In this document: positions 1 through 64,000 of the stretch, one piece after another
How the letters are laid out: each line of letters opens with the position of its first letter
Position numbering within the stretch: position 1 is the first letter of the stretch
Assembly: GCA_024638385.1 (NCBI GenBank)
Contig: JAHEKJ010000003.1
Coordinates: 9,402-73,401, forward strand
Length of the DNA stretch: 64,000 nt
Origin: Gammaproteobacteria bacterium
Lineage (GTDB): Bacteria; Pseudomonadota; Gammaproteobacteria; GCA-001735895
Reading direction: 5' to 3'
Program-made: the position numbers and the translations under genes
The notes under the pieces: model-generated
What the model saw: the letters and a program-made list of their open reading frames with translations, nothing else
What the model was told of the DNA's origin: nothing
Database searches by the model: none

Positions 1-2139
1 TTCGCGCGCGTCGGCATTGTCCGGATCGAACCGCAACAGTCGATCGGCCAGTCTGACCGCGTCGCGATAGGCGCCGCGCTCGAAGCTGGCCGCGATGACC
101 TTGAACAGGTTTTGCTTGGGCGCCGACGCCGGCGCGCGCAGGCCGTGGGCGCTGACCGAGATGACGCGGAACCAGCTGTAATCGCGCCAGTCGTCGTTGG
201 TCAGCGTCAGGCCCGGGAGCGCGGTTTGCGCGACCCGGACGTAGTCGCCGTCGCGCTCGCGCGCCGCCTCGACCTGGTAGTGATCGATCAGCGGCGACTT
301 CGAACTGCTCCACGAAAGGCCGATCTTTTGCCGGTTGGCGGCGATATTGAGGCCGAATGCCGGGTCCGGATACTCGCGCAGCTCGAAGCGGTGCCCCGTG
401 CCGCGTTCGCGGTCGTTGACGTAGATGCGATTGATCGAAGCGGAGTAAACCGACAGCGACGAGGCCTCGGCGAACGCGGCCAGGGTGCCACCGTCGCCGC
501 CGGCGCCGAAGCGCCGATAGGGCTCGAAGCCGCGATAAATGCCGACCCAGTAGTCGTTGGCCTTCGACCCGGCGAGCACGTAGAGGCGGTCCTGGCGATC
601 GATATCGAGCGCGTAGAAGCGGTCGAAGCGATGGATCGATTCGTCGCCCGCGCCGATTTGCGCGCGCCGCCGGCGCGACCGGTCGATGACCTGCACGACG
701 CGCTTCGCTCCGCGGTCGGCGATATAGAGGTTTGCCTCGCTATCGACCGCGATAGGGCCGACCTTGTCGAACAGGCGCTCCTCGCCCCGCCCGGCCGTTA
801 TCTCCTCGAGGAACTGCCCGTCGCCGGAAAATACCTGGACCCGGTTGTTGCCGTAATCGGACACGTAGTAGCGGCCATCGTGCACGAACACGTCGCCCGG
901 ATCGATGAAGCCACCGGGCGCGGTGCCATAGCGCCCGATCGAGAAAAGCTCGGCGCCGTCAAGGCGATAAACCCGCAGGACGTTGTGGTCGAGCACGGCG
1001 ACCGTGTGTTCGCCGACGTGAGCCGCAACCGGCGTCACCGCGTTTTCGGCGAAGCGCCCCTGTTCGCTGCCATCGGCGGCGAGCACAAAGATGCCATTGG
1101 CGTCGCGGCGTAGGCACAGAACGCGATCGCGATCGAAGGCGTAGACCGCATCGCAGTCGTTACCGATCGCGGCGCCGTATTCGATGCGGTCGGCGAGCTG
1201 CGGGGAACGATAAGTCTCGGCGTCGAGCTGATACACCTCGACCTTGCCGTTCTTGCGATCGAGAATCGCGAGCTGGCCCCGGTTGTTGACGCTCAACGCC
1301 GTGATGTCGAGGTACTGCGTGCGCGACTGGCCGAGGGCGCCGAACTGGTTGCGGATCTTGCGCGCGCGCCAGTCGAATTCCGAGATCCGGCTGGAACTGC
1401 GATCGCCGAGATAGACGATTCCGGCGAGATCGGCAGTCATCGCGCTGAACTCGGGCGTCTTGCCGAAGATCTCGCGAAGCCTGTCGGCCTCGAAGCGTTC
1501 GATCAGTCCGCCGTCGCGGTCGAAGATCGACAGCCGGGTCGGGCCCTCGAGCACGTAGACGTTCTCGTCGGCGTCGAGCGCAATCTGTTCGACGCTCTCG
1601 AGGTCGCGCCCGCGTATCCCGTCGCGACCGATGCTGTAGAGATAGAGTCCCTGGTCACTGTAAACGCTGACCCGGCGATTGCGCACGTCGCCGACGTAGA
1701 TCAACCCGTTGACCGAGGCCGCGACCGGCCCCGGGCGCTTGAGTTCGCCCGCCTCGTCGCCGGTGCGCGCAAACAGCGTTTTCGGATCGAGCGCGTAGTC
1801 GAATACGCCGACCTGCCCGCTGCCCTGATTGACGACCACCAGCGAGCCGTCGGCGAGCAGGTCGACGCCACCCAGGTCGGCATCGGGAAACACGCTCGGC
1901 CATAGCGGAAAGATCTCGGTTCGGGCATCGCCGATCCTGAGCAGGGTTCCCTGCTGCTGGCTGCTGACGTAAAGCACGCCGTCGTCGGTCAGCTTGACCG
2001 AAACGGCTTCGCCCATGACGGCCGCATAATCGCCGTCCGCTACCGAGCGGAGCAATTCCTGGGCCTCGGCAATACCCGCCAGACCGAAGCAGAGCCAGAC
2101 GGCACCTGCCCAATACTTTAATCGCGCTCTCAAGACCAT
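1..2139 (-). CDS. Secreted NHL-repeat beta-propeller protein with TPR-like C-terminal part (3' end runs off the window)
   Basis: Absent from the ORF track because no stop lies inside the window. My minus-strand translation from ATG 2139 stays open and in frame to position 1 (713 codons). It begins with a signal peptide, MVLRARLKYWAGAVWLCFGLAGIAEAQE. NHL-type units follow, such as YVSDYGNNRVQVFSGDGQFL and LYIADRGAKRVVQVID. Confidence 0.7.
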   Translation of the reverse strand, partial: MVLRARLKYWAGAVWLCFGLAGIAEAQELLRSVADGDYAAVMGEAVSVKLTDDGVLYVSSQQQGTLLRIGDARTEIFPLWPSVFPDADLGGVDLLADGSLVVVNQGSGQVGVFDYALDPKTLFARTGDEAGELKRPGPVAASVNGLIYVGDVRNRRVSVYSDQGLYLYSIGRDGIRGRDLESVEQIALDADENVYVLEGPTRLSIFDRDGGLIERFEADRLREIFGKTPEFSAMTADLAGIVYLGDRSSSRISEFDWRARKIRNQFGALGQSRTQYLDITALSVNNRGQLAILDRKNGKVEVYQLDAETYRSPQLADRIEYGAAIGNDCDAVYAFDRDRVLCLRRDANGIFVLAADGSEQGRFAENAVTPVAAHVGEHTVAVLDHNVLRVYRLDGAELFSIGRYGTAPGGFIDPGDVFVHDGRYYVSDYGNNRVQVFSGDGQFLEEITAGRGEERLFDKVGPIAVDSEANLYIADRGAKRVVQVIDRSRRRRAQIGAGDESIHRFDRFYALDIDRQDRLYVLAGSKANDYWVGIYRGFEPYRRFGAGGDGGTLAAFAEASSLSVYSASINRIYVNDRERGTGHRFELREYPDPAFGLNIAANRQKIGLSWSSSKSPLIDHYQVEAARERDGDYVRVAQTALPGLTLTNDDWRDYSWFRVISVSAHGLRAPASAPKQNLFKVIAASFERGAYRDAVRLADRLLRFDPDNADARE

Positions 2140-2198
2140 ACTCCCAGGTCTGTTACCGTCCCGCCGCCTACCCCTGGCGCGGCCAGTCGCGAAAAGGC

Positions 2199-2969
2199 TT
2201 AGCTGGCTATCCCTCTTTTACTGTCGCGGACGAATCGGACGAATTCCTCGACCTCGGGGTATTTATCACACAACGGCTTCAGATTATCAATTGCATCCAC
2301 CTTGGACCGTTTCGACTTTAATAGTTCACGAAACGATTTATGCAAGGCACGAACCAGGTCTTCGCTGAAACCGCTGCGCCTGAGACCTTCCTTGTTGATA
2401 CCGATGACGCGCGCGCGGTTGCCCGCGGCGGTGCAGTACGGCGGAATGTCCTGGGTGACGACCGAGCCGAGCCCGCAAAATGCGCGGCTGCCGATCTCGG
2501 TGAATTGATGCACCGACGTAAAGCCGCCGAGGATCGCGTAATCGCCGACCTCGACATGACCCGACAACGACGCCGCGTTGGCGAAGATCGTGTGATCGCC
2601 GACGACGCAGTCATGCGCGACGTGGCTGTAGGCCATGAATAGATTGTCGCTGCCGATCACGGTCACGCCGTTACCGTCGGCCGTACCACGATTCAGCGTC
2701 ACGTATTCGCGAATCACGTTGCCGTCGCCGATGACCAGCGACGTCGGCTCGCCCCGGTATTTCTTGTCCTGCGGCGCTTCGCCGACCGACGCGAACTGAA
2801 ATATGCGATTATCCCGACCGATTTTCGACGGGCCCATGATCACGACATGGGGGCCGACGACCGTGCCGGCACCGACCTCGACCCCGGCGCCGATGACGCT
2901 GTAGGGTCCGACCGCCACGTCGGCGGCGAGGCGGGCGTCGGGATCGACGATGGCGGTTGCGTGGATCAC
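2199..2969 (-). CDS. lpxA: UDP-N-acetylglucosamine O-acyltransferase
   Basis: ORF 2199..3041 (-). Hexapeptide-repeat sequence [43 protein letters not shown]. The ORF N-terminus is Arg-rich junk, so I trimmed the start to GTG 2969, which forms a GTGA overlap with the fabZ stop. Conserved lpxD-fabZ-lpxA order. Confidence 0.93.
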
Positions 2970-3442
2970 GGCTGGCGATCCTGCGACGAACACATCATTT
3001 CGGCCTCGGCGACAAGTTCGCCATCGACCCGCGCCTCGCACTGGTAGATCCCGATGCCGCGCATGTTACGTTTCAGCGATATCTTCAGCACGAGCTGATC
3101 GCCCGGCGCGACCTGGCCGCGGAAGCGCGCCTTGTCGATGCCGACGAGCATGTAAAGCTTGGTGCGATGTTCCGAGCCCATTTCGGAGAACGCGAGCAAG
3201 CCGGTGGCCTGGGCCATGGCCTCGAGCACCAGTACCCCGGGCATGACCGGATAGACCGGAAAATGGCCGCCAAAAAAGGGTTCGTTGATCGTCACGTTCT
3301 TGAGCGCGGTCAGGCTCTGGCCTTCGTCGAGCTCGAGGACGCGATCGATCAACAGGAACGGGTACCGGTGCGGCAACAATTCCATCACCTGATTGATGTC
3401 GAATGCCAATTCTGCGTCTCGCTGACTGGTTGTGCTGTCCAA
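2966..3442 (-). CDS. fabZ: 3-hydroxyacyl-ACP dehydratase FabZ
   Basis: 158 aa. Hot-dog dehydratase motifs [13 protein letters not shown] and FFGGHFP. Lies between lpxD and lpxA. Confidence 0.95.
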
Positions 3443-3450
3443 ACCTTCGC

Positions 3451-4467
3451 CTACCTTCGTTTCTTTTGCAGCCGGGCAACGCTGCGCGCAAGTTCGTCGA
3501 GCGATTTATAGCGCGCGTTGTTGCGATGCCACAACCTGTTTTCGAGTAACGGGGTACCCGACGAGTATACCCCGGCCTGTTTGATGTCCTTGGTCACGAG
3601 CGACATCGCGGTAATCGTCACGCGATCGGCGATGCTGAGATGCCCGAGCACGACCGCGGCGCCGGCAATTTTACAGTAGCGCCCGATGGTCGCGCTACCG
3701 GCGATTCCGACACAGGCTGCGATCGCGGTATGCGCGCCGATGCGTACGTTGTGCGCCACCTGGATCTGGTTGTCGAGCTTGCAGCCCTGTTCGATTACCG
3801 TATTGTCGAGCGCACCGCGATCGATCGTCGTGTTGGCGCCGATCTCGACGTCATCGCCGATCTCGACGCTGCCCAGATGCGGAATCTTGACCCAGGCTCC
3901 GGCATGCATCAGCAGGCCGAAACCGTCGGCGCCGATCACCGCGCCGGCGTGAATTTCGCAGCCGGCGCCGACGCGCACCGCGCGCCCCAGCGTTACGCGG
4001 CTGTGAATACGACAATCGCGACCGACGCGAACGTCGCGCTCGATAACGGCCCCGGCGCCGATCGTCGTGCCGTCGCCGATCTCGACGCCATCGCCGATTA
4101 CCGCCAGCGGACCGATCGTGACATCTTTACCGATGCGCGCGCCGGCTGCGATCCGCGCCGAGTCGTCGAGCGACGCCGACGCCGGCGCCGCGGGTCGGAT
4201 CAGGGCAATGGCCTGGACGAAACTGTAATAGGGATCGGCCGCCAGCAACACCGGCCTGTCTCCGACCTCGGAGGCGAGGTCCTGCGGCAGAATAACCGCC
4301 GCGCAGCGGCTCGCGGCCAGATGCTCGAGATACTTTCGGTCCTGGATGAAACAGAGATCGCCGGAAGTCGCCGACGGCAAGGATGCGACGCCGCTGATTT
4401 CGACCTTCGCGCCTCCCCGGCGTTCGAGGCCGAGTCGTTCGGCCAGTGTTTGCAGATCGATGCTCAT
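3451..4467 (-). CDS. lpxD: UDP-3-O-acylglucosamine N-acyltransferase
   Basis: 338 aa. N-terminal domain followed by a long run of hexapeptide repeats. Conserved skp-lpxD-fabZ position. Confidence 0.93.
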
Positions 4468-4512
4468 CGCCGGGATCGGGGATTGGCCGGTTTGCCGCCG
4501 AGGCGCAGCGCG

Positions 4513-5046
4513 CTACTGGGCATCCTCGCCCGATTCGGCGAGTCGTTTCAGCATCTCGATGGTTTGCGACGTGATGTCGATACGATCGGACACGTAGCTG
4601 ACGCCCTCGGTCAGGATCAGGTCGAACTGGCCCGAATCACCCTGCATCTTGAGCACGTTCGAAATGACTTGTTGCAATTCCCGGATCTCTTCGTTGCGGC
4701 GCAGATTCTGATCCTCGCGAAACTCCTGCTCGAGAAACTTGAGCTGGCTGACCTTGAGCCGAATTTCGCGTTCGATCTTGCGGCGCGCGGTACTGCTCAG
4801 CGTGGAATCCGATTTGAGCTGCTCCTCGAGGCTCAGGATTTCCTGGCGCTTTTCCTTCAGCTGCGCCTCGCGCGGCTCGAACGCGGCCTTGAGACGCTCC
4901 TCGACGCGCAGCGCCTGCGGCGCCTCCTTCAGGACCCGCGCGGTATTGACGAATCCGATCTTGTACGGCACTTCTTGCGCCAGCGCACCGGGCGCCAAGA
5001 GTGCGCAGATCAGCAACGTCAGCGAGATTCGCGATAGCCTGGCCAA
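4513..5046 (-). CDS. skp: Periplasmic chaperone Skp (OmpH)
   Basis: 177 aa. Signal peptide MARLSRISLTLLICALLAPGALA, then a K/E/Q/L-rich helical protein. Lies immediately downstream of bamA. Confidence 0.88.
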   Translation of the reverse strand: MARLSRISLTLLICALLAPGALAQEVPYKIGFVNTARVLKEAPQALRVEERLKAAFEPREAQLKEKRQEILSLEEQLKSDSTLSSTARRKIEREIRLKVSQLKFLEQEFREDQNLRRNEEIRELQQVISNVLKMQGDSGQFDLILTEGVSYVSDRIDITSQTIEMLKRLAESGEDAQ

Positions 5047-5055
5047 TGTGTCTCT

Positions 5056-7365
5056 CTAAAATGCCGCCCCGAGGGCGAACTGGAAATTGCGGGTGTCGTC
5101 ACCGGATTCCTCGTTCAGCGGCCACGCATAACTGAATTCGATCGGGCCAATCAGCGAGAACCACTTCGCGGAGATACCCAGCGACTGCCTCAGCTCGTCC
5201 GATTCGAATGAATCGGCGTCGGCAAACACGTTGCCGACGTCGAAGTATAACCCAAGCCTGAAGGTTTCTGTACTGCCCAGGGCTTCGACCGGGATCAGGA
5301 ACTCGGCGGTCGAAACCACCTGCAAATTGCCGCCGAACGGATCGCCGGTGCTGTCGAGCGGCCCGAGGCTGTTGAACTCGTAGCCGCGCACCGAGCGCAC
5401 GCCGCCGGCGGTAAATTTCTCGTAAATCGGCAAATCCTCGGTTTCGCCATAGCTGTCGCCGTAACCGATGCGTCCGCTGAAAGCAAAAGTCACGTCGTCG
5501 GTCACCGCGAACGCGCTCTGGTGGCGATAGCGCAGCTTGTAGAAGTCCAGATCGCCGCCCTGCAGTTCGAGGCTGATGCTGTTGACCTGGCCCGAGCTCG
5601 CGAAGATGCGCCGGTTGCGCGTATCCTTGGAAAAGCGGACCTCGCCGAACAGCGTGTCGAAGCGGGCGCTGTCGATCTCCGATCTCGGCGTCGAAGCGTC
5701 GAATTCGTCGCTGTTATCGACCAGGAAATCGAGCACTTCGTCGGCCGACGCGCTGGTCGTTTCGAGCTCGTTGCGCAACACTCCGAACTCGAGCCGTAAC
5801 GCGTTGAATTCGGACAACGGAATGCCGTACTCCATCGACAGGCTGATCCGATCGAGCAGGTAGTTACTGGTGTTGTTCTCGGAAGCATCGGTTTCTGTGA
5901 ACGAGAAACTGAAGCCTCGACTGACGCCATCGGGCGTGTAGTAAGGGTTGACGTAACGAAACCGGTAGCGCTCCGAGGCGGCCGAGTTATCGAAAGTCAG
6001 ATCGACGTTCTTGCCGGTGCCGAGAATGTTTTCGTGGGAGAACCCGAGGTTGACGATCACGCCCTGGACCTGGGAGTAACCGATACCGACCTGCAGGTTA
6101 CCCGAGAAGCGTTCGCTAACGGCGACGTTGATGTCGAGCTGGTCTTCGCTGCCGGGCACCCGCTCGAGCGCGAACTCGACGCTGCCGATGTAGTTCAGGC
6201 GCTGCAGGCGCACGCGCGAGCGATCGACTTTCGAGCGCTGGTAAAGCTCGCCCTCGAGCTGGCGCATTTCGCGCCGCAAGACGATGTCGCGGGTCTTGTC
6301 GTTACCCGAAAAGTTGATGTAGCGCACGCGCATCCTGTTGCCCGGCTGGACGAGAAATTGCAACGCGACCGTGTTGTCGGCCGCGTTGATTTCGTTGCTG
6401 AGACGGATCTCGGCATAGGCGTAGCCGTCTTCGCCAAGCCGCCTCTGCATCGCGCTGATGACTTCGCTGACGACCTTGCGCGAAAAAATATCGCCCTCGC
6501 GAAAGATGATCAGAGCCCTGAGCTCGGCCTCGTCGACGACCATTTCGCCGGCGATGGCGATGCTACTGATGCGAAACGGCTTGCCCTCGGAAATGTTGAT
6601 CGTCAGGTTGATGTCCTTGCGGTCGGGGCTGATCGTGACCTGCTGCGAATCGACCCGGAACTGGATATAACCGCGATCGAGGTAAAAAGACTTGAGCGCC
6701 TCCAGGTCCGCCGTCAGCTTGGTGCTCGAATACTCGTCGTTCGGAAACCAGCCCTCGCTCGACGGTTCGAGCTCGAAGACATCGAGCAACTCGGCCTCGG
6801 CGAAATCCCGGTTGCCGGTAATGTTGATCGACTTGATCGTCGCCGAGACACCTTCCGAAATCTCGATATCGATCGCGACCCGGTCGTCGTCGAGCGCGCG
6901 CCAGCTCGCATCGATACGCGCGGCGTACTTGCCGAGCGAGTAATAAACCTGCTGCAGTTCGAGCTCGAGGCGGTCGAGCTTGTGCTCGTCGAATATCCGT
7001 CCCTTGGCCATGCCGATGCCGTCGAGCGCCTGCTCGAGGGTCTCGTCTTCGATATCGTCGTTACCCTCGAAGTTGACTTCGGCGATCGACGGCCGCTCGC
7101 TGACCTTGATAACCAGCACGTCGTCGCGCCGCAGGAGCTCGATGTCGTCGAAAAAGCCGGTCGAATAGAGTTCGCGAATGATTTCCGGGCTGCGATCGGT
7201 GTCGAAACTCTCGCCGACGTTGATCGGCAGGTAACTGAATACCGTGCCGATCGTGATTTTCTTGATGCCGATGACCTCGATATTCTCGACGACAAAACTA
7301 TCCGCGTGCGCCGCGGCGCTCACCAGCAGCAACAACAGTGCACTGACTCGAATCCAGCCCTTCAA
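5056..7365 (-). CDS. bamA: Outer membrane protein assembly factor BamA
   Basis: The ORF runs to 7419. POTRA-like repeats are followed by a beta-barrel ending in NFQFALGAAF. I prefer TTG 7365 as the start (LKGWIRVSALLLLLVSAAAHA signal peptide), 2 nt after the rseP stop. ATG 7419 would overlap rseP by 52 nt. Confidence 0.93.
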   Translation of the reverse strand: MKGWIRVSALLLLLVSAAAHADSFVVENIEVIGIKKITIGTVFSYLPINVGESFDTDRSPEIIRELYSTGFFDDIELLRRDDVLVIKVSERPSIAEVNFEGNDDIEDETLEQALDGIGMAKGRIFDEHKLDRLELELQQVYYSLGKYAARIDASWRALDDDRVAIDIEISEGVSATIKSINITGNRDFAEAELLDVFELEPSSEGWFPNDEYSSTKLTADLEALKSFYLDRGYIQFRVDSQQVTISPDRKDINLTINISEGKPFRISSIAIAGEMVVDEAELRALIIFREGDIFSRKVVSEVISAMQRRLGEDGYAYAEIRLSNEINAADNTVALQFLVQPGNRMRVRYINFSGNDKTRDIVLRREMRQLEGELYQRSKVDRSRVRLQRLNYIGSVEFALERVPGSEDQLDINVAVSERFSGNLQVGIGYSQVQGVIVNLGFSHENILGTGKNVDLTFDNSAASERYRFRYVNPYYTPDGVSRGFSFSFTETDASENNTSNYLLDRISLSMEYGIPLSEFNALRLEFGVLRNELETTSASADEVLDFLVDNSDEFDASTPRSEIDSARFDTLFGEVRFSKDTRNRRIFASSGQVNSISLELQGGDLDFYKLRYRHQSAFAVTDDVTFAFSGRIGYGDSYGETEDLPIYEKFTAGGVRSVRGYEFNSLGPLDSTGDPFGGNLQVVSTAEFLIPVEALGSTETFRLGLYFDVGNVFADADSFESDELRQSLGISAKWFSLIGPIEFSYAWPLNEESGDDTRNFQFALGAAF

Positions 7366-7367
7366 GC

Positions 7368-8747
7368 CTATTCGACCAGGCGCAACAAATCGTTGTAGAT
7401 CGCGACCGACATCAGGCAAAACAGCAGCAGGATGCCGATTTTCTGGCCGATGATTTCGGTTTGCTCCGAAACGGGACTACCCTTGAAAACTTCGATCAGG
7501 TAGTAAAGTAGATGCCCGCCGTCGAGCATCGGCACCGGCAACAGATTGAGCACGCCGAGGCTGATGCTGATGATGGCGAGAAAGCCGAGAAACGGCTCGA
7601 GTCCGATTTGCGCCGACAGCCCGGCGTAATGAGCGATCGTAATCGGCCCGCTCAGATTGCGGAGGCTGGCCTCGCCGGTGACCAGCTTGCCGAGCACGCG
7701 CAGCGTAAGCCAGGTCATTCGCCAGGTCTTGTCGAGCGCGCTGGCAAGACCGTCGATCGGCCCGAAACGCTCGGTCACGAGCATTTCGCGTCGCATCGAC
7801 TCGGGAATATCGACCCGGTTGCGCACGCCGATATAGCCGTAGGTCTCGCCCCCGTCGTTACGGCTTTCGGGCGTGATCCGGAGCTCGACCTCGGCGCCGT
7901 TACGCGTGACCCGCAGCGGCATTTCACGCTCGGGGTTGGCGCGAATCAACTCGACCCACTGGCCCGCGCTCTCGATCGTAACGCCGTCGAGCGCGACGAT
8001 CCGGTCCTCCTCGCGCAGGCCGGCCCGCGACGCCGCGCCGTCGGCGAGCACCTCGTCGATAACCGGCGGGATTCGCGGCCGCCATTGCGACAGCCCGAGA
8101 TCGCGCATCAGGTCGATCTGCTCGTCCCGCAACAGGTTCAAACCGCGAATATCGATCACCTTTTCCTCGATTCGTAACTGCGGCGTCTGCACCTCGAGCC
8201 TGATCTCGTCGGCGCCGACCGCCTCTTCGAGCAGCGAGAAGCGCGCCTTTTCCCAGGTCGTCGTTTCGATGCCGTTGACCGCCAGTATCAGATCGCCGGC
8301 CTGAACCCCCGCTGTGTAGGCCGGGCTCGAATCGGCGATTTCGCCGATGACCGGCTTGACGCCGCTGACGCCGGCGAGAAATATCAGGTAATAGGCCAGG
8401 ATCGCGAACAGGAAGTTGAAGGCCGGGCCGGCGGCGACGATCGCGAACCGGCGCCAGACCGACTTGCGGTTGAAGGCGCGCTCGACCTCCCCTGCCTCGA
8501 CCTCGCCCTCGCGCTCGTCGAGCATCTTGACGTATCCGCCGAACGGAATCGCCGCGATTACGTACTCGGTCTGATCCGGGCCGGAGCGCCTGAGCCACAG
8601 CGGCTTGCCGAAGCCGACGGAGAAGCGCAGCACCTTGACGCCGAGCCGGCGGGCGACCCAGAAGTGACCGAACTCGTGCACCGTCACCAATACGCCGATG
8701 GCGACGATGAAGGCCAGCACGCTGTATATCAAACTCAGAAAATCCAT
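7368..8747 (-). CDS. rseP: Site-2 (RIP) zinc metalloprotease RseP
   Basis: 459 aa. HEFGHFWVAR motif in the first TM, central PDZ-like region, C-terminal LPVPMLDGGHL motif. Confidence 0.94.
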   Translation of the reverse strand: MDFLSLIYSVLAFIVAIGVLVTVHEFGHFWVARRLGVKVLRFSVGFGKPLWLRRSGPDQTEYVIAAIPFGGYVKMLDEREGEVEAGEVERAFNRKSVWRRFAIVAAGPAFNFLFAILAYYLIFLAGVSGVKPVIGEIADSSPAYTAGVQAGDLILAVNGIETTTWEKARFSLLEEAVGADEIRLEVQTPQLRIEEKVIDIRGLNLLRDEQIDLMRDLGLSQWRPRIPPVIDEVLADGAASRAGLREEDRIVALDGVTIESAGQWVELIRANPEREMPLRVTRNGAEVELRITPESRNDGGETYGYIGVRNRVDIPESMRREMLVTERFGPIDGLASALDKTWRMTWLTLRVLGKLVTGEASLRNLSGPITIAHYAGLSAQIGLEPFLGFLAIISISLGVLNLLPVPMLDGGHLLYYLIEVFKGSPVSEQTEIIGQKIGILLLFCLMSVAIYNDLLRLVE

Positions 8748-8751
8748 GCGT

Positions 8752-9927
8752 TCAGACTTGCTCGCTTAGCTGTTCGCGCGCCAGTTTACGCGCTTTGTCG
8801 TCCGCGTCCAGAATCGCGTCGAGGCTCGCGGCGGGTTCGCTGCGACCCTGCTCGATGACTGCCTCGATGACGCGGGCGATATCGGTGAAGCGAATGCGCC
8901 CGTCGAGAAACGCGGCGACCGCGACCTCGTTGGCGGCATTGAGTATTGCCGGTGCGGTGCCGCCCTGGTGCCAGGCTTCGCGCGCCAGCGCCAGACAGGG
9001 ATAGCGCCGCTCGTCGGCCGGCATGAAATCAAGGGATCCGACCCGCAACAGGTCCAGAGGTTCAACCCCGCTTTCGATGCGTTCGGGCCACGCCAGCGCA
9101 TTGGCGATCGGCGTGCGCATGTCGGGATTTCCGAGCTGCGCGATCACCGAGCCGTCGCGGTAGGCCACCATCGAGTGGACGATGCTTTGCCGGTGGAGCA
9201 CGATGTCGATCACCGACTGATCGACCGCGAACAACCAGCATGCCTCGATCATTTCGAGACCCTTGTTCATCATCGTGGCCGAATCGACCGAGATCTTGGG
9301 ACCCATGTCCCAGTTCGGATGGTTGCAGGCCTGCGCCGGCGTCACGTCCTCGAGCGCGTCGATTTCGAGGTCACGAAACGGCCCGCCGGAGCCGGTCAGG
9401 ATGATTCGCTCGACGCCCGCGGCGTCGATGCCCTGGCCGATAGTCGCCGGCGGCAGGCACTGAAAAATCGCGTTGTGTTCGCTGTCGAGCGGCAGCAGTT
9501 CGGCGCCATGGCGGCTCAGTTCTCGCATGAACAACTCGCCGGCCATGACCAGCGCCTCCTTGTTGGCGAGCAGAACCCGCTTGCCTGCGCTCACCGCGGC
9601 CAGGGTCGGCAGCAGTCCGCCGGCGCCGACGATTCCGGCAACCACCGTATCGACTTCGGCCGCCGCTGCGACCTCGCACAGGCCGGACTCGCCGTCGAGT
9701 ACCCGCGTCGGACCGCCTGCGAGCGAGTCGGCCAACCGTCCGGCGCTCGGAGCGTCACGCATGACCGCGAACGCCGGCTCGAATTCGCGGCAGAGATCGT
9801 GCATCGCCTCGACCCGGGTGTCGGCGGTCAGCGCGTGGATCGAATAGCGCGCGCGATGCCGGCGCACGATATCCAGCGTCGACGCGCCGATCGAGCCGGT
9901 AGCGCCGAGCAGCGTAAGCCGCCTCAT
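8752..9927 (-). CDS. dxr: 1-deoxy-D-xylulose-5-phosphate reductoisomerase
   Basis: 391 aa. NADPH-binding N-terminus [19 protein letters not shown]. Order uppS-cdsA-dxr-rseP. Confidence 0.95.
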
Positions 9928-10748
9928 GGCGCGCCCGCCAGCAACCAGCCGGCGGCAAACAACGGCGCCGCGGCAAGGATACTGTCGATGCGATCGAGCA
10001 CACCGCCGTGGCCGGGCAGCAACTTGCCGCTATCCTTTACCCCGGCCTCGCGCTTGAGCACGCTGATCGCGAGATCGCCGCTGATCGACAACACCGCGCT
10101 CAGCAGGCTGATCGCGGCGAAGGCGGCAAGGCCGAGGCCGAAACCATCCCGCCAAAAATAAACCACTCCGATCCACAGCAGATTGAGCAGCACCGCGCCG
10201 AGCACGCCTTCGCGCGTCTTGCCGGGGCTGATCGCGGGCGCCAGCTTGCGCTTGCCGTAGCGGCGGCCACTGAAATAGGCGCCGATATCGGCGACCCAGA
10301 CCAGGGTCATCGCGTACAGCAGCAGCCAGCCGCCGGCGGCCTCGGCGTGCAGGAATACGAGCGCGTGGCCACAGATCCAGAGCAGATCGAGGCCGACACC
10401 CAGCGCCAGAACCCTGAGCAACAGCGGCCAGCGGCCGCTGTGGCGGTAGAACGGCAGCGCGAGCGTAATCAGGCACCAGGCGCCGGCGCCGGCAAGCACC
10501 TGCCAGAGCTGCCATTCCAGGTTGACCTTGACCACCGGCAGCGACCACCAGAATACCAGCGTGAAAATTGCCGCAACCAGGCTGCTGGCGACGAGTTCGG
10601 TAGTCAGCGTCAGCGCGACGAGTTCGCGCGCCGCGGTAAACAATACCACCGCGAACAGGATGCTGACCCACAGGTTGGAGCCGTAGTGGATGACGCCAAT
10701 AAACAGGATGGCGAGAATCGCGCCGGTGATGATTCGCTGTTTCAGCAT
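9924..10748 (-). CDS. cdsA: Phosphatidate cytidylyltransferase
   Basis: 274 aa polytopic membrane protein. C-terminal signature [28 protein letters not shown]. 4-nt overlap with dxr. Confidence 0.93.
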
Positions 10749-11488
10749 CAGCCCGCGCCTTCGAGTTGCTCGCCGGTCTTGCCGAAGCGCCGCTGCCGGC
10801 GGGCAAACTCGTCAAGCGCCTGCTGCATCTCGGTTTCGCTGAAATCCGGCCACAGGGTGTCGCAGAAGTAAAACTCGGTGTAAGCCAGCTGCCACAGCAG
10901 GAAATTGCTGATGCGCCGCTCGCCGCCGGTGCGAATGAACAAATCGGCCTCGGGGCAGTCCCCCAGCGCGAGTTGCGCGGCAAATTGCGGAGCGTCGATC
11001 GCGTCGGCGTCGAGTTCGCCGGCAGCGACCCGCCGCGCCAGCGCGCGAGCCGCCTGCACCAGGTCCCAGTGACCGCCGTAGTTGACCGCCACGTTTACCG
11101 TCAGGCGACGGTTGTTCCGCGTCAGCCGCTCGGATTCCTCGAGTTGGGCGCGGAGCCCGGCGTCGAAGCGGGATCGATCGCCGATGAAGCGGATGCGAAT
11201 GCCTTGTTCGCAGAGTTCGTCGGTATTGCTTTCGAGCGATTGCAGAAACAGATCCATGAGCTGGCTGACCTCTTCGGCGGGGCGATTCCAGTTTTCACTG
11301 CTGAAGGCGAACAGGGTCAGGTGCTCGACGCCGGAACGGGCGAAAAATTCGATCGCGCGGCGCGTCGTCTCGACGCCCTTGCGATGTCCGAAACTACGCG
11401 GCATCAGCCGCTTTCGCGCCCACCGCCCGTTGCCGTCCATGATGATGCATACGTGTCGGGGCGGCGGTGCCTCGAGATCAGAAGTCAT
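10748..11488 (-). CDS. uppS: Undecaprenyl diphosphate synthase
   Basis: 246 aa. cis-prenyltransferase motifs IIMDGNGRWA and RTGGERRISNFLLWQ. Confidence 0.95.
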   Translation of the reverse strand: MTSDLEAPPPRHVCIIMDGNGRWARKRLMPRSFGHRKGVETTRRAIEFFARSGVEHLTLFAFSSENWNRPAEEVSQLMDLFLQSLESNTDELCEQGIRIRFIGDRSRFDAGLRAQLEESERLTRNNRRLTVNVAVNYGGHWDLVQAARALARRVAAGELDADAIDAPQFAAQLALGDCPEADLFIRTGGERRISNFLLWQLAYTEFYFCDTLWPDFSETEMQQALDEFARRQRRFGKTGEQLEGAG

Positions 11489-11507
11489 GTCGACCTGCGC
11501 GCTGGCC

Positions 11508-12065
11508 TCAAATCTCCATTAATTCCTTTTCCTTGTTCTGCAACAGCGTGTCGATTTCCTCGACCGCCTCGTCGGTGACCTTTTGCACGAGATCCTGGCC
11601 CCGATGCTCGTCGTCCTCGGAGATATCCTTGTCCCTGGCGAGGTCCTTCAAATCGTGGTTGGCGTCGCGGCGGATGTTGCGCACCGCGACGCGCGCATTT
11701 TCGGCCAGCTCGCGAACGACGCGCACCAGCTCCTTGCGCCGTTCCTCGGTCAGCGGCGGCATCGGCACGCGAATGACGTTGCCCGCGGTCGCCGGGTTGA
11801 GCCCCAGATCGGAGGTCAGAATGGCTTTTTCGATGATCGCGACCATCGACTTGTCCCACGGCGTGACCGCCAGCGTGCGCGCATCTTCGACCGTGATATT
11901 GGCCGCCTGACCGACCGGCACCTCGCTGCCGTAGTAGTCGACGTGGATGTGGTTGAGCAGGCTCGGGTGCGCCCGGCCGGTGCGGATCTTGGAAAGCTCG
12001 GCCTGAAACGCCTCGATACTCTTGTGCATCCGCGTGCGAGCGTCTTGCTTGATATCTTCGATCAT
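11508..12065 (-). CDS. frr: Ribosome recycling factor
   Basis: 185 aa, typical length. N-terminus [32 protein letters not shown]. 4-nt overlap with pyrH. Confidence 0.96.
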
Positions 12066-12793
12066 CGTGTTACCTCTTTACAGGTGACCCGGGTGCCAAT
12101 GGCTTTGCCCCGCGCGAGATCCAGCAAGGCGCCCGACTGGTTGATGTCGCACACCACCAAGTCTAACCCGTTATCATTACATAAAATCATGGCCGCCACA
12201 TCCATGACCGCGAGCCGGCGATCGATGGCCTCGTCGAGATTCAGAAAGTCGAAGCGTTGCGCATCGGCATGCTTGAGCGGGTCCTTGTCGTAGATGCCGT
12301 CGACCCGCGTCGCCTTGATCATCAGGTCGGCCCCGATTTCGATCGCACGCAGGCTGGCGGCGGTATCGGTCGTAAAATAAGGGCTACCGGTACCCGCCGC
12401 GAAAATCAGGATTTCGCCGGCGGCGATCCGCCGGCGCGCGTCGCGCTGGGTATAGCGATCGCAGACCTGCGGCATATCGAGCCCTGACATGACCCCGGCG
12501 TTGGCACCCTGGCGGCTCAGGCTGTCGGCCAGCGCCAACGCGTTCATGACCGTCGCCAGCATGCCCATCTGGTCGCCGGTCACCCGGTCGAGTCCGTGCG
12601 CGGCGAGCCTGGCGCCGCGAAACAGGTTGCCGCCGCCGACGACGCAGCCGAGCTCGACGCCGGATTGCGAGAGCGACTGCAGCTCGGCGGCGAGCTGATC
12701 GAGCATCGCCGGATCGATGCCGTCCGCACGCTTGCCGAGCAAGGCCTCGCCGCTGAGCTTGACCAGGAGTCGTCGATACTTGAGTTTCGTCAT
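12062..12793 (-). CDS. pyrH: UMP kinase
   Basis: 243 aa. Amino-acid-kinase N-terminus [13 protein letters not shown]. Order tsf-pyrH-frr. Confidence 0.95.
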
Positions 12794-12908
12794 GCGTCCC
12801 TCTGCTGCGTGACCGCCTCGATTGTTGCTGCAGGCCGGCCGAACGGCGCGAGTTTAGCCATTATCTGTTTGAAATTTAAGCACATTCTCGGATCATCGGA
12901 AAATCGGC

Positions 12909-12935
12909 AAAAAAAAGGCCGCGAGTTTCGCGGCC
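12909..12935 (-). terminator. Rho-independent terminator after tsf
   Basis: On the minus strand a GGCCGCG-AAACT-CGCGGCC hairpin is followed by eight T residues. It begins 8 nt downstream of the tsf stop codon. Confidence 0.8.
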
Positions 12936-12942
12936 CAGGCGA

Positions 12943-13815
12943 TCAGGATTCGAGCTGCGACGCCACTTCGGCGGCAAAATCCTCGACCTTCTTGTCGATG
13001 CCCTCGCCGACCTCGTAACGCACGTAGCGATTGACTCTCGCACCGGCCGCGGCCAGCAGCTTGCCGACGGTCCGGTCGGGGTCCTTGACGAACGGCTGCC
13101 CGAGCAGCGTAATCTCGCCGAGAAACTTGTTCAGTCGCCCTTCGATCATCTTTTCGACGATTTCCGGCGGCTTGCCGCTGGACTCGGCCTGGGCGACGAG
13201 GATCGACTTTTCCTTGTCGACGAACTCGGCCGGAATCGCGTCCCGGTCGACGAATTGCGGATTGGACGCGGCGATGTGCATCGCGATATCGCGCGCGAGC
13301 TCGGCCTCGGCGTCGCTGTCGACGAGTACGCCGATACGCGCGCCGTGGAGATAGCTGGCGATCGCGGAGTCCGCCTCGACGATCTCGAAGCGTCGCACCT
13401 GGATGTTTTCACCGACCTTGCCGATCAGGGCCTGGCGCGCCGCCTCGACGTTCTGGCCGTCGGCCATCGACAGTGCCAGCAACGCTTCGACCGAATCCGG
13501 GCGCTCGTCGAGCAATAGCGCGACGGCCGCGTCGGCAAAGGCCTGGAAGTTATCGTCCTTGGCGACGAAGTCGGTCTCGGAATTGATTTCGAGTATTGCC
13601 GCGATCTTGCCGTCAGCGCTGACGCTGACCTTGATGGCGCCGTCGGCGGCGACCCGGCCGGCCTTCTTGTCGGCCTTGGCGGCGCCGGATTTGCGCATCA
13701 GCTCGGCCGCGGCCTCGATGTCGCCTTCGGTTTCCTGGAGCGCCTTCTTGCACTCCATCATGCCGGCGCCGGTGCGTTCGCGCAGTTCCTTGACTAATGC
13801 TGCTGTGATTGACAC
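12943..13815 (-). CDS. tsf: Translation elongation factor Ts
   Basis: 290 aa. N-terminus [26 protein letters not shown]. Lies downstream of rpsB. Confidence 0.96.
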
Positions 13816-13858
13816 TTCGATACCTCAGTGTTTGTCCGCCAGCCGCGGCGGAACCCGG

Positions 13859-15331
13859 TTAATCCTTGGCCGCGGCCTTCTTGGTCGCGGCTTTCTTGGT
13901 CGCGGCCTTCTTGGTCGCGGCCTTCTTGGTCGCGGCCTTCTTGGTCGTCGCCTTCTTGGTGGCGGCTTTCTTGGTCGCGGCCTTCTTGGTGGCGGCCTTC
14001 TTGGTGGCGGCCTTCTTGGTGGCGACCTTCTTGACCGCAGCCTTCTTCGGCGTCGCCTCGGCGTCCGCGTCGGCGGATATCGCCGCCGCGGCCTCGGACT
14101 CGGTCTCCGGCTCGGCTTTGGTCTCCGGCTCGGCTTTGGCCTCCGGCTCGGGTTTGGCCTCCGGCTCGGCTTTGGCCTCCGGCTCGGCTTTGGCCTCCGG
14201 CTCGGCTTTGGCCTCCGGCTCGGCCCTGGTCTCCGGCTCGGCTTTGGCCTCCGGCTCGGCTTTGGCCTCCGGCTCGGCCCTGGTCTCCGGCTCGGCCCTG
14301 GTCTCCGGCTCGGCCCTGGACTCCGGCTCGGCTTCGGTGCCGATCTCGATCTCGGCTTCGCTCACGGTTTTGGCCTCAGTTTCGGCCTCGACTTGCGCCT
14401 CGGGCTCCACTTTCGGTGACTCCGTGACGGGCTCCGCCGCGCTCGCGGCCGCGGAACCGGCGTCGACATCGTCCCCGATCGCGGCTTCGAGTTCGGCCTC
14501 GGCGACCGCCGCGGCGGGATCGATGGCCTCGCTCTTGGCCGCGCCGGTCGTCGGCACCTTGCTGCTGATCTTGACCGCCGGCGCGGCCTCGACCTCGGCG
14601 TCGCTGTCGACCTCGATCAGCTCGTCATCGCCGTCGGCGCCGGCGACGATGCTCTGCTTGCCCTCCAGAATCGCATCGGCGGCGAGGCGCGCGTACAGCC
14701 GAATCGCGCGCATCGAGTCGTCGTTGCCCGGAATGATGTACTCGATTTCGTCCGGCGAATTATTGGTGTCGACGACGCCGACGACCGGGATGCCGAGCTT
14801 GGCCGCCTCCTGCACCGCGATCTTTTCGTAACCGACGTCGATGACGAACAGCGCTTCGGGCAGGCCACCCATGTCCTTGATGCCGCCGAGCGTCCTGTCG
14901 AGCTTTTCCTGCTCGCGCGACAGTTGCAGGATTTCCTTCTTGCTGATTTTCTCGTAGGAATTGCTCTCGGCCATTTCCTCGAGCTCCTTCAGGCGCTTGA
15001 TCGACGCGCGCACGGTGCGGAAATTGGTCAGCATGCCGCCCAGCCAGCGGTGGTTGACGAAAGGCATGCCACAGCGTTCGGCTTCCTCGCGGAGCGCATC
15101 GCTGGCGGCGCGCTTGGTGCCGACGAACAGGATCTTGCCCTTTTTCGACGCGACCTTGCCGAGGTAGTTGGTCGCATCCTTGCACAGCGGCAGGGTATGC
15201 TCGAGGTTGATGATGTGGATCTTGTTGCGTTCGCCGAAAATGAACGGTGCCATCTTCGGATTCCAGAAACGGGTCTGGTGACCGAAATGCACGCCCGCTT
15301 CCAACATTTCACGCATCGTGAAGTTAGACAT
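13859..15331 (-). CDS. rpsB: 30S ribosomal protein S2 with a roughly 250-aa repetitive C-terminal extension
   Basis: 490 aa. The first ~230 aa are canonical S2 ([27 protein letters not shown]...). They are followed in frame by an acidic D/E/A stretch, [12 protein letters not shown] hexapeptide repeats and KKAAT pentapeptide repeats. Confidence 0.93.
13868..14050 (-). repeat. 15-nt in-frame tandem repeat encoding (KKAAT)n
   Basis: About 11-12 near-identical copies of GGCCTTCTTGGTCGC on the plus strand. They lie inside the 3' end of rpsB. Confidence 0.9.
14097..14337 (-). repeat. 18-nt in-frame tandem repeat encoding ([12 protein letters not shown])n
   Basis: About 13 copies of CTCCGGCTCGGCTTTGGC or the variant CTCCGGCTCGGCCCTGGT on the plus strand, inside rpsB. 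Confidence 0.9.
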
Positions 15332-15571
15332 GTTTGCTCCAGATGTCAGCTGGCCGGGATTTCACCGACCGGGGTTAAGCCTCCACATGCCCGCCGCTCA
15401 CGACCCGCTCACTGGTATCACGGGCACCCATGAGGGCGTTGTCGACATGTGTGTGTCGTTTAATTTACCGCCGGCCGGCGCGATCCGGAAGAATCCGGAC
15501 CCCGCGGTTGCCGAGGGCGCGCGCTTTATAACATAATCGCCTATTCGCAACAACCGGCCGACGACAGAAAT

Positions 15572-16339
15572 ATGGGCGTGACGATCAAGACCGCGGACGA
15601 AATCGAGAAAATGCGCGTTGCCGGCCGGCTCGCGGCCGACGTACTGCGCATGATCGAGCCGCACGTCGAGCCCGGGATCACGACCGAGGCGCTCGATCGC
15701 GTCTGCCACGACTACATGGTCGACGAACTCGACGTCATCCCGGCGCCGCTGAATTACCGGGGTTTTCCGAAATCGATCTGCACCTCGGTCAACCACGTCG
15801 TCTGCCACGGCATCCCGAGCGACAAGAAGCTCAAGCACGGCGATATCATCAACATCGACATCACCGTAATCAAGGACGGCTACCACGGCGATACCAGCCG
15901 CATGTTCCAGGTCGGCAAACCCACCGTGCAAGGCGAACGCATCAGCCGCATCGCCTACGAATGCATGAAGATCGGCATCGAGATGATCCGCCCCGGCATA
16001 CGCCTCGGCGATATCGGCCACGCGATCCAGAGCCACGCCGAACGCAATAACTGCTCGATCGTGCGCGAATACTGCGGACACGGCATCGGCAAGGTATTCC
16101 ACGAAGATCCGCAGGTGTTGCACTACGGCAAGCCGGGGACCGGCCTGCTGCTCGAGCCGGGCATGACCTTCACGGTCGAACCGATGGTCAACCTCGGCCG
16201 GCGACACGTCAAGCTGCTGCCCGACGACTGGACCGTCGTGACCAAGGACCACAGCCTGTCGGCGCAGTGGGAGCACACCAATCTCGTCACCGACGACGGC
16301 TTCGAAGTGCTGACGCTGCATCCCGATTACGGGTTCTGA
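15572..16339 (+). CDS. map: Type I methionine aminopeptidase
   Basis: 255 aa. Pita-bread fold motifs (DIINIDITV, YCGHGIGKVFHE, FTVEPM). Divergent from rpsB, as in many Gammaproteobacteria. Confidence 0.95.
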   Translation: MGVTIKTADEIEKMRVAGRLAADVLRMIEPHVEPGITTEALDRVCHDYMVDELDVIPAPLNYRGFPKSICTSVNHVVCHGIPSDKKLKHGDIINIDITVIKDGYHGDTSRMFQVGKPTVQGERISRIAYECMKIGIEMIRPGIRLGDIGHAIQSHAERNNCSIVREYCGHGIGKVFHEDPQVLHYGKPGTGLLLEPGMTFTVEPMVNLGRRHVKLLPDDWTVVTKDHSLSAQWEHTNLVTDDGFEVLTLHPDYGF

Positions 16340-16340
16340 C

Positions 16341-19010
16341 GTGAGCCCGCTCGACCTGATCGACGCGGCACTCGAGCGAGCGGGCGACAACGAAACGCTG
16401 CGGGCGGCGCCGCTGGCGGCCGCGCTCGAGCAGGCGCGGCAGCAGATTTATCGCGAATTCGACGACGGCGCCGACACCGCCGCCCTGGTACACGCCGGCG
16501 CCGAGGTTATCGACCGCCTGTTGCGCTTCTGCTTCGGCCATTACTTCGGCGGCGCGGCCGCCCGCGGCCCGACCGAGCGCGGACCCGCCCTGCTCGCCGT
16601 CGGCGGCTACGGCCGACGCGAAATCCTCCCCGGCTCCGACATCGACATGATGATCCTGCTCGACAAGAAGGCCAATCGCGAACTCGAGCAGCGGATATCG
16701 GAATTTCTGACGCTGCTGTGGGACATCGGTCTCGAGGTCGGGCACAGCGTGCGCAGCGTGCGCGATTGCGTCGCCCAGGGCAAGGCCGACGTGACCGTCA
16801 TGACCAACATGATCGAGTCCCGCCTGGTCGACGGCAACGCCAGGCTCTACGCGAAGTTCGAGCAGGCGATCTCGCCGCGCAAGCTGTGGTCGTCGCGCCA
16901 GTTCTTCGAAGCCAAGCTCGACGAGCAACGCGCCCGTCACCAGCGCTTCAACGACACGGCGTACAATCTCGAGCCCAATATCAAGGAGGGTCCCGGCGGC
17001 CTGCGCGACATCCAGATCATCGGCTGGGTCGCGAAACGCCACTACGGCGCCGGCTCGTTTCACGAACTGGTCGAGCACGGCTTTCTGACCGAAGCCGAGT
17101 ACGAACGTCTCGACGCCGGTCAAAAACACCTGTGGCGGGTGCGCTTCGCGCTGCACCGCATCGCCGGTCGCCGCGAGGACCGATTGCTGTTCGACTACCA
17201 GAACAAGATCGCCGAGGCTTTCGGTTACGTCAGCGGCGAACACAACCTGGCGATCGAGCAGTTCATGCAGCAGTACTACCGTACGATCATGGACCTCGAA
17301 CGCCTGAGCGAGATGCTGCTGCAAATCTTCAGGGAAGAGATCCTGCTGTCCGGCTCGAAACACAAGATCACGCCGCTCAACGAGCGTTTTCGCCTGCGTA
17401 ACGATTTCATCGAGGTGGCGCATCCCGACGTGTTCAGGCAGCACCCGCCGGCGCTGGTCGAGCTGTTTCTGCTGATCTCGCTCAATGAACGCTGCGAGGG
17501 CGTCACCGCGGCGACGATTCGGCTGGTGCGCGAACACCTCTATCTCGTCGACGACGAGTTCCGCGGCAACGACGAGGTGACCCGGCTGTTCATGCAGCTG
17601 ATGAGCGCGCCCAGCGGCATGACCCACCAGATGCGGCGAATGAATTCCTACGGCTTCCTCGCCGCCTACATCCCGGCCTTCGGCAAGATAACCGGGCGCA
17701 TGCAATACGATTTGTTCCATGCCTACACCGTCGACCAGCATACGATCTTCGTGATCCGCAACCTGCGTCGCTTCGCGCTGAAAAAACACGAGGACGAGTT
17801 TCCGTTCTGCAACTACGTCTACAGCAAGCTCGAGAACCCGACCCTGCTCTACATCGCCGCGCTGTTTCACGACATCGCCAAGGGCCGCGGCGGCGACCAC
17901 TCGGTGCTCGGCGCCGAGGAAGCCACCCGTTTCTGCGTGCAGCACAAGCTCAATCGCAAGGAAACCCGCGTCGTTTCGCAGCTCGTGCGCGATCACCTGC
18001 TGATGTCGGTGACCGCGCAGCGCAAGGACATCAGCGACCCCGACGTGGTGCGCGAATTCGCGCGCCAGATCGGCAGCATGAACATGTTGAATTACCTCTA
18101 CCTGCTGACCGTGGCCGACATTCGCAGCACCAACCCGAAGCTCTGGAACAACTGGAAGGACGCCCTGCTCAAGCAGCTCTACCAGGCGACCAAGAAGGTC
18201 ATTCGCCGCGGCATCGAGCACGCCCCCGACATCGACGAAATCATCCAGGAAAACCGCGACGCGGCGATGGAGGCGATGAGCGACCTGCCCTATACGGCCG
18301 AGCAAATCAATTCGGTTTGCGAGCGGCTGCCCGGCGACTACTTCCTGCGCCACCACCCGCTCGAAATCCGCTGGCACGTCGACCAGATCCTGAGCCATCC
18401 GGACGAGTCGATCCTCGTCAGCGTGCGCCAGGCCCGCCAAACCAAGAATACCAAGCTGTTCGTCTACGCCGACGAGGTCGCACACGCATTCTCGCAGGTC
18501 ACCGGTACGCTCGGCGCGCTCGGCCTGTCGATTCTGAACGCGGAAATCTTCACCACCAGCGACGGCAAGATCATGGATACCTTCATCATCCAGGATCAGA
18601 ACGGCCAGCCGGTCACGGACCCGGAACTGATTACCCAGATCCGGCAACAACTGCTCGTCGCGCTGCGCTCGGACTCGATCTACGAAGGCGAGTACCACGT
18701 GCGACAGCCGCGCCACCTCAAGGCCTTCGATCACCCGACCGAGGTCCAGTTCGAGCAGGATTATCTCAACAGCCGCACGGTCATGGAGATCAGCGCGCTC
18801 GACATGCCCGGACTGCTGTCGATCATTGCGAACGTCATCGCCGGGATGGACATCGACATCACCCATGCCAAGATTTCGACGCTCGGCGAAAAAATCGACG
18901 ACATCTTTTACCTGACGACGGTCGACGGCAAGGCCATCACCGATCCCGCGGTGCTCGATCGGCTGGCGCAAGACCTGAAACAGGCGCTCGATGCGCGCAG
19001 GGCGGCCTGA
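16341..19010 (+). CDS. glnD: Bifunctional [protein-PII] uridylyltransferase/uridylyl-removing enzyme
   Basis: 889 aa. Nucleotidyltransferase motif GGYGRREILPGSDIDMMIL, HD domain FHDIAKGRGGDH, ACT-like C-terminal repeats. GTG start lies 1 nt after the map stop. Confidence 0.94.
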   Translation: MSPLDLIDAALERAGDNETLRAAPLAAALEQARQQIYREFDDGADTAALVHAGAEVIDRLLRFCFGHYFGGAAARGPTERGPALLAVGGYGRREILPGSDIDMMILLDKKANRELEQRISEFLTLLWDIGLEVGHSVRSVRDCVAQGKADVTVMTNMIESRLVDGNARLYAKFEQAISPRKLWSSRQFFEAKLDEQRARHQRFNDTAYNLEPNIKEGPGGLRDIQIIGWVAKRHYGAGSFHELVEHGFLTEAEYERLDAGQKHLWRVRFALHRIAGRREDRLLFDYQNKIAEAFGYVSGEHNLAIEQFMQQYYRTIMDLERLSEMLLQIFREEILLSGSKHKITPLNERFRLRNDFIEVAHPDVFRQHPPALVELFLLISLNERCEGVTAATIRLVREHLYLVDDEFRGNDEVTRLFMQLMSAPSGMTHQMRRMNSYGFLAAYIPAFGKITGRMQYDLFHAYTVDQHTIFVIRNLRRFALKKHEDEFPFCNYVYSKLENPTLLYIAALFHDIAKGRGGDHSVLGAEEATRFCVQHKLNRKETRVVSQLVRDHLLMSVTAQRKDISDPDVVREFARQIGSMNMLNYLYLLTVADIRSTNPKLWNNWKDALLKQLYQATKKVIRRGIEHAPDIDEIIQENRDAAMEAMSDLPYTAEQINSVCERLPGDYFLRHHPLEIRWHVDQILSHPDESILVSVRQARQTKNTKLFVYADEVAHAFSQVTGTLGALGLSILNAEIFTTSDGKIMDTFIIQDQNGQPVTDPELITQIRQQLLVALRSDSIYEGEYHVRQPRHLKAFDHPTEVQFEQDYLNSRTVMEISALDMPGLLSIIANVIAGMDIDITHAKISTLGEKIDDIFYLTTVDGKAITDPAVLDRLAQDLKQALDARRAA

Positions 19011-19023
19011 ACTGCGGACCGGC

Positions 19024-20601
19024 ATGGACGGCGTACCGGGCAAACCCTTCGATCAGGCCAGCGACGGCGAAAACAATGCGGTCTTGTTCGACGTCGGCTA
19101 CCCGCTGCGTCGCGGTCTCGACGCGGCGATACGCGAACTGCGCGATCGCTACGGCGATGCCTTGCGCCTGCTGCCGATGGCGGGCACGTCGGGAGCCGGC
19201 GGCATTTTCCAGGTGCCGAAACCGCCCGGCAGCACCGTCGTCGCGCTGCGCCTCGACGCACCTCCGACGCCCCGCGTGCGTGTCGGCGAGGTCCCGGATC
19301 CGGCCGCGCTCGAGCTCGACGAAATCGTCATCGACGAGTCCCGGCAAGCGGTGGGGGCCGGCGCCGCGATTACCCTCGATCAACTGAGCCGCGCACTCGA
19401 GGACCGGCTCGGACCCGGCCATCGCGTGCCCGGCGCCGACCTGACCAGCTACCAGTACGCCGCGGTCGGCGCGACCTTCATGACCGGCGGCATGGGGCCG
19501 CAGCGACGCTATTTCAGCGACAGCGTCGACGCGATCGCGCTACACGACGGCGAGAGTCTTGCGACGATCGACGGCGACGCGCTTGCCGATTTCGCCGGCA
19601 CCTACGGCTGGAGCGGCATGGTTAGCGCGCTGCGTTGTCGCTATTTTCACTTCCCCGCCAACGAGATTTCGTTCGCGCTGCCGGTCGACGACGCGCCGGA
19701 CAGCCTCGCGCGCCTGCTGGCGCATCTCGCCGCGCACGCGTGGCTGGAGTTCGGCGGCGATGTGGTCGGCTCGGCGGCCGGCGACGGCGCGCTGATTCTC
19801 GGTCTCGAACACGTCAGCCGCGCGTCGATGCGGCCGCTGCTCGACGTCGCCGATAGCAACCCGGCCGGGCCTCGCGCGCGCGACCTCGCGCACAAGATCG
19901 AGGCCGCCGGCGCCGCCGGACTGATTTTCGTCAGCGGGCTGACCGACGGTTCGATCGACGAGTTTCTTGGCGCCCTGCTCGACGACGCCGCCGGCGAGAG
20001 CTTTACGCTGGCCGGAATCGATCTCGAGCACGCCGAGATCTTCGGCGATCCGGATGAAATGCGCTCGGTGCGCGAGGCGATTCCGTATGCCGCGCGCATG
20101 CAGCGGCCGACCGGCCGGCACGTATACAAGAACCATACCGACGCCGATATTCGCCTGCCGCCGGGCGGCGTAGAGGCCGCGATGACGCGACTGTGGCAAA
20201 TCAATCGCGAATACGTCGCCGCGGTCGACGCCTATTACCGCGAGCAAGCCGACATCGGCGGCGAAATCCTGGTTTACGGCCACCTCAACCCGTTCGGCGT
20301 CGATCCGCACAACCGCGTGACTATGAGCGCCGACGACCCCGACCGCTTCGCCGCCGCGCGCGATTACCTCATCGCACGGCGCGCGGACTACTATCGCGCG
20401 CTGGCCGAACTCTGCGTCGACAGCGACGCGGTTTTCGTCGGCGGCGAGAAAACCGCCGACTCGGAGCTCGGCATCTACCGGGCGCTGGGCGGCCCCGACA
20501 ACGCGCCGCCGGCGCTGCGCGAGCGTTTTCGGCGCCAGCGCGAACGGATTCGGGCGGCTGCGCCGCTGTTCAACTGGCGTGCACCCGAACCTTTCGTCTA
20601 G
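19024..20601 (+). CDS. Divergent FAD-linked oxidase-like protein (FAD_binding_4-like N-terminal half)
   Basis: ORF 18991..20601. I trimmed the start to ATG 19024, 13 nt after the glnD stop. The segment order resembles FAD-linked oxidases: LRLLPMAGTSGAGG, IVIDESRQAVGAGAAITLDQL, AAVGATFMTGGMGPQRRYFSDSVDAIALHDGE, GTYGWSGMVSAL, and C-terminal VYGHLNPFG. The family call rests on remembered motif patterns only. Confidence 0.5.
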   Translation: MDGVPGKPFDQASDGENNAVLFDVGYPLRRGLDAAIRELRDRYGDALRLLPMAGTSGAGGIFQVPKPPGSTVVALRLDAPPTPRVRVGEVPDPAALELDEIVIDESRQAVGAGAAITLDQLSRALEDRLGPGHRVPGADLTSYQYAAVGATFMTGGMGPQRRYFSDSVDAIALHDGESLATIDGDALADFAGTYGWSGMVSALRCRYFHFPANEISFALPVDDAPDSLARLLAHLAAHAWLEFGGDVVGSAAGDGALILGLEHVSRASMRPLLDVADSNPAGPRARDLAHKIEAAGAAGLIFVSGLTDGSIDEFLGALLDDAAGESFTLAGIDLEHAEIFGDPDEMRSVREAIPYAARMQRPTGRHVYKNHTDADIRLPPGGVEAAMTRLWQINREYVAAVDAYYREQADIGGEILVYGHLNPFGVDPHNRVTMSADDPDRFAAARDYLIARRADYYRALAELCVDSDAVFVGGEKTADSELGIYRALGGPDNAPPALRERFRRQRERIRAAAPLFNWRAPEPFV

Positions 20602-20622
20602 GTAGCGAGGCGCGTTACTCGG

Positions 20623-22371
20623 CTAGCGCTTGAATTCGAGCAGCTTGCCGAGCCCCGGCAGGCTCGCCGCCGGCAACATGCCGAGCGCGCGCAGTTCGTC
20701 GAGCACCGGCACCGGCAACGCGGCGCTGGCGGTCTTCTGATTCAGCACGCCCCCGATCACCACCGGCAACTCCAGCCCGGCGAGATCGAGCGCCGCGCGC
20801 AGCTGGCGCGCGTAGTCGAGCGCCATGCCGTTATGCGTGCTCAACAGCAGCGCATCCGCGGCGTCGCGTTCGAGCGCGGCGGCGATGTCGGCGGGCGATT
20901 GTTCGGCGCCGAGCCAGTTGACGCTGGCACCGGCCTCGCCGAGCAACTGCGCCAGCGCGCCGGCGGCGTGCTCGTGCACGTCGGTCGACGCGACGACGAG
21001 CCGCCGACCGGCAATGCGTGCGCGCATTTCGTCGCTGCCGAACAGGTCGCGATGCTCGTCGACGAGGTCGCGCGACAGCGCGCACATGTCGGTGACGAGC
21101 GCCGCGTCCTTATCGAGATGCCCGGCGAACAGCACCTCGAAGCGCGCGGCGCCGAGCCGCTTGAGCACGTACAGCAGTCGCAGCGGGTCGCGGATATCCA
21201 CGCCGCAGTCCGCGAGCCCCGCGAGCGCGCGCTCGAAGATGGCCTGGCCGTCGCGACAAACGGTATCGGCGAATGCCTCGGCGGCGCCGAAATCGACGTG
21301 CGGGAAGAGCCGCCGCGCGCTGGCCTCGACGCGCCGGCCGAACAGCTGTGCTTCGACGATCTCGTCGGCCGACGGTATCCGGATAGCCTCGGTCACCGGT
21401 AACGGCAGCACTGCGTGGCCGCTCGGCGCGTACAGCTGGGCGAGGATGTCCCAGCTCAGGTACTCGGCGGTCAGCGCGCGATTGTGCTCGAACTCGTGGC
21501 CGAACGACAGCGTATCGCCGTAAATCATCGAACCGACGTGCTCACCGCGATGGATGCGCTGTAGCGCGACGACCCAGCCGACCCGGCGCAGCGGATCGCG
21601 GGTCAACCCGCCGATGCAATGCGCGAGGCGCGCACCGACCAGTTCTCCGACCAGATAGTGCTCGAGCATGGCCCAGGCGGCGACCGTTGCGCAGTGGCGG
21701 AACAAAGCGCCATAACCGTCTTCCAGATAGGAATGCAGCATTACGCCGCGCTCGCGAAACTCGGCGAGCAACAGCATCGCCTCGCAGGTTTGCGCCGCCG
21801 TTGCGCCGACATCGTCCCAGCCGGGAGCGGCGAAGGTGAAGTACTGCGACAGGTTGCCGATCGTCGTGCAACCGATCCCGAGGGCGGCGACCGCGTTCGC
21901 AACCGAGGCCGGCTGGCCGATCATGAAGTCGCCGAGGTGCGGCTGAATCGGCGCCGCCTGCGCGAGCGCATCCCAGTCGCGCGAACTCTCGAGCATCGGC
22001 CCGGTCTCGGCCGCGACCCGGCCGCGTCGCTCGGGCGGCAGGCCCATGCGCCGATCGAGCGCGAAACCCGCGCGGTCGAGGCGATGACCGCGGGCCGCGA
22101 GTTCGCGGTGGATGGCGGTCAGCGCCGCGGCGGTCGCGTCGACGTCGTTCAAGCCGATATGCGCGTGATACATGATCCGGCCATCGCGCATCGACTGTTG
22201 CTTGTACTCGAATTCGGAGGCGACGCCGTGCGCGTCGAGGAATGCCGAGCGTCCGAGGCGGATGGCGCCGGCCGTTGCGCGCGCGCGGGCGCGCAGGTCG
22301 GCGACGCGCGGCAGCGGCCTTGCCGCGAGCCGGCGCAAGCCATCGAGGGCGTCGGCGTGCGCCGGGTTCAC
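20623..22371 (-). CDS. B12-binding-domain fusion protein with a ~440-aa N-terminal domain (possibly glutamate-mutase-E-like)
   Basis: 582 aa. The C-terminal ~130 aa show the Rossmann-like cobalamin-binding pattern: RRLVVASTDVHEHAAGALAQLLGEAGASVNWLG...DALLLSTHNG...PVVIGGV. This is a DxH motif with Ala where the canonical DxHxxG has Gly. The N-terminal domain has only loose resemblance to GlmE (for example VTEAIRIPSADEI versus HEAIGIPTKEAN). Confidence 0.5.
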   Translation of the reverse strand: MNPAHADALDGLRRLAARPLPRVADLRARARATAGAIRLGRSAFLDAHGVASEFEYKQQSMRDGRIMYHAHIGLNDVDATAAALTAIHRELAARGHRLDRAGFALDRRMGLPPERRGRVAAETGPMLESSRDWDALAQAAPIQPHLGDFMIGQPASVANAVAALGIGCTTIGNLSQYFTFAAPGWDDVGATAAQTCEAMLLLAEFRERGVMLHSYLEDGYGALFRHCATVAAWAMLEHYLVGELVGARLAHCIGGLTRDPLRRVGWVVALQRIHRGEHVGSMIYGDTLSFGHEFEHNRALTAEYLSWDILAQLYAPSGHAVLPLPVTEAIRIPSADEIVEAQLFGRRVEASARRLFPHVDFGAAEAFADTVCRDGQAIFERALAGLADCGVDIRDPLRLLYVLKRLGAARFEVLFAGHLDKDAALVTDMCALSRDLVDEHRDLFGSDEMRARIAGRRLVVASTDVHEHAAGALAQLLGEAGASVNWLGAEQSPADIAAALERDAADALLLSTHNGMALDYARQLRAALDLAGLELPVVIGGVLNQKTASAALPVPVLDELRALGMLPAASLPGLGKLLEFKR

Positions 22372-23000
22372 GCCTTGCCGATCGGATCGAGAAATTCGAC
22401 TTTACCGGTGTCGAGCGAGTACTCGGCGCCGACGACCTCGAGCCGGCCCGCGTCGATCAGCCGCTCGAGGATTTGCGAGCCGTGGCGCAGATGGCCGACC
22501 GACGCGCGGATATTGGCGCGCACGGCCCGGCGCATCAGGCGCGCGGCATCGTCGCGCATCTCGGTCTCGAGCAGCGTTTCGACCGCCGGCCGAATGCGGT
22601 CGACGATCGCCCGCAGGTTCGGCGAGCGCTGTTCGCTGGGCCGCGCGAGCTCCTCGAGCGTGGCCTCGACCGCGCCGCAGTGGGTATGGCCGAGCACCAC
22701 CACCAGCGGCGAGCCGAAGCGCTCGGCGGCGAACTCGACGCTGCCGATCTGCGACGGCGCGATGACGTTGCCGGCGACGCGAATCACGAAGAGTTCGCCG
22801 AGGCCCTGATCGAATATGATTTCGGCCGGCACGCGCGCGTCCGAACAACCGATCACGATCGCGATCGGCCGCTGCTCGGCGACCAGCCGGTAGCGCCGCG
22901 CGCTGGCCGACTCGGAATCGCCGGCATTCAGATCGGCGACGAAACGATTATTGCCGTCGACGAGGCGCGCGAGCGCCTCGGCTGCAGATATTCCGACCAT
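22368..23000 (-). CDS. Beta-class carbonic anhydrase
   Basis: 210 aa. Zinc-ligand motifs CSDARV and GHTHCGAV. 4-nt overlap with the downstream B12-domain gene. Confidence 0.9.
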   Translation of the reverse strand: MVGISAAEALARLVDGNNRFVADLNAGDSESASARRYRLVAEQRPIAIVIGCSDARVPAEIIFDQGLGELFVIRVAGNVIAPSQIGSVEFAAERFGSPLVVVLGHTHCGAVEATLEELARPSEQRSPNLRAIVDRIRPAVETLLETEMRDDAARLMRRAVRANIRASVGHLRHGSQILERLIDAGRLEVVGAEYSLDTGKVEFLDPIGKA

Positions 23001-23003
23001 TGC

Positions 23004-23369
23004 TCATTCTCCTCCGTTACGATCCGACCAGACCGCGAGCTCGTTGCCGCTGGGTTCGGTAAAGTGAAAGCGGCGACCGCCGGGGAACGCGAAAATCGGT
23101 TTGACGATTTGACCGCCGGCCCGTTCGACGCGGGCCTGCGTCGCCTCGAGATCCTCGCTGTAGAAGACCAGCAGCGCGCCGCCCGCCTGCGTGCTCGAGT
23201 GGAGCGGAGCGCGGTAAAAGCCGCCGTCGAGACCCTCGCCGGCAAACGCACAGTAGTCGGGCCCGTAGTCGTCGAAGCGCCAGCCGAAGGCGGCGGCGAA
23301 AAAGGCCCTGGTTGCATCGAGATCCCGCGCCGGAAACTCGACGTAGTCGATTTTTTCGTGTCGCTTCAT
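23004..23369 (-). CDS. VOC (glyoxalase/bleomycin-resistance fold) family protein
   Basis: 121 aa. IDYVEFPARDLDATRAFFAAAFGW beta-alpha-beta-beta-beta module and C-terminal RRFHFTEPSGNELAVWS. 4-nt overlap with the upstream Mo-enzyme gene. Confidence 0.8.
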   Translation of the reverse strand: MKRHEKIDYVEFPARDLDATRAFFAAAFGWRFDDYGPDYCAFAGEGLDGGFYRAPLHSSTQAGGALLVFYSEDLEATQARVERAGGQIVKPIFAFPGGRRFHFTEPSGNELAVWSDRNGGE

Positions 23370-25462
23370 GCACTGCCTCCCGTGTCGGTCCGAATCCAGA
23401 CCGCGGTATCGTGATAAATGGCGCCGCCGTTGGGCGGCCCGGGTTCGGCCGACACCAGCGCGTTGACGCCGAGCCCCTCGATAAAGGCGTGGTTCGGCCA
23501 GATACTCTCGATGACGACGACGCCGCGCTGCACGCCGTCGAACAGCTTAGCGTGCAGCAGAATATCCGCGAGCCGGTTGCCGACGCGCGCGAGTTCGCCG
23601 TCGCCGAGACCGAGCGCGGCCGCGTCGGCCGGATGGATCAGCAGCGTCGGCCGAGCCTCGGCGCGGCGCGACCCGGGCGTCTCGGTAAAGCTGGTGTTCA
23701 GGAATTGCCGCGCCGGCGCCGCGACCAGGCGAAACGGGTGCTCGTCGTCGGCGGCGTGCATGACCGGCAGGTAATCGGGCAGCGCCGGCATCGCGGCGTA
23801 ATCCGGCCCGACCCGGCTCCAGTCCGGCCTGAAATGAAACCGGCGGTCGGGCGTTTCGAAGCCGTCGAGAAAATTGTCATGCTCGAAGCCACCCGCGCAA
23901 TCGTGCCAGTGCGCCGCGAACAGGGTCGCTTCGTCGGGCAGGCCGCTGCGGCGGAGCGCGTCGTCTATCAGCGCACGCGGGCTCTGCTCGAAACCCGGAT
24001 GGCTGTGACCGAGCCGCCGTGCGAGCTCGGCCAGCACCCGGTGGTTGCTGCGGCACTCGGCGAACGGCTCGATCAGCGCGCGCGTGACCTGCAAATGCGT
24101 ATGACCGCCGGCCTGGTAAAAGTCGTCGTGTTCCAGAAACATCGTCGCCGGCAGCACGATGTCGGCGAACGCCGCGGTCTCGGTCATGAACTGTTCGTGC
24201 ACGCAGACGAACAAGTCGTCGCGCGCGAACCCGGCGAGGACCTTGCGCGTCTCCGGCGCGACCACCGCGGGATTGGTATTTTGCACCAGCAGCGCGGTCA
24301 CCGGCGGGCCGCCCTGCAGATCGCGCGGGTCGCCGGCGAGCACATCGCCGATGCGCGACTGGTCGAGTACGCGCGTCGCCGGGTCGAGCACGTCGAGGCC
24401 CTTGATGACGGTCTGATCGATGCCGTAGATTCCGCCGTTGGCGTAGAGCGCGCCGCCGCCGGGTTCGCGCCAGGCGCCGGTCAGGGCCGGCAGGCAGGCC
24501 GCCGCGTGCATGTTGGCGGCGCCGTTGCGCGAGCGGGTAAACCCGTAGCCGAGGCGCAGAAAGCTGTTTTTGATGCCGCCGTAAAGTCGCGCGAACTCGA
24601 CGATTTCGTCCTCGTCGAGACCGGTGATATCGCTCGCCCAGGCCGGCGAGCGCGACGCCAGGTGCGACTCGAGCTCGCGCGGGACGTCGGTGTAGGCTTC
24701 GAGATACTCGCGGTCGACGAGATCGTCGGCGAACAGCTGGTGCATGACCGCGCAGGCCAGCGCGCCGTCGGTACCGGGGCGCAGCATCAGGTGCAGATCG
24801 GCCTTTTGCGCGGTCGCGTTGCGGTACGGATCGACGACCACCAGTTTCGCCCCGCGTTCGCGTCGCGCGCGGGCGACGTGGTGCATGGCGTTGACCTGGG
24901 TATAGACCGGGTTGCCGCCCCAGATCACGAGCAGGTCGCTGTCGGCCATCGCGCGCGGATCGGAACCGCGCTTGACGCCGGTGCCGGCGATCCAGCCGGC
25001 GTCCGCGAGCGTGATGCAAAACGTCGAGTGCTGGCGCGAAGTCTTCAGCAGGTTGCGGAACAGCTCGATGCTGTCGCGCTGCAGCAGGCCCATCGTGCCG
25101 GCGTAGTGATACGGCCAAAGCGTTTCGCTGCCGTGGCGCTGCATCGCGCGGGCGAAGGCTTCCGCAATCTCGTCGAGCGCGTCGTCCCAGCCGATCTCGA
25201 CGAAGGCGTCACGCCCCCGTCCCCTGGGCCCGCGACGGCGTAGCGGTTGTCCGAGGCGCTCGGGATGATGCACGCGCTCGGCATAGCGCGCGACCTTGGC
25301 GCACAGTACGCCGGCGGTGTAGGAATTATCGCGCGCGCCGCGCACGCGGCCTATGGTGCGCGCGTCGATCAGCTCGACTTCAAGCGCGCAGGTGCTCGGA
25401 CAGTCGTGGGGGCAGGCGGAGTAGCCCACCGCGGGATAGACGACGGCAGCCATGCGCGACAT
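23366..25462 (-). CDS. Molybdopterin (bis-MGD) oxidoreductase with N-terminal 4Fe-4S motif
   Basis: 698 aa. N-terminal CPHDCPSTCALEV cysteine cluster. Typical molybdopterin oxidoreductase stretches (LLVIWGGNPVYTQVN, KLVVVDPYRN, LRPGTDGALA). C-terminal molydopterin-dinucleotide-binding-like domain. Confidence 0.85.
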   Translation of the reverse strand: MSRMAAVVYPAVGYSACPHDCPSTCALEVELIDARTIGRVRGARDNSYTAGVLCAKVARYAERVHHPERLGQPLRRRGPRGRGRDAFVEIGWDDALDEIAEAFARAMQRHGSETLWPYHYAGTMGLLQRDSIELFRNLLKTSRQHSTFCITLADAGWIAGTGVKRGSDPRAMADSDLLVIWGGNPVYTQVNAMHHVARARRERGAKLVVVDPYRNATAQKADLHLMLRPGTDGALACAVMHQLFADDLVDREYLEAYTDVPRELESHLASRSPAWASDITGLDEDEIVEFARLYGGIKNSFLRLGYGFTRSRNGAANMHAAACLPALTGAWREPGGGALYANGGIYGIDQTVIKGLDVLDPATRVLDQSRIGDVLAGDPRDLQGGPPVTALLVQNTNPAVVAPETRKVLAGFARDDLFVCVHEQFMTETAAFADIVLPATMFLEHDDFYQAGGHTHLQVTRALIEPFAECRSNHRVLAELARRLGHSHPGFEQSPRALIDDALRRSGLPDEATLFAAHWHDCAGGFEHDNFLDGFETPDRRFHFRPDWSRVGPDYAAMPALPDYLPVMHAADDEHPFRLVAAPARQFLNTSFTETPGSRRAEARPTLLIHPADAAALGLGDGELARVGNRLADILLHAKLFDGVQRGVVVIESIWPNHAFIEGLGVNALVSAEPGPPNGGAIYHDTAVWIRTDTGGSA

Positions 25463-25575
25463 TGTGCAAGAAGGCAGATGCCGGCGCCAGTACTTCGCCG
25501 CGCCGCCGCACGCTTGTGCTCGAATCGCGAGATGCTAAACTGGGCGCCGTTTGACAGCGTCCCCGAGGAGAGCCA

Positions 25576-26745
25576 ATGAGCGGCCCGGACAAACCCAGTT
25601 TCAAGACCCGCGAGGTACATGCCGGCGTCGCGCCGGACCCGGTCACCGGCGCGATACTGACGCCGATTTACCAGAGCACGACCTATGTCCAGGAATCGGT
25701 CGACCAGTACCTCGAGAAGGGCTATTCCTACAGCCGCTCGGGCAATCCGACCGTGACCGCGCTCGAGGCGCGCATCACCGCGCTCGAGGGTGGCGCCGGC
25801 AGCCTGTGTTTCGCCACCGGCATGGCCGCGACCAGCTGCACGCTGATGGCCTTGCTCGACGCCGGCGATCACCTCGTCCTGTCCGACGTCGTCTATGGCG
25901 GCACCCACCGCGTCACGACCAAGGTGCTGAACCGCTGGGGTCTCGAGGCCAGTTTCGTCGATACCGCCGACGCCGCCAATGTCGAGGCCGCGATTCGCGA
26001 CAATACCCGGCTGATCTTCACCGAAACCCCGGCCAACCCGACGCTCAAGCTGACCGACATCGCGGCGGTATCCGAGGTCGCGCGCGCCCGCGGCATCCCG
26101 CACGTGGTCGACAACACCTTTCTGACGCCCTACTTGCAGCGCCCGCTCGAGCTCGGCGCCGACATCACGCTGCACAGCACGACCAAGTTCATGGAAGGCC
26201 ACAACATCAGCGTCGGCGGTTCGATCACGGCCGCCGACCCGACGCATCTAGAGCAAATCATGTTCGTACGCAACTGCCTCGGCAGCAACATGTCGCCGAT
26301 GGTCGCGTTCTATACCCTGCAGGGCATCAAGACGATGAGCACCCGGCTCGAGGCGCAATCGCAAAACGCGCTCGCTATCGCGCGCTTTCTCGAAACCCAC
26401 CCGATGGTCGAGCGCGTCGCTTACCCCGGTCTCGAATCCTTCCCGCAAAAGGAGCTCGCCGACCGCCAGGCCAGCGGCCACGGTTCGATGCTGTGGTTCG
26501 AGGTCAAGGGCGGCGTCGCCGCCGGCAAGCAGCTGATGGACACGCTCGAACTCTGGAGCCTGGCCGAAAACCTCGGCTCGGTCGAGTCGCTGGTGACGCA
26601 CTCGGTGACGATGACTCATGCCGACATGCCGCGCGAGGAACGGCTCGCCGCCGGCATTACCGACGGCCTCGTGCGTCTGTCGGCCGGGCTCGAGTCGGCC
26701 GACGATTTGATCGCCGATCTGAAGCAGGCACTCGACGGCCTCTAG
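25576..26745 (+). CDS. Cys/Met-metabolism PLP enzyme, cystathionine gamma-lyase-like
   Basis: 389 aa. YSRSGNPT and the PLP-lysine context HSTTKFMEGH. Clustered with a CBS gene. Confidence 0.85.
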   Translation: MSGPDKPSFKTREVHAGVAPDPVTGAILTPIYQSTTYVQESVDQYLEKGYSYSRSGNPTVTALEARITALEGGAGSLCFATGMAATSCTLMALLDAGDHLVLSDVVYGGTHRVTTKVLNRWGLEASFVDTADAANVEAAIRDNTRLIFTETPANPTLKLTDIAAVSEVARARGIPHVVDNTFLTPYLQRPLELGADITLHSTTKFMEGHNISVGGSITAADPTHLEQIMFVRNCLGSNMSPMVAFYTLQGIKTMSTRLEAQSQNALAIARFLETHPMVERVAYPGLESFPQKELADRQASGHGSMLWFEVKGGVAAGKQLMDTLELWSLAENLGSVESLVTHSVTMTHADMPREERLAAGITDGLVRLSAGLESADDLIADLKQALDGL

Positions 26746-26753
26746 CTCCGGGC

Positions 26754-27863
26754 ATGATCATCGTCAGCATCGAATCCTTTGCCACCGAGTACGTGGCAAT
26801 GGTTCGGGTACGCACCGACGATGGTGACGAGGGCTGGGGCCAGGTTTCGCCGTACAACGCCGACATCACCGCCGAAGTCCTGCATCGGCAGATCGCCCGC
26901 CACGTACTCGGCATGGACGCGAGCGATATCGCTGCGGTGACCCAGGTCGTGCTCGACCGCGAACACAAGTTTCAGGGCACCTATCTGTTCCGCGCACTTT
27001 GCGGAGTCGATACCGCGTTATGGGATATCGCGGCGAAACGCGCGGGCAAAAGCGTGCATCGCCTGCTCGGCGGTAATCGCTCAGAGTTTCCGGTTTACGC
27101 GTCGAGCATGAAGCGCGATATCACGCCGCAGGCGGAGGCCGAGCGGATGCTGGCGCTACGCGAGACGCACGGCTACCACTCGTTCAAATTTCGCATCGCG
27201 CGCGAATGCGGCCACGATAGTGATCAATGGCCGGGTCGCACCGAGGAAATCGTCAGGACCATGCGTGAAACGCTAGGCGACGAGGTGACGCTGCTGGTCG
27301 ACGCGAACAGCGGCTACACGCCAGCGAAAGCGATCGAGGTCGGCCACATGCTCCAGGATTATGGCGTCAGTCATTTCGAAGAACCGTGCCCCTACTGGGA
27401 ACTGGACTGGACGCGCCAGGTGACCGAGGCGCTGGATATCGACGTCACCGGAGGCGAGCAGGACAACAACATGATCGTCTGGAAACAGATGATCGACAGC
27501 CGCGCGGTCGACGTCGTGCAGCCCGATATTTGCTACATGGGCGGCATCACGCGTACGGCACAGGTCGCCGAGCATGCCCGCGAGGCCGGCATCCCGTGCA
27601 CGCTGCATTCGGCCAACCTGTCGCTGGTTACGCTGTTTTCGCTGCATTTCATGGCGGCAATCGAAAACGCCGGCAAATACGTCGAGTTTTCGATCGAGGG
27701 ACTGGACTATTACCCGTGGCAGCATAATCTGTTCAGCCCCGGTTTCGAGATCAAAAACGGGAACTGCCTGATTTCCGACGAGCCCGGCTGGGGTATCGAA
27801 ATCGACCCGGAGTGGCTCGCGCTCGGCGAATACCGGGTTAGTTACAATGCCGCCAGTTCATAA
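26754..27863 (+). CDS. Enolase-superfamily enzyme (mandelate racemase/muconate lactonizing family)
   Basis: This is the last 369 codons of the artefactual 770-aa ORF 25551..27863, with the ATG at 26754. Capping domain VRVRTDDGDEGWGQ. Barrel motifs FKFRIA, LLVDANSGY, FEEP, TGGEQD, DVVQPD. Confidence 0.82.
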   Translation: MIIVSIESFATEYVAMVRVRTDDGDEGWGQVSPYNADITAEVLHRQIARHVLGMDASDIAAVTQVVLDREHKFQGTYLFRALCGVDTALWDIAAKRAGKSVHRLLGGNRSEFPVYASSMKRDITPQAEAERMLALRETHGYHSFKFRIARECGHDSDQWPGRTEEIVRTMRETLGDEVTLLVDANSGYTPAKAIEVGHMLQDYGVSHFEEPCPYWELDWTRQVTEALDIDVTGGEQDNNMIVWKQMIDSRAVDVVQPDICYMGGITRTAQVAEHAREAGIPCTLHSANLSLVTLFSLHFMAAIENAGKYVEFSIEGLDYYPWQHNLFSPGFEIKNGNCLISDEPGWGIEIDPEWLALGEYRVSYNAASS

Positions 27864-27884
27864 TCAATTTGAGGGGGACCGCAG

Positions 27885-29252
27885 ATGGAAGTAGTTAATT
27901 CAGTACTCGAGCTCATCGGTAATACGCCGATCCTGAAGCTCAGCAAGTTCGATACCGGTCCCTGCGATCTGTACATCAAGATGGAATCGGAAAACCCGGG
28001 CGGTTCGATCAAGGATCGCATCGCGGTCTGGATGATCGAAGCAGCGGAAAAAGAAGGCAAGATCGAGCCCGGCGGCACGATCATCGAGGCCACCGCCGGC
28101 AATACCGGCCTCGGTCTCGGGCTGGTCGCCGCGCAAAAGGGTTACAAGCTGATTCTCGTCATTCCCGACAAGATGAGCCCGGACAAGATTCGACATATCC
28201 GCGCGATGGGCGTCGACGTGCGCCTGACCCGCTCCGACGTGCAAAAGGGCCACCCCGAGTACTACCAGGACTATGCCAAGCGCCTGGCCGCCGAGATTCC
28301 GAATTCGTACTTTATCGACCAGTTTTCCAATCCGAACAACCCCCGCACCCATCGCGAATTCACCGGCCCCGAAATCCTGCGCCAGATGGATGGCAAGCTC
28401 GACGCGGTCGTCGTCGGTGTCGGTTCCAGCGGCACGGTTACCGGATTGAGCCAGTTCTTCAAGCAAGAGCTACCCGATCTCGAAATGGTGGTCGCCGACC
28501 CGGTGGGTTCGATTCTTGCCGACACGATCAATACCGGAGTAACACCGCAGGCTTCGTCCTGGCTGGTCGAAGGCATCGGTGAGGATTTCCTGCCGCCGAT
28601 CTGCGATATCAGTCTGATCGAAAAAGCCTACGCGATCAGCGACCGGGAAGCCTTCAGCACGCAGCGCGAGTTACTGCGCCTCGAAGGCATTATCGCCGGC
28701 TCGTCGACCGGCACGCTGCTGTCGGCGGCGCTGCGCTACTGCCGCGAGCAAACCGAACCGAAGCGCGTACTGACCTTCGCCTGCGACACCGGCAACAAGT
28801 ATCTGAACAAGTCGTTCAACGATTCCTGGCTCGCCGACCAGGGTTTGCTCGAGCGCGAGTCCCACGGCGACCTGCGCGACCTGATCGCGCGGCCGATGGA
28901 CAGCGGCGATATGGTCACGGTGACCCCCGAGGACAACCTGATCACGACCTACAAACGCATGCGCATGTTCGACGTATCGCAGCTACCGGTCGTACAGGAC
29001 GGACATATCGTCGGCCTGATCGACGAATCCGACATCCTGCTCGGGATCTACGAGGACAAGGACAGCTTCCAGATGCTGGTCGGCGACGTCATGGTCAAGG
29101 ACCTCGACACCATGTCGCCGACCGCGTCGATCGACGACGTCGTCGAATTGTTCAAGCAGGACAAGGTCGCCATCGTCGCCGACGGCGACGTCTTCTACGG
29201 GTTGATCACGCGCATCGACCTGATTAACCACCTGCGCAAACAGATGCTGTGA
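27885..29252 (+). CDS. Cystathionine beta-synthase (PLP fold-II domain plus CBS pair)
   Basis: 455 aa. IGNTPILKL, PGGSIKDRIA (PLP Lys), TAGNTG, GVGSSGTVTG. Two CBS motifs in the C-terminal ~120 aa. Confidence 0.9.
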   Translation: MEVVNSVLELIGNTPILKLSKFDTGPCDLYIKMESENPGGSIKDRIAVWMIEAAEKEGKIEPGGTIIEATAGNTGLGLGLVAAQKGYKLILVIPDKMSPDKIRHIRAMGVDVRLTRSDVQKGHPEYYQDYAKRLAAEIPNSYFIDQFSNPNNPRTHREFTGPEILRQMDGKLDAVVVGVGSSGTVTGLSQFFKQELPDLEMVVADPVGSILADTINTGVTPQASSWLVEGIGEDFLPPICDISLIEKAYAISDREAFSTQRELLRLEGIIAGSSTGTLLSAALRYCREQTEPKRVLTFACDTGNKYLNKSFNDSWLADQGLLERESHGDLRDLIARPMDSGDMVTVTPEDNLITTYKRMRMFDVSQLPVVQDGHIVGLIDESDILLGIYEDKDSFQMLVGDVMVKDLDTMSPTASIDDVVELFKQDKVAIVADGDVFYGLITRIDLINHLRKQML

Positions 29253-29259
29253 AGCTCGG

Positions 29260-30555
29260 CTAGCCGGTCCTGGCGCTGTCGGCCCGCTTGCGCCGCGCGC
29301 GCTTGCCGCGCCGGATCGACGTAACCGTCGCCCGATCCTTGCGCGCGAGTTCGCGCTCGACCTCGTACATGTAATCGCGCGTGATCGGCAAGGCGTTCAC
29401 GTCGCGCGCGAGCTGCAGCTGGAACACGGTGATGTCGAGGTAGCGGAAAGTCGCCTCGCAGCCGAGCAGGTACAATTCCCACATACGGCAAAAACGCTCG
29501 TCGTAGAGTTCGGCAACGCGCCCGCGATTGGCGGCGAAACGCTCGTGCCAGCGCTCGAGCGTCTCGGCATAGTGTAACCGCAGGTTTTCGAAGTCGGTCA
29601 ACCACAGGCCGGTATTTTCGATCGTGCGCGTCAACTGCGAAGCCGATGGCAGGTAAGCGCCGGGAAAGATGTACTTGCGAATCCAGGCGTTGATCGGCCG
29701 CGGCTTGTTCATGCGCGCGATCGTGTGAATCAGCGCGACACCGTCGGGCTCGAGCAGATCGCGGACCTTGCGAAAATACTCGCCGTAATGAAACTGACCG
29801 ACGTGCTCGAGCATGCCGACCGAGACGATCCGGTCGAACCGGTCCTCGAGGGTTCGATAATCGCGCAACTCGAATTTGACGCGGTCGTCGAGCCCGGCGT
29901 CGTGGGACCGCTGCCGCGACAGCTTCAGCTGCTCTTCGGACAGGGTGACGCCGGTTACCTGACAATCGAATTGCTTGGCGATATACAGCGCGAGACCGCC
30001 CCAGCCGGAACCGATGTCGAGTACGCGCATGCCCGGGCGAACATCGAGCTTGGCCGCGATATGGCGTTTTTTTAGCAACTGCGCGGTATCGATATCCTCG
30101 TCGCCGGAGCGAAAATAGGCGCAGGAATATTGCCGGTCGGCGTCGAGAAACAGGTCGTAGAGCTCGGCCGACAAGTCGTAGTGGTGGGCGACGTTTTCGC
30201 GCGCCCGGCTGATCGGGTTGTAATGCGCGCCGGCGGCGAAAACGCTGTAAAGGCGCCGGCGCAGTTCGCTCAACCAGGTGGCGTCGAAGCGCTTGTCCGA
30301 ATGCTCGAGGATTTCGAGAAACTCGGCGAGGCTACCCTCCTCGATGACGAGACCACCGTCCATGTAAGCCTCGCCCCAGGCCGTCGAGCTCAAACGCAAC
30401 AGCTTGCGCTCGGTCGAGTGATCGGTGATCCGAAAAACCACGGTCGGGCCGTCGAGGTCGCAAAGCCGATGGCGCTCGCCGCGCGCATCGATCAGCGTCA
30501 GCCTGCCGTGATTAAAAAAGCGGCGCAAGATAGTAACTAGAATCACGATGTCCAC
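29260..30555 (-). CDS. cfa: Cyclopropane-fatty-acyl-phospholipid synthase family SAM methyltransferase
   Basis: 431 aa. HYDLSAELYDLFLD, SAM motif VLDIGSGWGGLA, SVGMLEHVG. Confidence 0.85.
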   Translation of the reverse strand: MDIVILVTILRRFFNHGRLTLIDARGERHRLCDLDGPTVVFRITDHSTERKLLRLSSTAWGEAYMDGGLVIEEGSLAEFLEILEHSDKRFDATWLSELRRRLYSVFAAGAHYNPISRARENVAHHYDLSAELYDLFLDADRQYSCAYFRSGDEDIDTAQLLKKRHIAAKLDVRPGMRVLDIGSGWGGLALYIAKQFDCQVTGVTLSEEQLKLSRQRSHDAGLDDRVKFELRDYRTLEDRFDRIVSVGMLEHVGQFHYGEYFRKVRDLLEPDGVALIHTIARMNKPRPINAWIRKYIFPGAYLPSASQLTRTIENTGLWLTDFENLRLHYAETLERWHERFAANRGRVAELYDERFCRMWELYLLGCEATFRYLDITVFQLQLARDVNALPITRDYMYEVERELARKDRATVTSIRRGKRARRKRADSARTG

Positions 30556-30743
30556 CCTGCCATTCTTGTCATCGGACCGCTCATACTACTGTTTTTATTC
30601 TGTTTTTACCATGCTCCGCCCGGACCGCGGTTATCCATGCGCCAACGGCGTCGAGGCTTTGACTTCGCCGGGAAAACATTATTCAATACGCGGGCCGAGC
30701 CCGCCGCGTCCGCCGGGCAGCCCAATCGCCAGAGATCCCGTCC

Positions 30744-31682
30744 ATGGATATTCAGCGCCTGCTCACGAGCCTAAGTTCCACGATCATCGTCCAGTTCGGC
30801 GTCGTCGTCGCGGCCGCAATCGGTTTGACCGCCTGGAATTTCGACGTCATCCGGCCGTTTTACTTCGACAACCAGCTCACCGACACGGGCATTATCATCA
30901 ACAGCGCGATCGTCATGCTGCTCGTCATCGGCCTCGGCAATATTCTTTTTCACCTGTTACGTTACCGCCGCGAGGAAGCCGCGATCGCGCTGTTCGTCAA
31001 CAACATCGAGGCGCTCAAGACCGACCTGCTCGAGGGCTTGCCGGCGGATTCGGTGGTCGCGAAGCGGCAGACGACGATGCGCTCGATCCAGGCGGCGCGC
31101 GGCGAGATCGATCACGGTGCGCTGGCGGCGATGCAAAATGCCGACGAGGCGACCCGCTTCGGCCTGATCCGTTTCATCAACAACATCCTGATTCTGACCG
31201 GCGTCTTTGGCACGATCGTGGCCCTGTCGATCGCGCTGCTCGGGGCATCCGATCTGCTCGACTCGGCCGACGCGAGCCTCGGCGGCATGGGCCTCGTGAT
31301 TCACGGCATGTCGACCGCGCTGTCGACGACGATTACCGCGATCATCGCCTATCTCGTCTTCGGTTACTTCTACACCCGGCTCGCCGACGTGCAGACGCAT
31401 TTCCTGAGCAGTGTCGAGCAACTGACCTCGATCTACCTGTTGCCGCAATTCGTCAAGACCGAAACCGATATCGTGCACCAGATGAACGATTTGCTCGAAG
31501 CGGTCGTGCAGGCGGCCGACAACCTCAGGCTGACGCAAGAGGTGTATCATGAATCGGCGCTCGCGCTGCAGCAAAATCTCGCCGCGAACCGCGAGCAGAT
31601 CGCTTCGCTCGGCGCCGAGATCGACGGCATCAAGCGGATTCTGCGCGAGGGCTTCCGCCTGCCGCGCGAAGAGGTGACCTAG
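30744..31682 (+). CDS. ExbB/TolQ/MotA-family proton-channel-like membrane protein with helical C-terminal tail
   Basis: 312 aa with four hydrophobic segments. LTGVFGTIVAL matches GxxGT[VI] and GMSTALSTTITAIIAY matches G[IM]SxALxxT in the last two TMs, as in ExbB/TolQ. A ~90-aa helical tail follows. Confidence 0.6.
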   Translation: MDIQRLLTSLSSTIIVQFGVVVAAAIGLTAWNFDVIRPFYFDNQLTDTGIIINSAIVMLLVIGLGNILFHLLRYRREEAAIALFVNNIEALKTDLLEGLPADSVVAKRQTTMRSIQAARGEIDHGALAAMQNADEATRFGLIRFINNILILTGVFGTIVALSIALLGASDLLDSADASLGGMGLVIHGMSTALSTTITAIIAYLVFGYFYTRLADVQTHFLSSVEQLTSIYLLPQFVKTETDIVHQMNDLLEAVVQAADNLRLTQEVYHESALALQQNLAANREQIASLGAEIDGIKRILREGFRLPREEVT

Positions 31683-31686
31683 GCCC

Positions 31687-32703
31687 GTGCACGCAAGCTT
31701 TCCTCCAATCGGCGGCAGCCACGCCGGAATCGGCGGCGAGAACAGCTTCTGGCCGTCGTTCACCGACGTCATGATGGTCATCACGCTGATTTTCCTGATG
31801 GCCACCAGCCTGCTGGTGGTGCGCAACTGGCAGCTCGTCGCCGAATTGCAGGAAAGCGTCGCCGCCGAGCGCCTTGCCGCCGAAATGATCCAGTCGACGA
31901 CGCAGGAAAACATCACGCTCGAGGAGCGCCTCGCGAATGCCGAGCAGGCCAACTCGATTCTGCGCCTGCGCCTGATGAAACGCGACGAGGACCTCGCCGC
32001 CGCCGAGGCCGGCATTCGCGAGAGGGACGCCAGCATCGCCACGCTCGAACTCGGCAATCAGGACCTGCGGCAGTCGCTCGAGCGGACCCGGACGCAACTC
32101 GAGACCGCCAATCTCGAAATCGACGCGATGACCGCGCAAAGCCAGGAACTGTCGCGCCAGCTCGCGGATCTCAGGCAGCAACTGGCGCAGCAGCAACTCG
32201 CCGGCGAACAAACCCGCGAACGCCTCGCCACGGCGCAGGCGCAGATCGCCAGGCTGGCCGCGTCGACCGAGAGCCAGCAGCAGAGCATCGAGCAACTGAC
32301 CGAGGAGAAGGCGGAACTCGCGCGCGAAAGATCTCTGCTGCGCGACGAAATCGAGGACTACAACCAGCAACTGCTGGCGCTCAAGGGCGAGTATGAGACG
32401 GTCAAGTCGAAGTACGAAGAGCTGATCAAGCCGGCGCGAACCGCCCGGGGCAAGTACATCGCCGAGGTTTATTACGTCAAGGGCGAGGACGGCAACATCA
32501 TTCGCTACCGCGAACCCGGCGGCGAATTCTCTCGCCTGGGCCTGGCCGAGGTCGAACGCAGGCTCGGCCGGCTGAAACAGGAGAAGGGCAAGGATCTGTA
32601 CGTCAAGATCATCATTCCACAGGACAGCGGCCTGACCTACAACGAAGCGTGGAATTTCATGCGCAACCTGCTGGTCAAGTACGACTACTACTACCAGGAA
32701 TGA
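31687..32703 (+). CDS. ExbD/TolR-like anchor protein with ~200-aa coiled coil and ExbD-like C-terminal domain
   Basis: 338 aa. GTG start lies 4 nt after the upstream stop. The TM segment FWPSFTDVMMVITLIFLMAT compares with the ExbD/TolR pattern P..DV..V..LIF.MAT and keeps the essential Asp. Residues ~45-250 are E/Q/L/A/R heptad-like. The C-terminal YIAEVYYVKGEDGNIIRY...LYVKIIIPQDSGLTYNEAWNFMRNLL has a beta-alpha-beta-alpha pattern. Confidence 0.55.
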   Translation: MHASFPPIGGSHAGIGGENSFWPSFTDVMMVITLIFLMATSLLVVRNWQLVAELQESVAAERLAAEMIQSTTQENITLEERLANAEQANSILRLRLMKRDEDLAAAEAGIRERDASIATLELGNQDLRQSLERTRTQLETANLEIDAMTAQSQELSRQLADLRQQLAQQQLAGEQTRERLATAQAQIARLAASTESQQQSIEQLTEEKAELARERSLLRDEIEDYNQQLLALKGEYETVKSKYEELIKPARTARGKYIAEVYYVKGEDGNIIRYREPGGEFSRLGLAEVERRLGRLKQEKGKDLYVKIIIPQDSGLTYNEAWNFMRNLLVKYDYYYQE

Positions 32704-32794
32704 TGCAGCCGATGCAGATCGGCCGGCAGGTTTCCCCCGTCAAGTCCCCGTGGCGCGACGCCGGTCTGAGGTATATCGCTGGTTTTCCTTACGT

Positions 32795-32828
32795 CAAACC
32801 CGCCCCCAGAAGATCTGGAGGCGGTTTG
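32795..32828. terminator. Imperfect long hairpin between convergent genes (candidate bidirectional terminator)
   Basis: CAAACCCGCCCCCAGA-AGA-TCTGGAGGCGGTTTG has about 15 paired positions with one bulge and one mismatch. It is flanked by short T/A runs. It sits between the stop at 32703 (+) and the stop at 32872 (-). Confidence 0.45.
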
Positions 32829-32871
32829 ATGGTCTTGCCGGCCGAGGTACAGACGAAAGAATCCGCGCGGC

Positions 32872-34632
32872 TCAGCTTGCCGGAACCGCGTCCGCCGACA
32901 CCTGGCTCCTGTTCAATGCCTTGCTGCGCTGCAGATCCCACCAGGCAAACGCAAAGTAGATGATCGTGCACCAGATGGTGATATCGTAAAACAACTCGCG
33001 ATTGACGTAGTAGTCGTAAAGATTCGGGCTGTTGAACAGGACACGCCAGGCAAGCACAGCCGGCACTAACAACCCGATTACGATCCACACCGCCCGGATT
33101 ATCTTGGTTAATATAGTCGTGTCCTTGACCTTGACATGGGTTTCCTTCGCGGCCAGCTGGGCATGGTACTCCTTGACTCTGCGGTCGAATTCCTGCTCCC
33201 TTTGTTCCGCTTCCGGATAGCTCTTGTCGGCGCCGGCCGCCTTCGCCAGCAGGGTGTAGCAGACGATCGAGAGCACCCAGGTCGGCAGGAACAGGTACAC
33301 GAAGTATATGATGCCGAGGGCATCCAGCCCGAAGCCGAACACCAGGCAGATCGCCCAGGTGATCAGCGCAGGCTTGTTGTCCTTGAGGCCCTTCAGACGG
33401 TGCCAGTTGCTCTTGTAGCCGAGCCGGTGAAAAATGTGCTGCTCGGCGAATACGACTCCGCCGATCGGCACGAGGACGAGTCCCGCGTAGGCAAGAATCG
33501 GCAGGATTTGGCGGTAGATGAACGGGAAACAGCTGCCGACCACGACCACGGCCCCGACAACAAGCGTTACCTTTTGGCGTGCGACGTTAGGGAATACCGC
33601 TTGAGCCGCGAGACCTGCTCGATAGAGGTTGGGGTTGGCCGTTGTCCATCCGGCGATGATGACGATGATAAAGCCGGTGGCGCCAAGCGCGTAGTAGGCA
33701 ACATCCCCGGGTGAAACCACGGCGATACTCAATTTCATGATCGACGCCGTCGCTGCCCCCATCAATGCCGCGGAAATCCAGGCGATGTAGTGGCCGAACA
33801 TCATACCGGTTGCGGTACAAAGACCGTAGACCGATTTTTTCGCGTAGCGCAGGAGCGCCATGTCGATGAGGCCGAAATGCGCGAAGGTGTTCGCCGCCCA
33901 GGCGAAGCCTATCACTTCCACCAATCCGATCCCGGGTTCCCCTTCGGCATTGATGCCGGTAAACACGGTTGTGCCCGCCAGGTTCACGAAATCGGAGAAA
34001 CTCGCCAGCGTCGTGTACCCGGTCAGCGTTTCGTTCAACGACGGTATCAGCACCATGCCGCCGGCGGTGAACATCACCATCAGCCAGGGTGTGCAAATGG
34101 TGGCAAACTCGGCCACCACATTGAAACCGTAATAGGCCACCAGCACCGCGATCACGCTCGCCGAGGCGGCAATGATGGCAAAGTAGACGTTGGTGGGATA
34201 CGGATAGATCTGCGGCGGAATCTCGAACAGCACCCGCACCGCGGTCGCCGACACGGTGATCATGGCCGCCGAGATGGCCACGAAGATCAGCACGTTCGCA
34301 CCGTTGTAGAGCCGCGAGGCCAGCTCGCCCAGGTTGTGTTCGATATAGGTGTAGAGACTGAGCCGCGTTTTGACCGCGATCGGCGCGGTGATGAGCCAGA
34401 AGCTCAGCGCGGCGAGCGTGTTGCCGATGAGGAGCCCGATCAGGATGTCCTCGATGGTGGCGCCCATCGCCACGAATGCGGCGCCGATGACGAATTCGGT
34501 CGCGGCAACGTGTTCCGCACCATAAAGGCCGAGGAAGTGCATTGGGCCATGCAGCCTGTGCTCGGGCACGGGCAGTTGTTCGTCGTCTATTTCGGCTATG
34601 GAGCCTTTATGATCGCGGATGTTGTCAGTCAT
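32872..34632 (-). CDS. NCS1/CodB-like (APC superfamily) secondary transporter with extra C-terminal linker and 2 TMs
   Basis: The ORF runs to TTG 34650. I prefer ATG 34632, which is preceded by GGGGAG. The N-terminal pattern VPEHRLHGPMHFLGLYGAEHVAATEFVIGAAF...LIGLLIGNTLAAL resembles cytosine/purine permeases. About 12 TMs are followed by a charged linker and two more TMs. Confidence 0.55.
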   Translation of the reverse strand: MTDNIRDHKGSIAEIDDEQLPVPEHRLHGPMHFLGLYGAEHVAATEFVIGAAFVAMGATIEDILIGLLIGNTLAALSFWLITAPIAVKTRLSLYTYIEHNLGELASRLYNGANVLIFVAISAAMITVSATAVRVLFEIPPQIYPYPTNVYFAIIAASASVIAVLVAYYGFNVVAEFATICTPWLMVMFTAGGMVLIPSLNETLTGYTTLASFSDFVNLAGTTVFTGINAEGEPGIGLVEVIGFAWAANTFAHFGLIDMALLRYAKKSVYGLCTATGMMFGHYIAWISAALMGAATASIMKLSIAVVSPGDVAYYALGATGFIIVIIAGWTTANPNLYRAGLAAQAVFPNVARQKVTLVVGAVVVVGSCFPFIYRQILPILAYAGLVLVPIGGVVFAEQHIFHRLGYKSNWHRLKGLKDNKPALITWAICLVFGFGLDALGIIYFVYLFLPTWVLSIVCYTLLAKAAGADKSYPEAEQREQEFDRRVKEYHAQLAAKETHVKVKDTTILTKIIRAVWIVIGLLVPAVLAWRVLFNSPNLYDYYVNRELFYDITIWCTIIYFAFAWWDLQRSKALNRSQVSADAVPAS

Positions 34633-34767
34633 TTTTTTCTCCCCCAGCAAATTTTATTTCGAGCCAGTCTTTACGCGACCTGCATCTGCAGATGTTTCAG
34701 GCCGTCGATTAACGCCCGCTGTCCGCATGCAGCGATGCCGAATCGAGCGAGTAGCGCATCGCGGCCC

Positions 34768-36093
34768 CTATTCCTGGAGAAAGCGGGCGCGCTCGATAAC
34801 CTTTCCGGTCACCCACTGCGCGTTGGCCAGCGCCTCTTCGCTCGAAATCGAACCGTCCAGCGACTTCGCGAAGCGCTGGCCGACGGCAGTTCCGATGCTT
34901 TGAAATTCGGGAATCGCGACGAACTGTATTCCGGTATAGGGTACTTTCTCGACGGTCGGGTTCTTCGGATCGGCTGCCTGGATCGAGGCGAGCGTCATCT
35001 CGGCGAACGGCGCCGCGTCGAGATAAGCGGGATTCCTGTAGAGCGATGCGCGGGTACCCGGCGGCACGTTCGCCCAGCCCTCCCGGTCGGCGATTAACTC
35101 GGTGTATTCGCGGGACGTCGCCCAGGCGACGAACTTTTTCGCCGCCTCCTGCTTTTGCGAGCCCGTGGATATCGCCAGCGACCAGGCCCACAGCCAGTTG
35201 CTGCGCTTGCCGAACCCTTTGTCGGGTGCCAGCGCAAACCCGACCCGGTCGGCGACTTTCGATTGTCCGGAATTCGTGATCGCGGACGCCGCGACCGTGG
35301 CGTCGATCCAGATTCCGCACTTGCCGTCCTGGAATAACGCGAGGTTCTCGTTGTAACCGTTCACCGCGGCGTCGGGAGGACCGTAATCGTTCAACAGCTG
35401 CAGATAGTCATTGAGCGTGGTCGCCCAGGCCCTGCTATCGAACTGCGGCTGCCAGTTCTCGTCGAACCACCGCGCGCCGTAGGAGTTGGCCATGGCGGTC
35501 AGCAAGGCCATGTTCTCGCCCCAGCCCGGCTTGCCGCGCAGGCAGATGCCGTAGACCTCGTTGCCCTTGTCGGTAATCGCCGCCGCGGCCTTTCTGATGA
35601 AGTCCCAGGTGGGTTCCGCGGGCATTTGCAGTCCGGCCTTCTCGAACAGGTCGGTCCGGTACATGGTGAACGAGGACTCGCCGTAGAACGGCGCCGCGTA
35701 AAGCGTGCCGCCCAGCGAAAGGCCGGCGCGGATCGCCGGCAGAATATCGTCGACGTCGTAGCCAGCGGGCATGTCGTGAAGCGGCACGAGCCAGCCCCGG
35801 TCGGCCCAGATGGGTACTTCGTAGGTCCCGATCGTTACGACATCGAAGCGTCCGCTGCCGGTGGCGATATCGGTCGTGACGCGCTGCCTTAAAACATTTT
35901 CTTCGAGCGTTACCCAGTTGAGATCGATATCCGGGTTGGCCTCGGTGAAGTTCGCCGACAGCGCCTGCATCCGGACCATGTCGTCGTTGTTCACGGTGGC
36001 AATCGTAATCGACGTCTGGGCCTGGACGAGGCTCGCGGCGCAGCCGAGAGCGAAGGCGACACCACTGATAAAAACGGACTTGAATATTTGCAT
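34768..36093 (-). CDS. ABC-type family-1 periplasmic solute-binding protein, polyol (sorbitol/mannitol SmoE/MtlE)-like
   Basis: 441 aa. Signal peptide MQIFKSVFISGVAFALGCAASLVQA. NWVTLEENVLRQRVTTDIATGSGRFDVVTIGTYE closely matches my memory of polyol-binding proteins. Confidence 0.82.
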   Translation of the reverse strand: MQIFKSVFISGVAFALGCAASLVQAQTSITIATVNNDDMVRMQALSANFTEANPDIDLNWVTLEENVLRQRVTTDIATGSGRFDVVTIGTYEVPIWADRGWLVPLHDMPAGYDVDDILPAIRAGLSLGGTLYAAPFYGESSFTMYRTDLFEKAGLQMPAEPTWDFIRKAAAAITDKGNEVYGICLRGKPGWGENMALLTAMANSYGARWFDENWQPQFDSRAWATTLNDYLQLLNDYGPPDAAVNGYNENLALFQDGKCGIWIDATVAASAITNSGQSKVADRVGFALAPDKGFGKRSNWLWAWSLAISTGSQKQEAAKKFVAWATSREYTELIADREGWANVPPGTRASLYRNPAYLDAAPFAEMTLASIQAADPKNPTVEKVPYTGIQFVAIPEFQSIGTAVGQRFAKSLDGSISSEEALANAQWVTGKVIERARFLQE

Positions 36094-36255
36094 CGTTCTC
36101 CTCCAATGGCATCTTTCATTAGATGTATTAGCATGGCCGGGTACCGCGCAGACTGTTCACGGTACGCTCTCAACCTGAATAAAAGCTAGTATTTAAACCG
36201 CCAATCTCTATACTTTTCTGATCGAGGCTGGTCCGGGGAGGGGTTAGCACAAACC

Positions 36256-37152
36256 TTGAAAAAAGAGCAACCGACGCGAGGAACGCCTGAGCTGGAAATT
36301 GGCGAAAGTAAATCCGACGCCATCCGTTACCTCGAACACGGCTCTCCTCACTGGCGGATCCGCTGGCATTATCACGACGAGTACGAGTTGCACCTGATCG
36401 TCGCCAGCAGCGGCAGAATGTTCATCGGCGACTACATCGGTAACTTTCGACCCGGCTGTCTGGTGCTGACCGGTCCCCGCGTGCCGCACAACTGGGTCAG
36501 CATGAGTCTCGATGGAACCCGCTACGAGCTGCGTGATCACATCCTGCACTTCGATCATGATGCTATTGCCGGCGCCGCATCCACCTTGCCGGAACTGCGC
36601 ATGTTGCTACCCTTGCTAAAGCGTGCCAGACACGGTATCGAGTTCCTGCGCCACGGGGAAATCGCCGAAAAATATCTATTGCAGATCAGGGAATCGGATG
36701 GCGCGGCGCGTCTGGGCTATTTCTGCGAATTGCTGGATATCCTGGCGCGTAGTCCGGACCAACGGCAATTGTCGGCCATTCAGTTCAATTTACCCGAAGC
36801 TGAAGATGTAGAGGAAAAGATCGACCTCGTGATCGAATACGTGATGGAACACTATCGGCATAAAATCCCGCTGGCGCAGGTTGCGGCCATCGTCGGCATG
36901 AGCGAGGGTCATTTCTCGCGTTTTTTTCGCAAGGCCACGGGCAACCGTTTCAGAGAATTCGTTAATCGGGTCAGAGTCGGCAAAGCCTGTGACTTGCTGG
37001 CCCAAACCGGCATGACCGTCACCTTTATTTGTCATGAAGTCGGCTTCAACAATGTCGCCAACTTCAACCGGCGGTTTGCGCAGTACAAACAGGTATCTCC
37101 GAGCAAATATCGCCAACTGGTAAGTCAACGCTATACCCACCCGGAACTATGA
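36256..37152 (+). CDS. AraC-family transcriptional regulator (cupin sensor plus HTH), MtlR-like position
   Basis: 298 aa from a TTG start. Cupin part WHYHDEYELHLI. C-terminal double HTH (GMSEGHFSRFFRKATG..., VGFNNVANFNRRFAQ). Divergent from the SBP gene. Confidence 0.88.
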   Translation: MKKEQPTRGTPELEIGESKSDAIRYLEHGSPHWRIRWHYHDEYELHLIVASSGRMFIGDYIGNFRPGCLVLTGPRVPHNWVSMSLDGTRYELRDHILHFDHDAIAGAASTLPELRMLLPLLKRARHGIEFLRHGEIAEKYLLQIRESDGAARLGYFCELLDILARSPDQRQLSAIQFNLPEAEDVEEKIDLVIEYVMEHYRHKIPLAQVAAIVGMSEGHFSRFFRKATGNRFREFVNRVRVGKACDLLAQTGMTVTFICHEVGFNNVANFNRRFAQYKQVSPSKYRQLVSQRYTHPEL

Positions 37153-37297
37153 AGTTGTCGATGAGATAAGCGGACTCGCTCGTGCCCGGTCTGGAATTGT
37201 GGCGAGCTTCTCTATAAGCTCTGGTTCCGGTCGCGTATTACCGATTATTCGCTACGCCCTTTTCGAAAATATTTTGAGTTAGTGATTTTCTCATCAC

Positions 37298-37374
37298 GTC
37301 CCCGTGGCACAACTGGATAGCGCGACGCCCTCCTAAGGCGTAGGTTGCAGGTTCGAATCCTGCCGGGGACGCCA
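37298..37374 (+). tRNA. tRNA-Arg (anticodon CCT)
   Basis: 77 nt. Acceptor GTCCCCG/CGGGGAC, anticodon stem ACGCC/GGCGT with loop CTCCTAA, T-arm GCAGG-TTCGAAT-CCTGC, discriminator G and encoded CCA. One A-C mismatch in the D stem. Closely parallels E. coli argW as I remember it. Confidence 0.9.
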
Positions 37375-37454
37375 GCTTTCCCATCGCGCACGAGAAGTTC
37401 CGATGGCCGGCCGGCCTGCGCGATTTCCCGAATTCGATTCTTCCGGTAAAATTT

Positions 37455-39112
<1,658 letters not shown>

Positions 39113-39126
<14 letters not shown>

Positions 39127-39892
39127 CGACCCAGGCGGCTTCGAATTCGAGCAGGTGCGGCGCGGCCGAGGCTTTCAATTCGTCGCGCACCAGCGCGCAC
39201 TCGGCGCGGTAACGCTCGGCATCGAGATTGCCGCGGTTGCGTTCGTAGTTCAGATAGACGAGGTAGGTGTTGAGCACGTCGGTCTCGCAATAGTTGCGAA
39301 TCGCCGCGATTTCGCCGCGCTGGTAGGCATCCCAGACTTTCGCGCCGCTCATACCCATCTTGCCCGGAAATCCGCACAGCGCCGCGATCTCGTCCAGCGC
39401 GGCGCTGGCGCGCGGCTGGAAGCCGGCAAGCACGTCCATCAGGTCGGTGTGGCGCTCGTGGTAACGGCTCAGGTAGTTGTTGTAGCGGAAGCTGGTGTCG
39501 TTTTGCCCGGTCTCCCAGTAGTGGGCGGCGTCGATCGGGTACAGCAGGCTGCGGTAATGGATCACCGGCAGGTCGAAACCGCCGCCGTTCCACGAGACCA
39601 GGCGCGGCGTGTAGCGTTCGATGCCGCTGTAAAAACGCTGCAGCAGGTCGCGTTCTTCCGATTCCTCGTCCCCCAGCGACCAGACCTTGAACTGCTTGCC
39701 GGTGCGCAACACTGCCGAGATCGCGACGATGCGGTGCAGGTGATGGCGCAGAAATTCGCCGCCCGATTGCTGCCGCCGCAACTGGTAGACCGCGCGCGCG
39801 ACGTCGTCGTCCGAAAGCCCGTGCAAATCGTAGATACGCCGGCAACCCTCGATATCGGGGATGGTCTCGATGTCGAAGACCAGCACGTTCAC
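39113..39892 (-). CDS. Predicted 3'-5' exonuclease (PolB-exonuclease-like, RNase H fold)
   Basis: 259 aa. Exo I-like MNVLVFDIETIPD, then SWNGGGFDLPVI and YCETDVLNTYLVY. The start overlaps the stop of the cysM remnant, and the 3' end overlaps rlmD by 14 nt. Confidence 0.7.
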
Positions 39893-40161
39893 GACAGCTT
39901 GCCCGGATGCTCCATGAAGGGAACGAAACTCGGGGAAAATCCCGGATCAGGGCCGGGGCTGTGGCTGCCAAACAGGGTCGGACGATTGTCCGGACCCATT
40001 TCACCGCGCGCCCCGGTGCGATGGATCATGCCGAAGGCCGACCGATCTTCGACCGAACCCGCCGGGCTGTCGCCCTCGAGCCTGACGTCGATGCGATTGC
40101 CGGCGCCGAGGCGCCGCAATGTGACCAGCGGGGTATTTCCGATATAATCCTTCCAATTCAT
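39889..40161 (-). pseudogene. cysM: Truncated, degenerate cysteine synthase (cysM/cysK) N-terminal remnant
   Basis: 90 codons from ATG 40161. YIGNTPLVTLRRLGAGNRIDVRLEGDSPAGSVEDRSAFGMI aligns with the CysM segment IGNTPLVKLQRMG...LKLEGNNPAGSVKDRAALSMI. The PLP lysine is replaced by Glu and about 210 C-terminal residues are missing. The position next to gacS matches Pseudomonas synteny. Confidence 0.6.
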
Positions 40162-40527
40162 ACAACAAATAAGAAACCGTCTTGCCCGAGATGGTTTTGC
40201 CGGGGTTTTACAGTTTACTGTAACGGCGAATCGCCGATAAGCGATTTCTCGAGTTCGGAGAGCACGCGTGCATGCCACAATCCGACTGCATCGAGCAGCG
40301 CTACATTCGCGCCTCGCGGCGACATTGCAGGCAGCGCGAGGCGACGTCGCGAGCGGAGAATTTCTTTCCGAAGCCCGGCCTCGTCCGACCTTGTCGGAGT
40401 GGTCCCGGTGGCGGCTTGCGAACTGTGACGTTCAGGAGCCGCCGATCGCAGCAGAGCGGATCGCACGCGACCCGCCGCGAATACGGGCCGGCCGGACGCG
40501 GAAGCGCGAAGGATTGCCCGGGGTTCG

Positions 40528-43245
40528 ATGATGCGCGGGCTCGGCATCCGGTTCCAGATCCTGCTGATCACGCTGATCCCGGTGTTCCTGATCGACGTGT
40601 TGTTCACCTATAGCAACATCGACAGCAACATCGAACGGGCCGGCGAACAGTTGCAAAGCAAGGGGCGAATTATCGCGCAGCAAATTGCCGGTACCTCGGA
40701 GTTCCATCTGCGAGGCGGCAACGATGCTCAGATCCGGCGCCTGCTGAAGCAATCCATCGACCACGACGAAATCGTGCGAGCCACGGTCTTCGACCGCGCC
40801 GGGCGGCGCGTCGCCGAAGCCCTGTCCGATAAATATCGCGTCGATGCCACGCCGGGCTACGTCTATCTCCGTCAACCCATCGTATCGCAAGGCATCGAGC
40901 TCGCCGACGCAATAGAAACCGGGGCCCCGACGGCACGGCAAATCGAGACGCTAGGCTGGGTTCATCTCTACCTGTCGCGCGTCCAGCTGGAGCAAACCGT
41001 ACGGCAAATCATCGCCGATTCGATCGGCTTCTTCATCGCGATCCTGGTCATGGCGGTGATCGTCGTGACGGTCATCAGCCGTCGCATCACGCAACCGATC
41101 TACCGACTGATGGCGCATCTGAAAGAGGTCGAGACCGGTCAGCTCGGCAAGCTGATCGAACCGGTCGAAGGTAACGAGATCGGCTCGGTGCAACAGGGTT
41201 TCAACCGCATGACCCAGGCCTTGCTGGCAAATCGCAGGCATCTGAACCAGCGCATTCAGCAGGCCACCCAGCAACTCAACGCCGCGATTACCGATCTCGA
41301 GGCCAAGAACCGCGAGCTCGGACTCGCGCGCGACGAGGCGCAGAAAGCGAACCGGATCAAGTCCGAGTTTCTCGCCAATATGAGTCACGAAATTCGCACG
41401 CCGATCAACGGCATCAAGGGTTTCATCAACCTGCTCAGCCAGTCGGACCTCGATTCGACCCAGCAGCGCTACGTCGAGATTATTCTCAAATCGACCGTCG
41501 ACCTGACCAATATCGTCAACGAGATCCTGGATTTTTCGAAGATGGAATCCGGCAAGCTTCACCTCGTCGACGAGGAGTTCGATCTGTACGAAGTCATCGA
41601 GCAAACGCGCGATATCCTGTTCATCAACGTACTGGCGAAAAGCATCGACCTGAACCTGATCATTTACAGCGATACCCCGCGGCGCGTCGTCGGCGACAAG
41701 CTTCGCCTGAAACAGATCCTGCTCAACCTGGTCGGCAACGCGATCAAGTTCACCGACGAGGGCCGGGTCGTCATTCGCGTTTCCATGGACGCGGAGTCCG
41801 ACGACGATGTCGACCTGGCGATCTCGATCGAGGACACCGGCATCGGAATTTCCGAGGCCGACCAGGTGCGGCTGTTCCAGGCGTTCAGCCAGGTCGAGAG
41901 CTCGGACAATCGCCGCTTCAGCGGCACCGGACTCGGACTCGTCATCAGCAAGAACCTGGCGACCCTGATGGGCGGCGACATCGTCATGCGCTCGCAGCCC
42001 GGCGTCGGTTCAGAGTTCACGCTGCGCCTGCCGTTGCGACGGCGGCGCGAATCCGCCGATTCGGCCGTCGGCGCGCCGCTCAGGGCGCTCGTTTTCGCCG
42101 CCGACGAATTGTGCCTGATGGAGACCCGCACGCTTTACGAGCGCGCCGGGGTCGACGTCGAAAGCAGTCTGATCGATGCGGTGACCGACGCCGCAACGGT
42201 GCGCGAGAACGTTCATCGCTGCCTGCCGCACGTCGATTTGCTGGTCTTCGACCTGCGTCATCTGGCGCTCGATCCGGGCGCGCTCGTGCCGCCCGAAACC
42301 GCGGGCGCGGCGCGCGTCATCCTGATGCACTATGATCCGCGCCATGACTTCGAACTCGAGACCCGCGACCTCGAATTCGTGTCGGTGGTCAATACCAGCC
42401 GCGCGCTGGCCGAGCTGCTGCGCTCCGAGGGCGAGACCCGGGCGACAGCGCCGGCCCCGCGCGAATCCGATCCGGTGGCGGTCAAGCGGGTATTGCTGGT
42501 CGACGACAACCAGATCAACCTGAAACTCGCGAGCGAGCTGATACGTCTGTGGGGGCACGAGGTTACCGAGGCCGAGCATGCCGAGGCGGCGTTGCGTCAT
42601 TACCGCGACGGCGAATTCGATCTCGTCGTCCTCGATATCCAGATGCCCGACGTCGACGGCGTCGAACTGCTGCGGTTGATGCGCGAGGCGAAGCCGCTCG
42701 AGCACACGCCGGCGGTCGCGCTGACGGCGCATATCCTCGACGGCGAGGCCGATCGGCTGCTCGAATCCGGGTTCGATTACTTTCTCGGCAAGCCGATCGA
42801 CGAGTTTCGCTTCCGCGCCCTGCTCGACGGCGCCGCGCCGCCGGTCGCCGCGTCGCCCGCCGAGAGCGGCGCGGGCGCAACCGATTGCGCCTTCGACTAC
42901 GCGCGTTCGCTGGCGCTGGCCGCCGACAATGTCGACCTGTTGAGGCAAATCCTGGAAATTCTCGAACGCGACCTGCCCGATCTTCGGCAGCAACTGCTGC
43001 AGGCCGGTTCGGCGCAGGACGGCAAGCGTCTCGGGGCGCTCGCGCACAAGCTGCACGGCGTTACCTGCTATGCCAGCCTGCCGCGCCTGCGCCGTTCGAT
43101 CCTGTCGCTGCAACAGGCCCTCGCGCAGGACGTCGGATTCGAAGCGCCGGAGCTGGTCGACGCAATCGCCGCCGAACTCGACGCGATCGCCGAGGCGGTT
43201 GCGACGCATTTGCGCCGCCTGCGCGACGCCGCGGCGGACGATTGA
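40528..43245 (+). CDS. gacS: Hybrid sensor histidine kinase, GacS/BarA type (TM-periplasmic-TM-HAMP-HisKA-HATPase-REC-Hpt)
   Basis: 905 aa. H-box FLANMSHEIRTPINGI. G-boxes in ISIEDTGIGI and GTGLGLVISKNL. Receiver VLLVDDNQINL...LVVLDIQMPDVDG. Hpt ALAHKLHGVTCYA. Divergent from the cysM locus. Confidence 0.8.
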   Translation: MMRGLGIRFQILLITLIPVFLIDVLFTYSNIDSNIERAGEQLQSKGRIIAQQIAGTSEFHLRGGNDAQIRRLLKQSIDHDEIVRATVFDRAGRRVAEALSDKYRVDATPGYVYLRQPIVSQGIELADAIETGAPTARQIETLGWVHLYLSRVQLEQTVRQIIADSIGFFIAILVMAVIVVTVISRRITQPIYRLMAHLKEVETGQLGKLIEPVEGNEIGSVQQGFNRMTQALLANRRHLNQRIQQATQQLNAAITDLEAKNRELGLARDEAQKANRIKSEFLANMSHEIRTPINGIKGFINLLSQSDLDSTQQRYVEIILKSTVDLTNIVNEILDFSKMESGKLHLVDEEFDLYEVIEQTRDILFINVLAKSIDLNLIIYSDTPRRVVGDKLRLKQILLNLVGNAIKFTDEGRVVIRVSMDAESDDDVDLAISIEDTGIGISEADQVRLFQAFSQVESSDNRRFSGTGLGLVISKNLATLMGGDIVMRSQPGVGSEFTLRLPLRRRRESADSAVGAPLRALVFAADELCLMETRTLYERAGVDVESSLIDAVTDAATVRENVHRCLPHVDLLVFDLRHLALDPGALVPPETAGAARVILMHYDPRHDFELETRDLEFVSVVNTSRALAELLRSEGETRATAPAPRESDPVAVKRVLLVDDNQINLKLASELIRLWGHEVTEAEHAEAALRHYRDGEFDLVVLDIQMPDVDGVELLRLMREAKPLEHTPAVALTAHILDGEADRLLESGFDYFLGKPIDEFRFRALLDGAAPPVAASPAESGAGATDCAFDYARSLALAADNVDLLRQILEILERDLPDLRQQLLQAGSAQDGKRLGALAHKLHGVTCYASLPRLRRSILSLQQALAQDVGFEAPELVDAIAAELDAIAEAVATHLRRLRDAAADD

Positions 43246-43283
43246 TTCGATCCGCCGCGCGGATCAGGATTCACTTCGACGAA

Positions 43284-43661
43284 TCAGGTTTCGAGTACGA
43301 CCATCGCGACGACGTAGTGCTTTTCGTCGGACAGCGATACCAGCGCGTTGCGAATCCCGCGCTCCGCGACGAGCCGTTCGCCGGCGGCGACGAAACGCAG
43401 CCGCGGGCGCCCGTCGGCGTCATTGTCGATCTGCACCGACTGGAACGAGAGTTCGCGCCCGATGCCGGTGCCGAGGGCCTTGGCCACCGCTTCCTTGGCG
43501 GCAAACCGGGTGGCGAGGTAAATCGCCGGCCGCCGCCGGCGTTCGAACTCGGCGCGCTCGACCTCGGTCAGCAGCCGCCGCGCGAATCGCTCGCCGAATC
43601 GCGCGAACAATTGTTCGAATCGGGCGGTCTCGGCAATGTCTACGCCGATCCCGGTGATCAT
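43284..43661 (-). CDS. acpS: Holo-[acyl-carrier-protein] synthase
   Basis: This is the last 125 codons of ORF 43284..43958, beginning [15 protein letters not shown]. An ATGA overlap joins it to the pdxJ stop. Confidence 0.9.
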
Positions 43662-44398
43662 GAACCCTGGGCCCGGGCTTCGAGCATCAAGCGCTTGATA
43701 TCCGCGACCGCCCGGGCCAGTCCGATGAATACCGCGTCGGCGACGATCGCGTGACCGATGTTGAGTTCGCTGATCGACGGGTTGGCCGCGATCGGCCGGA
43801 CATTGTGGCGATTCAGGCCGTGACCCGCGTTGACCTGCAGGCCCCGCGCGTGGGCATAGGCCACGGCCTCGTGGATACCGGCGAGCAGTTCCTCGCGGGC
43901 CTCGCCATGGGCGTCCGCGTAGTGGCCGGTATGAATTTCGATACAGGGCGCACCGCATTCGACGACCGCGTCGATTTGCTCGCGACTGGCGTCGATGAAC
44001 GGCGACACGCGGGTTCCGACCTCGGCCAGGCGGGCGCAGGCCGCGCGCATCTGTTCGAGCTGACCGGCCACGTCGAGACCGCCCTCGGTCGTCAGCTCTG
44101 CGCGTTTCTCCGGCACCAGACAGACGTCCTCGGCGCGAAACTCGCAGGCGAAGTCGAGCATCTCTGGCGTGACCGCCATCTCGAGATTGAGCTTGGTGTT
44201 GACGACCTGCTTGAGCAGCAGCGCGTCGCGCTCCTGGATGTGGCGCCGATCCTCGCGCAGATGAAACGTGATCGAATCGGCGCCGGCATACTCGGCGACC
44301 TGGGCGGCGTAGACCGGATCGGGAAAGCGCGTGCCGCGCGCCTGGCGCAGGGTTGCGACGTGATCGATATTGACGCCGAGGGTAATCGGGTTGCTCAT
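43658..44398 (-). CDS. pdxJ: Pyridoxine 5'-phosphate synthase
   Basis: 246 aa. [16 protein letters not shown] and ELHTG-type motifs ([10 protein letters not shown]). Order recO-pdxJ-acpS. Confidence 0.95.
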
Positions 44399-45093
44399 TT
44401 GCGCCTCGCGATTTGTGCGTAAACCTCGCGCGATTTTAGCGTCTTTCCGTGCAAGTTACAGTCGATGGTGGCGCGCAGCACCGCCTTGGCGAGGCGCCGC
44501 ACCGACGTCTGGTCGTAGCGTTCGTCGAGCCAGTCGAGCACCGTCTGACCGGATACGGCATCTGCCGCGGCCGCTTCGCAGGCGACGAATCCCGCCCCGA
44601 GTTCGTAGCGATAACTGGCGGCGGAATCGATGCGCGCGCCACTGCCCGCGTCGCGGCTGATATCCGGAAAATAGCCCAGCTCGCGCACCAGTCCGAGCTC
44701 GAAACTCCGCAGTTCGCGCGCGCCGATCGGCGCCTGCGCGCGCTCGAGCAACGTGCCGTAGGCATCGAAGATCGCAGCGTTGGCTTCGTGCCACGGCAAC
44801 AGTGCCGAGATCAGCTCGTTGATATACAGCAGCGGCAGGAAATTACTCGCATCGACGGCGAGCGTTTCACCCTCGATCCCGGTCAGTGTCTTGAGGTCGG
44901 TCCGCCCGCTCCAGCCGACGGACAGCGCGACGAAGGGTTCGTAGCGGGCCTGCCGCCGCGCCCGCCGCGCGCCCTTGGCGAGCAGGCTGACGCAACCGTG
45001 CTCGCGGGTCAGCAGGTCGAGAATCAGACTCGTGTCGCGCCATTCGCGACGACGCAGGATGTAGGCGGGCTGATCAGCGACGCGGGTCTGCAT
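44395..45093 (-). CDS. recO: DNA repair protein RecO
   Basis: The ORF runs to 45204. I trimmed it to ATG 45093 ([33 protein letters not shown]). Lies downstream of era. Confidence 0.88.
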
Positions 45094-45976
45094 CGGAATA
45101 TCCGAAAGCCGCCAGCGAACGCTCGTCGTCGGCCCAGTCCTCGCGAAGTTTGACCCACAGCTGCAGGTAGACCTGGCGCCCGAGCAAGCCCTCGAGGTCG
45201 GCACGGGCGAGCGATCCGATGCGCTTGAGTCCCGCGCCCCGCTTGCCGATGACGATGGCTTTCTGCGATTTGCGTTCGACCCATATGGTCGCCGCGATTC
45301 GCGTCAGGTCCGGCTCTTCGACGTAATGATCGACGTTGACCGTGATCGAGTAAGGCAGCTCGTGTTCGAGCGCGCGAAACAGCTTTTCACGCACGATTTC
45401 GGCGGCGATGAAGCGCATCGACTTGTCGGTGAGCTGGTCGTCGGGGTAAAGCGGGGCAGCCTTCGGCAGCCGCTCGACGAGGATCCGCAACAGCGACTCG
45501 AGGTTTTCCTGCCGGAGCGCCGAGATCGGCACGATGTCGCGCCCGGGCGCGTAGCCGGCGATGCGCTGCATCAGCGGCAGGCAGGCTTCGCGCGCAACCC
45601 GGTCGATCTTGTTCAATACCAGCAAGGCATTGTCGCGGGTGCCGATCCGCGTCAGTATCTTCACGTCGTCTTTGTCGAAATCGGTAACGTCGAGCAGAAT
45701 GCAAACGATGTCGGCGTCGTCGAGCACGCTGGTAGCGGCGCGATTCATGTAGCGGTGAATGGCCTTCTTGCGACCGTCGTGAAGGCCCGGCGTATCGATG
45801 AAAACACACTGGTAATCGGCGCCGCTCAGAATCCCGAGAATCTGGTGGCGGGTGGTCTGCGGCCGGTGCGCGGTGATGCTGATCTTCTCGCCGAGGAAAG
45901 CGTTCATCAGCGTCGATTTACCGGTATTGGGCTTGCCGACCAGCGCGACATGACCGCAACGAAAATCCTCGGTCAT
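45074..45976 (-). CDS. era: GTPase Era
   Basis: 300 aa. G1 motif GKPNTGKST, G3 motif DTPG, NKID, C-terminal KH domain. Confidence 0.95.
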   Translation of the reverse strand: MTEDFRCGHVALVGKPNTGKSTLMNAFLGEKISITAHRPQTTRHQILGILSGADYQCVFIDTPGLHDGRKKAIHRYMNRAATSVLDDADIVCILLDVTDFDKDDVKILTRIGTRDNALLVLNKIDRVAREACLPLMQRIAGYAPGRDIVPISALRQENLESLLRILVERLPKAAPLYPDDQLTDKSMRFIAAEIVREKLFRALEHELPYSITVNVDHYVEEPDLTRIAATIWVERKSQKAIVIGKRGAGLKRIGSLARADLEGLLGRQVYLQLWVKLREDWADDERSLAAFGYSDADPRR

Positions 45977-46644
45977 GGCTTCAGCCTGGCCAGCATGTCC
46001 CGCGCCGCCTCCTGTTCCGCCTGCTTGCGACTGGGGCCGCGCCCGACGCTGTGCAGGCCGAGCTCGGCGAGCTTGCAGCTGACGGTAAAGGTCTGCTCGT
46101 GCGCCTGGCCGGTGGTCTTGTCGACGCTGTAATCGGGAAGTTCCATCTTGCGCGACTGCAGGTATTCCTGCAGCCGGGTCTTTGCGTCCTTGAGTTGCAT
46201 CGTCTCATTGAGCGCATCGAGACGATCCTGATACAGCCGCAGCACGACCCGTTCGGCCGCCTCGTCGCCGCCGTCGAGATAGACCGCGGCGATGATCGCC
46301 TCGAGAGCATCGGCAAGTATCGACTCGCGCCGGTGGCCGCCGCTTTTGAGTTCGCCACCGCCGAGAAGCAGGTGCTCGCCGAGACCGATCGAGAGGGCAA
46401 TTTCGGCCAGCGTCTGTTTTTTCACGAGCGCCGCGCGCATGCGGCTGAGCTTGCCTTCGCTCGCCTCGCTGAAGCGCGCGTAGATTTGCCGCGAAATGAC
46501 CAGACCGAGGATGCTGTCGCCGAGAAACTCGAGCCGCTCGTTGTTGGCGCCACGCGAATAGCTGCGGTGCGTCAGCGCCTGGCGCAGTAACTCCTCTTGC
46601 TCGAATCGATACTCGGTTAGGGCGTAGAAACGCTCCGTGTTCAC
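45973..46644 (-). CDS. rnc: Ribonuclease III
   Basis: 223 aa. Signature NERLEFLGDSIL. C-terminal dsRNA-binding domain. Confidence 0.95.
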   Translation of the reverse strand: MNTERFYALTEYRFEQEELLRQALTHRSYSRGANNERLEFLGDSILGLVISRQIYARFSEASEGKLSRMRAALVKKQTLAEIALSIGLGEHLLLGGGELKSGGHRRESILADALEAIIAAVYLDGGDEAAERVVLRLYQDRLDALNETMQLKDAKTRLQEYLQSRKMELPDYSVDKTTGQAHEQTFTVSCKLAELGLHSVGRGPSRKQAEQEAARDMLARLKP

Positions 46645-47024
46645 CGATCGATTACGACGCTCTCGCTGAAGCGCCCGCCGATGAACAGGTTGCCGACGTA
46701 GTTGTCGCGAGTTTCGTAGGTAACCGTGACCGTGGTCTTGTTATCGGCGCGCTCGATGACGACGTTCTCGCGCTTGACCGAGCGAACCTCGTCGACGAAC
46801 AGCCGTTTTCGCAGCGATTCCCAGATCGCGCGCTTCGACTTGGGGTCGACCGAAGTGTCCTGCGCCAGCCCTTGCAACGCATTCTTGACCTTGAAATTCT
46901 CGTAGTACATCGGGAAAACCTTGAAGAAGGTTATGATCAACAGGCTGAAGATCGCGACCACGCCGATCCAGCCGAACGTCGACATTCCGCGTTGCGAGTG
47001 CCTGCCTGGGGTTTGTCTCATCAT
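46641..47024 (-). CDS. DUF4845-like small membrane-anchored protein (conserved lepB-rnc spacer gene)
   Basis: The ORF runs to 47183. I trimmed it to ATG 47024, 10 nt after the lepB stop. One N-terminal TM (FGWIGVVAIFSLLIITFFKVF) is followed by a soluble domain. It occupies the same position as PA0769 in the Pseudomonas order. Confidence 0.65.
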   Translation of the reverse strand: MMRQTPGRHSQRGMSTFGWIGVVAIFSLLIITFFKVFPMYYENFKVKNALQGLAQDTSVDPKSKRAIWESLRKRLFVDEVRSVKRENVVIERADNKTTVTVTYETRDNYVGNLFIGGRFSESVVIDR

Positions 47025-47034
47025 TGCATCTGCC

Positions 47035-47862
47035 TCAATTCGAAATCTTCTCGCCGATCCTCGACCAGTCGAAACCCGTGCCGTTGCTGCGAAAATCCCA
47101 ATGCATCCAGATCCAGTCGGCGCGGCCGACCAGGTTGTGCTCGGGCACAAAACCCCAATGCCGGCTATCGTTGCTGTGATCACGGTTATCGCCCATGACG
47201 AAATAGTGCCCTTCGGGGACGAAGATTTCGCCGTTCAGACTATAGGCCGTCGCCGGATTGGTCATGACGGTGTGGCGATTGTCGCCGATCTGCTCGACAA
47301 AGACTTCACAGCGCGCGCCGACCCGGTCGCAGCCGCCGGCGCCCAGCATGCCGTTGGCGTCGCCCAGACCCTGATATAGACCGTTTTTCTCAATTTTCAG
47401 TGGCTTATCGTTAACCTTCAACCTTCGATTATAGTAACTAATGTGATCTCCCGGCAAACCGATGACGCGTTTGATGTAATCCTGCGATTCGTCGTCGGGA
47501 AAGCGAAAAACCACGACGTCGCCGCGCTCGGGCCGGTCTCCCGAGGTCAGCGGCGTGTGCCAGACCGGCGCGCGCAATCCGTAGGCGAACTTGTTGACGA
47601 GAATGAAATCGCCGACCAGCAGCGACGGCATCATCGAGCCCGAAGGTATGCGAAAGGGTTCGAACAGAAAGGCGCGCAGCAGCAGTACGGCAAGCAACAC
47701 CGGGAAGAAAGCCTTCGAGTACTCGATGACGACCGGTTCGTTCGGCGTCTTGCTGGTCGCAGGCTCCTGGCGCAAACGCGCGAGCAGCGCCCAGTCGGCC
47801 AGCCAGATCAGCCCGCTGACGAGCGTCAGTATCAATAACAAAAGTTCGAAATCAAAATGCAC
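47035..47862 (-). CDS. lepB: Signal peptidase I
   Basis: 275 aa. SGSMMPSL (nucleophile Ser), DYIKRVIGLPGD (general-base Lys) and GDNRDHSNDSRHWG boxes. Confidence 0.95.
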   Translation of the reverse strand: MHFDFELLLLILTLVSGLIWLADWALLARLRQEPATSKTPNEPVVIEYSKAFFPVLLAVLLLRAFLFEPFRIPSGSMMPSLLVGDFILVNKFAYGLRAPVWHTPLTSGDRPERGDVVVFRFPDDESQDYIKRVIGLPGDHISYYNRRLKVNDKPLKIEKNGLYQGLGDANGMLGAGGCDRVGARCEVFVEQIGDNRHTVMTNPATAYSLNGEIFVPEGHYFVMGDNRDHSNDSRHWGFVPEHNLVGRADWIWMHWDFRSNGTGFDWSRIGEKISN

Positions 47863-47886
47863 TATCGATGCGCTCCGGGCCTGTGA

Positions 47887-49677
47887 TCAATTGTCAACCT
47901 TGAGTACCGCGAGAAACGCATCCTGCGGGATTTCCACGCTGCCTACCTGCTTCATGCGCTTTTTACCGGCTTTTTGCTTTTCAAGCAATTTTCGCTTGCG
48001 CGTGACGTCGCCACCGTAACACTTGGCGGTCACGTTCTTGCGCAGGGCCTTGACGTTGGTGCGCGCGATGACGTTGCCGCCGATCGCCGCCTGGATCGCG
48101 ACATCGAACATCTGCCGTGGAATCAATTCCTTCATTTTCGACGCCAGTTCGCGACCGCGGTAGGCGGAATTGCTGCGATGCACGATTAGCGACAGGGCAT
48201 CGACCCGCTCGCCGTTGATCAGCACGTCGAGCTTGACCAGGTCGGACGGCTCGAAACGCAGAAACTCGTAGTCGAAGGACGCATAGCCGCGACTGACCGA
48301 CTTGAGGCGATCGAAGAAATCGAGCACGACCTCGGACAGCGGCAATTCGAATACCAGCGACACCTGGTGACCGAGAAACAGCAAGTCCTTCTGCACCCCG
48401 CGCTTCTCGATACACAACGCGATGACCGCGCCGATGTAATCCTCGGGCAGCAGGATATTGGCCTGAATGATCGGCTCGAGAATCCGTTCGACCTTGTTGA
48501 CCGGCGGCAGGTCCGCCGGATTGTGAATCTCGAGCGTCTCGCCGGCCGTGGTCTCGACCTGGTAGACGACGGTCGGCGCGGTCGTGATCAGGTCGAGATC
48601 ATACTCGCGCTCGAGCCGCTCCTGTACGATCTCCATGTGCAGCAGACCGAGAAAGCCGCAACGAAAGCCGAACCCCAGCGCCTGCGACGTCTCGGGTTCG
48701 AAATGCAGCGAGGCGTCGTTGAGCTTGAGCTTGCGCAAAGCTTCGCGGCAATCCTCGTAGTCCTCCGAATTGACCGGAAACAGGCCGGCGAACACGCGCG
48801 GCTGGACCTGCTTGAAATCGGGTAGTGGCGCATCCGCCGGGTTTTTCGCCAGCGTGATCGTGTCGCCGACCGGCGCCGATTCGATGTCCTTGATTCCGGC
48901 AATCACGTAGCCTACGCCGCCGGCCGCCAGTTCCGAGGTATTATGCCGCTTGGGCGTGAACACGCCGACCTTCTCGACCAGAAACTCGCCGCCACTCGAC
49001 ATCATGCGAATCTTCTGTTTGGGCGCAATCCGGCCCTCGACCACGCGCACCAGCGTAATCACGCCGACATAGGGATCGAACCAGGAATCGATGATCAGCG
49101 CCTGGGTCTTGTTATCGACCGAGCCACGCGGCGCCGGAATTTTGGCGATGATTTGCTCGAGCAGGTCGGTGATGCCCTCGCCGGTCTTGGCGCTGATCTC
49201 GAGCGCGTCGCTGGTATCGAGACCGATAATCTCCTCGATCTCGCGCCGCACCCGCGCCGGATCGGCAGCCGGCAGATCGATCTTGTTCAAGACCGGGATG
49301 ACCTCGAGATCGAGATCGATCGCGGTATAGCAGTTGGCCACGCTTTGCGCCTCGACCCCCTGCGAAGCGTCGACGATCAGCAAGGCGCCCTCGCAGGCAG
49401 CCAGCGAGCGCGACACCTCGTAGGAAAAGTCGACGTGCCCGGGCGTATCGATGAAGTTGAGGGTGTAGTCCCTGCCGTCGCGCGCGCGGTAGACCAGCGA
49501 CACGCTCTGCGCCTTGATCGTGATACCGCGCTCGCGCTCGAGATCCATCGAATCGAGCACCTGGGCCCCCATCTCGCGATCGCTCAGGCCGCCGCACATC
49601 TGGATGAAGCGATCCGCGAGAGTGGATTTTCCGTGGTCGATATGGGCGATGATCGAAAAGTTGCGTATTGAATCCAT
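47887..49677 (-). CDS. lepA: Translation elongation factor 4 (LepA)
   Basis: The ORF runs to 49731. I trimmed it to ATG 49677 ([20 protein letters not shown]). DTPGHVDF and NKIDL motifs. Confidence 0.95.
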
Positions 49678-49765
49678 GCGCCTGCGAGGTTCCCCTCGGC
49701 CGGTAGCCTGAAAGCCGTCAGGCACCGCCATGGGCCGGCCGACCGCTGAATAAAACCCGCGAAGT

Positions 49766-50005
49766 TTACGTCAAAGCCAGCGCGGCTAGCAATGCCGATT
49801 CATCGAAAAAGAAATGGCAGATTTCGCGCTCGTCGAGGCAAAGCACCGGAACGCGGGCGTCGTAGCGGCGAATCAGCTCGCGATCACGGTCGATATCGAC
49901 CTCGCGCCAATCGAGCGGCCGATGCCGCCGCGAAAACGCGACCAGCGCCTTGCGCATCGCATCGCACAGGTGGCACTGCTCGCGATAGTAAAGAACCAGC
50001 TGCAA
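49766..50005 (-). CDS. Glutaredoxin-like small thioredoxin-fold protein (DUF836-like)
   Basis: 79 aa. CHLC redox motif near the N-terminus ([15 protein letters not shown]). Confidence 0.7.
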
Positions 50006-50019
50006 GCGGCGCGGACCGG

Positions 50020-51438
50020 TCAGCCCTCTTCCGACTCGGGCCGGATCGCGAGGAACACCGGGCCGCTGCGCCGCTGCACGAGCAGCGCGACCGACTTGCC
50101 GGCCTTGAGGCTGGCGGCGACGTCCTCGAAATCCTCGACGGTTTCGATCTCGCGATTGTCGATCATCGTAATCACGTCGCCCTTGAGCACGCCGGCCTCG
50201 CTGGCCGGTCCGAACTCGGCGACTTCGGCGACCTCGACGCCATTTTCGATCTTGAGCCGCTTGCGCGCCGCGCTGCCGAGCTTTTCGACCTTCATGCCGA
50301 GCGCCGATTCCTGCGTCGGTTCGTCCGCGTCGGGCGAGTATGCGGCCTGGGTGATCGAAGTCGGCAACTGCGCGATGGTCACGCCGATTCTCCGGCGTCG
50401 CTGATCGCGGATGACGATGACCTCGGCACGCTTGCCGACCTTGGCGCGGCCGACCAGCGGCGGCAACGAACTCGAGCGCAAGACCTTTTTGCCGTTGAAC
50501 TCGACGATCACGTCACCGACCTCGAGTCCGGCAGCCGCGGCCGGGCTGTCGTCCATGACCTTGGCGACCAGCGCGCCGTGCGGGTTTTGCATGCCGAAGG
50601 ACTCGGCCAACTCGCGCGTGACTTCCTGGATCAATACGCCGAGCCAGCCACGCGAGACGGTGCCGGTTTCCTTGATCTGGTTGGCGACGTCGACCGCCAT
50701 CTCGATGGGGATCGCGAACGACAGCCCCATGAAACCGCCGGTGCGACTGTAGATCTGCGAATTGATACCGACGACTTCGCCATCGAGGTTGAACAGCGGG
50801 CCGCCCGAGTTGCCCGGGTTGATCGCGACGTCGGTCTGGATGAACGGCACGTAGTTGTCGCTCGGCAGGCTGCGCCCCTTGGCGCTGACGATACCGGCGG
50901 TCACGGTGTGGTCGAAGCCGAACGGCGAACCGATCGCGAGCACCCATTCGCCGACCTTGAGATCGTCCGAATTGCCGTATTCGAGCACCGGCAGATTTTC
51001 GGCCTCGACCTTGAGCACCGCGACATCGGAAGCCTCGTCCGACCCGATCAGGCGGGCGACATATTCCTTGCGGTTGGCCATCCGCACGATGACTTCGTCG
51101 GCGTCGCTGACGACGTGATGATTGGTCAGGATATAACCGTCCTCGGATATGACGAATCCCGATCCCAGCGATTCGGCGTCGCGGCGGCGACCGAAATCGT
51201 CGGGGTCGAAGAACTTTTCGAAGAGCTCGCCGAAAGGCGAATCTTCCGGGATATCGGGCAACTTGAAGTCGCGCTTGCTGCTGCGCTTCGCCCGCGTCTT
51301 GGTGCTGATGTTGACCACCGAATCCTTGGCGTCTTCGACGATCGACGTGAAGTCCGGCAGCGCGGCGTGCGCGGCCAGCGGCAGGTTGACGATCGCAACC
51401 AGAATAACGGCCTGGATCGCCCGGCTGAATAAATTCAT
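50020..51438 (-). CDS. mucD: Periplasmic serine endoprotease DegP/MucD (HtrA family, two PDZ domains)
   Basis: The ORF runs to 51468. ATG 51438 gives the signal peptide MNLFSRAIQAVILVAIVNLPLAAHA. Catalytic contexts TNHHVV and GNSGGPLFN. It follows rseC, matching the algU-mucABCD order. Confidence 0.92.
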   Translation of the reverse strand: MNLFSRAIQAVILVAIVNLPLAAHAALPDFTSIVEDAKDSVVNISTKTRAKRSSKRDFKLPDIPEDSPFGELFEKFFDPDDFGRRRDAESLGSGFVISEDGYILTNHHVVSDADEVIVRMANRKEYVARLIGSDEASDVAVLKVEAENLPVLEYGNSDDLKVGEWVLAIGSPFGFDHTVTAGIVSAKGRSLPSDNYVPFIQTDVAINPGNSGGPLFNLDGEVVGINSQIYSRTGGFMGLSFAIPIEMAVDVANQIKETGTVSRGWLGVLIQEVTRELAESFGMQNPHGALVAKVMDDSPAAAAGLEVGDVIVEFNGKKVLRSSSLPPLVGRAKVGKRAEVIVIRDQRRRRIGVTIAQLPTSITQAAYSPDADEPTQESALGMKVEKLGSAARKRLKIENGVEVAEVAEFGPASEAGVLKGDVITMIDNREIETVEDFEDVAASLKAGKSVALLVQRRSGPVFLAIRPESEEG

Positions 51439-51472
51439 GTGATTCAATTTCCCGATAAGATAAGTCATAGTC

Positions 51473-51931
51473 CTAAGACCCGGATCGATTTGCCGGGTTC
51501 ACCTCGATATCGACGATCTTCGGCAGCAGCACGCTGCGCGGTAGCCAGGCCGAGCGCCAGGCCGCCAACTTTACGCCGACGGCAAATCCGGTTGCGCCGA
51601 AAACGACGGCGAGCGCGTCCGACGCGCCCGGCCACAGCGCCGCGGGCAGCAGCGCCCCGCCGAGCAGACCGACGAGCGGCAAGCCGTAGACCAGCAGGCT
51701 CATCCTGACCAGCGCACGTTCGGGTACCGCCAGCACGACGCGATCGCCCGGCTGCAGGCGCCGGTCGGTGTCGATGACCAGAGATTTGCGGCGCCGCCCC
51801 AGCAGGCGGCCCAGCGCGCCGACACCACAGCCGTCGACAAGCTCGCAACCATTGCAGCTCGAATCGCGCTGCAGTTCCAGCTCTACCTGCGGACCGGCCG
51901 CCCGGAGGACGATCGCCTGTTCGGTAATCAT
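51473..51931 (-). CDS. rseC: Sigma-E regulatory protein RseC/MucC
   Basis: 152 aa. N-terminal Cys motif (CNGCELVDGC) and two C-terminal TMs. Confidence 0.85.
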   Translation of the reverse strand: MITEQAIVLRAAGPQVELELQRDSSCNGCELVDGCGVGALGRLLGRRRKSLVIDTDRRLQPGDRVVLAVPERALVRMSLLVYGLPLVGLLGGALLPAALWPGASDALAVVFGATGFAVGVKLAAWRSAWLPRSVLLPKIVDIEVNPANRSGS

Positions 51932-51981
51932 GCGTCGAATTATAGGTTCAAAGCGAGCGCGAAAGTAGGCCGGCGGCCGAT

Positions 51982-52980
51982 TTATTGGCCGCGATAGGTC
52001 ACGGCCTCGGCGACTTGCCTGACCGTGATCGCCGGCACTTCGCCGATCGCGGTGATCGAATGGTCGGCGAGCACGCGCATGTAGGCGTTGACCGCGCCCA
52101 TCGAGGTCCCGCCGCGATGCGTGCCATTGCCCTGTTTCTCGATGAAAATCGACAGCGAAGCGAGCCCGTCGGTATAGACCATTTGCTGAATGGTCTGGCC
52201 GCTGTCGGGCATCCGGCGCCTGAGCACGGATTCGCGCCAGAAACCGCGCGGCGCGCGGGTCAGCTGCCAGGCGTCGTCGGCCTCGCCGGCTTCGTCGCCG
52301 TCGCCGCGGTGGTAGCGCACGAGCGTATAGCTGTCGTCGATCTGCGGCATCGTATCGAACTTGAGATCGGCGGGGTCGTCGTAGACGGTCAGGCTGGTAA
52401 ACATGACCTGCTCGATTTCACGACCGCTCTCGTCGAGCAGGCTGGACTTCATCATCAGTCCGTTGCCGGCGTTGATCCAGAATTTCATACCGTAGCGGAA
52501 CTCGTCGCGCGGATCGATGTGCACGACCACCGTCTCGGCGCCGGCGACGCGGTCTTCGCCGAGCAGGCGCAGTTGGTAGAATTTTTCCAGCCGCGCAATG
52601 TCGTCGGGGATGAAGATCGGCGAAAAACTGTTCTTGCGCGACGAGTCGACCACGACCTTGCGGCTCGACGGCCAGATGCAGGTCAGGTTCTGATTGTCGC
52701 GGATGACCTCGCGCGCCTCGCCGTTGAGCGAAATCAGGCGTTCTTTCTCGCCGCCGGGGTCGCGGCGATGCGAGATCTGCATGCTTTCGAGCTGATTCTC
52801 GTGCATGTAGACGAACACCCCGTGGTAATTGAGGTTGCGCATCGCGTCGGACATCCGCTGCACCCAGTCCATCGCCGGATCGGCCCACGCCGGCAGGCTG
52901 ACCAGCGAGGTCAGCAACACGGTCAGGACGACCCGCCGCGGCGCTGCCGCGGAATCTGGCGCGCGACTACTGCTGCGCAT
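51982..52980 (-). CDS. rseB: Sigma-E regulatory protein RseB/MucB
   Basis: 332 aa. Signal peptide and a MucB_RseB-like sequence (NYHGVFVYMHENQLESMQISH). Overlaps the rseA stop. Confidence 0.9.
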   Translation of the reverse strand: MRSSSRAPDSAAAPRRVVLTVLLTSLVSLPAWADPAMDWVQRMSDAMRNLNYHGVFVYMHENQLESMQISHRRDPGGEKERLISLNGEAREVIRDNQNLTCIWPSSRKVVVDSSRKNSFSPIFIPDDIARLEKFYQLRLLGEDRVAGAETVVVHIDPRDEFRYGMKFWINAGNGLMMKSSLLDESGREIEQVMFTSLTVYDDPADLKFDTMPQIDDSYTLVRYHRGDGDEAGEADDAWQLTRAPRGFWRESVLRRRMPDSGQTIQQMVYTDGLASLSIFIEKQGNGTHRGGTSMGAVNAYMRVLADHSITAIGEVPAITVRQVAEAVTYRGQ

Positions 52981-53584
52981 CGAATCCGGCGACCCGGGCC
53001 TGCGGAATCAGGCCCTGCACCGAGTTTGAATACTCGGTGTGGTTGACCAGGTAGGCATTGAGCTTCTGTTGCAGGTCGGGCGCTTCCTTGTCGATCTTCC
53101 AGCGCAGGCCCAGCTGATTGATCCGGGTCGACGCCGGCACCGCGCCACCCTGCGGCGGCTGGTCGATAAGGCCTTCGATTGCGGTCGGCGGGTCGTTTGC
53201 CACCAGCGCGTCCGAGGGTGCGCCGGGCTGCTCGAGGCGCGGCTGCCACAGCGCGACCGTGACCAGCGCGACGCCGGCCGCCACGGCAAGGCCGGCAAAC
53301 GGCCGCCACCGGTCGGGACCCGTCCTCGCCGGCGCGACGCGCGGCGGCCTCGCCCGTGTCGCCCCTGCCTCGCGATCCTCGTCGCGAATACGGGCCATGA
53401 CCGTGGCGTGGAAGCCGGTATCGATCGCCGGCGGTAACTCGTGGCGCAGGGCGTCGCCGATCAGGCGATAGCGCCGCAGCCGATACTGCAAATTGACGTC
53501 GTCGATCACCGCGTCGATCGCCGCGGACGCTACGTCCGGCTCGTCGTCCAGCAGCGAAGCCAATTTCTCGTCGTCTTCTGTCAT
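52967..53584 (-). CDS. rseA: Anti-sigma-E factor RseA/MucA
   Basis: The ORF runs to 53629. I prefer ATG 53584 (MTEDDEKLASLLDDE, compare RseA ...LSALMDGE). One central TM (FAGLAVAAGVALVTVALW). Confidence 0.85.
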   Translation of the reverse strand: MTEDDEKLASLLDDEPDVASAAIDAVIDDVNLQYRLRRYRLIGDALRHELPPAIDTGFHATVMARIRDEDREAGATRARPPRVAPARTGPDRWRPFAGLAVAAGVALVTVALWQPRLEQPGAPSDALVANDPPTAIEGLIDQPPQGGAVPASTRINQLGLRWKIDKEAPDLQQKLNAYLVNHTEYSNSVQGLIPQARVAGFDAQQ

Positions 53585-53642
53585 TTTTCGATCCCGTCTC
53601 AAACCATCAATTTTATTATGGTTTTTCAAAACTGCTACTTAG

Positions 53643-54218
53643 TCACTCCAATAGCGGCCGAAGTTCCTTGTCGATCACGTCGCGCGCGCGAAAAATTCGC
53701 GAGCGCACGGTGCCGATCGGACAATCCATGACTTCGGCAATTTCTTCATAGCTCAATCCGTCGATTTCGCGCAACGTGATCGCCGACTTCAAATCTTCCG
53801 GCAGGCGTTCGATCGCGCGATATACAGTCGCCTCGATTTCCTCGGTCAACAACAGGTTTTCCGGGGTAGCGTATTCCTTGAGGCGCGATTCGCCCTCGAA
53901 ATGCTCGGCATCGTCGACGTCGACCGCGTAGGCCGGCGACTTGCGCGCGCGCGAAGCCAGGTAGTTCTTGGCCGTGTTCGCCGCGATCCGGTATAGCCAG
54001 GTGTAAAACTGGCTGTCGCCACGAAAACTTCCGATCGCGCGGTACGCCTTGATGAAAGCGTCCTGGGCAATATCCTGGCACTCCGCCTGGTCGTTGACGA
54101 AACGGCCTACCAGGTTGATCACCTTGTGCTGGTACTTCTGAACCAGTAGATCGAAGGCTCCCGTGTCTCCCGCCTGTACCCGTTTCACCAACTCTGCATC
54201 GAGCAGATCAGTCCCCAT
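53643..54218 (-). CDS. rpoE: ECF RNA polymerase sigma factor RpoE/AlgU
   Basis: 191 aa. Region 2 DIAQDAFIKAYR. Region 4 LSYEEIAEVMDCPIGTVRSRIFRAR. Confidence 0.95.
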   Translation of the reverse strand: MGTDLLDAELVKRVQAGDTGAFDLLVQKYQHKVINLVGRFVNDQAECQDIAQDAFIKAYRAIGSFRGDSQFYTWLYRIAANTAKNYLASRARKSPAYAVDVDDAEHFEGESRLKEYATPENLLLTEEIEATVYRAIERLPEDLKSAITLREIDGLSYEEIAEVMDCPIGTVRSRIFRARDVIDKELRPLLE

Positions 54219-54281
54219 TCATTACCCTGGTTTGATTGTCGATTTCGGAGATAATAATTTTTTATCTTTTGAAATCCGAGA

Positions 54282-54309
54282 TAAGGACTGATTATATTAT
54301 AAAAAGTTC
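54282..54309 (-). promoter_or_regulatory. Candidate sigma-E-type autoregulated promoter of rpoE
   Basis: On the minus strand GAACTT (54309..54304) is followed by 16 nt and then TCCTTA (54287..54282). The -10 element lies about 64 nt upstream of the rpoE ATG in an AT-rich divergent region. The -35 matches the GAACTT consensus, but the -10 is only TC-type. Confidence 0.35.
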
Positions 54310-54378
54310 TGCCGCCGACGAGGTTTTGGCGGGCGGCTAATTTCACTATACTCGGGCGGTTCGCCACGCGGAGACGGC

Positions 54379-55992
54379 ATGAGCCAGCAATTCGATTTCG
54401 ACGTCATCATCATAGGTTCCGGCGCCGCCGGCCTGAGCGCAGCGCTGCACCTGCCGACGACGCTCGACGTCGCGCTGCTGGCCAAGGCGCCGCACGAGGA
54501 GCAATCGAGCTACTGGGCCCAGGGCGGAATTTCCGCCGTACTCGAACCCGACGACAGCATCGAGCAGCATACGCGCGATACGCTCGAGGCCGGTGCCGGC
54601 CTGTGCGATCCCGCGGTCGTCGAATTCGTCGCCAGGAACGGCCGCGAATGCATCGAGTGGCTCGCCGACCTGGGCATGCCGTTCTCGCGCGATCGCCAGG
54701 AAGTCAGCCGCAGCGGGTATCACCTGACGCGCGAGGGCGGCCACAGCCGGCGCCGCGTCGTGCATGCCGCCGACGCGACCGGCAAGGCCCTGCAGCAAAC
54801 CCTCGAGGCGCATGTCGGCGAACGCGACAACGTGCGCGTTTTCGACCAGCACGTGGCGATCGACCTGATTCGCAACGAACGCCGCTGCGTCGGCCTCTAC
54901 GCGCTCAACCTGGACAAACAGCGCGTCGACGCGTTCGGCGCGCGCCAGGTCATCCTGGCCACTGGCGGCGCGAGCAAGGTTTACCTGTATACCAGCAATC
55001 CCGACGGCTCGACCGGCGACGGCATCGCGATGGCCTGGCGCGCCGGATGCCGGGTCGCCAACATGGAGTTCAACCAGTTTCATCCGACCTGCCTGTATCA
55101 TCCCGAGGCCAAATCGTTCCTGATCTCCGAGGCGGTGCGCGGCGAAGGCGGGCGGCTGCTGCTGCCGAACGGCGAACGCTTCATGCCGCGCTTCGACGAG
55201 CGCGCCGAGCTCGCGCCGCGCGACATCGTCGCGCGCGCGATCGACCACGAGATGAAACGCATCGGCAGCGATTGCGTCTATCTCGACATCAGTCACAAGA
55301 GCCGAGCCTTCATCAAGGCGCATTTTCCGACGATTTTCAAGCGCTGCCTCGAATTCGATATCGACATGACCCGCCAGCCGATCCCGGTCGTACCGGCGGC
55401 GCACTATACCTGCGGCGGCGTGGTCGTCGATCTCGACGGGCACACCGATCTCGCCAATCTCTACGCGGTCGGCGAGGTCGCCTGTACCGGCCTGCACGGC
55501 GCCAATCGCATGGCCAGCAATTCGCTGCTCGAATGTCTCGTGTTTTCGCGCGCCGCGGCGCGCAGCATCGCCGCGGAAATCGAGCTCGACGCCGCGCGAC
55601 CGCGGCTTGCGCGCTGGGACGAGTCGCAGGTCACCGACTCCGACGAGGACATCGTCGTGTCGCACAACTGGGACGAATTGCGCCGCTTCATGTGGGATTA
55701 CGTCGGCATCGTGCGCACCGACAAACGGCTCGCGCGGGCATTGCACCGCAGCGAACTGCTGAAAAGCGAGATCAACGAGTACTACGGCAACTACAAGGTA
55801 TCGGCCGACCTGCTCGAGTTGCGCAACCTGGTCGTGGTCGCCGAACTGATCATTCGCTCGGCGCTGGCCCGGCGAGAAAGCCGCGGCCTGCACTTCACGC
55901 TCGATTATCCCGAGCGCGACGATCGTTTTCTGGCGCCGACCCTGCTCGATCCGCGCGACCGGGTCGAACCGGCAAAACTGGTCTCGATTTAA
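54379..55992 (+). CDS. nadB: L-aspartate oxidase
   Basis: 537 aa. FAD-binding N-terminus [17 protein letters not shown]. Divergent from rpoE, as in Pseudomonas. Confidence 0.95.
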
Positions 55993-56000
55993 GTTCGCCG

Positions 56001-56423
56001 ATGCTGGTCCAGGAAACGATCACGGTCGCGACCGACGGCCGCGCGACGCTCGAGATAACCGCCGAGATCGACGCGCTGGTGCGCGCCGCGGGCATCACCC
56101 GCGGTCTTTGCCACCTGTTCATACACCACACCAGCGCGTCGCTGATCGTCACCGAAAACGCCGATGCCGACGTGCGCCACGATCTCGAGCACTTCCTCGC
56201 CAGGCTGGTGCGGGACGGCGATCCGGCCTACCGGCACGACCAGGAAGGCGACGACGACATGGCCGCGCACATCCGCTCGGTCCTGACCCAGACCGATATC
56301 ACGCTGCCGGTTCGCGACGGCCGCCTCGCGCTCGGCACCTGGCAAGGCCTGTACCTGTGGGAACACCGATACCGGCCGCACCGGCGCCGGTTGACCGTTA
56401 CCCTGCAGGGTCTCGATACCTGA
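56001..56423 (+). CDS. yjbQ: YjbQ/UPF0047 family protein (secondary thiamine-phosphate synthase-like)
   Basis: This is the last 140 codons of the artefactual ORF 54603..56423, from ATG 56001. LCHLFIHHTSASLIVTENADADVRHDLE and GTWQGLYLWEHR motifs. Confidence 0.8.
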   Translation: MLVQETITVATDGRATLEITAEIDALVRAAGITRGLCHLFIHHTSASLIVTENADADVRHDLEHFLARLVRDGDPAYRHDQEGDDDMAAHIRSVLTQTDITLPVRDGRLALGTWQGLYLWEHRYRPHRRRLTVTLQGLDT

Positions 56424-56503
56424 GATTTGATCGCCGCGTATTGCCATTGCCGGGTAAAACCGGAGAATGGCGGTCGGGAATTCAAACAAACTCGGGGATT
56501 CGC

Positions 56504-57142
56504 ATGAAAATCATTCTGTTGGGACCGCCCGGCGCGGGCAAGGGCACAATCGCCAAAGCCTTGATGGATTATGACGGCTCGGTGCAGATTTCGACCGGCG
56601 ACATCCTGCGCGCCGCGGTCGCGGCCGGCACCGAGCTCGGCAAGCAGGCCGAGGCCGCGATGAAGGCCGGCGATCTCGTCTCCGACGAATTGATCATGGG
56701 GATCATGGGCGAACGCCTGCAGCAAGAGGACTGCCAGCGCGGCTACCTGCTCGACGGATTCCCGCGCACCCTGCCCCAGGCGCGCGCGCTCAAATCGCTG
56801 CTCGACGAACTCGGCGAAAAACTCGACTGCGCGCTCGAGCTCGACATTCCGCGCGAAGTCATCATCGACCGCCTGACCACGCGCCGTACCTGCAGCAACT
56901 GCGGCGAGATCTACAACGTCAAGACGCGACCGCCCAAAGTCGAGGGGGTTTGCGACGTCTGCGGCGGCCCGGTGCTGCAGCGCGACGACGAGACCGAGGA
57001 AGCGATCGAAAACCGGCTGCAGGTCTACCAGCAGCAAACCGCGCCGCTGGTCGACTTTTACCGCGACGAGGGCTTGCTCGTCAGCGTGCCGTCATCCGAC
57101 CTCGAACCGGTCATGGCCGCGCTCAAGCCCCGCATCGGCTAA
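56504..57142 (+). CDS. adk: Adenylate kinase
   Basis: 212 aa from ATG 56504. P-loop MKIILLGPPGAGKGT. Zinc-lid cysteines CSNCGEIYN...CDVCGG. Confidence 0.95.
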   Translation: MKIILLGPPGAGKGTIAKALMDYDGSVQISTGDILRAAVAAGTELGKQAEAAMKAGDLVSDELIMGIMGERLQQEDCQRGYLLDGFPRTLPQARALKSLLDELGEKLDCALELDIPREVIIDRLTTRRTCSNCGEIYNVKTRPPKVEGVCDVCGGPVLQRDDETEEAIENRLQVYQQQTAPLVDFYRDEGLLVSVPSSDLEPVMAALKPRIG

Positions 57143-57182
57143 CCCCGGGTTGCAAATCGCCGGGTATCGCCCCTGCACCTTC

Positions 57183-57406
57183 GGGGACATGTTCCGAGTT
57201 CCCGCGGATTCGAATCCCCGGGCGATAAAATCGGCGCCCTGGCTTTCCGCCAGGCCATCGACGATATCGGTGGCGGTTCCCTTGAATGCTCACGCAGCCG
57301 TTCAACAACGGGGACATGTTCCGAATTCCGGCAACACTCGACCCGGCCTCCGTAAGTCACGATTTGGACCAGGCCTCGGAAGCGGGGGAATTCGGTACGT
57401 GTCCCC
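57183..57406. repeat. Three copies of a 20-nt motif GGGGACATGTTCCGARTTCC (two direct, one inverted)
   Basis: Copy 1 is 57183..57202 (+) and copy 2 is 57310..57329 (+); they differ at one position. Copy 3 is 57387..57406, inverted (GGAATTCGGTACGTGTCCCC). Copies 2 and 3 can pair over 20 positions with one G-T and one mismatch. A 12-nt perfect palindrome GGATTCGAATCC sits at 57206..57217. Confidence 0.85.
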
Positions 57407-57441
57407 TCGCGGCCTCCGACACGAATCTTGCCTTGTTGGCG

Positions 57442-57648
57442 TTACCGCACTTCCAGATAAATAATCACCCCCGCCGCAATCACCATCACTAACATGAACG
57501 CAAACGCGGCATGCAGCAGCAACCGCTTGCGACGCTCGACCGCCGGATTCGGAATCTCGCGCAGTTGCGAGCGACCGGCGGCGCGATTCGCGAGCACCCA
57601 CATGCACACCACGATGACGGCGAGCGTAATCAGGATCTTGCTGAACAT
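57442..57648 (-). CDS. Small two-TM membrane protein (DUF2909-like, hypothetical)
   Basis: 68 codons from ATG 57648, 1 nt downstream of the ABC ATPase stop. MFSKILITLAVIVVCMWVLA, then a basic loop, then LLLHAAFAFMLVMVIAAGVIIYL. Confidence 0.45.
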   Translation of the reverse strand: MFSKILITLAVIVVCMWVLANRAAGRSQLREIPNPAVERRKRLLLHAAFAFMLVMVIAAGVIIYLEVR

Positions 57649-57649
57649 T

Positions 57650-58702
57650 TCAGGCCTCGCTGCGGGCAAAGGTGACGAGATGATCGACATCGAGCCGGAT
57701 GCCGATACGCTCGTTGATTTTATGGTTGTGATGGCTCGGCGCAAGACACATGACTTCGACGCCGCTGTCCATGCGCAGAAAGTACAGAAAGTCGGCGCCG
57801 CGAAAAGCCTTTTCGACGACGATCGCCGAGTCGCTCGATGCGTCGTCGTGCAGCACGTCATCGGGCCGGATCAGTACATCGACGAGCGCGCCCGGTTCGG
57901 CGGCCAGCGGCTCGCTGCCACGAATCAGGCCGAGATCGGTGCGCACCGCGGTCGCGTCTTCGACGGTCGCCGGGATGATGACGCCCTGGCCGACGAAATC
58001 GGCGACGAAGCGATTGACCGGCCGGTGATACAGGTCGTAGCCAGTGCCCTGCTGCTCGATGCGACCCTCGCGCATGACCGAGATCGTATCCGCCATCGCG
58101 AAGGCCTCGTGCTGGTCGTGGGTAACGAGGATCGCGGTCGTGTTTTCCTGCTTGAGAATGTTGCGCACCTCGCGCGCCAGCTGCTCGCGCAACTCGACGT
58201 CCATGCTCGAGAACGGCTCGTCGAGCAACAAAATATCCGGCCGCGGCGCCAGCGCGCGGGCCAGCGCAACCCGCTGCTGCTGCCCGCCCGAGAGCTGGTG
58301 CGGATAGGCCCGGGCGAAGGCCGGCATGCCGACGATCGCGAGCATCTCCTGCACCCGGGCTTGGCGCGAGCGCTCGCGCCAGCCGCGCAGGCCGAAGCGA
58401 ACATTGTCGTCGACCCGCAGATGCGGAAACAGCGCGAAGTCCTGGAAGACCATGCCGACGTTGCGGCGTTCGGGCGGCAGGCAGACGCGGCGCGAGCTGA
58501 CCTCGACGCCGTCGATCAGGATGCGCCCGTTCCAGACCGCCTCGAAGCCGGCGATCGCGCGCAGGACCGTGGTCTTGCCGCATCCGCTCGGCCCGAGCAT
58601 GCAACCGATCTGCCCGGGTTCGAGCGCGAAGCTGACGCGATCGAGGACCTGTAAATCGGCGTAACCGACATCCACCGCATCGACATCGAGCCTGGCGGTC
58701 AC
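57650..58702 (-). CDS. ABC transporter ATP-binding protein, Fe(3+)/polyamine (FbpC/PotA) type
   Basis: 350 aa. Walker A GPSGCGKTT, signature LSGGQQQRVALARAL, Walker B ILLLDEPFS, C-terminal TOBE-like domain. Confidence 0.9.
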   Translation of the reverse strand: MTARLDVDAVDVGYADLQVLDRVSFALEPGQIGCMLGPSGCGKTTVLRAIAGFEAVWNGRILIDGVEVSSRRVCLPPERRNVGMVFQDFALFPHLRVDDNVRFGLRGWRERSRQARVQEMLAIVGMPAFARAYPHQLSGGQQQRVALARALAPRPDILLLDEPFSSMDVELREQLAREVRNILKQENTTAILVTHDQHEAFAMADTISVMREGRIEQQGTGYDLYHRPVNRFVADFVGQGVIIPATVEDATAVRTDLGLIRGSEPLAAEPGALVDVLIRPDDVLHDDASSDSAIVVEKAFRGADFLYFLRMDSGVEVMCLAPSHHNHKINERIGIRLDVDHLVTFARSEA

Positions 58703-60387
58703 GAGCCCGCCCGCGAGGTCGAGATGCTGCGGCTCAACAGCACGACCGGCAACAGGCCGACCGCGACGATCGCCAGCGCCGCGGTCGACGAGTCGGCCAG
58801 GCGTTCGTCGCTGGCGAGTTCATAGGCGCGCACCGCCAGCGTATTGAAATTGAACGGCCGCAGGATCAGCGTCGCCGGCAATTCCTTCATGACGTCGACG
58901 AATACGATCAGCAGCGCCGTCAGCAGCGTGCCCTTCATCAACGGCACGTGTACGCGCAACAGGATTTGCCCCGGCGACAGCTTCAGCGAGCGCGCGGCAT
59001 CGTCCATCGACAGCTTGATGTTGGCCAGGCCGGATTCGACCGACTGTATCGACACCGACAGGAAGCGTACCAGGTAAGCGAACATGACCGCGACCAGGCT
59101 GCCGGAGAGCAGCAGTCCGGTGGGATAGCCGAATTGCGCCCGCATCCAGCCGTCGAGCGCGTTGTCGACCCACGCGAACGGGATGATGACGCCGACCGCG
59201 ACCACGGTGCCCGGCAGCGCGTAACCGGTCGCGACGATGCGGATCGACGCGTTGATCGGCGTCGACCGGAAAAGACGCTTGCCGTAAGCCAGGAACAGCG
59301 CGGCGAGGACCGCCAACACGGCCGCCGACAACGCCAGCATGACCGAATTGAGCGCGAGGCGGAAGAAGGTCGCATCGACCATCTGCGCGTGGGTTTCGAC
59401 GGCCCACAGTGCGAGTTGCGCCGCGGGCACGAGGAAGCCGAACGCCAGCGGCAGGAAGCACAGCGCGAACGCGGCCGCCGCGCGCCAGCCCCGCAGGCGA
59501 TACTGCGGCAGGTTGCGGTAACGGTAGGTCGCGTGGTGATACTGCGCCTGGCGACGCGACGCGCGCTCGACGACGACCAGCGTGAACACGAACAACAGCA
59601 GGATCGCGGCGAGCTTGGACGCGGCCGCGGCGTCGCCGAAGCCGAACCAGGTGCGGAAGATGCCCGTCGTGAAGACGTCCAGCCCGAAGTAGGACACGGT
59701 GCCGTAGTCGGACAGCGTTTCCATCAGCGCCAGCGACAGGCCCGCGACGATCGCCGGCCGCGCCAGCGGCAACGCGACGCGGTAAAAGCTCGCCCAGACC
59801 GAGCAACCGAGCGTGCGGCTGACCTCGAGCACGCAGACCGATTGCTCGAGAAACGCGGCGCGCGCGAGCAGGTAGACGTAGGGATAGAGCACCAGCGACA
59901 GCATCGTCGTCGCACCGCCGAGCGAGCGGATCTCGGGGAAATAGTAATCGCCGTAGCTCCAGCCGGTGGCCTCCCGCAGCGCGCTTTGCAACGGGCCGGC
60001 GAAATCGAGCATGCCGGTATAGGTATAGGCGATGATGTAGCCCGGGAACGCGAGCGGCAACAGCAGCGCCCAGCCGAACAGGCGCTTGCCCGGGAACACG
60101 CAGACGCTCGTCAACCACGCGCAGGCGACGCCGATCGACAGGGTGCCGCAACCGACGCCGAGCATCAACAGCGCCGAGTTGACCAGGTACTCGGCCAGCA
60201 CCGTGTCGACCAGGTGCCGCCAGATTTCGTTGCCCGGATGCAGGATGAAACTCGCGATCGTGAAGATCGGCAGGCTGAACAATGCGGCGACCAGCAAGAC
60301 CCCGGACGGCCACAGGCGTTGCAGCAACGAAGCGCGATTCGCGGGTACGCCGGCGCCGACGATCGACGCCTCAGGATGTGCGTTCAT
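58699..60387 (-). CDS. ABC transporter permease, duplicated two-module FbpB/ThiP type
   Basis: 562 aa with about 12 TMs arranged as two tandem BPD-type permease modules. 4-nt overlap with the ATPase gene. Confidence 0.85.
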   Translation of the reverse strand: MNAHPEASIVGAGVPANRASLLQRLWPSGVLLVAALFSLPIFTIASFILHPGNEIWRHLVDTVLAEYLVNSALLMLGVGCGTLSIGVACAWLTSVCVFPGKRLFGWALLLPLAFPGYIIAYTYTGMLDFAGPLQSALREATGWSYGDYYFPEIRSLGGATTMLSLVLYPYVYLLARAAFLEQSVCVLEVSRTLGCSVWASFYRVALPLARPAIVAGLSLALMETLSDYGTVSYFGLDVFTTGIFRTWFGFGDAAAASKLAAILLLFVFTLVVVERASRRQAQYHHATYRYRNLPQYRLRGWRAAAAFALCFLPLAFGFLVPAAQLALWAVETHAQMVDATFFRLALNSVMLALSAAVLAVLAALFLAYGKRLFRSTPINASIRIVATGYALPGTVVAVGVIIPFAWVDNALDGWMRAQFGYPTGLLLSGSLVAVMFAYLVRFLSVSIQSVESGLANIKLSMDDAARSLKLSPGQILLRVHVPLMKGTLLTALLIVFVDVMKELPATLILRPFNFNTLAVRAYELASDERLADSSTAALAIVAVGLLPVVLLSRSISTSRAGS

Positions 60388-60556
60388 CGCCGGTCGCGCG
60401 ATGCGCGCAAAATTCTAGTATGCTCGGGCTCCGGGAGCCGGCAACGAGTCGGTAGATCAAGCGAAAAACAGCCAGCCGGGTTCGAGTGCAAAGCTTAATG
60501 CCGATTAACACGAATGTGAATAATAATAGTTCGCACTTATATTCAGCGCCAGCGCC

Positions 60557-63388
60557 ATGACCGACGATATCGATTTCGCCGGCCTGCTCGGAGACCGCGG
60601 CAGCGACTGGCAGGTGGTGCGCGAAGCCCTCGGCGAGCGCGGCGCCGGAGCCGACCGATGTCGGGACATCGAGCGCCTCGCCGCCGCCAGCGATTACGCG
60701 TTGCGACAATTGCGACGCGAACCGGACTGGCTCGCCGATTTACTGGCGATCGACGAATTCACGCTCGACGATCCGATTGTCGAGCACGACCCGGATGACC
60801 GGGTCGACCTCGATCGGCTGCGCCGGGACTTGCGACGCTACCGCCATCGCAAGCACCTCGCGATCATTTACCTCGACGTCGTCGCGGGGCATCCGCTGCA
60901 GGATATCCTCGGCTACCTGAGCGATCTCGCCGATCGCCTGATCCTGACCGCGCTCGAGGCCTGCAACCGGCAACTCGCCGCCAAGCACGGCCAGCCGCGC
61001 GACGAACATGGCGAAGCCATGCAACTCAACGTCATCGCGATGGGCAAGCTCGGCGGCCAGGAGCTCAACTTCTCGTCCGACATCGACCTGATTTGCTGCT
61101 ACGACAGCGATGGCGAACTCGACGGCTACGGCCGCCTGAGTCATCAGGAATACTTCAATCAGCTGGTGCGCCTGCTGACCCGGGTACTCAGCGACAATAC
61201 CGAGGACGGTTTCGTTTTCCGCGTCGACCTGCGCCTGCGCCCGTGGGGTGAAGCCGGGCCGGTCGCGCTCAGCCATGCCGCGCTCGAACACTACTATCAG
61301 CTGCACGGCCGCGAGTGGGAACAGTACGCGATGGTCAAGGCGCGCGTCATCAGCGGCAGCGAGGCCGACCGCGCCAGCCTGCGGGCGATTCTGCAACCCT
61401 TCGTCTATCGCCGCTATCACGATTACCGCGTGTTCGAGGGCCTCGCGTCGATGAAAGACAAGATCGACGCTCAGGCGCGCGCTCGCGGCATGCGCGATAA
61501 TATCAAGCTCGGGCCCGGCGGAATCCGCGAAATCGAATTTTTCGTGCAGGCCTTCCAGATTCTCAAGGGTGGCCGCAACCGGCAACTGCGGCGCAGCCAG
61601 ATCTTCGACTGTTTCGATGCGCTCGCGGCGCAGGCCATCGTCGAACGCGAACAGGTCGACAGCCTGCGCGACGCCTATGTCTTTCTGCGCCGGCTCGAAA
61701 ACCGCATCCAGATGTTCGCCGACGAGCAAACCCACGAACTCCCGAGCGACCCGGCGCGCCGCCGGCGGCTCGCGACGACGCTGGATTTCGCCGACTGGGA
61801 AGCGCTCGAGGCGAGCCTGCGCCGGCAGCGCGACGCGGTCGGCCGCTATTTCAACGCGCTGTTCAAGCGCGATTCCGAGCCGTCGTCCGGGCCGATCCTC
61901 GACGACGCGCTCGACGCCGCCGGCGACGCCCGGCGCGCGGAATTCGTCAGCGCCAGCGGGGTCGAAGACCCGGCCGCGATCGCCGCTCAGCTGAACGGTT
62001 TCATCGCCTCCAAGGCCTGGAGCTTCATGTCGGCGCGCGCCAAACAGCGTTTCAACAGCCTGCTCCCCGACCTGCTCGAACGCATCCGGTTCAGCACCGA
62101 CCAGGCATCGCTGTTCGAACGCTTCATGCGCCTGTTTGCGTCGATCGCCGGGCGCAGCGTCTATTTCGAGCTGCTGGCGCAGAACGCCGTGCTGCTGCAG
62201 CGACTCGCCGAACTGTTCGACAAGAGCGCCTGGATCGCCGCCGAGGTCGCCTCCTACCCGATGCTGCTGGAGAACCTGATCCAGCGACCCGACCGCGGCC
62301 GCTTCGACCGCGCCGGGCTCGAGTCGCGCCTGCAACTGCAGCTCGCCAACGTCGAGGGTGATCCCGAACTCGAAATCGACAGCCTGCGCCTGTTCAAGCG
62401 CGAGCAGACGCTGGTCATCGCCGGCGCCGAACTCGCCGGCGAAATCGACGCGGTCGAGGTCGGGTATTATCTGAGCGATCTCGCCGAGATCGTGCTGGCG
62501 GCCGTGCTCGGCCTGGCGCGCAAGGACCTCGAGGCACGTCATGGCGTGCCGCGGCAGCAAATCGACGGCGAGCGGCGCGAGGCCGAGTTCGCGATCATCG
62601 GCTACGGCAAGCTCGGCGGGCGCGAGCTGCATTACCAGTCCGATCTCGACGTGATTTTCATCCACGACTCGATCGGCGAGCAAGCCCATACCGACGGTGA
62701 CAAGTGCATCGAAAACTCGGTCTACTTTCCACGCCTCGCGCAGAAGGTGATTTCGTTGACCAGCGTCCTGACCGCCTCCGGCAAGCTCTACGAGATCGAT
62801 TCGCGGCTGCGGCCCGAGGGTTCGTCGGGGCTGCTGGTGTCGTCGCTCGAGGCCTACGAGCGTTACCAGCAGGACAAGGCCTGGACCTGGGAACACCAGG
62901 CGCTGGTGCGCGCGCGCCCGGTCGCCGGCGACGCGGGGCTTGCCGCGCGCTTCGCCGGGATTCGCACGCGGATTCTGCAACAGCCGCGCGACGCCGAAAC
63001 GCTGCGCACCGATATTGCCGAAATGCGCGCGCGGATGTATCGCAACAAGCGGCCGCCCGAGGGCGAACGCAAGGATTTGAAGCACTCGCGCGGCGGCATG
63101 GTCGATATCGAGTTCCTGGTCCAGTACTGGGTGCTGCGGCACGCAAATAGTCTTGACACCGAATGTTTGTCTTCTGATAACATAAGCCTGCTCAACGCGT
63201 TGCTGCGGTTAAATTGCATTCCGGCTTCGGCCTCGGAACTGATCGATATCTACCAAACCTATCACCGGCTGCTGCACGAGGCGGTGTTGCAGAATCGGGC
63301 CGCCGAGGTCGACGCCGAGACCATCGCAACGCAGGTTGAGCGGGTAACGAAATGCTGGAACGCGTGTTTCGGCAAGCAGGAGAATTGA
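60557..63388 (+). CDS. glnE: Bifunctional glutamine synthetase adenylyltransferase/adenylyl-removing enzyme
   Basis: 943 aa. Duplicated nucleotidyltransferase motifs GKLGGQELNFSSDIDLI and GKLGGRELHYQSDLDVIF. Confidence 0.94.
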   Translation: MTDDIDFAGLLGDRGSDWQVVREALGERGAGADRCRDIERLAAASDYALRQLRREPDWLADLLAIDEFTLDDPIVEHDPDDRVDLDRLRRDLRRYRHRKHLAIIYLDVVAGHPLQDILGYLSDLADRLILTALEACNRQLAAKHGQPRDEHGEAMQLNVIAMGKLGGQELNFSSDIDLICCYDSDGELDGYGRLSHQEYFNQLVRLLTRVLSDNTEDGFVFRVDLRLRPWGEAGPVALSHAALEHYYQLHGREWEQYAMVKARVISGSEADRASLRAILQPFVYRRYHDYRVFEGLASMKDKIDAQARARGMRDNIKLGPGGIREIEFFVQAFQILKGGRNRQLRRSQIFDCFDALAAQAIVEREQVDSLRDAYVFLRRLENRIQMFADEQTHELPSDPARRRRLATTLDFADWEALEASLRRQRDAVGRYFNALFKRDSEPSSGPILDDALDAAGDARRAEFVSASGVEDPAAIAAQLNGFIASKAWSFMSARAKQRFNSLLPDLLERIRFSTDQASLFERFMRLFASIAGRSVYFELLAQNAVLLQRLAELFDKSAWIAAEVASYPMLLENLIQRPDRGRFDRAGLESRLQLQLANVEGDPELEIDSLRLFKREQTLVIAGAELAGEIDAVEVGYYLSDLAEIVLAAVLGLARKDLEARHGVPRQQIDGERREAEFAIIGYGKLGGRELHYQSDLDVIFIHDSIGEQAHTDGDKCIENSVYFPRLAQKVISLTSVLTASGKLYEIDSRLRPEGSSGLLVSSLEAYERYQQDKAWTWEHQALVRARPVAGDAGLAARFAGIRTRILQQPRDAETLRTDIAEMRARMYRNKRPPEGERKDLKHSRGGMVDIEFLVQYWVLRHANSLDTECLSSDNISLLNALLRLNCIPASASELIDIYQTYHRLLHEAVLQNRAAEVDAETIATQVERVTKCWNACFGKQEN

Positions 63389-63390
63389 CG

Positions 63391-64000
63391 ATGTCGATGG
63401 CCGATCGCGATGGCTTTATCTGGTTCGACGGCGCCATGGTGCCGTGGCGCGAGGCGACCGTGCACGTATTGACGCATACGCTGCACTATGGCATGGGTTG
63501 CTTCGAGGGCGTACGCGCCTACCACGCCGACCAGGGCACCGCGATCTTTGCGCTCGAGGCGCACACCGACCGCCTGCTCGATTCGTGCAAGATTCTCGGC
63601 ATGGCGATCGGCTGGGGCAAGGACGAACTGATGGACGCACAGGTCGCCGCGGTGCGCGACAACGGCCTCGACAGCGCCTATATCCGGCCGATGGTATTCT
63701 ACGGCGCCGAGGGCATGGGCCTGCGCGCCGACAACTTGAGCGTGCACTGCATCGTCGCCGCCTGGGAATGGGGCACCTACCTCGGCAAGGAAGCGCTCGA
63801 GAAAGGCATTCGCATCAAGACTTCGTCCTATACCCGGCATCATCCGAACATCGCGCTGACCAAGGCCAAGGCCAACGGCCAGTACATCAACTCGATGGCC
63901 GCGCTCGGCGAAGCCCTGCGCGACGGCTACGACGAGGCTCTGCTGCTCGATCCCGAGGGTTACGTCGCCGAGGGCAGCGGCGAGAACATCTTCGTCGCGC
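63391..64000 (+). CDS. ilvE: Branched-chain amino acid aminotransferase (5' part, runs off the window)
   Basis: ATG 63391 lies 2 nt after the glnE stop. FDGAMVPWREATVHVLTHTLHYGMGCFEGVRAY and the KANGQYINS class-IV aminotransferase pattern. Confidence 0.9.
   Translation, partial: MSMADRDGFIWFDGAMVPWREATVHVLTHTLHYGMGCFEGVRAYHADQGTAIFALEAHTDRLLDSCKILGMAIGWGKDELMDAQVAAVRDNGLDSAYIRPMVFYGAEGMGLRADNLSVHCIVAAWEWGTYLGKEALEKGIRIKTSSYTRHHPNIALTKAKANGQYINSMAALGEALRDGYDEALLLDPEGYVAEGSGENIFVA

Follow-up and report, generated by a model that had tools for sequence, protein, structure and literature searches.

In described mutases the barrel and the B12-binding domain may lie on separate chains, as in glutamate mutase (methylaspartate mutase, GlmE2-GlmS2), or on one chain in which the barrel precedes the B12 domain, as in methylmalonyl-CoA mutase (MCM). 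In Eubacterium barkeri, 2-methyleneglutarate mutase consists of one polypeptide, about 600 residues long, whose B12-binding domain is C-terminal. Methylmalonyl-CoA epimerase has the VOC fold. Here we describe a locus with features of several of these systems, found in a window (the whole stretch of DNA analysed) of 64,000 nucleotides. It comprises genes for a Mo-bisPGD oxidoreductase (Mo), a VOC protein, a beta-carbonic anhydrase (CA) and a B12-domain protein (B12). The reading that we favour, and consider fairly probable, is a real, packed cluster built on a stable B12 mutase core, with Mo and CA as passengers and with PhyH-type and P5C-reductase-like (P5CR-like) enzymes as the partners of the mutase. 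The cluster is confined to a single lineage of Gammaproteobacteria, uncultured and from sediment, and is not a fixed four-enzyme pathway.

Layout of the cluster and its flanks

The four genes follow one another on the minus strand: Mo (23366-25462, 698 aa), VOC (23004-23369, 121 aa), CA (22368-23000, 210 aa) and, last, B12 (20623-22371, 582 aa, GTG start). The stop codon of the Mo gene and the start codon of the VOC gene overlap in ATGA (23366-23369), with GGGAGG upstream. The TGA stop of the VOC gene is followed by GCA, a 3-nt gap (23001-23003), and then by the ATG of the CA gene, which has GGAGGAG upstream, and the CA stop and B12 start overlap in GTGA (22368-22371). These reading frames and junctions agree with the initial annotation, as do the gene identities, which match Pfam as PF04879, PF00384 and PF01568 for Mo, PF00903 (53.5 bits) for the small, single-domain, glyoxalase-fold VOC protein, PF00484 (139 bits) for CA and PF02310 (residues 459-545, the only Pfam match) for B12. 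The CSDAR and HTHCG motifs reported for the carbonic anhydrase are both found in its translation, and the description of the four-gene combination as not a described pathway was also judged right. Judging from the spacing, the genes are probably co-transcribed and may be translationally coupled.

The full gene order is present in five other species-level loci (L008, L018, L020, L021 and L026). DNA contigs from two other studies (runs X4 and X5), about 3-5% divergent, bridge the B12/CA and VOC/Mo junctions in both runs and the CA/VOC junction in X4 only. Neither chance nor an assembly artefact accounts for the arrangement, and neither repeats nor mobile-element genes were found flanking the block.

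Upstream, the 113 nt at 25463-25575 separate the Mo gene from a divergent plus-strand gene for a PLP enzyme (25576-26745) and are the only room for a cluster promoter; since no sigma-70 consensus, riboswitch or other Rfam match was found in this region, a promoter is only presumed there. The public gene call for Mo is 695 aa, beginning three codons later, and so translation may begin at the second ATG (25453). The divergent operon itself varies: in locus L158 the interval from the PLP gene (8151-9317) to the CBS gene (9393-10757) gave no enolase (MR_MLE) match. At the other end, a gap of 21 nt (20602-20622) separates the cluster from a convergent plus-strand gene (18991-20601), designated X536, which has no match in Pfam or NCBIfam. 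Its Atlas features score 0.96 to clusters with PF01565, and its AF2 model (pLDDT 87.1) matches D-lactate and D-2-hydroxyglutarate dehydrogenases in Foldseek (E = 1e-15, TM 0.58-0.70). The predicted fold, FAD-linked D-2-hydroxyacid-dehydrogenase-like, bears out the FAD-linked-oxidase-like neighbour described at the outset; the size of the gap agrees as well. X536 is co-oriented with map-glnD, is still beside glnD in a genus-mate from which the block is gone (G152), and occurs at an unrelated site, apart from the Mo orthologue, in a genome with no B12 match (G064). It is not part of the cluster. On the tree, X536 and VOC each map to one branch only; each counts as one event, weak evidence either way.

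The B12-domain protein and its partners

No sequence family was found in Pfam for the barrel of the B12 protein (there is no match to PF06368, PF01642, PF09043 or PF16554), and hhalign against a GlmE alignment gives a probability of 5%. The AF2 model (pLDDT 92.9) nevertheless predicts a GlmE-like TIM barrel at about residues 19-434, as evidenced by structure comparison with GlmE (1cb7_B; Z 28.1, rmsd 3.6, 372 aa) and with the lysine 5,6-aminomutase alpha chain (8t0v_A; Z 25.8, rmsd 3.4, 328 residues). It is followed, at about residues 451-582, by a putative His-on B12-binding Rossmann domain similar to GlmS (1i9c_A; Z 15.4, rmsd 2.3). Over 462 aa the full-length model can be superposed on MCM (5req_A; Z 19.6, rmsd 3.4), and Foldseek returns 4req_A at E = 2e-12. 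In sequence the B12 domain comes closest to those of mutases (2yxb, E = 3.6e-13), in which the cobalt-ligand His of the DxH motif lines up with the invariant H466. Because the barrel has no sequence link to a characterised mutase, the enzyme class rests on the predicted fold and the B12 domain, which together point to a single-chain adenosylcobalamin-mutase-type enzyme of an uncharacterised family. A total of 797 homologues were found, and 243 representatives at 50% identity reach E <= 1e-30. The source genome (G000) encodes a PduO-type adenosyltransferase.

Elsewhere, the recurrent partners of the B12 gene are a P5CR-like enzyme and a PhyH-type dioxygenase. Of 43 loci of more distant homologues, 17 have a P5CR-like gene no more than 6 kb from the B12 gene, and in 14 of these 17 it is within 200 nt and on the same strand. 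A genus-mate, G227, carries PhyH, P5CR-like and B12 genes as one operon; in the source genome the PhyH/P5CR-like pair (3235-4041 and 4045-4812) is on a contig, C152, other than that of the cluster. Counted over the 31 related, partly incomplete MAGs of the genus, B12 and P5CR-like genes occur together in 18, the P5CR-like gene only in 4, the B12 gene only in 2 (62% and 86% complete) and neither in 7. Exceptions include G205 and G212, with a P5CR-like gene and no B12 gene, G229, with B12 and a broken PhyH/P5CR-like pair, and G230, whose P5CR-like gene has no adjoining PhyH. G152 has a frameshifted PhyH gene and a P5CR-like gene of which only the last 52-64 residues are left. The distant B12 homologues are surrounded by peptide and amino-acid genes.

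We propose that the last gene of the cluster encodes an enzyme whose His-on B12 domain would sit over a GlmE-like barrel as in MCM, and that its adenosyl radical would serve a 1,2-rearrangement of a carboxylate-bearing, amino-acid-like substrate. The mutase probably works with the PhyH-type Fe(II)/2-oxoglutarate dioxygenase and the P5CR-like protein as an imine reductase. By a weak analogy with methylmalonyl-CoA epimerase, the VOC protein may be a helper isomerase or epimerase. The Mo enzyme, presumably Cys-ligated, and CA would be facultative passengers, recruited into and repeatedly lost from a variable site bounded by glnD-X536 on one side and a divergent transsulfuration-type operon on the other.

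A variable site

Gene content was scored with tblastn, on loci that contig ends truncate. The nearest clade (30 loci, window included) has the VOC gene in 26 of 26 assessable loci, the CA gene in 7 of 27 and the Mo gene in 18 of 25, with Mo absent from 6 and decayed in 1. Where the Mo gene is absent, VOC directly adjoins the divergent PLP gene; the decayed copy (L001) is internally deleted, with only residues 4-53 and 647-691 left. In the sister subclade the B12 gene is alone beside glnD (6/6 assessable loci). In G152, which is 99% complete, the spacer from X536 to the PLP gene holds B12 remnants of 57 and 18 codons and a 22-codon remnant of the Mo C-terminus. The contents of one site therefore range from such scars only, through B12 alone, VOC-B12 and Mo-VOC-B12, to all four genes. 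None of Mo, VOC and CA was found beside the 43 more distant B12 homologues, nor was a VOC gene among the surrounding ORFs. The four genes thus largely fail to co-occur, within the clade and beyond it. The B12 gene is the stable anchor of the locus, VOC is its constant neighbour within the nearest clade only, Mo and CA are facultative members, and CA is a patchy insert between VOC and B12.

The Mo protein falls far under the cut-off of every NCBIfam equivalog (best TIGR01591, 231 bits versus 666), and the solved structures nearest to it by sequence are formate dehydrogenases (E = 1e-42 to 1e-36; 9t1s_L, 1e-42; 1aa6_A, 9e-36). The N-terminal Fe-S motif that had been pointed out, C17-x3-C21-x3-C25...C54, is invariant in 20/20 aligned homologues. 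So is C149, which is followed by Ile, Thr, Ser, Val, Ala or Gly and never by His. Since all 20 sequences are without the Sec/Cys-His dyad, formate dehydrogenase was ruled out. With no twin-arginine motif found at the N-terminus of the 698-aa translation, the sequence suggests a Mo/W-bisPGD oxidoreductase that is cytoplasmic and carries a [4Fe-4S] site near its N-terminus. In 10 genomes of other families, Mo orthologues (45-72% identity) stand alone: VOC, CA and B12 genes are missing from their surroundings, and they have no neighbour in common.

The initial annotation had joined the four genes into one conversion module. Spelled out as a dedicated pathway, Mo would perform an oxo-transfer or formate step, CA would handle CO2 or bicarbonate, the B12 enzyme would rearrange a carbon skeleton and VOC would carry out a finishing step. 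The stop/start overlaps and Shine-Dalgarno-like sequences do tie all four genes, the full order recurs in the five other loci, and Mo and VOC are 67-89% identical to those of the window across the nearest clade. However, VOC and B12 persist where CA and Mo are missing, the three other genes are absent near the distant homologues, and the Mo enzyme lacks the dyad. Mo and CA orthologues also occur elsewhere without a B12 gene, those of CA in G212 and G228. CA is the sole PF00484 gene found in the source genome (1 match; genome 91% complete), which could be taken as support, but this makes a housekeeping role at least as likely. We consider such a dedicated pathway improbable, and its CO2/bicarbonate step is unsupported.

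Purely incidental packing, in a hot spot between glnD-X536 and the PLP operon where Mo, VOC and CA have nothing to do with the mutase, would account for contents that vary from scars to all four genes, for the likewise variable enolase-superfamily gene of the divergent operon and for the generic family assignments, the only ones that all four proteins have. It is less easily reconciled with a VOC gene that accompanies B12 in every assessable locus of the clade and overlaps its neighbours' codons, or with the lack of flanking repeats and mobile-element genes, and we think it unlikely. Given that Mo is kept in 18/25 loci at 69-88% identity and that VOC is never lost with B12 present, both may in this lineage have a real functional link with the mutase. 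An alternative in which the B12 protein would be no radical mutase but a corrinoid methyltransferase, or a barrel-bearing sensor or regulator that binds B12, seems highly improbable. Methionine synthase is among the matches, yet at Z 14.4 (module 9cbo_A) it is far behind the AdoCbl mutase barrels, and MetH, at E of about 5e-6, behind the mutase small subunits, against which the B12 domain scores best. The canonical Gly of DxHxxG is replaced by Ala (DxHxxA) and the cluster has no reactivase or G-protein chaperone gene, both of which would suit a non-mutase; the domain order and placement, in contrast, follow MCM over 462 residues, no DNA-binding or signalling domain is found by Pfam, and in L067 a hydantoinase-A-type gene lies directly 3' of the B12 homologue; glutamate mutase, for its part, has GlmL/MutL as accessory protein.

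Comparison with known systems

The favoured reading, a mutase core with facultative passengers, has partial counterparts in several described enzymes. The Mo protein shares the three-domain layout and N-terminal [4Fe-4S] site of formate dehydrogenase catalytic subunits (FdhF, F420-FDH) in the Mo/W-bisPGD or DMSO reductase superfamily, but differs from them in the residue after Cys149, in its TIGR01591 score and in having no adjoining gene for an electron-transfer subunit.

Structurally, the barrel is matched best by glutamate mutase (1cb7, 1i9c, 6h9e), whose His-on, base-off type of B12 binding would be shared through H466. Unlike glutamate mutase, the window protein has barrel and B12 domain fused in one chain, a barrel without GlmE sequence homology (PF06368, hhalign), no GlmL-type gene in its cluster and a gene context unlike that of the methylaspartate pathway. 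The single-chain order and full-length superposition are instead those of MCM, and a small VOC-fold gene near the mutase gene recalls MCM and its epimerase; PF01642 does not match, however, GlmE is nearer to the barrel than MCM is, the adjoining genes include none for a MeaB-type G protein, and nothing points to a CoA-ester substrate. The 2-methyleneglutarate mutase, compared by description only, has the same overall layout, although no nicotinate-fermentation genes were seen around the 80 loci examined. Lysine 5,6-aminomutase (KamD/KamE) and ornithine 4,5-aminomutase differ in subunit layout and in sequence family (PF09043, PF16554), but provide the second-best match for the barrel, and their action on amino acids fits the genes around the distant homologues.

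Organization of the cluster and its flanks

All four minus-strand ORFs of the initial annotation were recovered where it had placed them: a Mo-bisPGD oxidoreductase gene (Mo; 23366-25462, 698 aa, which the public gene call starts three codons later), a glyoxalase-fold (VOC) gene (23004-23369, 121 aa), a beta-carbonic anhydrase (CA) gene (22368-23000, 210 aa) and, last in the cluster, the gene for a B12-domain protein (20623-22371, 582 aa, GTG start). The close packing claimed for them is directly visible, the junctions reading ATGA (Mo/VOC), TGA-GCA-ATG (VOC/CA) and GTGA (CA/B12), and the convergent plus-strand ORF at 18991-20601, here called X536, does end 21 nt from the B12 stop codon. Pfam returned the expected domains throughout: PF04879, PF00384 and PF01568 in Mo, PF00903 in VOC, PF00484 in CA, and PF02310 at residues 459-545 only of the B12 protein. 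DNA contigs from X4 and X5, sequencing runs of two other studies, are 3-5% divergent and span the B12/CA and VOC/Mo junctions, with CA/VOC spanned in X4 only, so the gene order is not a product of assembly.

Judging from the spacing, a single transcript over the four genes is plausible. Shine-Dalgarno-like sequences precede the VOC start (GGGAGG) and the CA start (GGAGGAG), and neither promoter-like sites (0 vs 0.3 expected) nor terminator-like sites (5 vs 3.5 expected) are in excess within 20000-26000. Transcription would begin in the 113-nt region that separates the cluster from a divergent gene for a Cys/Met-metabolism PLP enzyme (25576-26745). A search for RNA runs containing 20400-25700 gave none; the two runs labelled 'metatranscriptomic' are probably DNA and cover only small parts of it. 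An Rfam search of 18000-28000 at E <= 0.1 gave no match, and thus no cobalamin riboswitch was found there. Repeats within 20300-25800 are short, GC-rich and at chance level, with none flanking both sides of the block, so that signs of a mobile element were not seen in this interval.

The lower-coordinate side has pyrH, tsf and rpsB on the minus strand, followed toward the cluster by map, glnD and X536 on the plus strand. The rpsB ORF (13859-15331, minus strand) encodes 490 aa, with the S2 domain at residues 9-224 and a C-terminal extension of ~265 residues bearing a weak histone-H1-like (HC2) match; the G152 genome, from the same genus, aligns over approximately the first 258 residues only. 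Strong AT skew marks two intervals, negative at 12001-16000 (-0.16 to -0.17) and positive at 58001-60000 (+0.21), with values near 0 elsewhere. On the other side, an enolase-superfamily (MR_MLE) gene (about 26750-27863, plus strand) sits between the PLP enzyme gene and a cystathionine-beta-synthase-like gene; in G152 (locus L158), these two are ~75 nt apart (9317 to 9393) and no MR_MLE match was found there.

X536 goes with glnD rather than with the four-gene block. The final 20 nt of glnD are shared with the longest X536 ORF, which has the orientation of map-glnD, and the gene was found in only 3/201 sampled genomes of the class. The 536-aa product is confidently predicted to adopt an FAD-linked D-2-hydroxyacid-dehydrogenase-like fold (Atlas score 0.96), its Foldseek matches being 3pm9_A, mouse LDHD and human D2HGDH (E about 1e-15, TM 0.58-0.70). 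In two of the model's loops pLDDT falls below 50, and searches of Pfam, PF01565 included, and NCBIfam gave no match.

Presence, absence and decay of the four genes

The proteins of the window were scored by tblastn at 80 loci carrying relatives of the B12 gene, and the loci were placed on a FastTree phylogeny having SH-like support only, so that branch order within the nearest clade is approximate. In this clade, made up of 29 loci and the window, the directly observed pattern is far from uniform. VOC is present at 26/26 assessable loci and X536 at 26/27, Mo at 18/25 (six absent, one remnant) and CA at only 7/27, in two separate subclades that each also have CA-less members. The full four-gene form is limited to the window and five other loci. 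At the six Mo-less loci, VOC adjoins the divergent PLP gene, and in the sister subclade the B12 gene alone adjoins glnD (6/6 assessable). At 43 more distant loci (33-55% identity), tblastn found no Mo, VOC, CA or X536, and HMMs built from the clade for VOC, CA and Mo, when run against 1536 flanking ORFs of those loci, returned nothing but one 16-bit Mo match.

Loss can be followed in two cases. In L001, a locus of the comparison, the Mo gene survives as two pieces (2150-2425; residues 4-53 and 647-691) following an internal deletion of ~590 codons, with the VOC and PLP-enzyme genes intact on either side. In G152, which is 99% complete, map-glnD-X536 is followed by a spacer of about 585 nt (L158, 7567-8150) and then by the PLP gene. 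Left in this spacer are 57 + 18 codons of the B12 gene and 22 codons from the C-terminal end of Mo, which indicates that the whole block was lost there.

The initial annotation had read the cluster as one four-gene conversion pathway with a CO2/bicarbonate step. Its gene identities hold, but the combination as a pathway does not: the four families fail to co-occur as a fixed set even in the nearest clade, and Mo and CA appear to be facultative. The locus thus offers a caution, in that 'operons' with overlapping codons may include facultative passengers, here the Mo enzyme and the only beta-CA detected in the genome; inference from gene neighbourhood in one genome would misassign both. It matters for a B12 enzyme without an assigned reaction, not for the four-gene combination.

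For CA, a housekeeping role is at least as likely as a role in a pathway. The class assignment itself is sound (PF00484, 139.4 bits vs a cut-off of 25.7), and the CSDAR and HTHCG motifs pointed out earlier are present in the translation as GCSDAR and GHTHCG, which supply the predicted zinc ligands and Asp-Arg dyad of the beta-class signature (CxDxR ... HxxC). It is the sole PF00484 match in the 91%-complete genome, and orthologues (55-60%) in G212 and G228 lie away from any B12 gene, G212 having none. Most genus-mates carry a different beta-CA, 28-44% identical to that of the cluster. VOC scores 53.5 bits against PF00903 (cut-off 20.6, residues 6-112), and reaches no subfamily in NCBIfam, where its sole match scores 24.9 bits vs a cut-off of 250.

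The Mo protein has the layout of the Mo/W-bisPGD (DMSO reductase) superfamily, with Fe4S4, molybdopterin and MGD-binding domains (PF04879, 27.1 bits; PF00384, 137.1; PF01568, 62.0; all above cut-off) and four N-terminal cysteines, C17, C21, C25 and C54, that are invariant (20/20). Its nearest solved relatives are formate dehydrogenases (FDHs), and a formate-type reaction had been among those suggested. We rejected that assignment because the defining Sec/Cys-His dyad is absent from 20/20 sequences and TIGR01591 scores 231 bits vs a cut-off of 666. C149 is invariant and is followed by Ile here and by His in 0/20; in two of three FDH alignments the FDH ligand aligns to the variable positions A153/D154. 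No NCBIfam equivalog comes near its cut-off. Orthologues of Mo (45-72% identity) occur in 10 genomes of other families, around which no VOC, CA or B12 gene and no neighbour in common was found. In one other genome (G064), Mo (72%) and X536 (55%) are ~1 Mb apart, and no B12 match occurs.

Recurrent partners of the B12 protein

Neighbours of the 43 distant homologues were sought by clustering ORFs de novo. The commonest is a P5C-reductase-like (P5CR-like) gene, found at 16 loci by clustering and at 17 by HMM, and lying on the same strand within 200 nt of the B12 gene at 14 of the 43. GntR/FCD regulators also recur, at 12 loci, as do Opp-type ABC transporters at 10 and AIG2/gamma-glutamylcyclotransferase-like proteins at 8, along with an M19-dipeptidase fusion of the latter. 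PhyH dioxygenases, an M20 amidohydrolase and a hydantoinase-A-type protein are among the single cases. A hydantoinase-type gene directly follows the B12 homologue in L067; the window cluster has neither an ASKHA nor a hydantoinase-type gene.

The genome of the window encodes both a PhyH-family Fe(II)/2OG dioxygenase (3235-4041) and, 3 nt after it, a P5CR-like protein (4045-4812) on another contig (C152, locus L193). The latter gene is the second of its kind in this genome, and shares 31% identity (E 2e-37) with the partner gene of L061, one of the compared loci. In the genus-mate G227 (L194), the three genes form one operon, all on the minus strand: PhyH (8271-9077), P5CR-like (7482-8252) and B12 (5561-7333). 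In a set of 31 genomes from the genus, B12 and P5CR-like genes occur together in 18, B12 alone in two (62% and 86% complete), P5CR-like alone in four and neither in seven; as these genomes are related and partly incomplete, the co-occurrence is a hint rather than a test. In G152, decay is concordant across two loci, the lost block (L158) and the unlinked pair (L196, 669-1659), where a frameshift disrupts the PhyH gene and only the last 52-64 residues of the P5CR-like gene are left. The fetched flanks of 37 closer loci hold no PhyH and no P5CR-like gene. Against NCBIfam and the PDB, both partner proteins gave generic matches only and reached no equivalog. An Fe/2OG oxygenase paired with a P5CR homologue is reminiscent of methylproline biosynthesis. 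With these two enzymes as repeat partners, the search for a substrate is narrowed.

The B12 protein and its relation to known mutases

The B12 protein has 797 homologues at E <= 0.001 (among 8000 candidates scored), bearing only generic names such as 'cobalamin-dependent protein', and a profile search of 1.84 billion representatives returned 243 at E <= 1e-30 (representatives at 50% identity). Hosts include Pseudomonadota, Actinomycetota, Thermodesulfobacteriota, Synergistota, Bacteroidota and candidate phyla; the cultured carriers, Solirubrobacter, Microlunatus and Pseudaminobacter soli, make experiments possible. Strains among them are Pseudaminobacter soli NHI-8 (L076) and Microlunatus spumicola JCM 16540 (L070). 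A full-text literature search turned up no publication on the family or the Mo subfamily.

An AF2 model from an alignment of 36 diverse members (pLDDT 92.9) predicts a mutase fold with confidence. Its Foldseek top match is methylmalonyl-CoA mutase (MCM) 4req_A (E 2e-12), and the full chain can be overlaid on MCM 5req_A (Z 19.6, rmsd 3.4, 462 residues). By VIA-align, the barrel best matches the glutamate mutase E subunit 1cb7_B (Z 28.1, rmsd 3.6, 372 residues), with 6h9e_B (GlmE) at Z 28.0 and lysine 5,6-aminomutase next best at Z 25.8; for the C-terminal domain, the superposition is on GlmS (Z 15.4). PDB sequence searches match the B12 domain alone, with mutase small subunits best. Within that domain, H466 is invariant, D464 at least 90% conserved and G540-G541 invariant across the 36 sequences, and H466 aligns with the DxH cobalt-ligand histidine of 2yxb, HcmB, IcmF and GlmS; the motif, D464-V-H466-E-H-A469, has Ala where DxHxxG has Gly. 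R100, R107, R331, E53, E122, E237 and E328 are invariant in 36/36 members. The genome also encodes a PduO-type adenosyltransferase and three further B12-binding-domain proteins. Given a mutase-like fold, matches to the B12 domain and a barrel without a sequence family, we read the protein as a probable AdoCbl enzyme of the mutase type, built as a single chain and belonging to an uncharacterised family.

Such a mutase would use AdoCbl for the 1,2-rearrangement of an amino-acid-like carboxylate, a substrate class that fits the invariant Arg, Glu, His and Tyr residues as well as the peptide and amino-acid genes around homologues, and its partners would be the PhyH oxygenase and the P5CR-like imine reductase. 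On the analogy of methylmalonyl-CoA epimerase, VOC might assist as an isomerase. It is conceivable, if rather doubtful, that the B12 protein founds a new AdoCbl isomerase class and that it is one of three enzymes, with the unlinked PhyH-type Fe(II)/2-oxoglutarate dioxygenase and the P5C-reductase-like imine reductase, of a route rearranging, oxidising and cyclising (or opening) an amino acid to give a substituted proline- or pipecolate-type imino acid, extended in this gammaproteobacterial lineage by a recruited VOC-fold isomerase and a Cys-ligated Mo enzyme. If true, this imino-acid route would be B12 chemistry without a described counterpart. Only about a dozen AdoCbl-dependent isomerase reactions are known, each a source of new radical chemistry, and here a family of 243 representatives at that threshold has a confidently predicted mutase fold and a reaction not yet assigned.

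By sequence, the B12 protein stands outside both the GlmE and the MCM families. Neither PF06368 (Met_asp_mut_E) nor PF01642 (methylmalonyl-CoA mutase) matches the 582-aa protein, in which PF02310 alone was found; PF06368 has no match in the whole genome and matches 3/401 genomes of the phylum, and hhalign of the family alignment against three GlmE homologues gives a probability of 5%. Glutamate mutase is nevertheless the closest known system by fold, its GlmE TIM barrel being present in the model. That enzyme consists of separate E and S subunits with the accessory protein GlmL/MutL, whereas here both parts lie in one ORF. By architecture, the closest known system is methylmalonyl-CoA mutase, and we take the 2-methyleneglutarate mutase of E. 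barkeri to be among the closest by layout. We would place the B12 protein, as a variant, within the AdoCbl isomerases.

Follow-up and report, generated by a model that had tools for sequence, protein, structure and literature searches.

An orphan ZorAB-like gene pair encoding a candidate ion-driven envelope motor with a coiled-coil stalk built into its B subunit

Introduction

To our knowledge, the known 5:2 motors deliver energy to the envelope by three routes: a separate protein takes it over (TonB, TolA), the motor is fixed to the wall (MotB, ZorB), or a shaft of several domains conveys it (GldM). The locus described here raises the question of whether the stalk may instead be part of the motor subunit itself. 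It lies in a 64-kb stretch of gammaproteobacterial DNA, the whole of which is called the window below. An initial annotation had proposed that two adjacent genes, here A and B, encode an orphan pair resembling ExbB/TolQ and ExbD/TolR, with a ~200-residue coiled coil in the B protein. Two related questions are: (i) to which of the known motors the membrane core is closest; and (ii) whether the pair acts alone or powers a partner encoded elsewhere.

Results

A conserved, self-contained gene pair

Gene A (30744-31682, + strand, ATG start, 312 aa) is followed by gene B (31687-32703, + strand, GTG start, 338 aa), and the annotated limits of both genes, with the 4-nt gap between them, match the open reading frame calls exactly. 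The pair is real, well past chance, because it is conserved in ~230 species genomes and has 2921 database homologues for A and 978 for B. The A family comprises 492 clusters at 50% identity; the A protein of the window itself has no record in the contig index. Across 84 loci (45-100% identity) B lies without exception directly 3′ of A, with a gap of -4 to +18 nt where the starts are clean, and the adjacency extends to three more distant loci (L087, L088 and L089), Zetaproteobacteria among them. The pairing of A with B is obligate. Two unusual A candidates were rejected: the 669-aa protein P0306 is not an A-B fusion but a long-tailed A followed by a separate B, and a 783-aa ‘A’ in L077 is artefactual, the product of a GC-rich frame that stays open.

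On its 5′ side the pair diverges from cfa, a neighbour identified earlier and borne out by a CMAS profile match (E 2e-92). The 188-nt region between cfa and A (30556-30743) is presumed to hold the A-B promoter. A promoter scan of this region found no promoter for A-B, and its one sigma-70-like match is on the - strand at the cfa end; Rfam gave no match there. On the 3′ side, B converges on a gene for a 592-aa membrane protein (32872-34650, - strand), with an imperfect GC-rich hairpin (~32795-32828) in between, and the predicted RNA fold of positions 32700-32875 has a z of -2.4. The stem of the convergent hairpin that had been annotated is thus present, but it has no U-tract, and terminator and inverted-repeat scans made no call.

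No third gene is conserved beside the pair in the loci surveyed, its neighbours being metabolic genes. A TonB, TolA, Pal, flagellar, gliding or ZorCD partner adjoins it in none of 87 loci, and phmmer searches with E. coli ExbB/D, TolQ/R/A and MotA/B found no homologue in the window or in the fetched loci. The earlier description of a self-contained two-gene module with no adjacent motor partner therefore extends well beyond the window. The location is syntenic and belongs to the core genome. Mean identities within the same genomes are 71% for A and 68% for B, compared with 84% for CBS and 67% for RlmD, and a scan of 2.9 million viral contigs found no member of the family. The evolution of the pair resembles that of core genes passed on vertically. 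Homologues of A and B are annotated as hypothetical, except for one generic superfamily name; a Mariprofundaceae member of the A family is named MotA/TolQ/ExbB protein by NCBI. The pair had been put forward as undescribed, and in keeping with this the literature searched for ZorAB-like or orphan pairs yielded no account of it, and its architecture is absent from two evolutionary surveys.

Subunit A: a channel core with a short helical tail

As judged from its relatives, A (30744-31682) is a channel subunit of the MotA/ExbB/TolQ superfamily, which includes ZorA and in which the subunits are of a pentamer type. The Pfam family MotA_ExbB (PF01618) matches the A protein of the window below the gathering score (18.3 vs 22.9 bits, E 0.0021), but it matches 71 of 85 diverse A relatives at E <= 0.01, with a best value of 3.5e-7. 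The MotA_ExbB match that had been expected for A is thus obtained by way of its relatives. ZorA HMMs match up to 24 of the same 85 (best E 2.8e-7), and hhalign of the A3 alignment against TolQ gave a P of 0.003 over 109-132 columns. A search of PDB sequences with A-family profiles found no significant ExbB, TolQ, MotA or ZorA chain; when the profile was restricted to the transmembrane core, the sole real match was the ZorA chain 8vvn_C (E 0.51).

Residues 136-223 of A (31149-31412), which comprise TM3, a periplasmic loop and TM4, are the putative ion-channel core on the basis of hhalign and conservation. Both motifs quoted in the initial annotation are found here, LTGVFGTIVAL at residues 151-161 and GMSTALSTTITAIIAY at residues 188-203. 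Each contains a threonine whose conservation in alignment A3 is 90% or more. The first, T157 of the GVFGT157 motif (codon 31212-31214), aligns in the hhalign of A3 with TolQ T145 and ExbB T148, and the second, T196 of the GMSTALSTT196 motif (codon 31329-31331), aligns with TolQ T178 and ExbB T181. T145 and T178 are essential residues of TolQ.

Four hydrophobic segments had been described in A. Three of them are strong (residues ~6-36, 44-74 and 141-172), whereas the polar TM4 (~184-210) falls under the hydropathy threshold. A nevertheless appears to have four transmembrane segments, as does MotA, rather than the three of ExbB, TolQ and ZorA. Its predicted cytoplasmic loop is short, at ~75 aa, and is followed after TM4 by a predicted helical cytoplasmic tail (residues 211-312; 31374-31679). 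AlphaFold2, run from a shallow alignment and with low confidence (pLDDT 54), places helices at residues 178-236 and 240-303. The tail has a periodicity of z = 3.4, its indels come in 14-aa units, and it ends in a conserved tip motif, LREGFRLP, in which G303, F304 and R305 each reach a conservation of 90% or more over the diverse family. Beyond the GMSTALSTT motif most homologues have 114-127 aa, compared with a tail of ~100 aa in the window’s A. A rare exception is P0306, in which the tail is ~470 aa long and ZorA-like, and a Fic-domain gene lies downstream of the pair.

Subunit B: a ZorB-type anchor, a heptad-quantised coil and a small head

B (31687-32703) resembles the central, dimer-type subunits MotB, ZorB and ExbD; a coiled-coil stalk is part of the same chain, as is a small C-terminal domain. 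The anchor occupies residues 17-45 (31735-31821), begins ENSFWPSFTD27 and ends SLLVV, and contains the motif FWPSFTDVMMVITLIFLMAT quoted earlier, at residues 21-40. Its aspartate, Asp27 (codon 31765-31767), does not vary among the 68 full-length copies of B. Alignments to both ZorB and ExbD identify the anchor as a transpore helix, and ZorB is the better fit. The anchor profile A5 matches the PDB ZorB chains 8vvn_B (E 2.2e-6), 8vvi_A (8.5e-4) and 8qyd_F (3.8e-3), with D27 on ZorB D24 in an ungapped alignment, and each of the 24 anchors scanned matches ZorB HMMs (best E 5.5e-9). ExbD chains in the PDB, in contrast, are reached only at E 0.1-0.5. The hhalign comparison with ExbD gave P values of 4e-4 to 7e-4 with D27 on D25, while Pfam ExbD (PF02472) matches the isolated anchor weakly in 8 of 24 members (best E 0.0027), does not match full-length B, and reaches the isolated C-terminal domain in 3 of 24 (best E 0.12); MotB_plug matches one of 24 (E 0.065). 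The ExbD or MotB_plug matches expected at the two ends of B are thus weak. At the equivalog level B is not a ZorB either, since it scores 15 bits against NCBIfam ZorB1, for which the cut-off is 400. We conclude from these alignments that the anchor is a MotB/ZorB-type transpore helix; the initial annotation was right to see the Asp-bearing helix of a B-type subunit but likened it to ExbD/TolR, which ZorB outscores.

The best PDB matches of the A and B cores are two chains of one ZorAB complex, 8vvn. Among characterised proteins, the membrane core is closest in sequence to ZorA and ZorB, and not to ExbBD or TolQR. The comparisons shown here place the core in this family and supply the residue equivalences given above. 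The transmembrane cores are also the best-conserved regions of both proteins.

From the anchor helix B continues into a coil at residues 46-247 (31822-32427), predicted to be periplasmic, and the stalk is thus integral to the subunit, as had been claimed. AlphaFold2 models residues 25-244 as a single helix, with pLDDT >90 over ~90-230. Hydrophobic residues recur with a 3.5-residue period (z = 3.4), and residues 53 to 214 keep one heptad register throughout. Among homologues the coil varies from 164 to 304 aa in whole-heptad steps only, with indels of 7, 11, 14 and 28 aa at scattered sites. Residues 46-247 are one continuous, heptad-quantised coil, and the heptad stretch of ~200 residues noticed earlier is upheld on each of these grounds. 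Fully extended, it would measure ~30 nm; the longest coils (304 aa, ~45 nm) would exceed a typical periplasm if the stalk stood perpendicular to the membrane. In some lineages the A tail and the B coil lengthen together, which is odd if the two are on opposite sides of the membrane.

Database matches to B are mostly to generic coiled-coil families (SMC, ATG16, EzrA and IcmG/DotF). Some homologues carry precomputed Pfam assignments (PF23649, PF24161, PF27605 and PF27241); a new scan of these proteins matched generic coiled-coil families only. PDB searches with whole-length A and B profiles were likewise swamped by coiled-coil matches, and the profiles therefore had to be trimmed to the transmembrane core and the anchor.

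The C-terminal part of B (residues 248-338; 32428-32700) consists of a KPAR hinge and a small domain that ends in an invariant YDYYYQ. AlphaFold2 gives it the order strand-strand-strand-helix-strand-helix (pLDDT 64-80), and alignment A4 has 19 invariant columns. This topology agrees with the ExbD/TolR-like domain that had been suggested, but the similarity of fold and sequence is not significant. Foldseek matched ExbD (8vgd, 8vgc, 8p9r and 8pek) and TolR (5by4) at E 0.16-0.36, with target-normalised TM scores of 0.48-0.52 and amid ribosomal S11 and RNase H folds; aligned by hhalign with a profile of four ExbD/TolR sequences, the domain gave a P of 0.1, compared with 0.33 for a reversed control. 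Pfam, NCBIfam, a PDB profile search and hhalign yielded no significant ExbD/TolR match for the domain. Pfam, NCBIfam and PADLOC scans detected no OmpA, peptidoglycan-binding, TonB, TolA or flagellar domain in A or B, in agreement with the annotated lack of an OmpA-like peptidoglycan-binding domain.

Discussion

We think it probable that A-B is a membrane-embedded, ion-driven motor that forms a distinct family beside MotAB, ExbBD, TolQR and ZorAB (the ‘5:2’ motors), with a core most like ZorAB, and that it operates as a self-contained two-gene unit with a housekeeping role in the envelope. Its architecture would then be a variant of the 5:2 motors not described before.

By analogy with the relatives of solved structure, we infer a 5:2 stoichiometry: the N-terminal helices of a pair of B subunits would sit inside a ring of five A subunits. 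The ions, protons or Na+, would travel by way of Asp27 of B and the ring of T157 and T196 of A, and their passage would rotate A and B relative to each other; which part turns is likewise a matter of analogy. The predicted topology would leave the short helical tail of A, with its conserved tip, in the cytoplasm. On the other side of the membrane the B dimer would form a parallel, in-register coiled coil of ~200 residues and ~30 nm that crosses the periplasm, its parallel arrangement and its reach being presumed. Force would be passed neither to a peptidoglycan-binding domain nor to a separate TolA or TonB; rather, the conserved alpha/beta head of B may dock on a putative partner in the peptidoglycan or the outer membrane. 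The cellular function would be a housekeeping one in the envelope of marine and sediment Gammaproteobacteria and of Zetaproteobacteria.

A more specific version is possible, and we hold it more tentatively: the B dimer may be a rigid coiled-coil shaft across the periplasm whose length is set in whole heptads. The pair would then belong to an undescribed family of 5:2 motors and be a complete trans-envelope transducer of force or torque, comparable to Tol or Ton but reduced to two genes, and would form part of the core genome in Gamma- and Zetaproteobacteria that live in sediment, are symbiotic or oxidise iron or sulfur. An implication of this version is that, given the strict heptad phase, the angular register between rotor and head matters, and the stalk would then transmit torque rather than act as a mere tether.

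Other readings of the pair have to be weighed against a motor with its own stalk. It is improbable that A-B is a stripped-down or divergent anti-phage system of the Zorya type, an envelope sensor or motor whose effectors are encoded elsewhere or recruited by the tip of the A tail. ZorA and ZorB are indeed the nearest characterised relatives of both subunits, the cytoplasmic tail of A is helical and its tip is conserved, and P0306 combines a ZorA-like tail with a downstream Fic-domain gene. However, ZorC/D, ZorE or ZorF/G genes adjoin the pair in 0 of 87 loci, the site is syntenic with a housekeeping-like divergence, the family is missing from viral contigs, and the ZorB1 score is far below its cut-off. 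The A tail of ~100 aa also contrasts with the ~280-500 aa of ZorA, whose truncation abolishes defence, and B has no counterpart of the peptidoglycan-binding domain that is essential in ZorB (PMC11946911, PMC11890865). We give as little credence to the idea that the pair is an ordinary ExbBD/TolQR paralogue that powers a TonB- or TolA-like transducer encoded elsewhere. The GxFGT and GxxxALxxT motifs of A, the weak Pfam ExbD matches to the anchor and the topology of the B head would all fit, but the anchor fits ZorB better, A appears to have four transmembrane segments and not three, and members of the family are annotated as hypothetical bar the one generic superfamily name. Moreover, a TolA or TonB stalk would be redundant, because B already has a stalk of ~200 aa, and tonB or tolA is adjacent in 0 of 87 loci and absent from the window.

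It is also unlikely that the pair is not a motor at all, with B in a structural role, as a coiled-coil spacer, scaffold or tether (like EzrA, Lpp or DotF) for the machinery of the envelope or of division, and A a degenerate, channel-like anchor. Most of B is coiled coil, its database matches are of that kind, and a heptad-quantised length would suit a molecular ruler. Such a role is nevertheless difficult to reconcile with transmembrane cores that are the best-conserved parts of both proteins, and with an invariant Asp27 and a near-invariant ring of threonines despite >70% sequence divergence, a degree of conservation that is hard to explain without ion coupling.

If the motor reading is correct, no trans-envelope transducer known would be simpler than this Asp-bearing axle, which continues directly as a coiled coil of 30 nm. 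Rotation of the B dimer could also be tested cleanly in such a system, because the coil has a defined length and phase and lends itself to shortening, lengthening or cross-linking. Several thousand ‘hypothetical’ proteins of abundant uncultured marine sediment and symbiont lineages would gain a candidate function, and the ZorAB-type core would not be confined to phage defence.

Comparison with known motors

The closest sequence relative of both cores is Zorya ZorAB (type I from Shewanella, 8VVN; type II from Sulfuricurvum, 8VVI; E. coli, 8QYD). B and ZorB have in common the anchor motif E-x-x-FW-x-SF-x-D-[IL]-M, in which D24 of ZorB corresponds to Asp27, and the transmembrane core of A matches TM2-TM3 of ZorA. 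In both systems the genes are adjacent and the channel subunit ends in a helical cytoplasmic tail. The differences are the shorter tail of A and its apparent four transmembrane segments, compared with three in ZorA; the ~200-aa coiled coil and ~90-aa alpha/beta head of B in place of a peptidoglycan-binding domain; and the core-genome context of A-B, without the ZorC/D/E/F/G genes and the defence island of Zorya.

With ExbBD and TolQR, A-B has in common the channel motifs and the alignment of the essential Thr and Asp residues. The B head follows the secondary-structure order of the ExbD/TolR periplasmic domain, and the reach of B across the envelope would be comparable to that of TolA domain II. 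In the Ton and Tol systems, however, the stalk is a separate protein, TonB or TolA, whereas in A-B it lies within the Asp-bearing subunit itself. The ExbD-type motif of the anchor is not at a significant level, and no Pal, TolB or TonB-dependent receptor is found near A-B.

GldLM and PorLM are 5:2 motors whose central dimer itself reaches across the periplasm as a long shaft and delivers energy to the outer membrane. The likeness to A-B is functional only. The periplasmic region of GldM and PorM is made of globular domains and has no coiled coil, profile scans of A and B and Foldseek returned no GldL, GldM or PorM family, no T9SS genes are found near the pair, and its hosts are Gamma- and Zetaproteobacteria.

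A related design principle is seen in the TolQ-like and TPH-vWA ‘monomeric force transducers’, which have no tolR or exbD gene and in which an Asp-bearing transpore helix is fused to a periplasmic effector, proposed to rotate inside the pentamer (PMC12204202, Mol Biol Evol 2025). As in B, the Asp helix carries its own periplasmic effector. The vWA domain, however, sits on a disordered linker and the gene pairs are usually heterologous, whereas B joins a rigid coiled coil and a head of ExbD-like topology in a single gene; coiled coils have 0 occurrences in that paper (PMC12204202).

Finally, A-B and MotAB/PomAB have in common an A subunit with four transmembrane segments, a W-x-x-x-[FY]-x-D-x-M pattern in the B anchor, adjacent genes and the 5:2 logic. 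MotA has an extended cytoplasmic torque-generating interface (PMC12505986), which A would not accommodate because its cytoplasmic loop is too short. No flagellar genes lie near A-B, and where MotB has a plug and an OmpA-like peptidoglycan-binding domain, B has neither, its anchor leading instead into the coiled coil and the alpha/beta head.

A conserved and obligately paired two-gene module

The pair consists of two co-directional ORFs on the forward strand: A (30744..31682, ATG start, 312 aa), a putative channel subunit of the MotA/ExbB/TolQ/ZorA superfamily, and B (31687..32703, GTG start, 338 aa). They are separated by 4 nt, as the initial annotation had described, and all of the motifs that it quoted were found in the two proteins. 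The databases hold 2921 homologues of A and 978 of B; the closest 120 of each are 70–94% identical, about 313 and 332 aa long respectively, all unnamed, and derived from uncultured Gammaproteobacteria. By exhaustive profile search the A family is compact (492 clusters at 50% identity, with a length of about 300 aa in nearly all of them), and a scan in which a single genome represented each species located relatives in about 230 species. The carriers are almost all marine or sediment Gammaproteobacteria, among them the Olavius algarvensis Gamma3 symbiont (scaffold DS021198.1), a Solemya gill symbiont, Sedimenticola and Thiohalomonadaceae. The most divergent members belong to the Zetaproteobacteria (Mariprofundales), one of them named 'MotA/TolQ/ExbB proton channel family protein' by NCBI.

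A B homologue directly follows A in 84/84 loci analysed, with a gap of -4 to +18 nt where the start is cleanly called, and the order is kept in three more distant loci (L087, L088 and L089). A and B are real, conserved and obligately paired genes. Close relatives share the gene order cystathionine gamma-lyase, MR_MLE enzyme, CBS, A, B; the flanking genes are wholly different among the groups at ~70%, ~57% and ~46% identity, so that no third gene is kept beside A–B across the loci compared. The earlier proposal of an autonomous two-gene unit, devoid of adjacent partner genes, is borne out.

The upstream neighbour was likewise correctly identified as cfa, a cyclopropane-fatty-acid-synthase-type gene on the reverse strand and divergent from A (29260..30555; CMAS, E 2e-92). 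Its orthologue lies divergent and directly upstream of A in 14 loci (L004–L006, L021, L033, L035, L037, L046, L048, L050, L056, L071, L073 and L075; A identity 57–86%), and other loci have only a CMAS paralogue, 37% identical, two genes downstream. This recurrence could reflect a link to membrane lipids or merely regional synteny. Downstream, on the reverse strand and convergent with B, is a gene for a 592-aa polytopic membrane protein (32872-34650), which matches no Pfam family at E <= 0.001 and is not kept beside the pair in the other loci compared. The hairpin reported between these convergent genes does fold, as an imperfect GC-rich structure of ~17 bp at about 32795-32828, but neither strand carries a U/T tract beside it. 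It was missed by terminator and inverted-repeat scans and is not a canonical intrinsic terminator.

A few loci have individual peculiarities. Copies of A–B that are ~66% identical and in gammaproteobacterial synteny occur on contigs L039, L043, L047 and L068, whose MAG labels are Acidimicrobiia, Urechidicola, Polaribacter and Haliangium; bin contamination is the most likely cause, rather than horizontal transfer. In L087, three overlapping 66-aa ORFs with 169-nt spacing (7324-7862), probably reflecting a tandem DNA repeat, lie just upstream of P0306, a long-tailed A homologue, and downstream of that pair lie two genes, one encoding a Fic domain and the other weakly similar to H-NS. L089 (3402-4097) has the A copy that diverges most (P0369, 27% identity). 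The B-like ORF that comes next overlaps it by 4 nt and combines a more MotB-like anchor (NTWSAMTDIM) with a coiled coil; a stretch of N breaks this ORF before its C-terminus.

The membrane core and its relatives

The A protein of the window matches Pfam MotA_ExbB at E 0.0021 (18.3 bits, below the 22.9 cut-off) and PADLOC ZorA2 at E 5e-4. Among 85 diverse A members, 71 match MotA_ExbB (best E 3.5e-7) and many match ZorA models (best E 2.8e-7), and at the family level the link to the MotA/ExbB/TolQ superfamily is clear from sequence profiles. When the diverse A alignment was compared with E. coli proteins by hhalign (TolQ P 0.003, ExbB P 0.005), GVFGT157 aligned with GLFGT145/148 and GMSTALSTT196 with GIAEALIAT178/181 of TolQ/ExbB; the near-invariant T157 and T196 thus occupy the positions of the threonines that are essential to the channels of those proteins. 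Profile searches of PDB sequences with A gave no significant match, the single real match of the TM-core profile being the ZorA chain 8vvn_C (E 0.51), and the AF2 model of A is poor (pLDDT 54). Judged by its hydropathy and the placement of its charges, A appears to cross the membrane four times and to keep its N- and C-terminus inside; it would have a cytoplasmic loop of about 75 aa and a C-terminal helical tail of about 100 aa, in which indels come in 14-aa units. The tip of this tail, LREGFRLP (31650-31673, residues 303-310 region), is the most conserved element of A outside the membrane.

B has three parts: an anchor, a coiled coil and a C-terminal head. The anchor (ENSFWPSFTD27VMMVITLIFLMAT) contains Asp27, which is invariant in 68/68 full-length copies and falls on the essential D24 of ZorB in an ungapped alignment and on D25 of ExbD by hhalign (P 4e-4 to 7e-4). 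Searched against PDB chains, a profile covering residues 1-75 ranked three solved ZorB chains best: 8vvn_B (E 2.2e-6), 8vvi_A (8.5e-4) and 8qyd_F (3.8e-3), from the ZorAB complexes of type I Shewanella, type II Sulfuricurvum and E. coli, respectively. ExbD chains followed at E 0.1–0.5, and ZorB HMMs matched 24/24 anchors tested (best E 5.5e-9). The original assignment to the superfamily was right; its comparison with ExbBD/TolQR needs revision, the nearest relatives being ZorAB.

A stalk built into B

The idea that B contains its own stalk holds up well. Residues 46-247 are predicted by AF2 to form one uninterrupted helix (pLDDT >90 over about 90-230), with a hydrophobic periodicity of 3.5 residues (z = 3.4) and an unchanged heptad register from residue 53 to 214. 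Coil lengths in 68 homologues are either 174, 188, 195, 202, 209 or 216 (all 6 mod 7) or 164, 192, 262, 276, 290 or 304 (all 3 mod 7), with one truncated copy as the sole exception. Indels of a single heptad (7 residues) are found at several asymmetrically placed sites, a pattern that seems easier to reconcile with a parallel in-register dimer than with an antiparallel hairpin. That heptad phase is so strictly kept suggests selection on the angular register between membrane core and head, and would speak for transmission of torque or register rather than for a simple tether. At about 0.15 nm per residue, the coil computes to about 30 nm in the window and 24–45 nm in the family, compared with about 9 nm from inner membrane to peptidoglycan in E. 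coli (PMC11946911); the stalk should therefore extend past the wall and could be long enough to touch the outer membrane.

The A tail (31374-31679) and the B coil (31822-32427) lengthen together in L038, L050, L051, L055, L056, L075 and L087, from the typical 117/188–209 aa to 144/216 and 161/262–304 aa, and to about 470/about 300 aa in P0306 and the B that follows it. Such joint lengthening would not be expected of a tail predicted to be cytoplasmic and a coil predicted to be periplasmic. The trend comes from few independent events and has one counter-example, L088. Some B homologues (P0121–P0238) carry precomputed Pfam accessions (PF23649, PF24161, PF27605, PF27241); a Pfam re-scan of these gave generic coiled-coil families only.

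An invariant KPAR hinge precedes the 90-aa head, in which 19 positions are invariant and the C-terminal end always reads YDYYYQ (32683-32700). The predicted order, strand-strand-strand-helix-strand-helix (AF2, pLDDT 64-80), is that of the ExbD/TolR periplasmic domain; the fold and sequence tests were all non-significant, and the initial annotation overstated the ExbD-like character of the domain. Foldseek repeatedly returned ExbD (8vgd, 8vgc, 8p9r, 8pek) and TolR (5by4) at a target-normalised TM of about 0.5, but not significantly (E 0.16–0.36), and with scores that ribosomal S11 and RNase H-like folds equalled. Pfam ExbD matched 3/24 heads non-significantly (best E 0.12), hhalign against a four-sequence ExbD/TolR profile gave P 0.1 (reversed control 0.33), and NCBIfam and PDB profile searches with the head yielded nothing relevant. 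An ExbD-like identity is plausible but unproven. The YDYYYQ end and the A tip, the best-conserved motifs outside the membrane, both look like docking motifs for partners.

Possible function and mechanism

Given its sequence affinity to Zorya, the pair might act in anti-phage defence; several of its properties argue against this. Zorya effectors were found in none of the loci examined. The A tail is about 100 aa long, compared with hundreds of residues in ZorA, where truncation abolishes defence (PMC11946911), and B is without the peptidoglycan-binding domain that is essential in ZorB (PMC11946911, PMC11890865). The pair also resides within a syntenic core-metabolic neighbourhood and diverges in parallel with its neighbours (mean identity to the window in the same genomes: A 71%, B 68%, CBS 84%, RlmD 67%), and no relative was found among 2.9 million viral contigs.

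By homology with 5:2 motors, five A subunits would surround two B helices, and ion flow via Asp27 and the Thr ring would drive relative rotation. Beyond the membrane, the B dimer would form a rigid, parallel coiled coil that spans the periplasm and ends in the conserved head, which would bind a putative wall or outer-membrane partner, and the short A tail with its conserved tip may touch a cytoplasmic factor. There are two possible scenarios for the rotation. A might turn around a distally anchored B, as the A-type subunits of ZorAB and MotAB do. Alternatively, B might turn as a shaft, as has been proposed for GldM. The same has been proposed for TPH-vWA proteins (PMC12204202).

Comparison with known motors

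A coiled-coil B subunit is absent from a survey of 5:2 motors (PMC12505986) and from PMC12204202, with 0 occurrences of 'coiled' in each; the latter puts forward a related design, in which the transpore helix with its Asp is joined to a vWA effector. No description of ZorAB-like or orphan ZorAB pairs was found in the open-access literature. The ZorAB of Zorya are distinguished by a long ZorA tail, a ZorB peptidoglycan-binding domain and effectors, and the A–B pair is without all three. The class of machine is a known one, of which the pair represents a variant with a new architecture.
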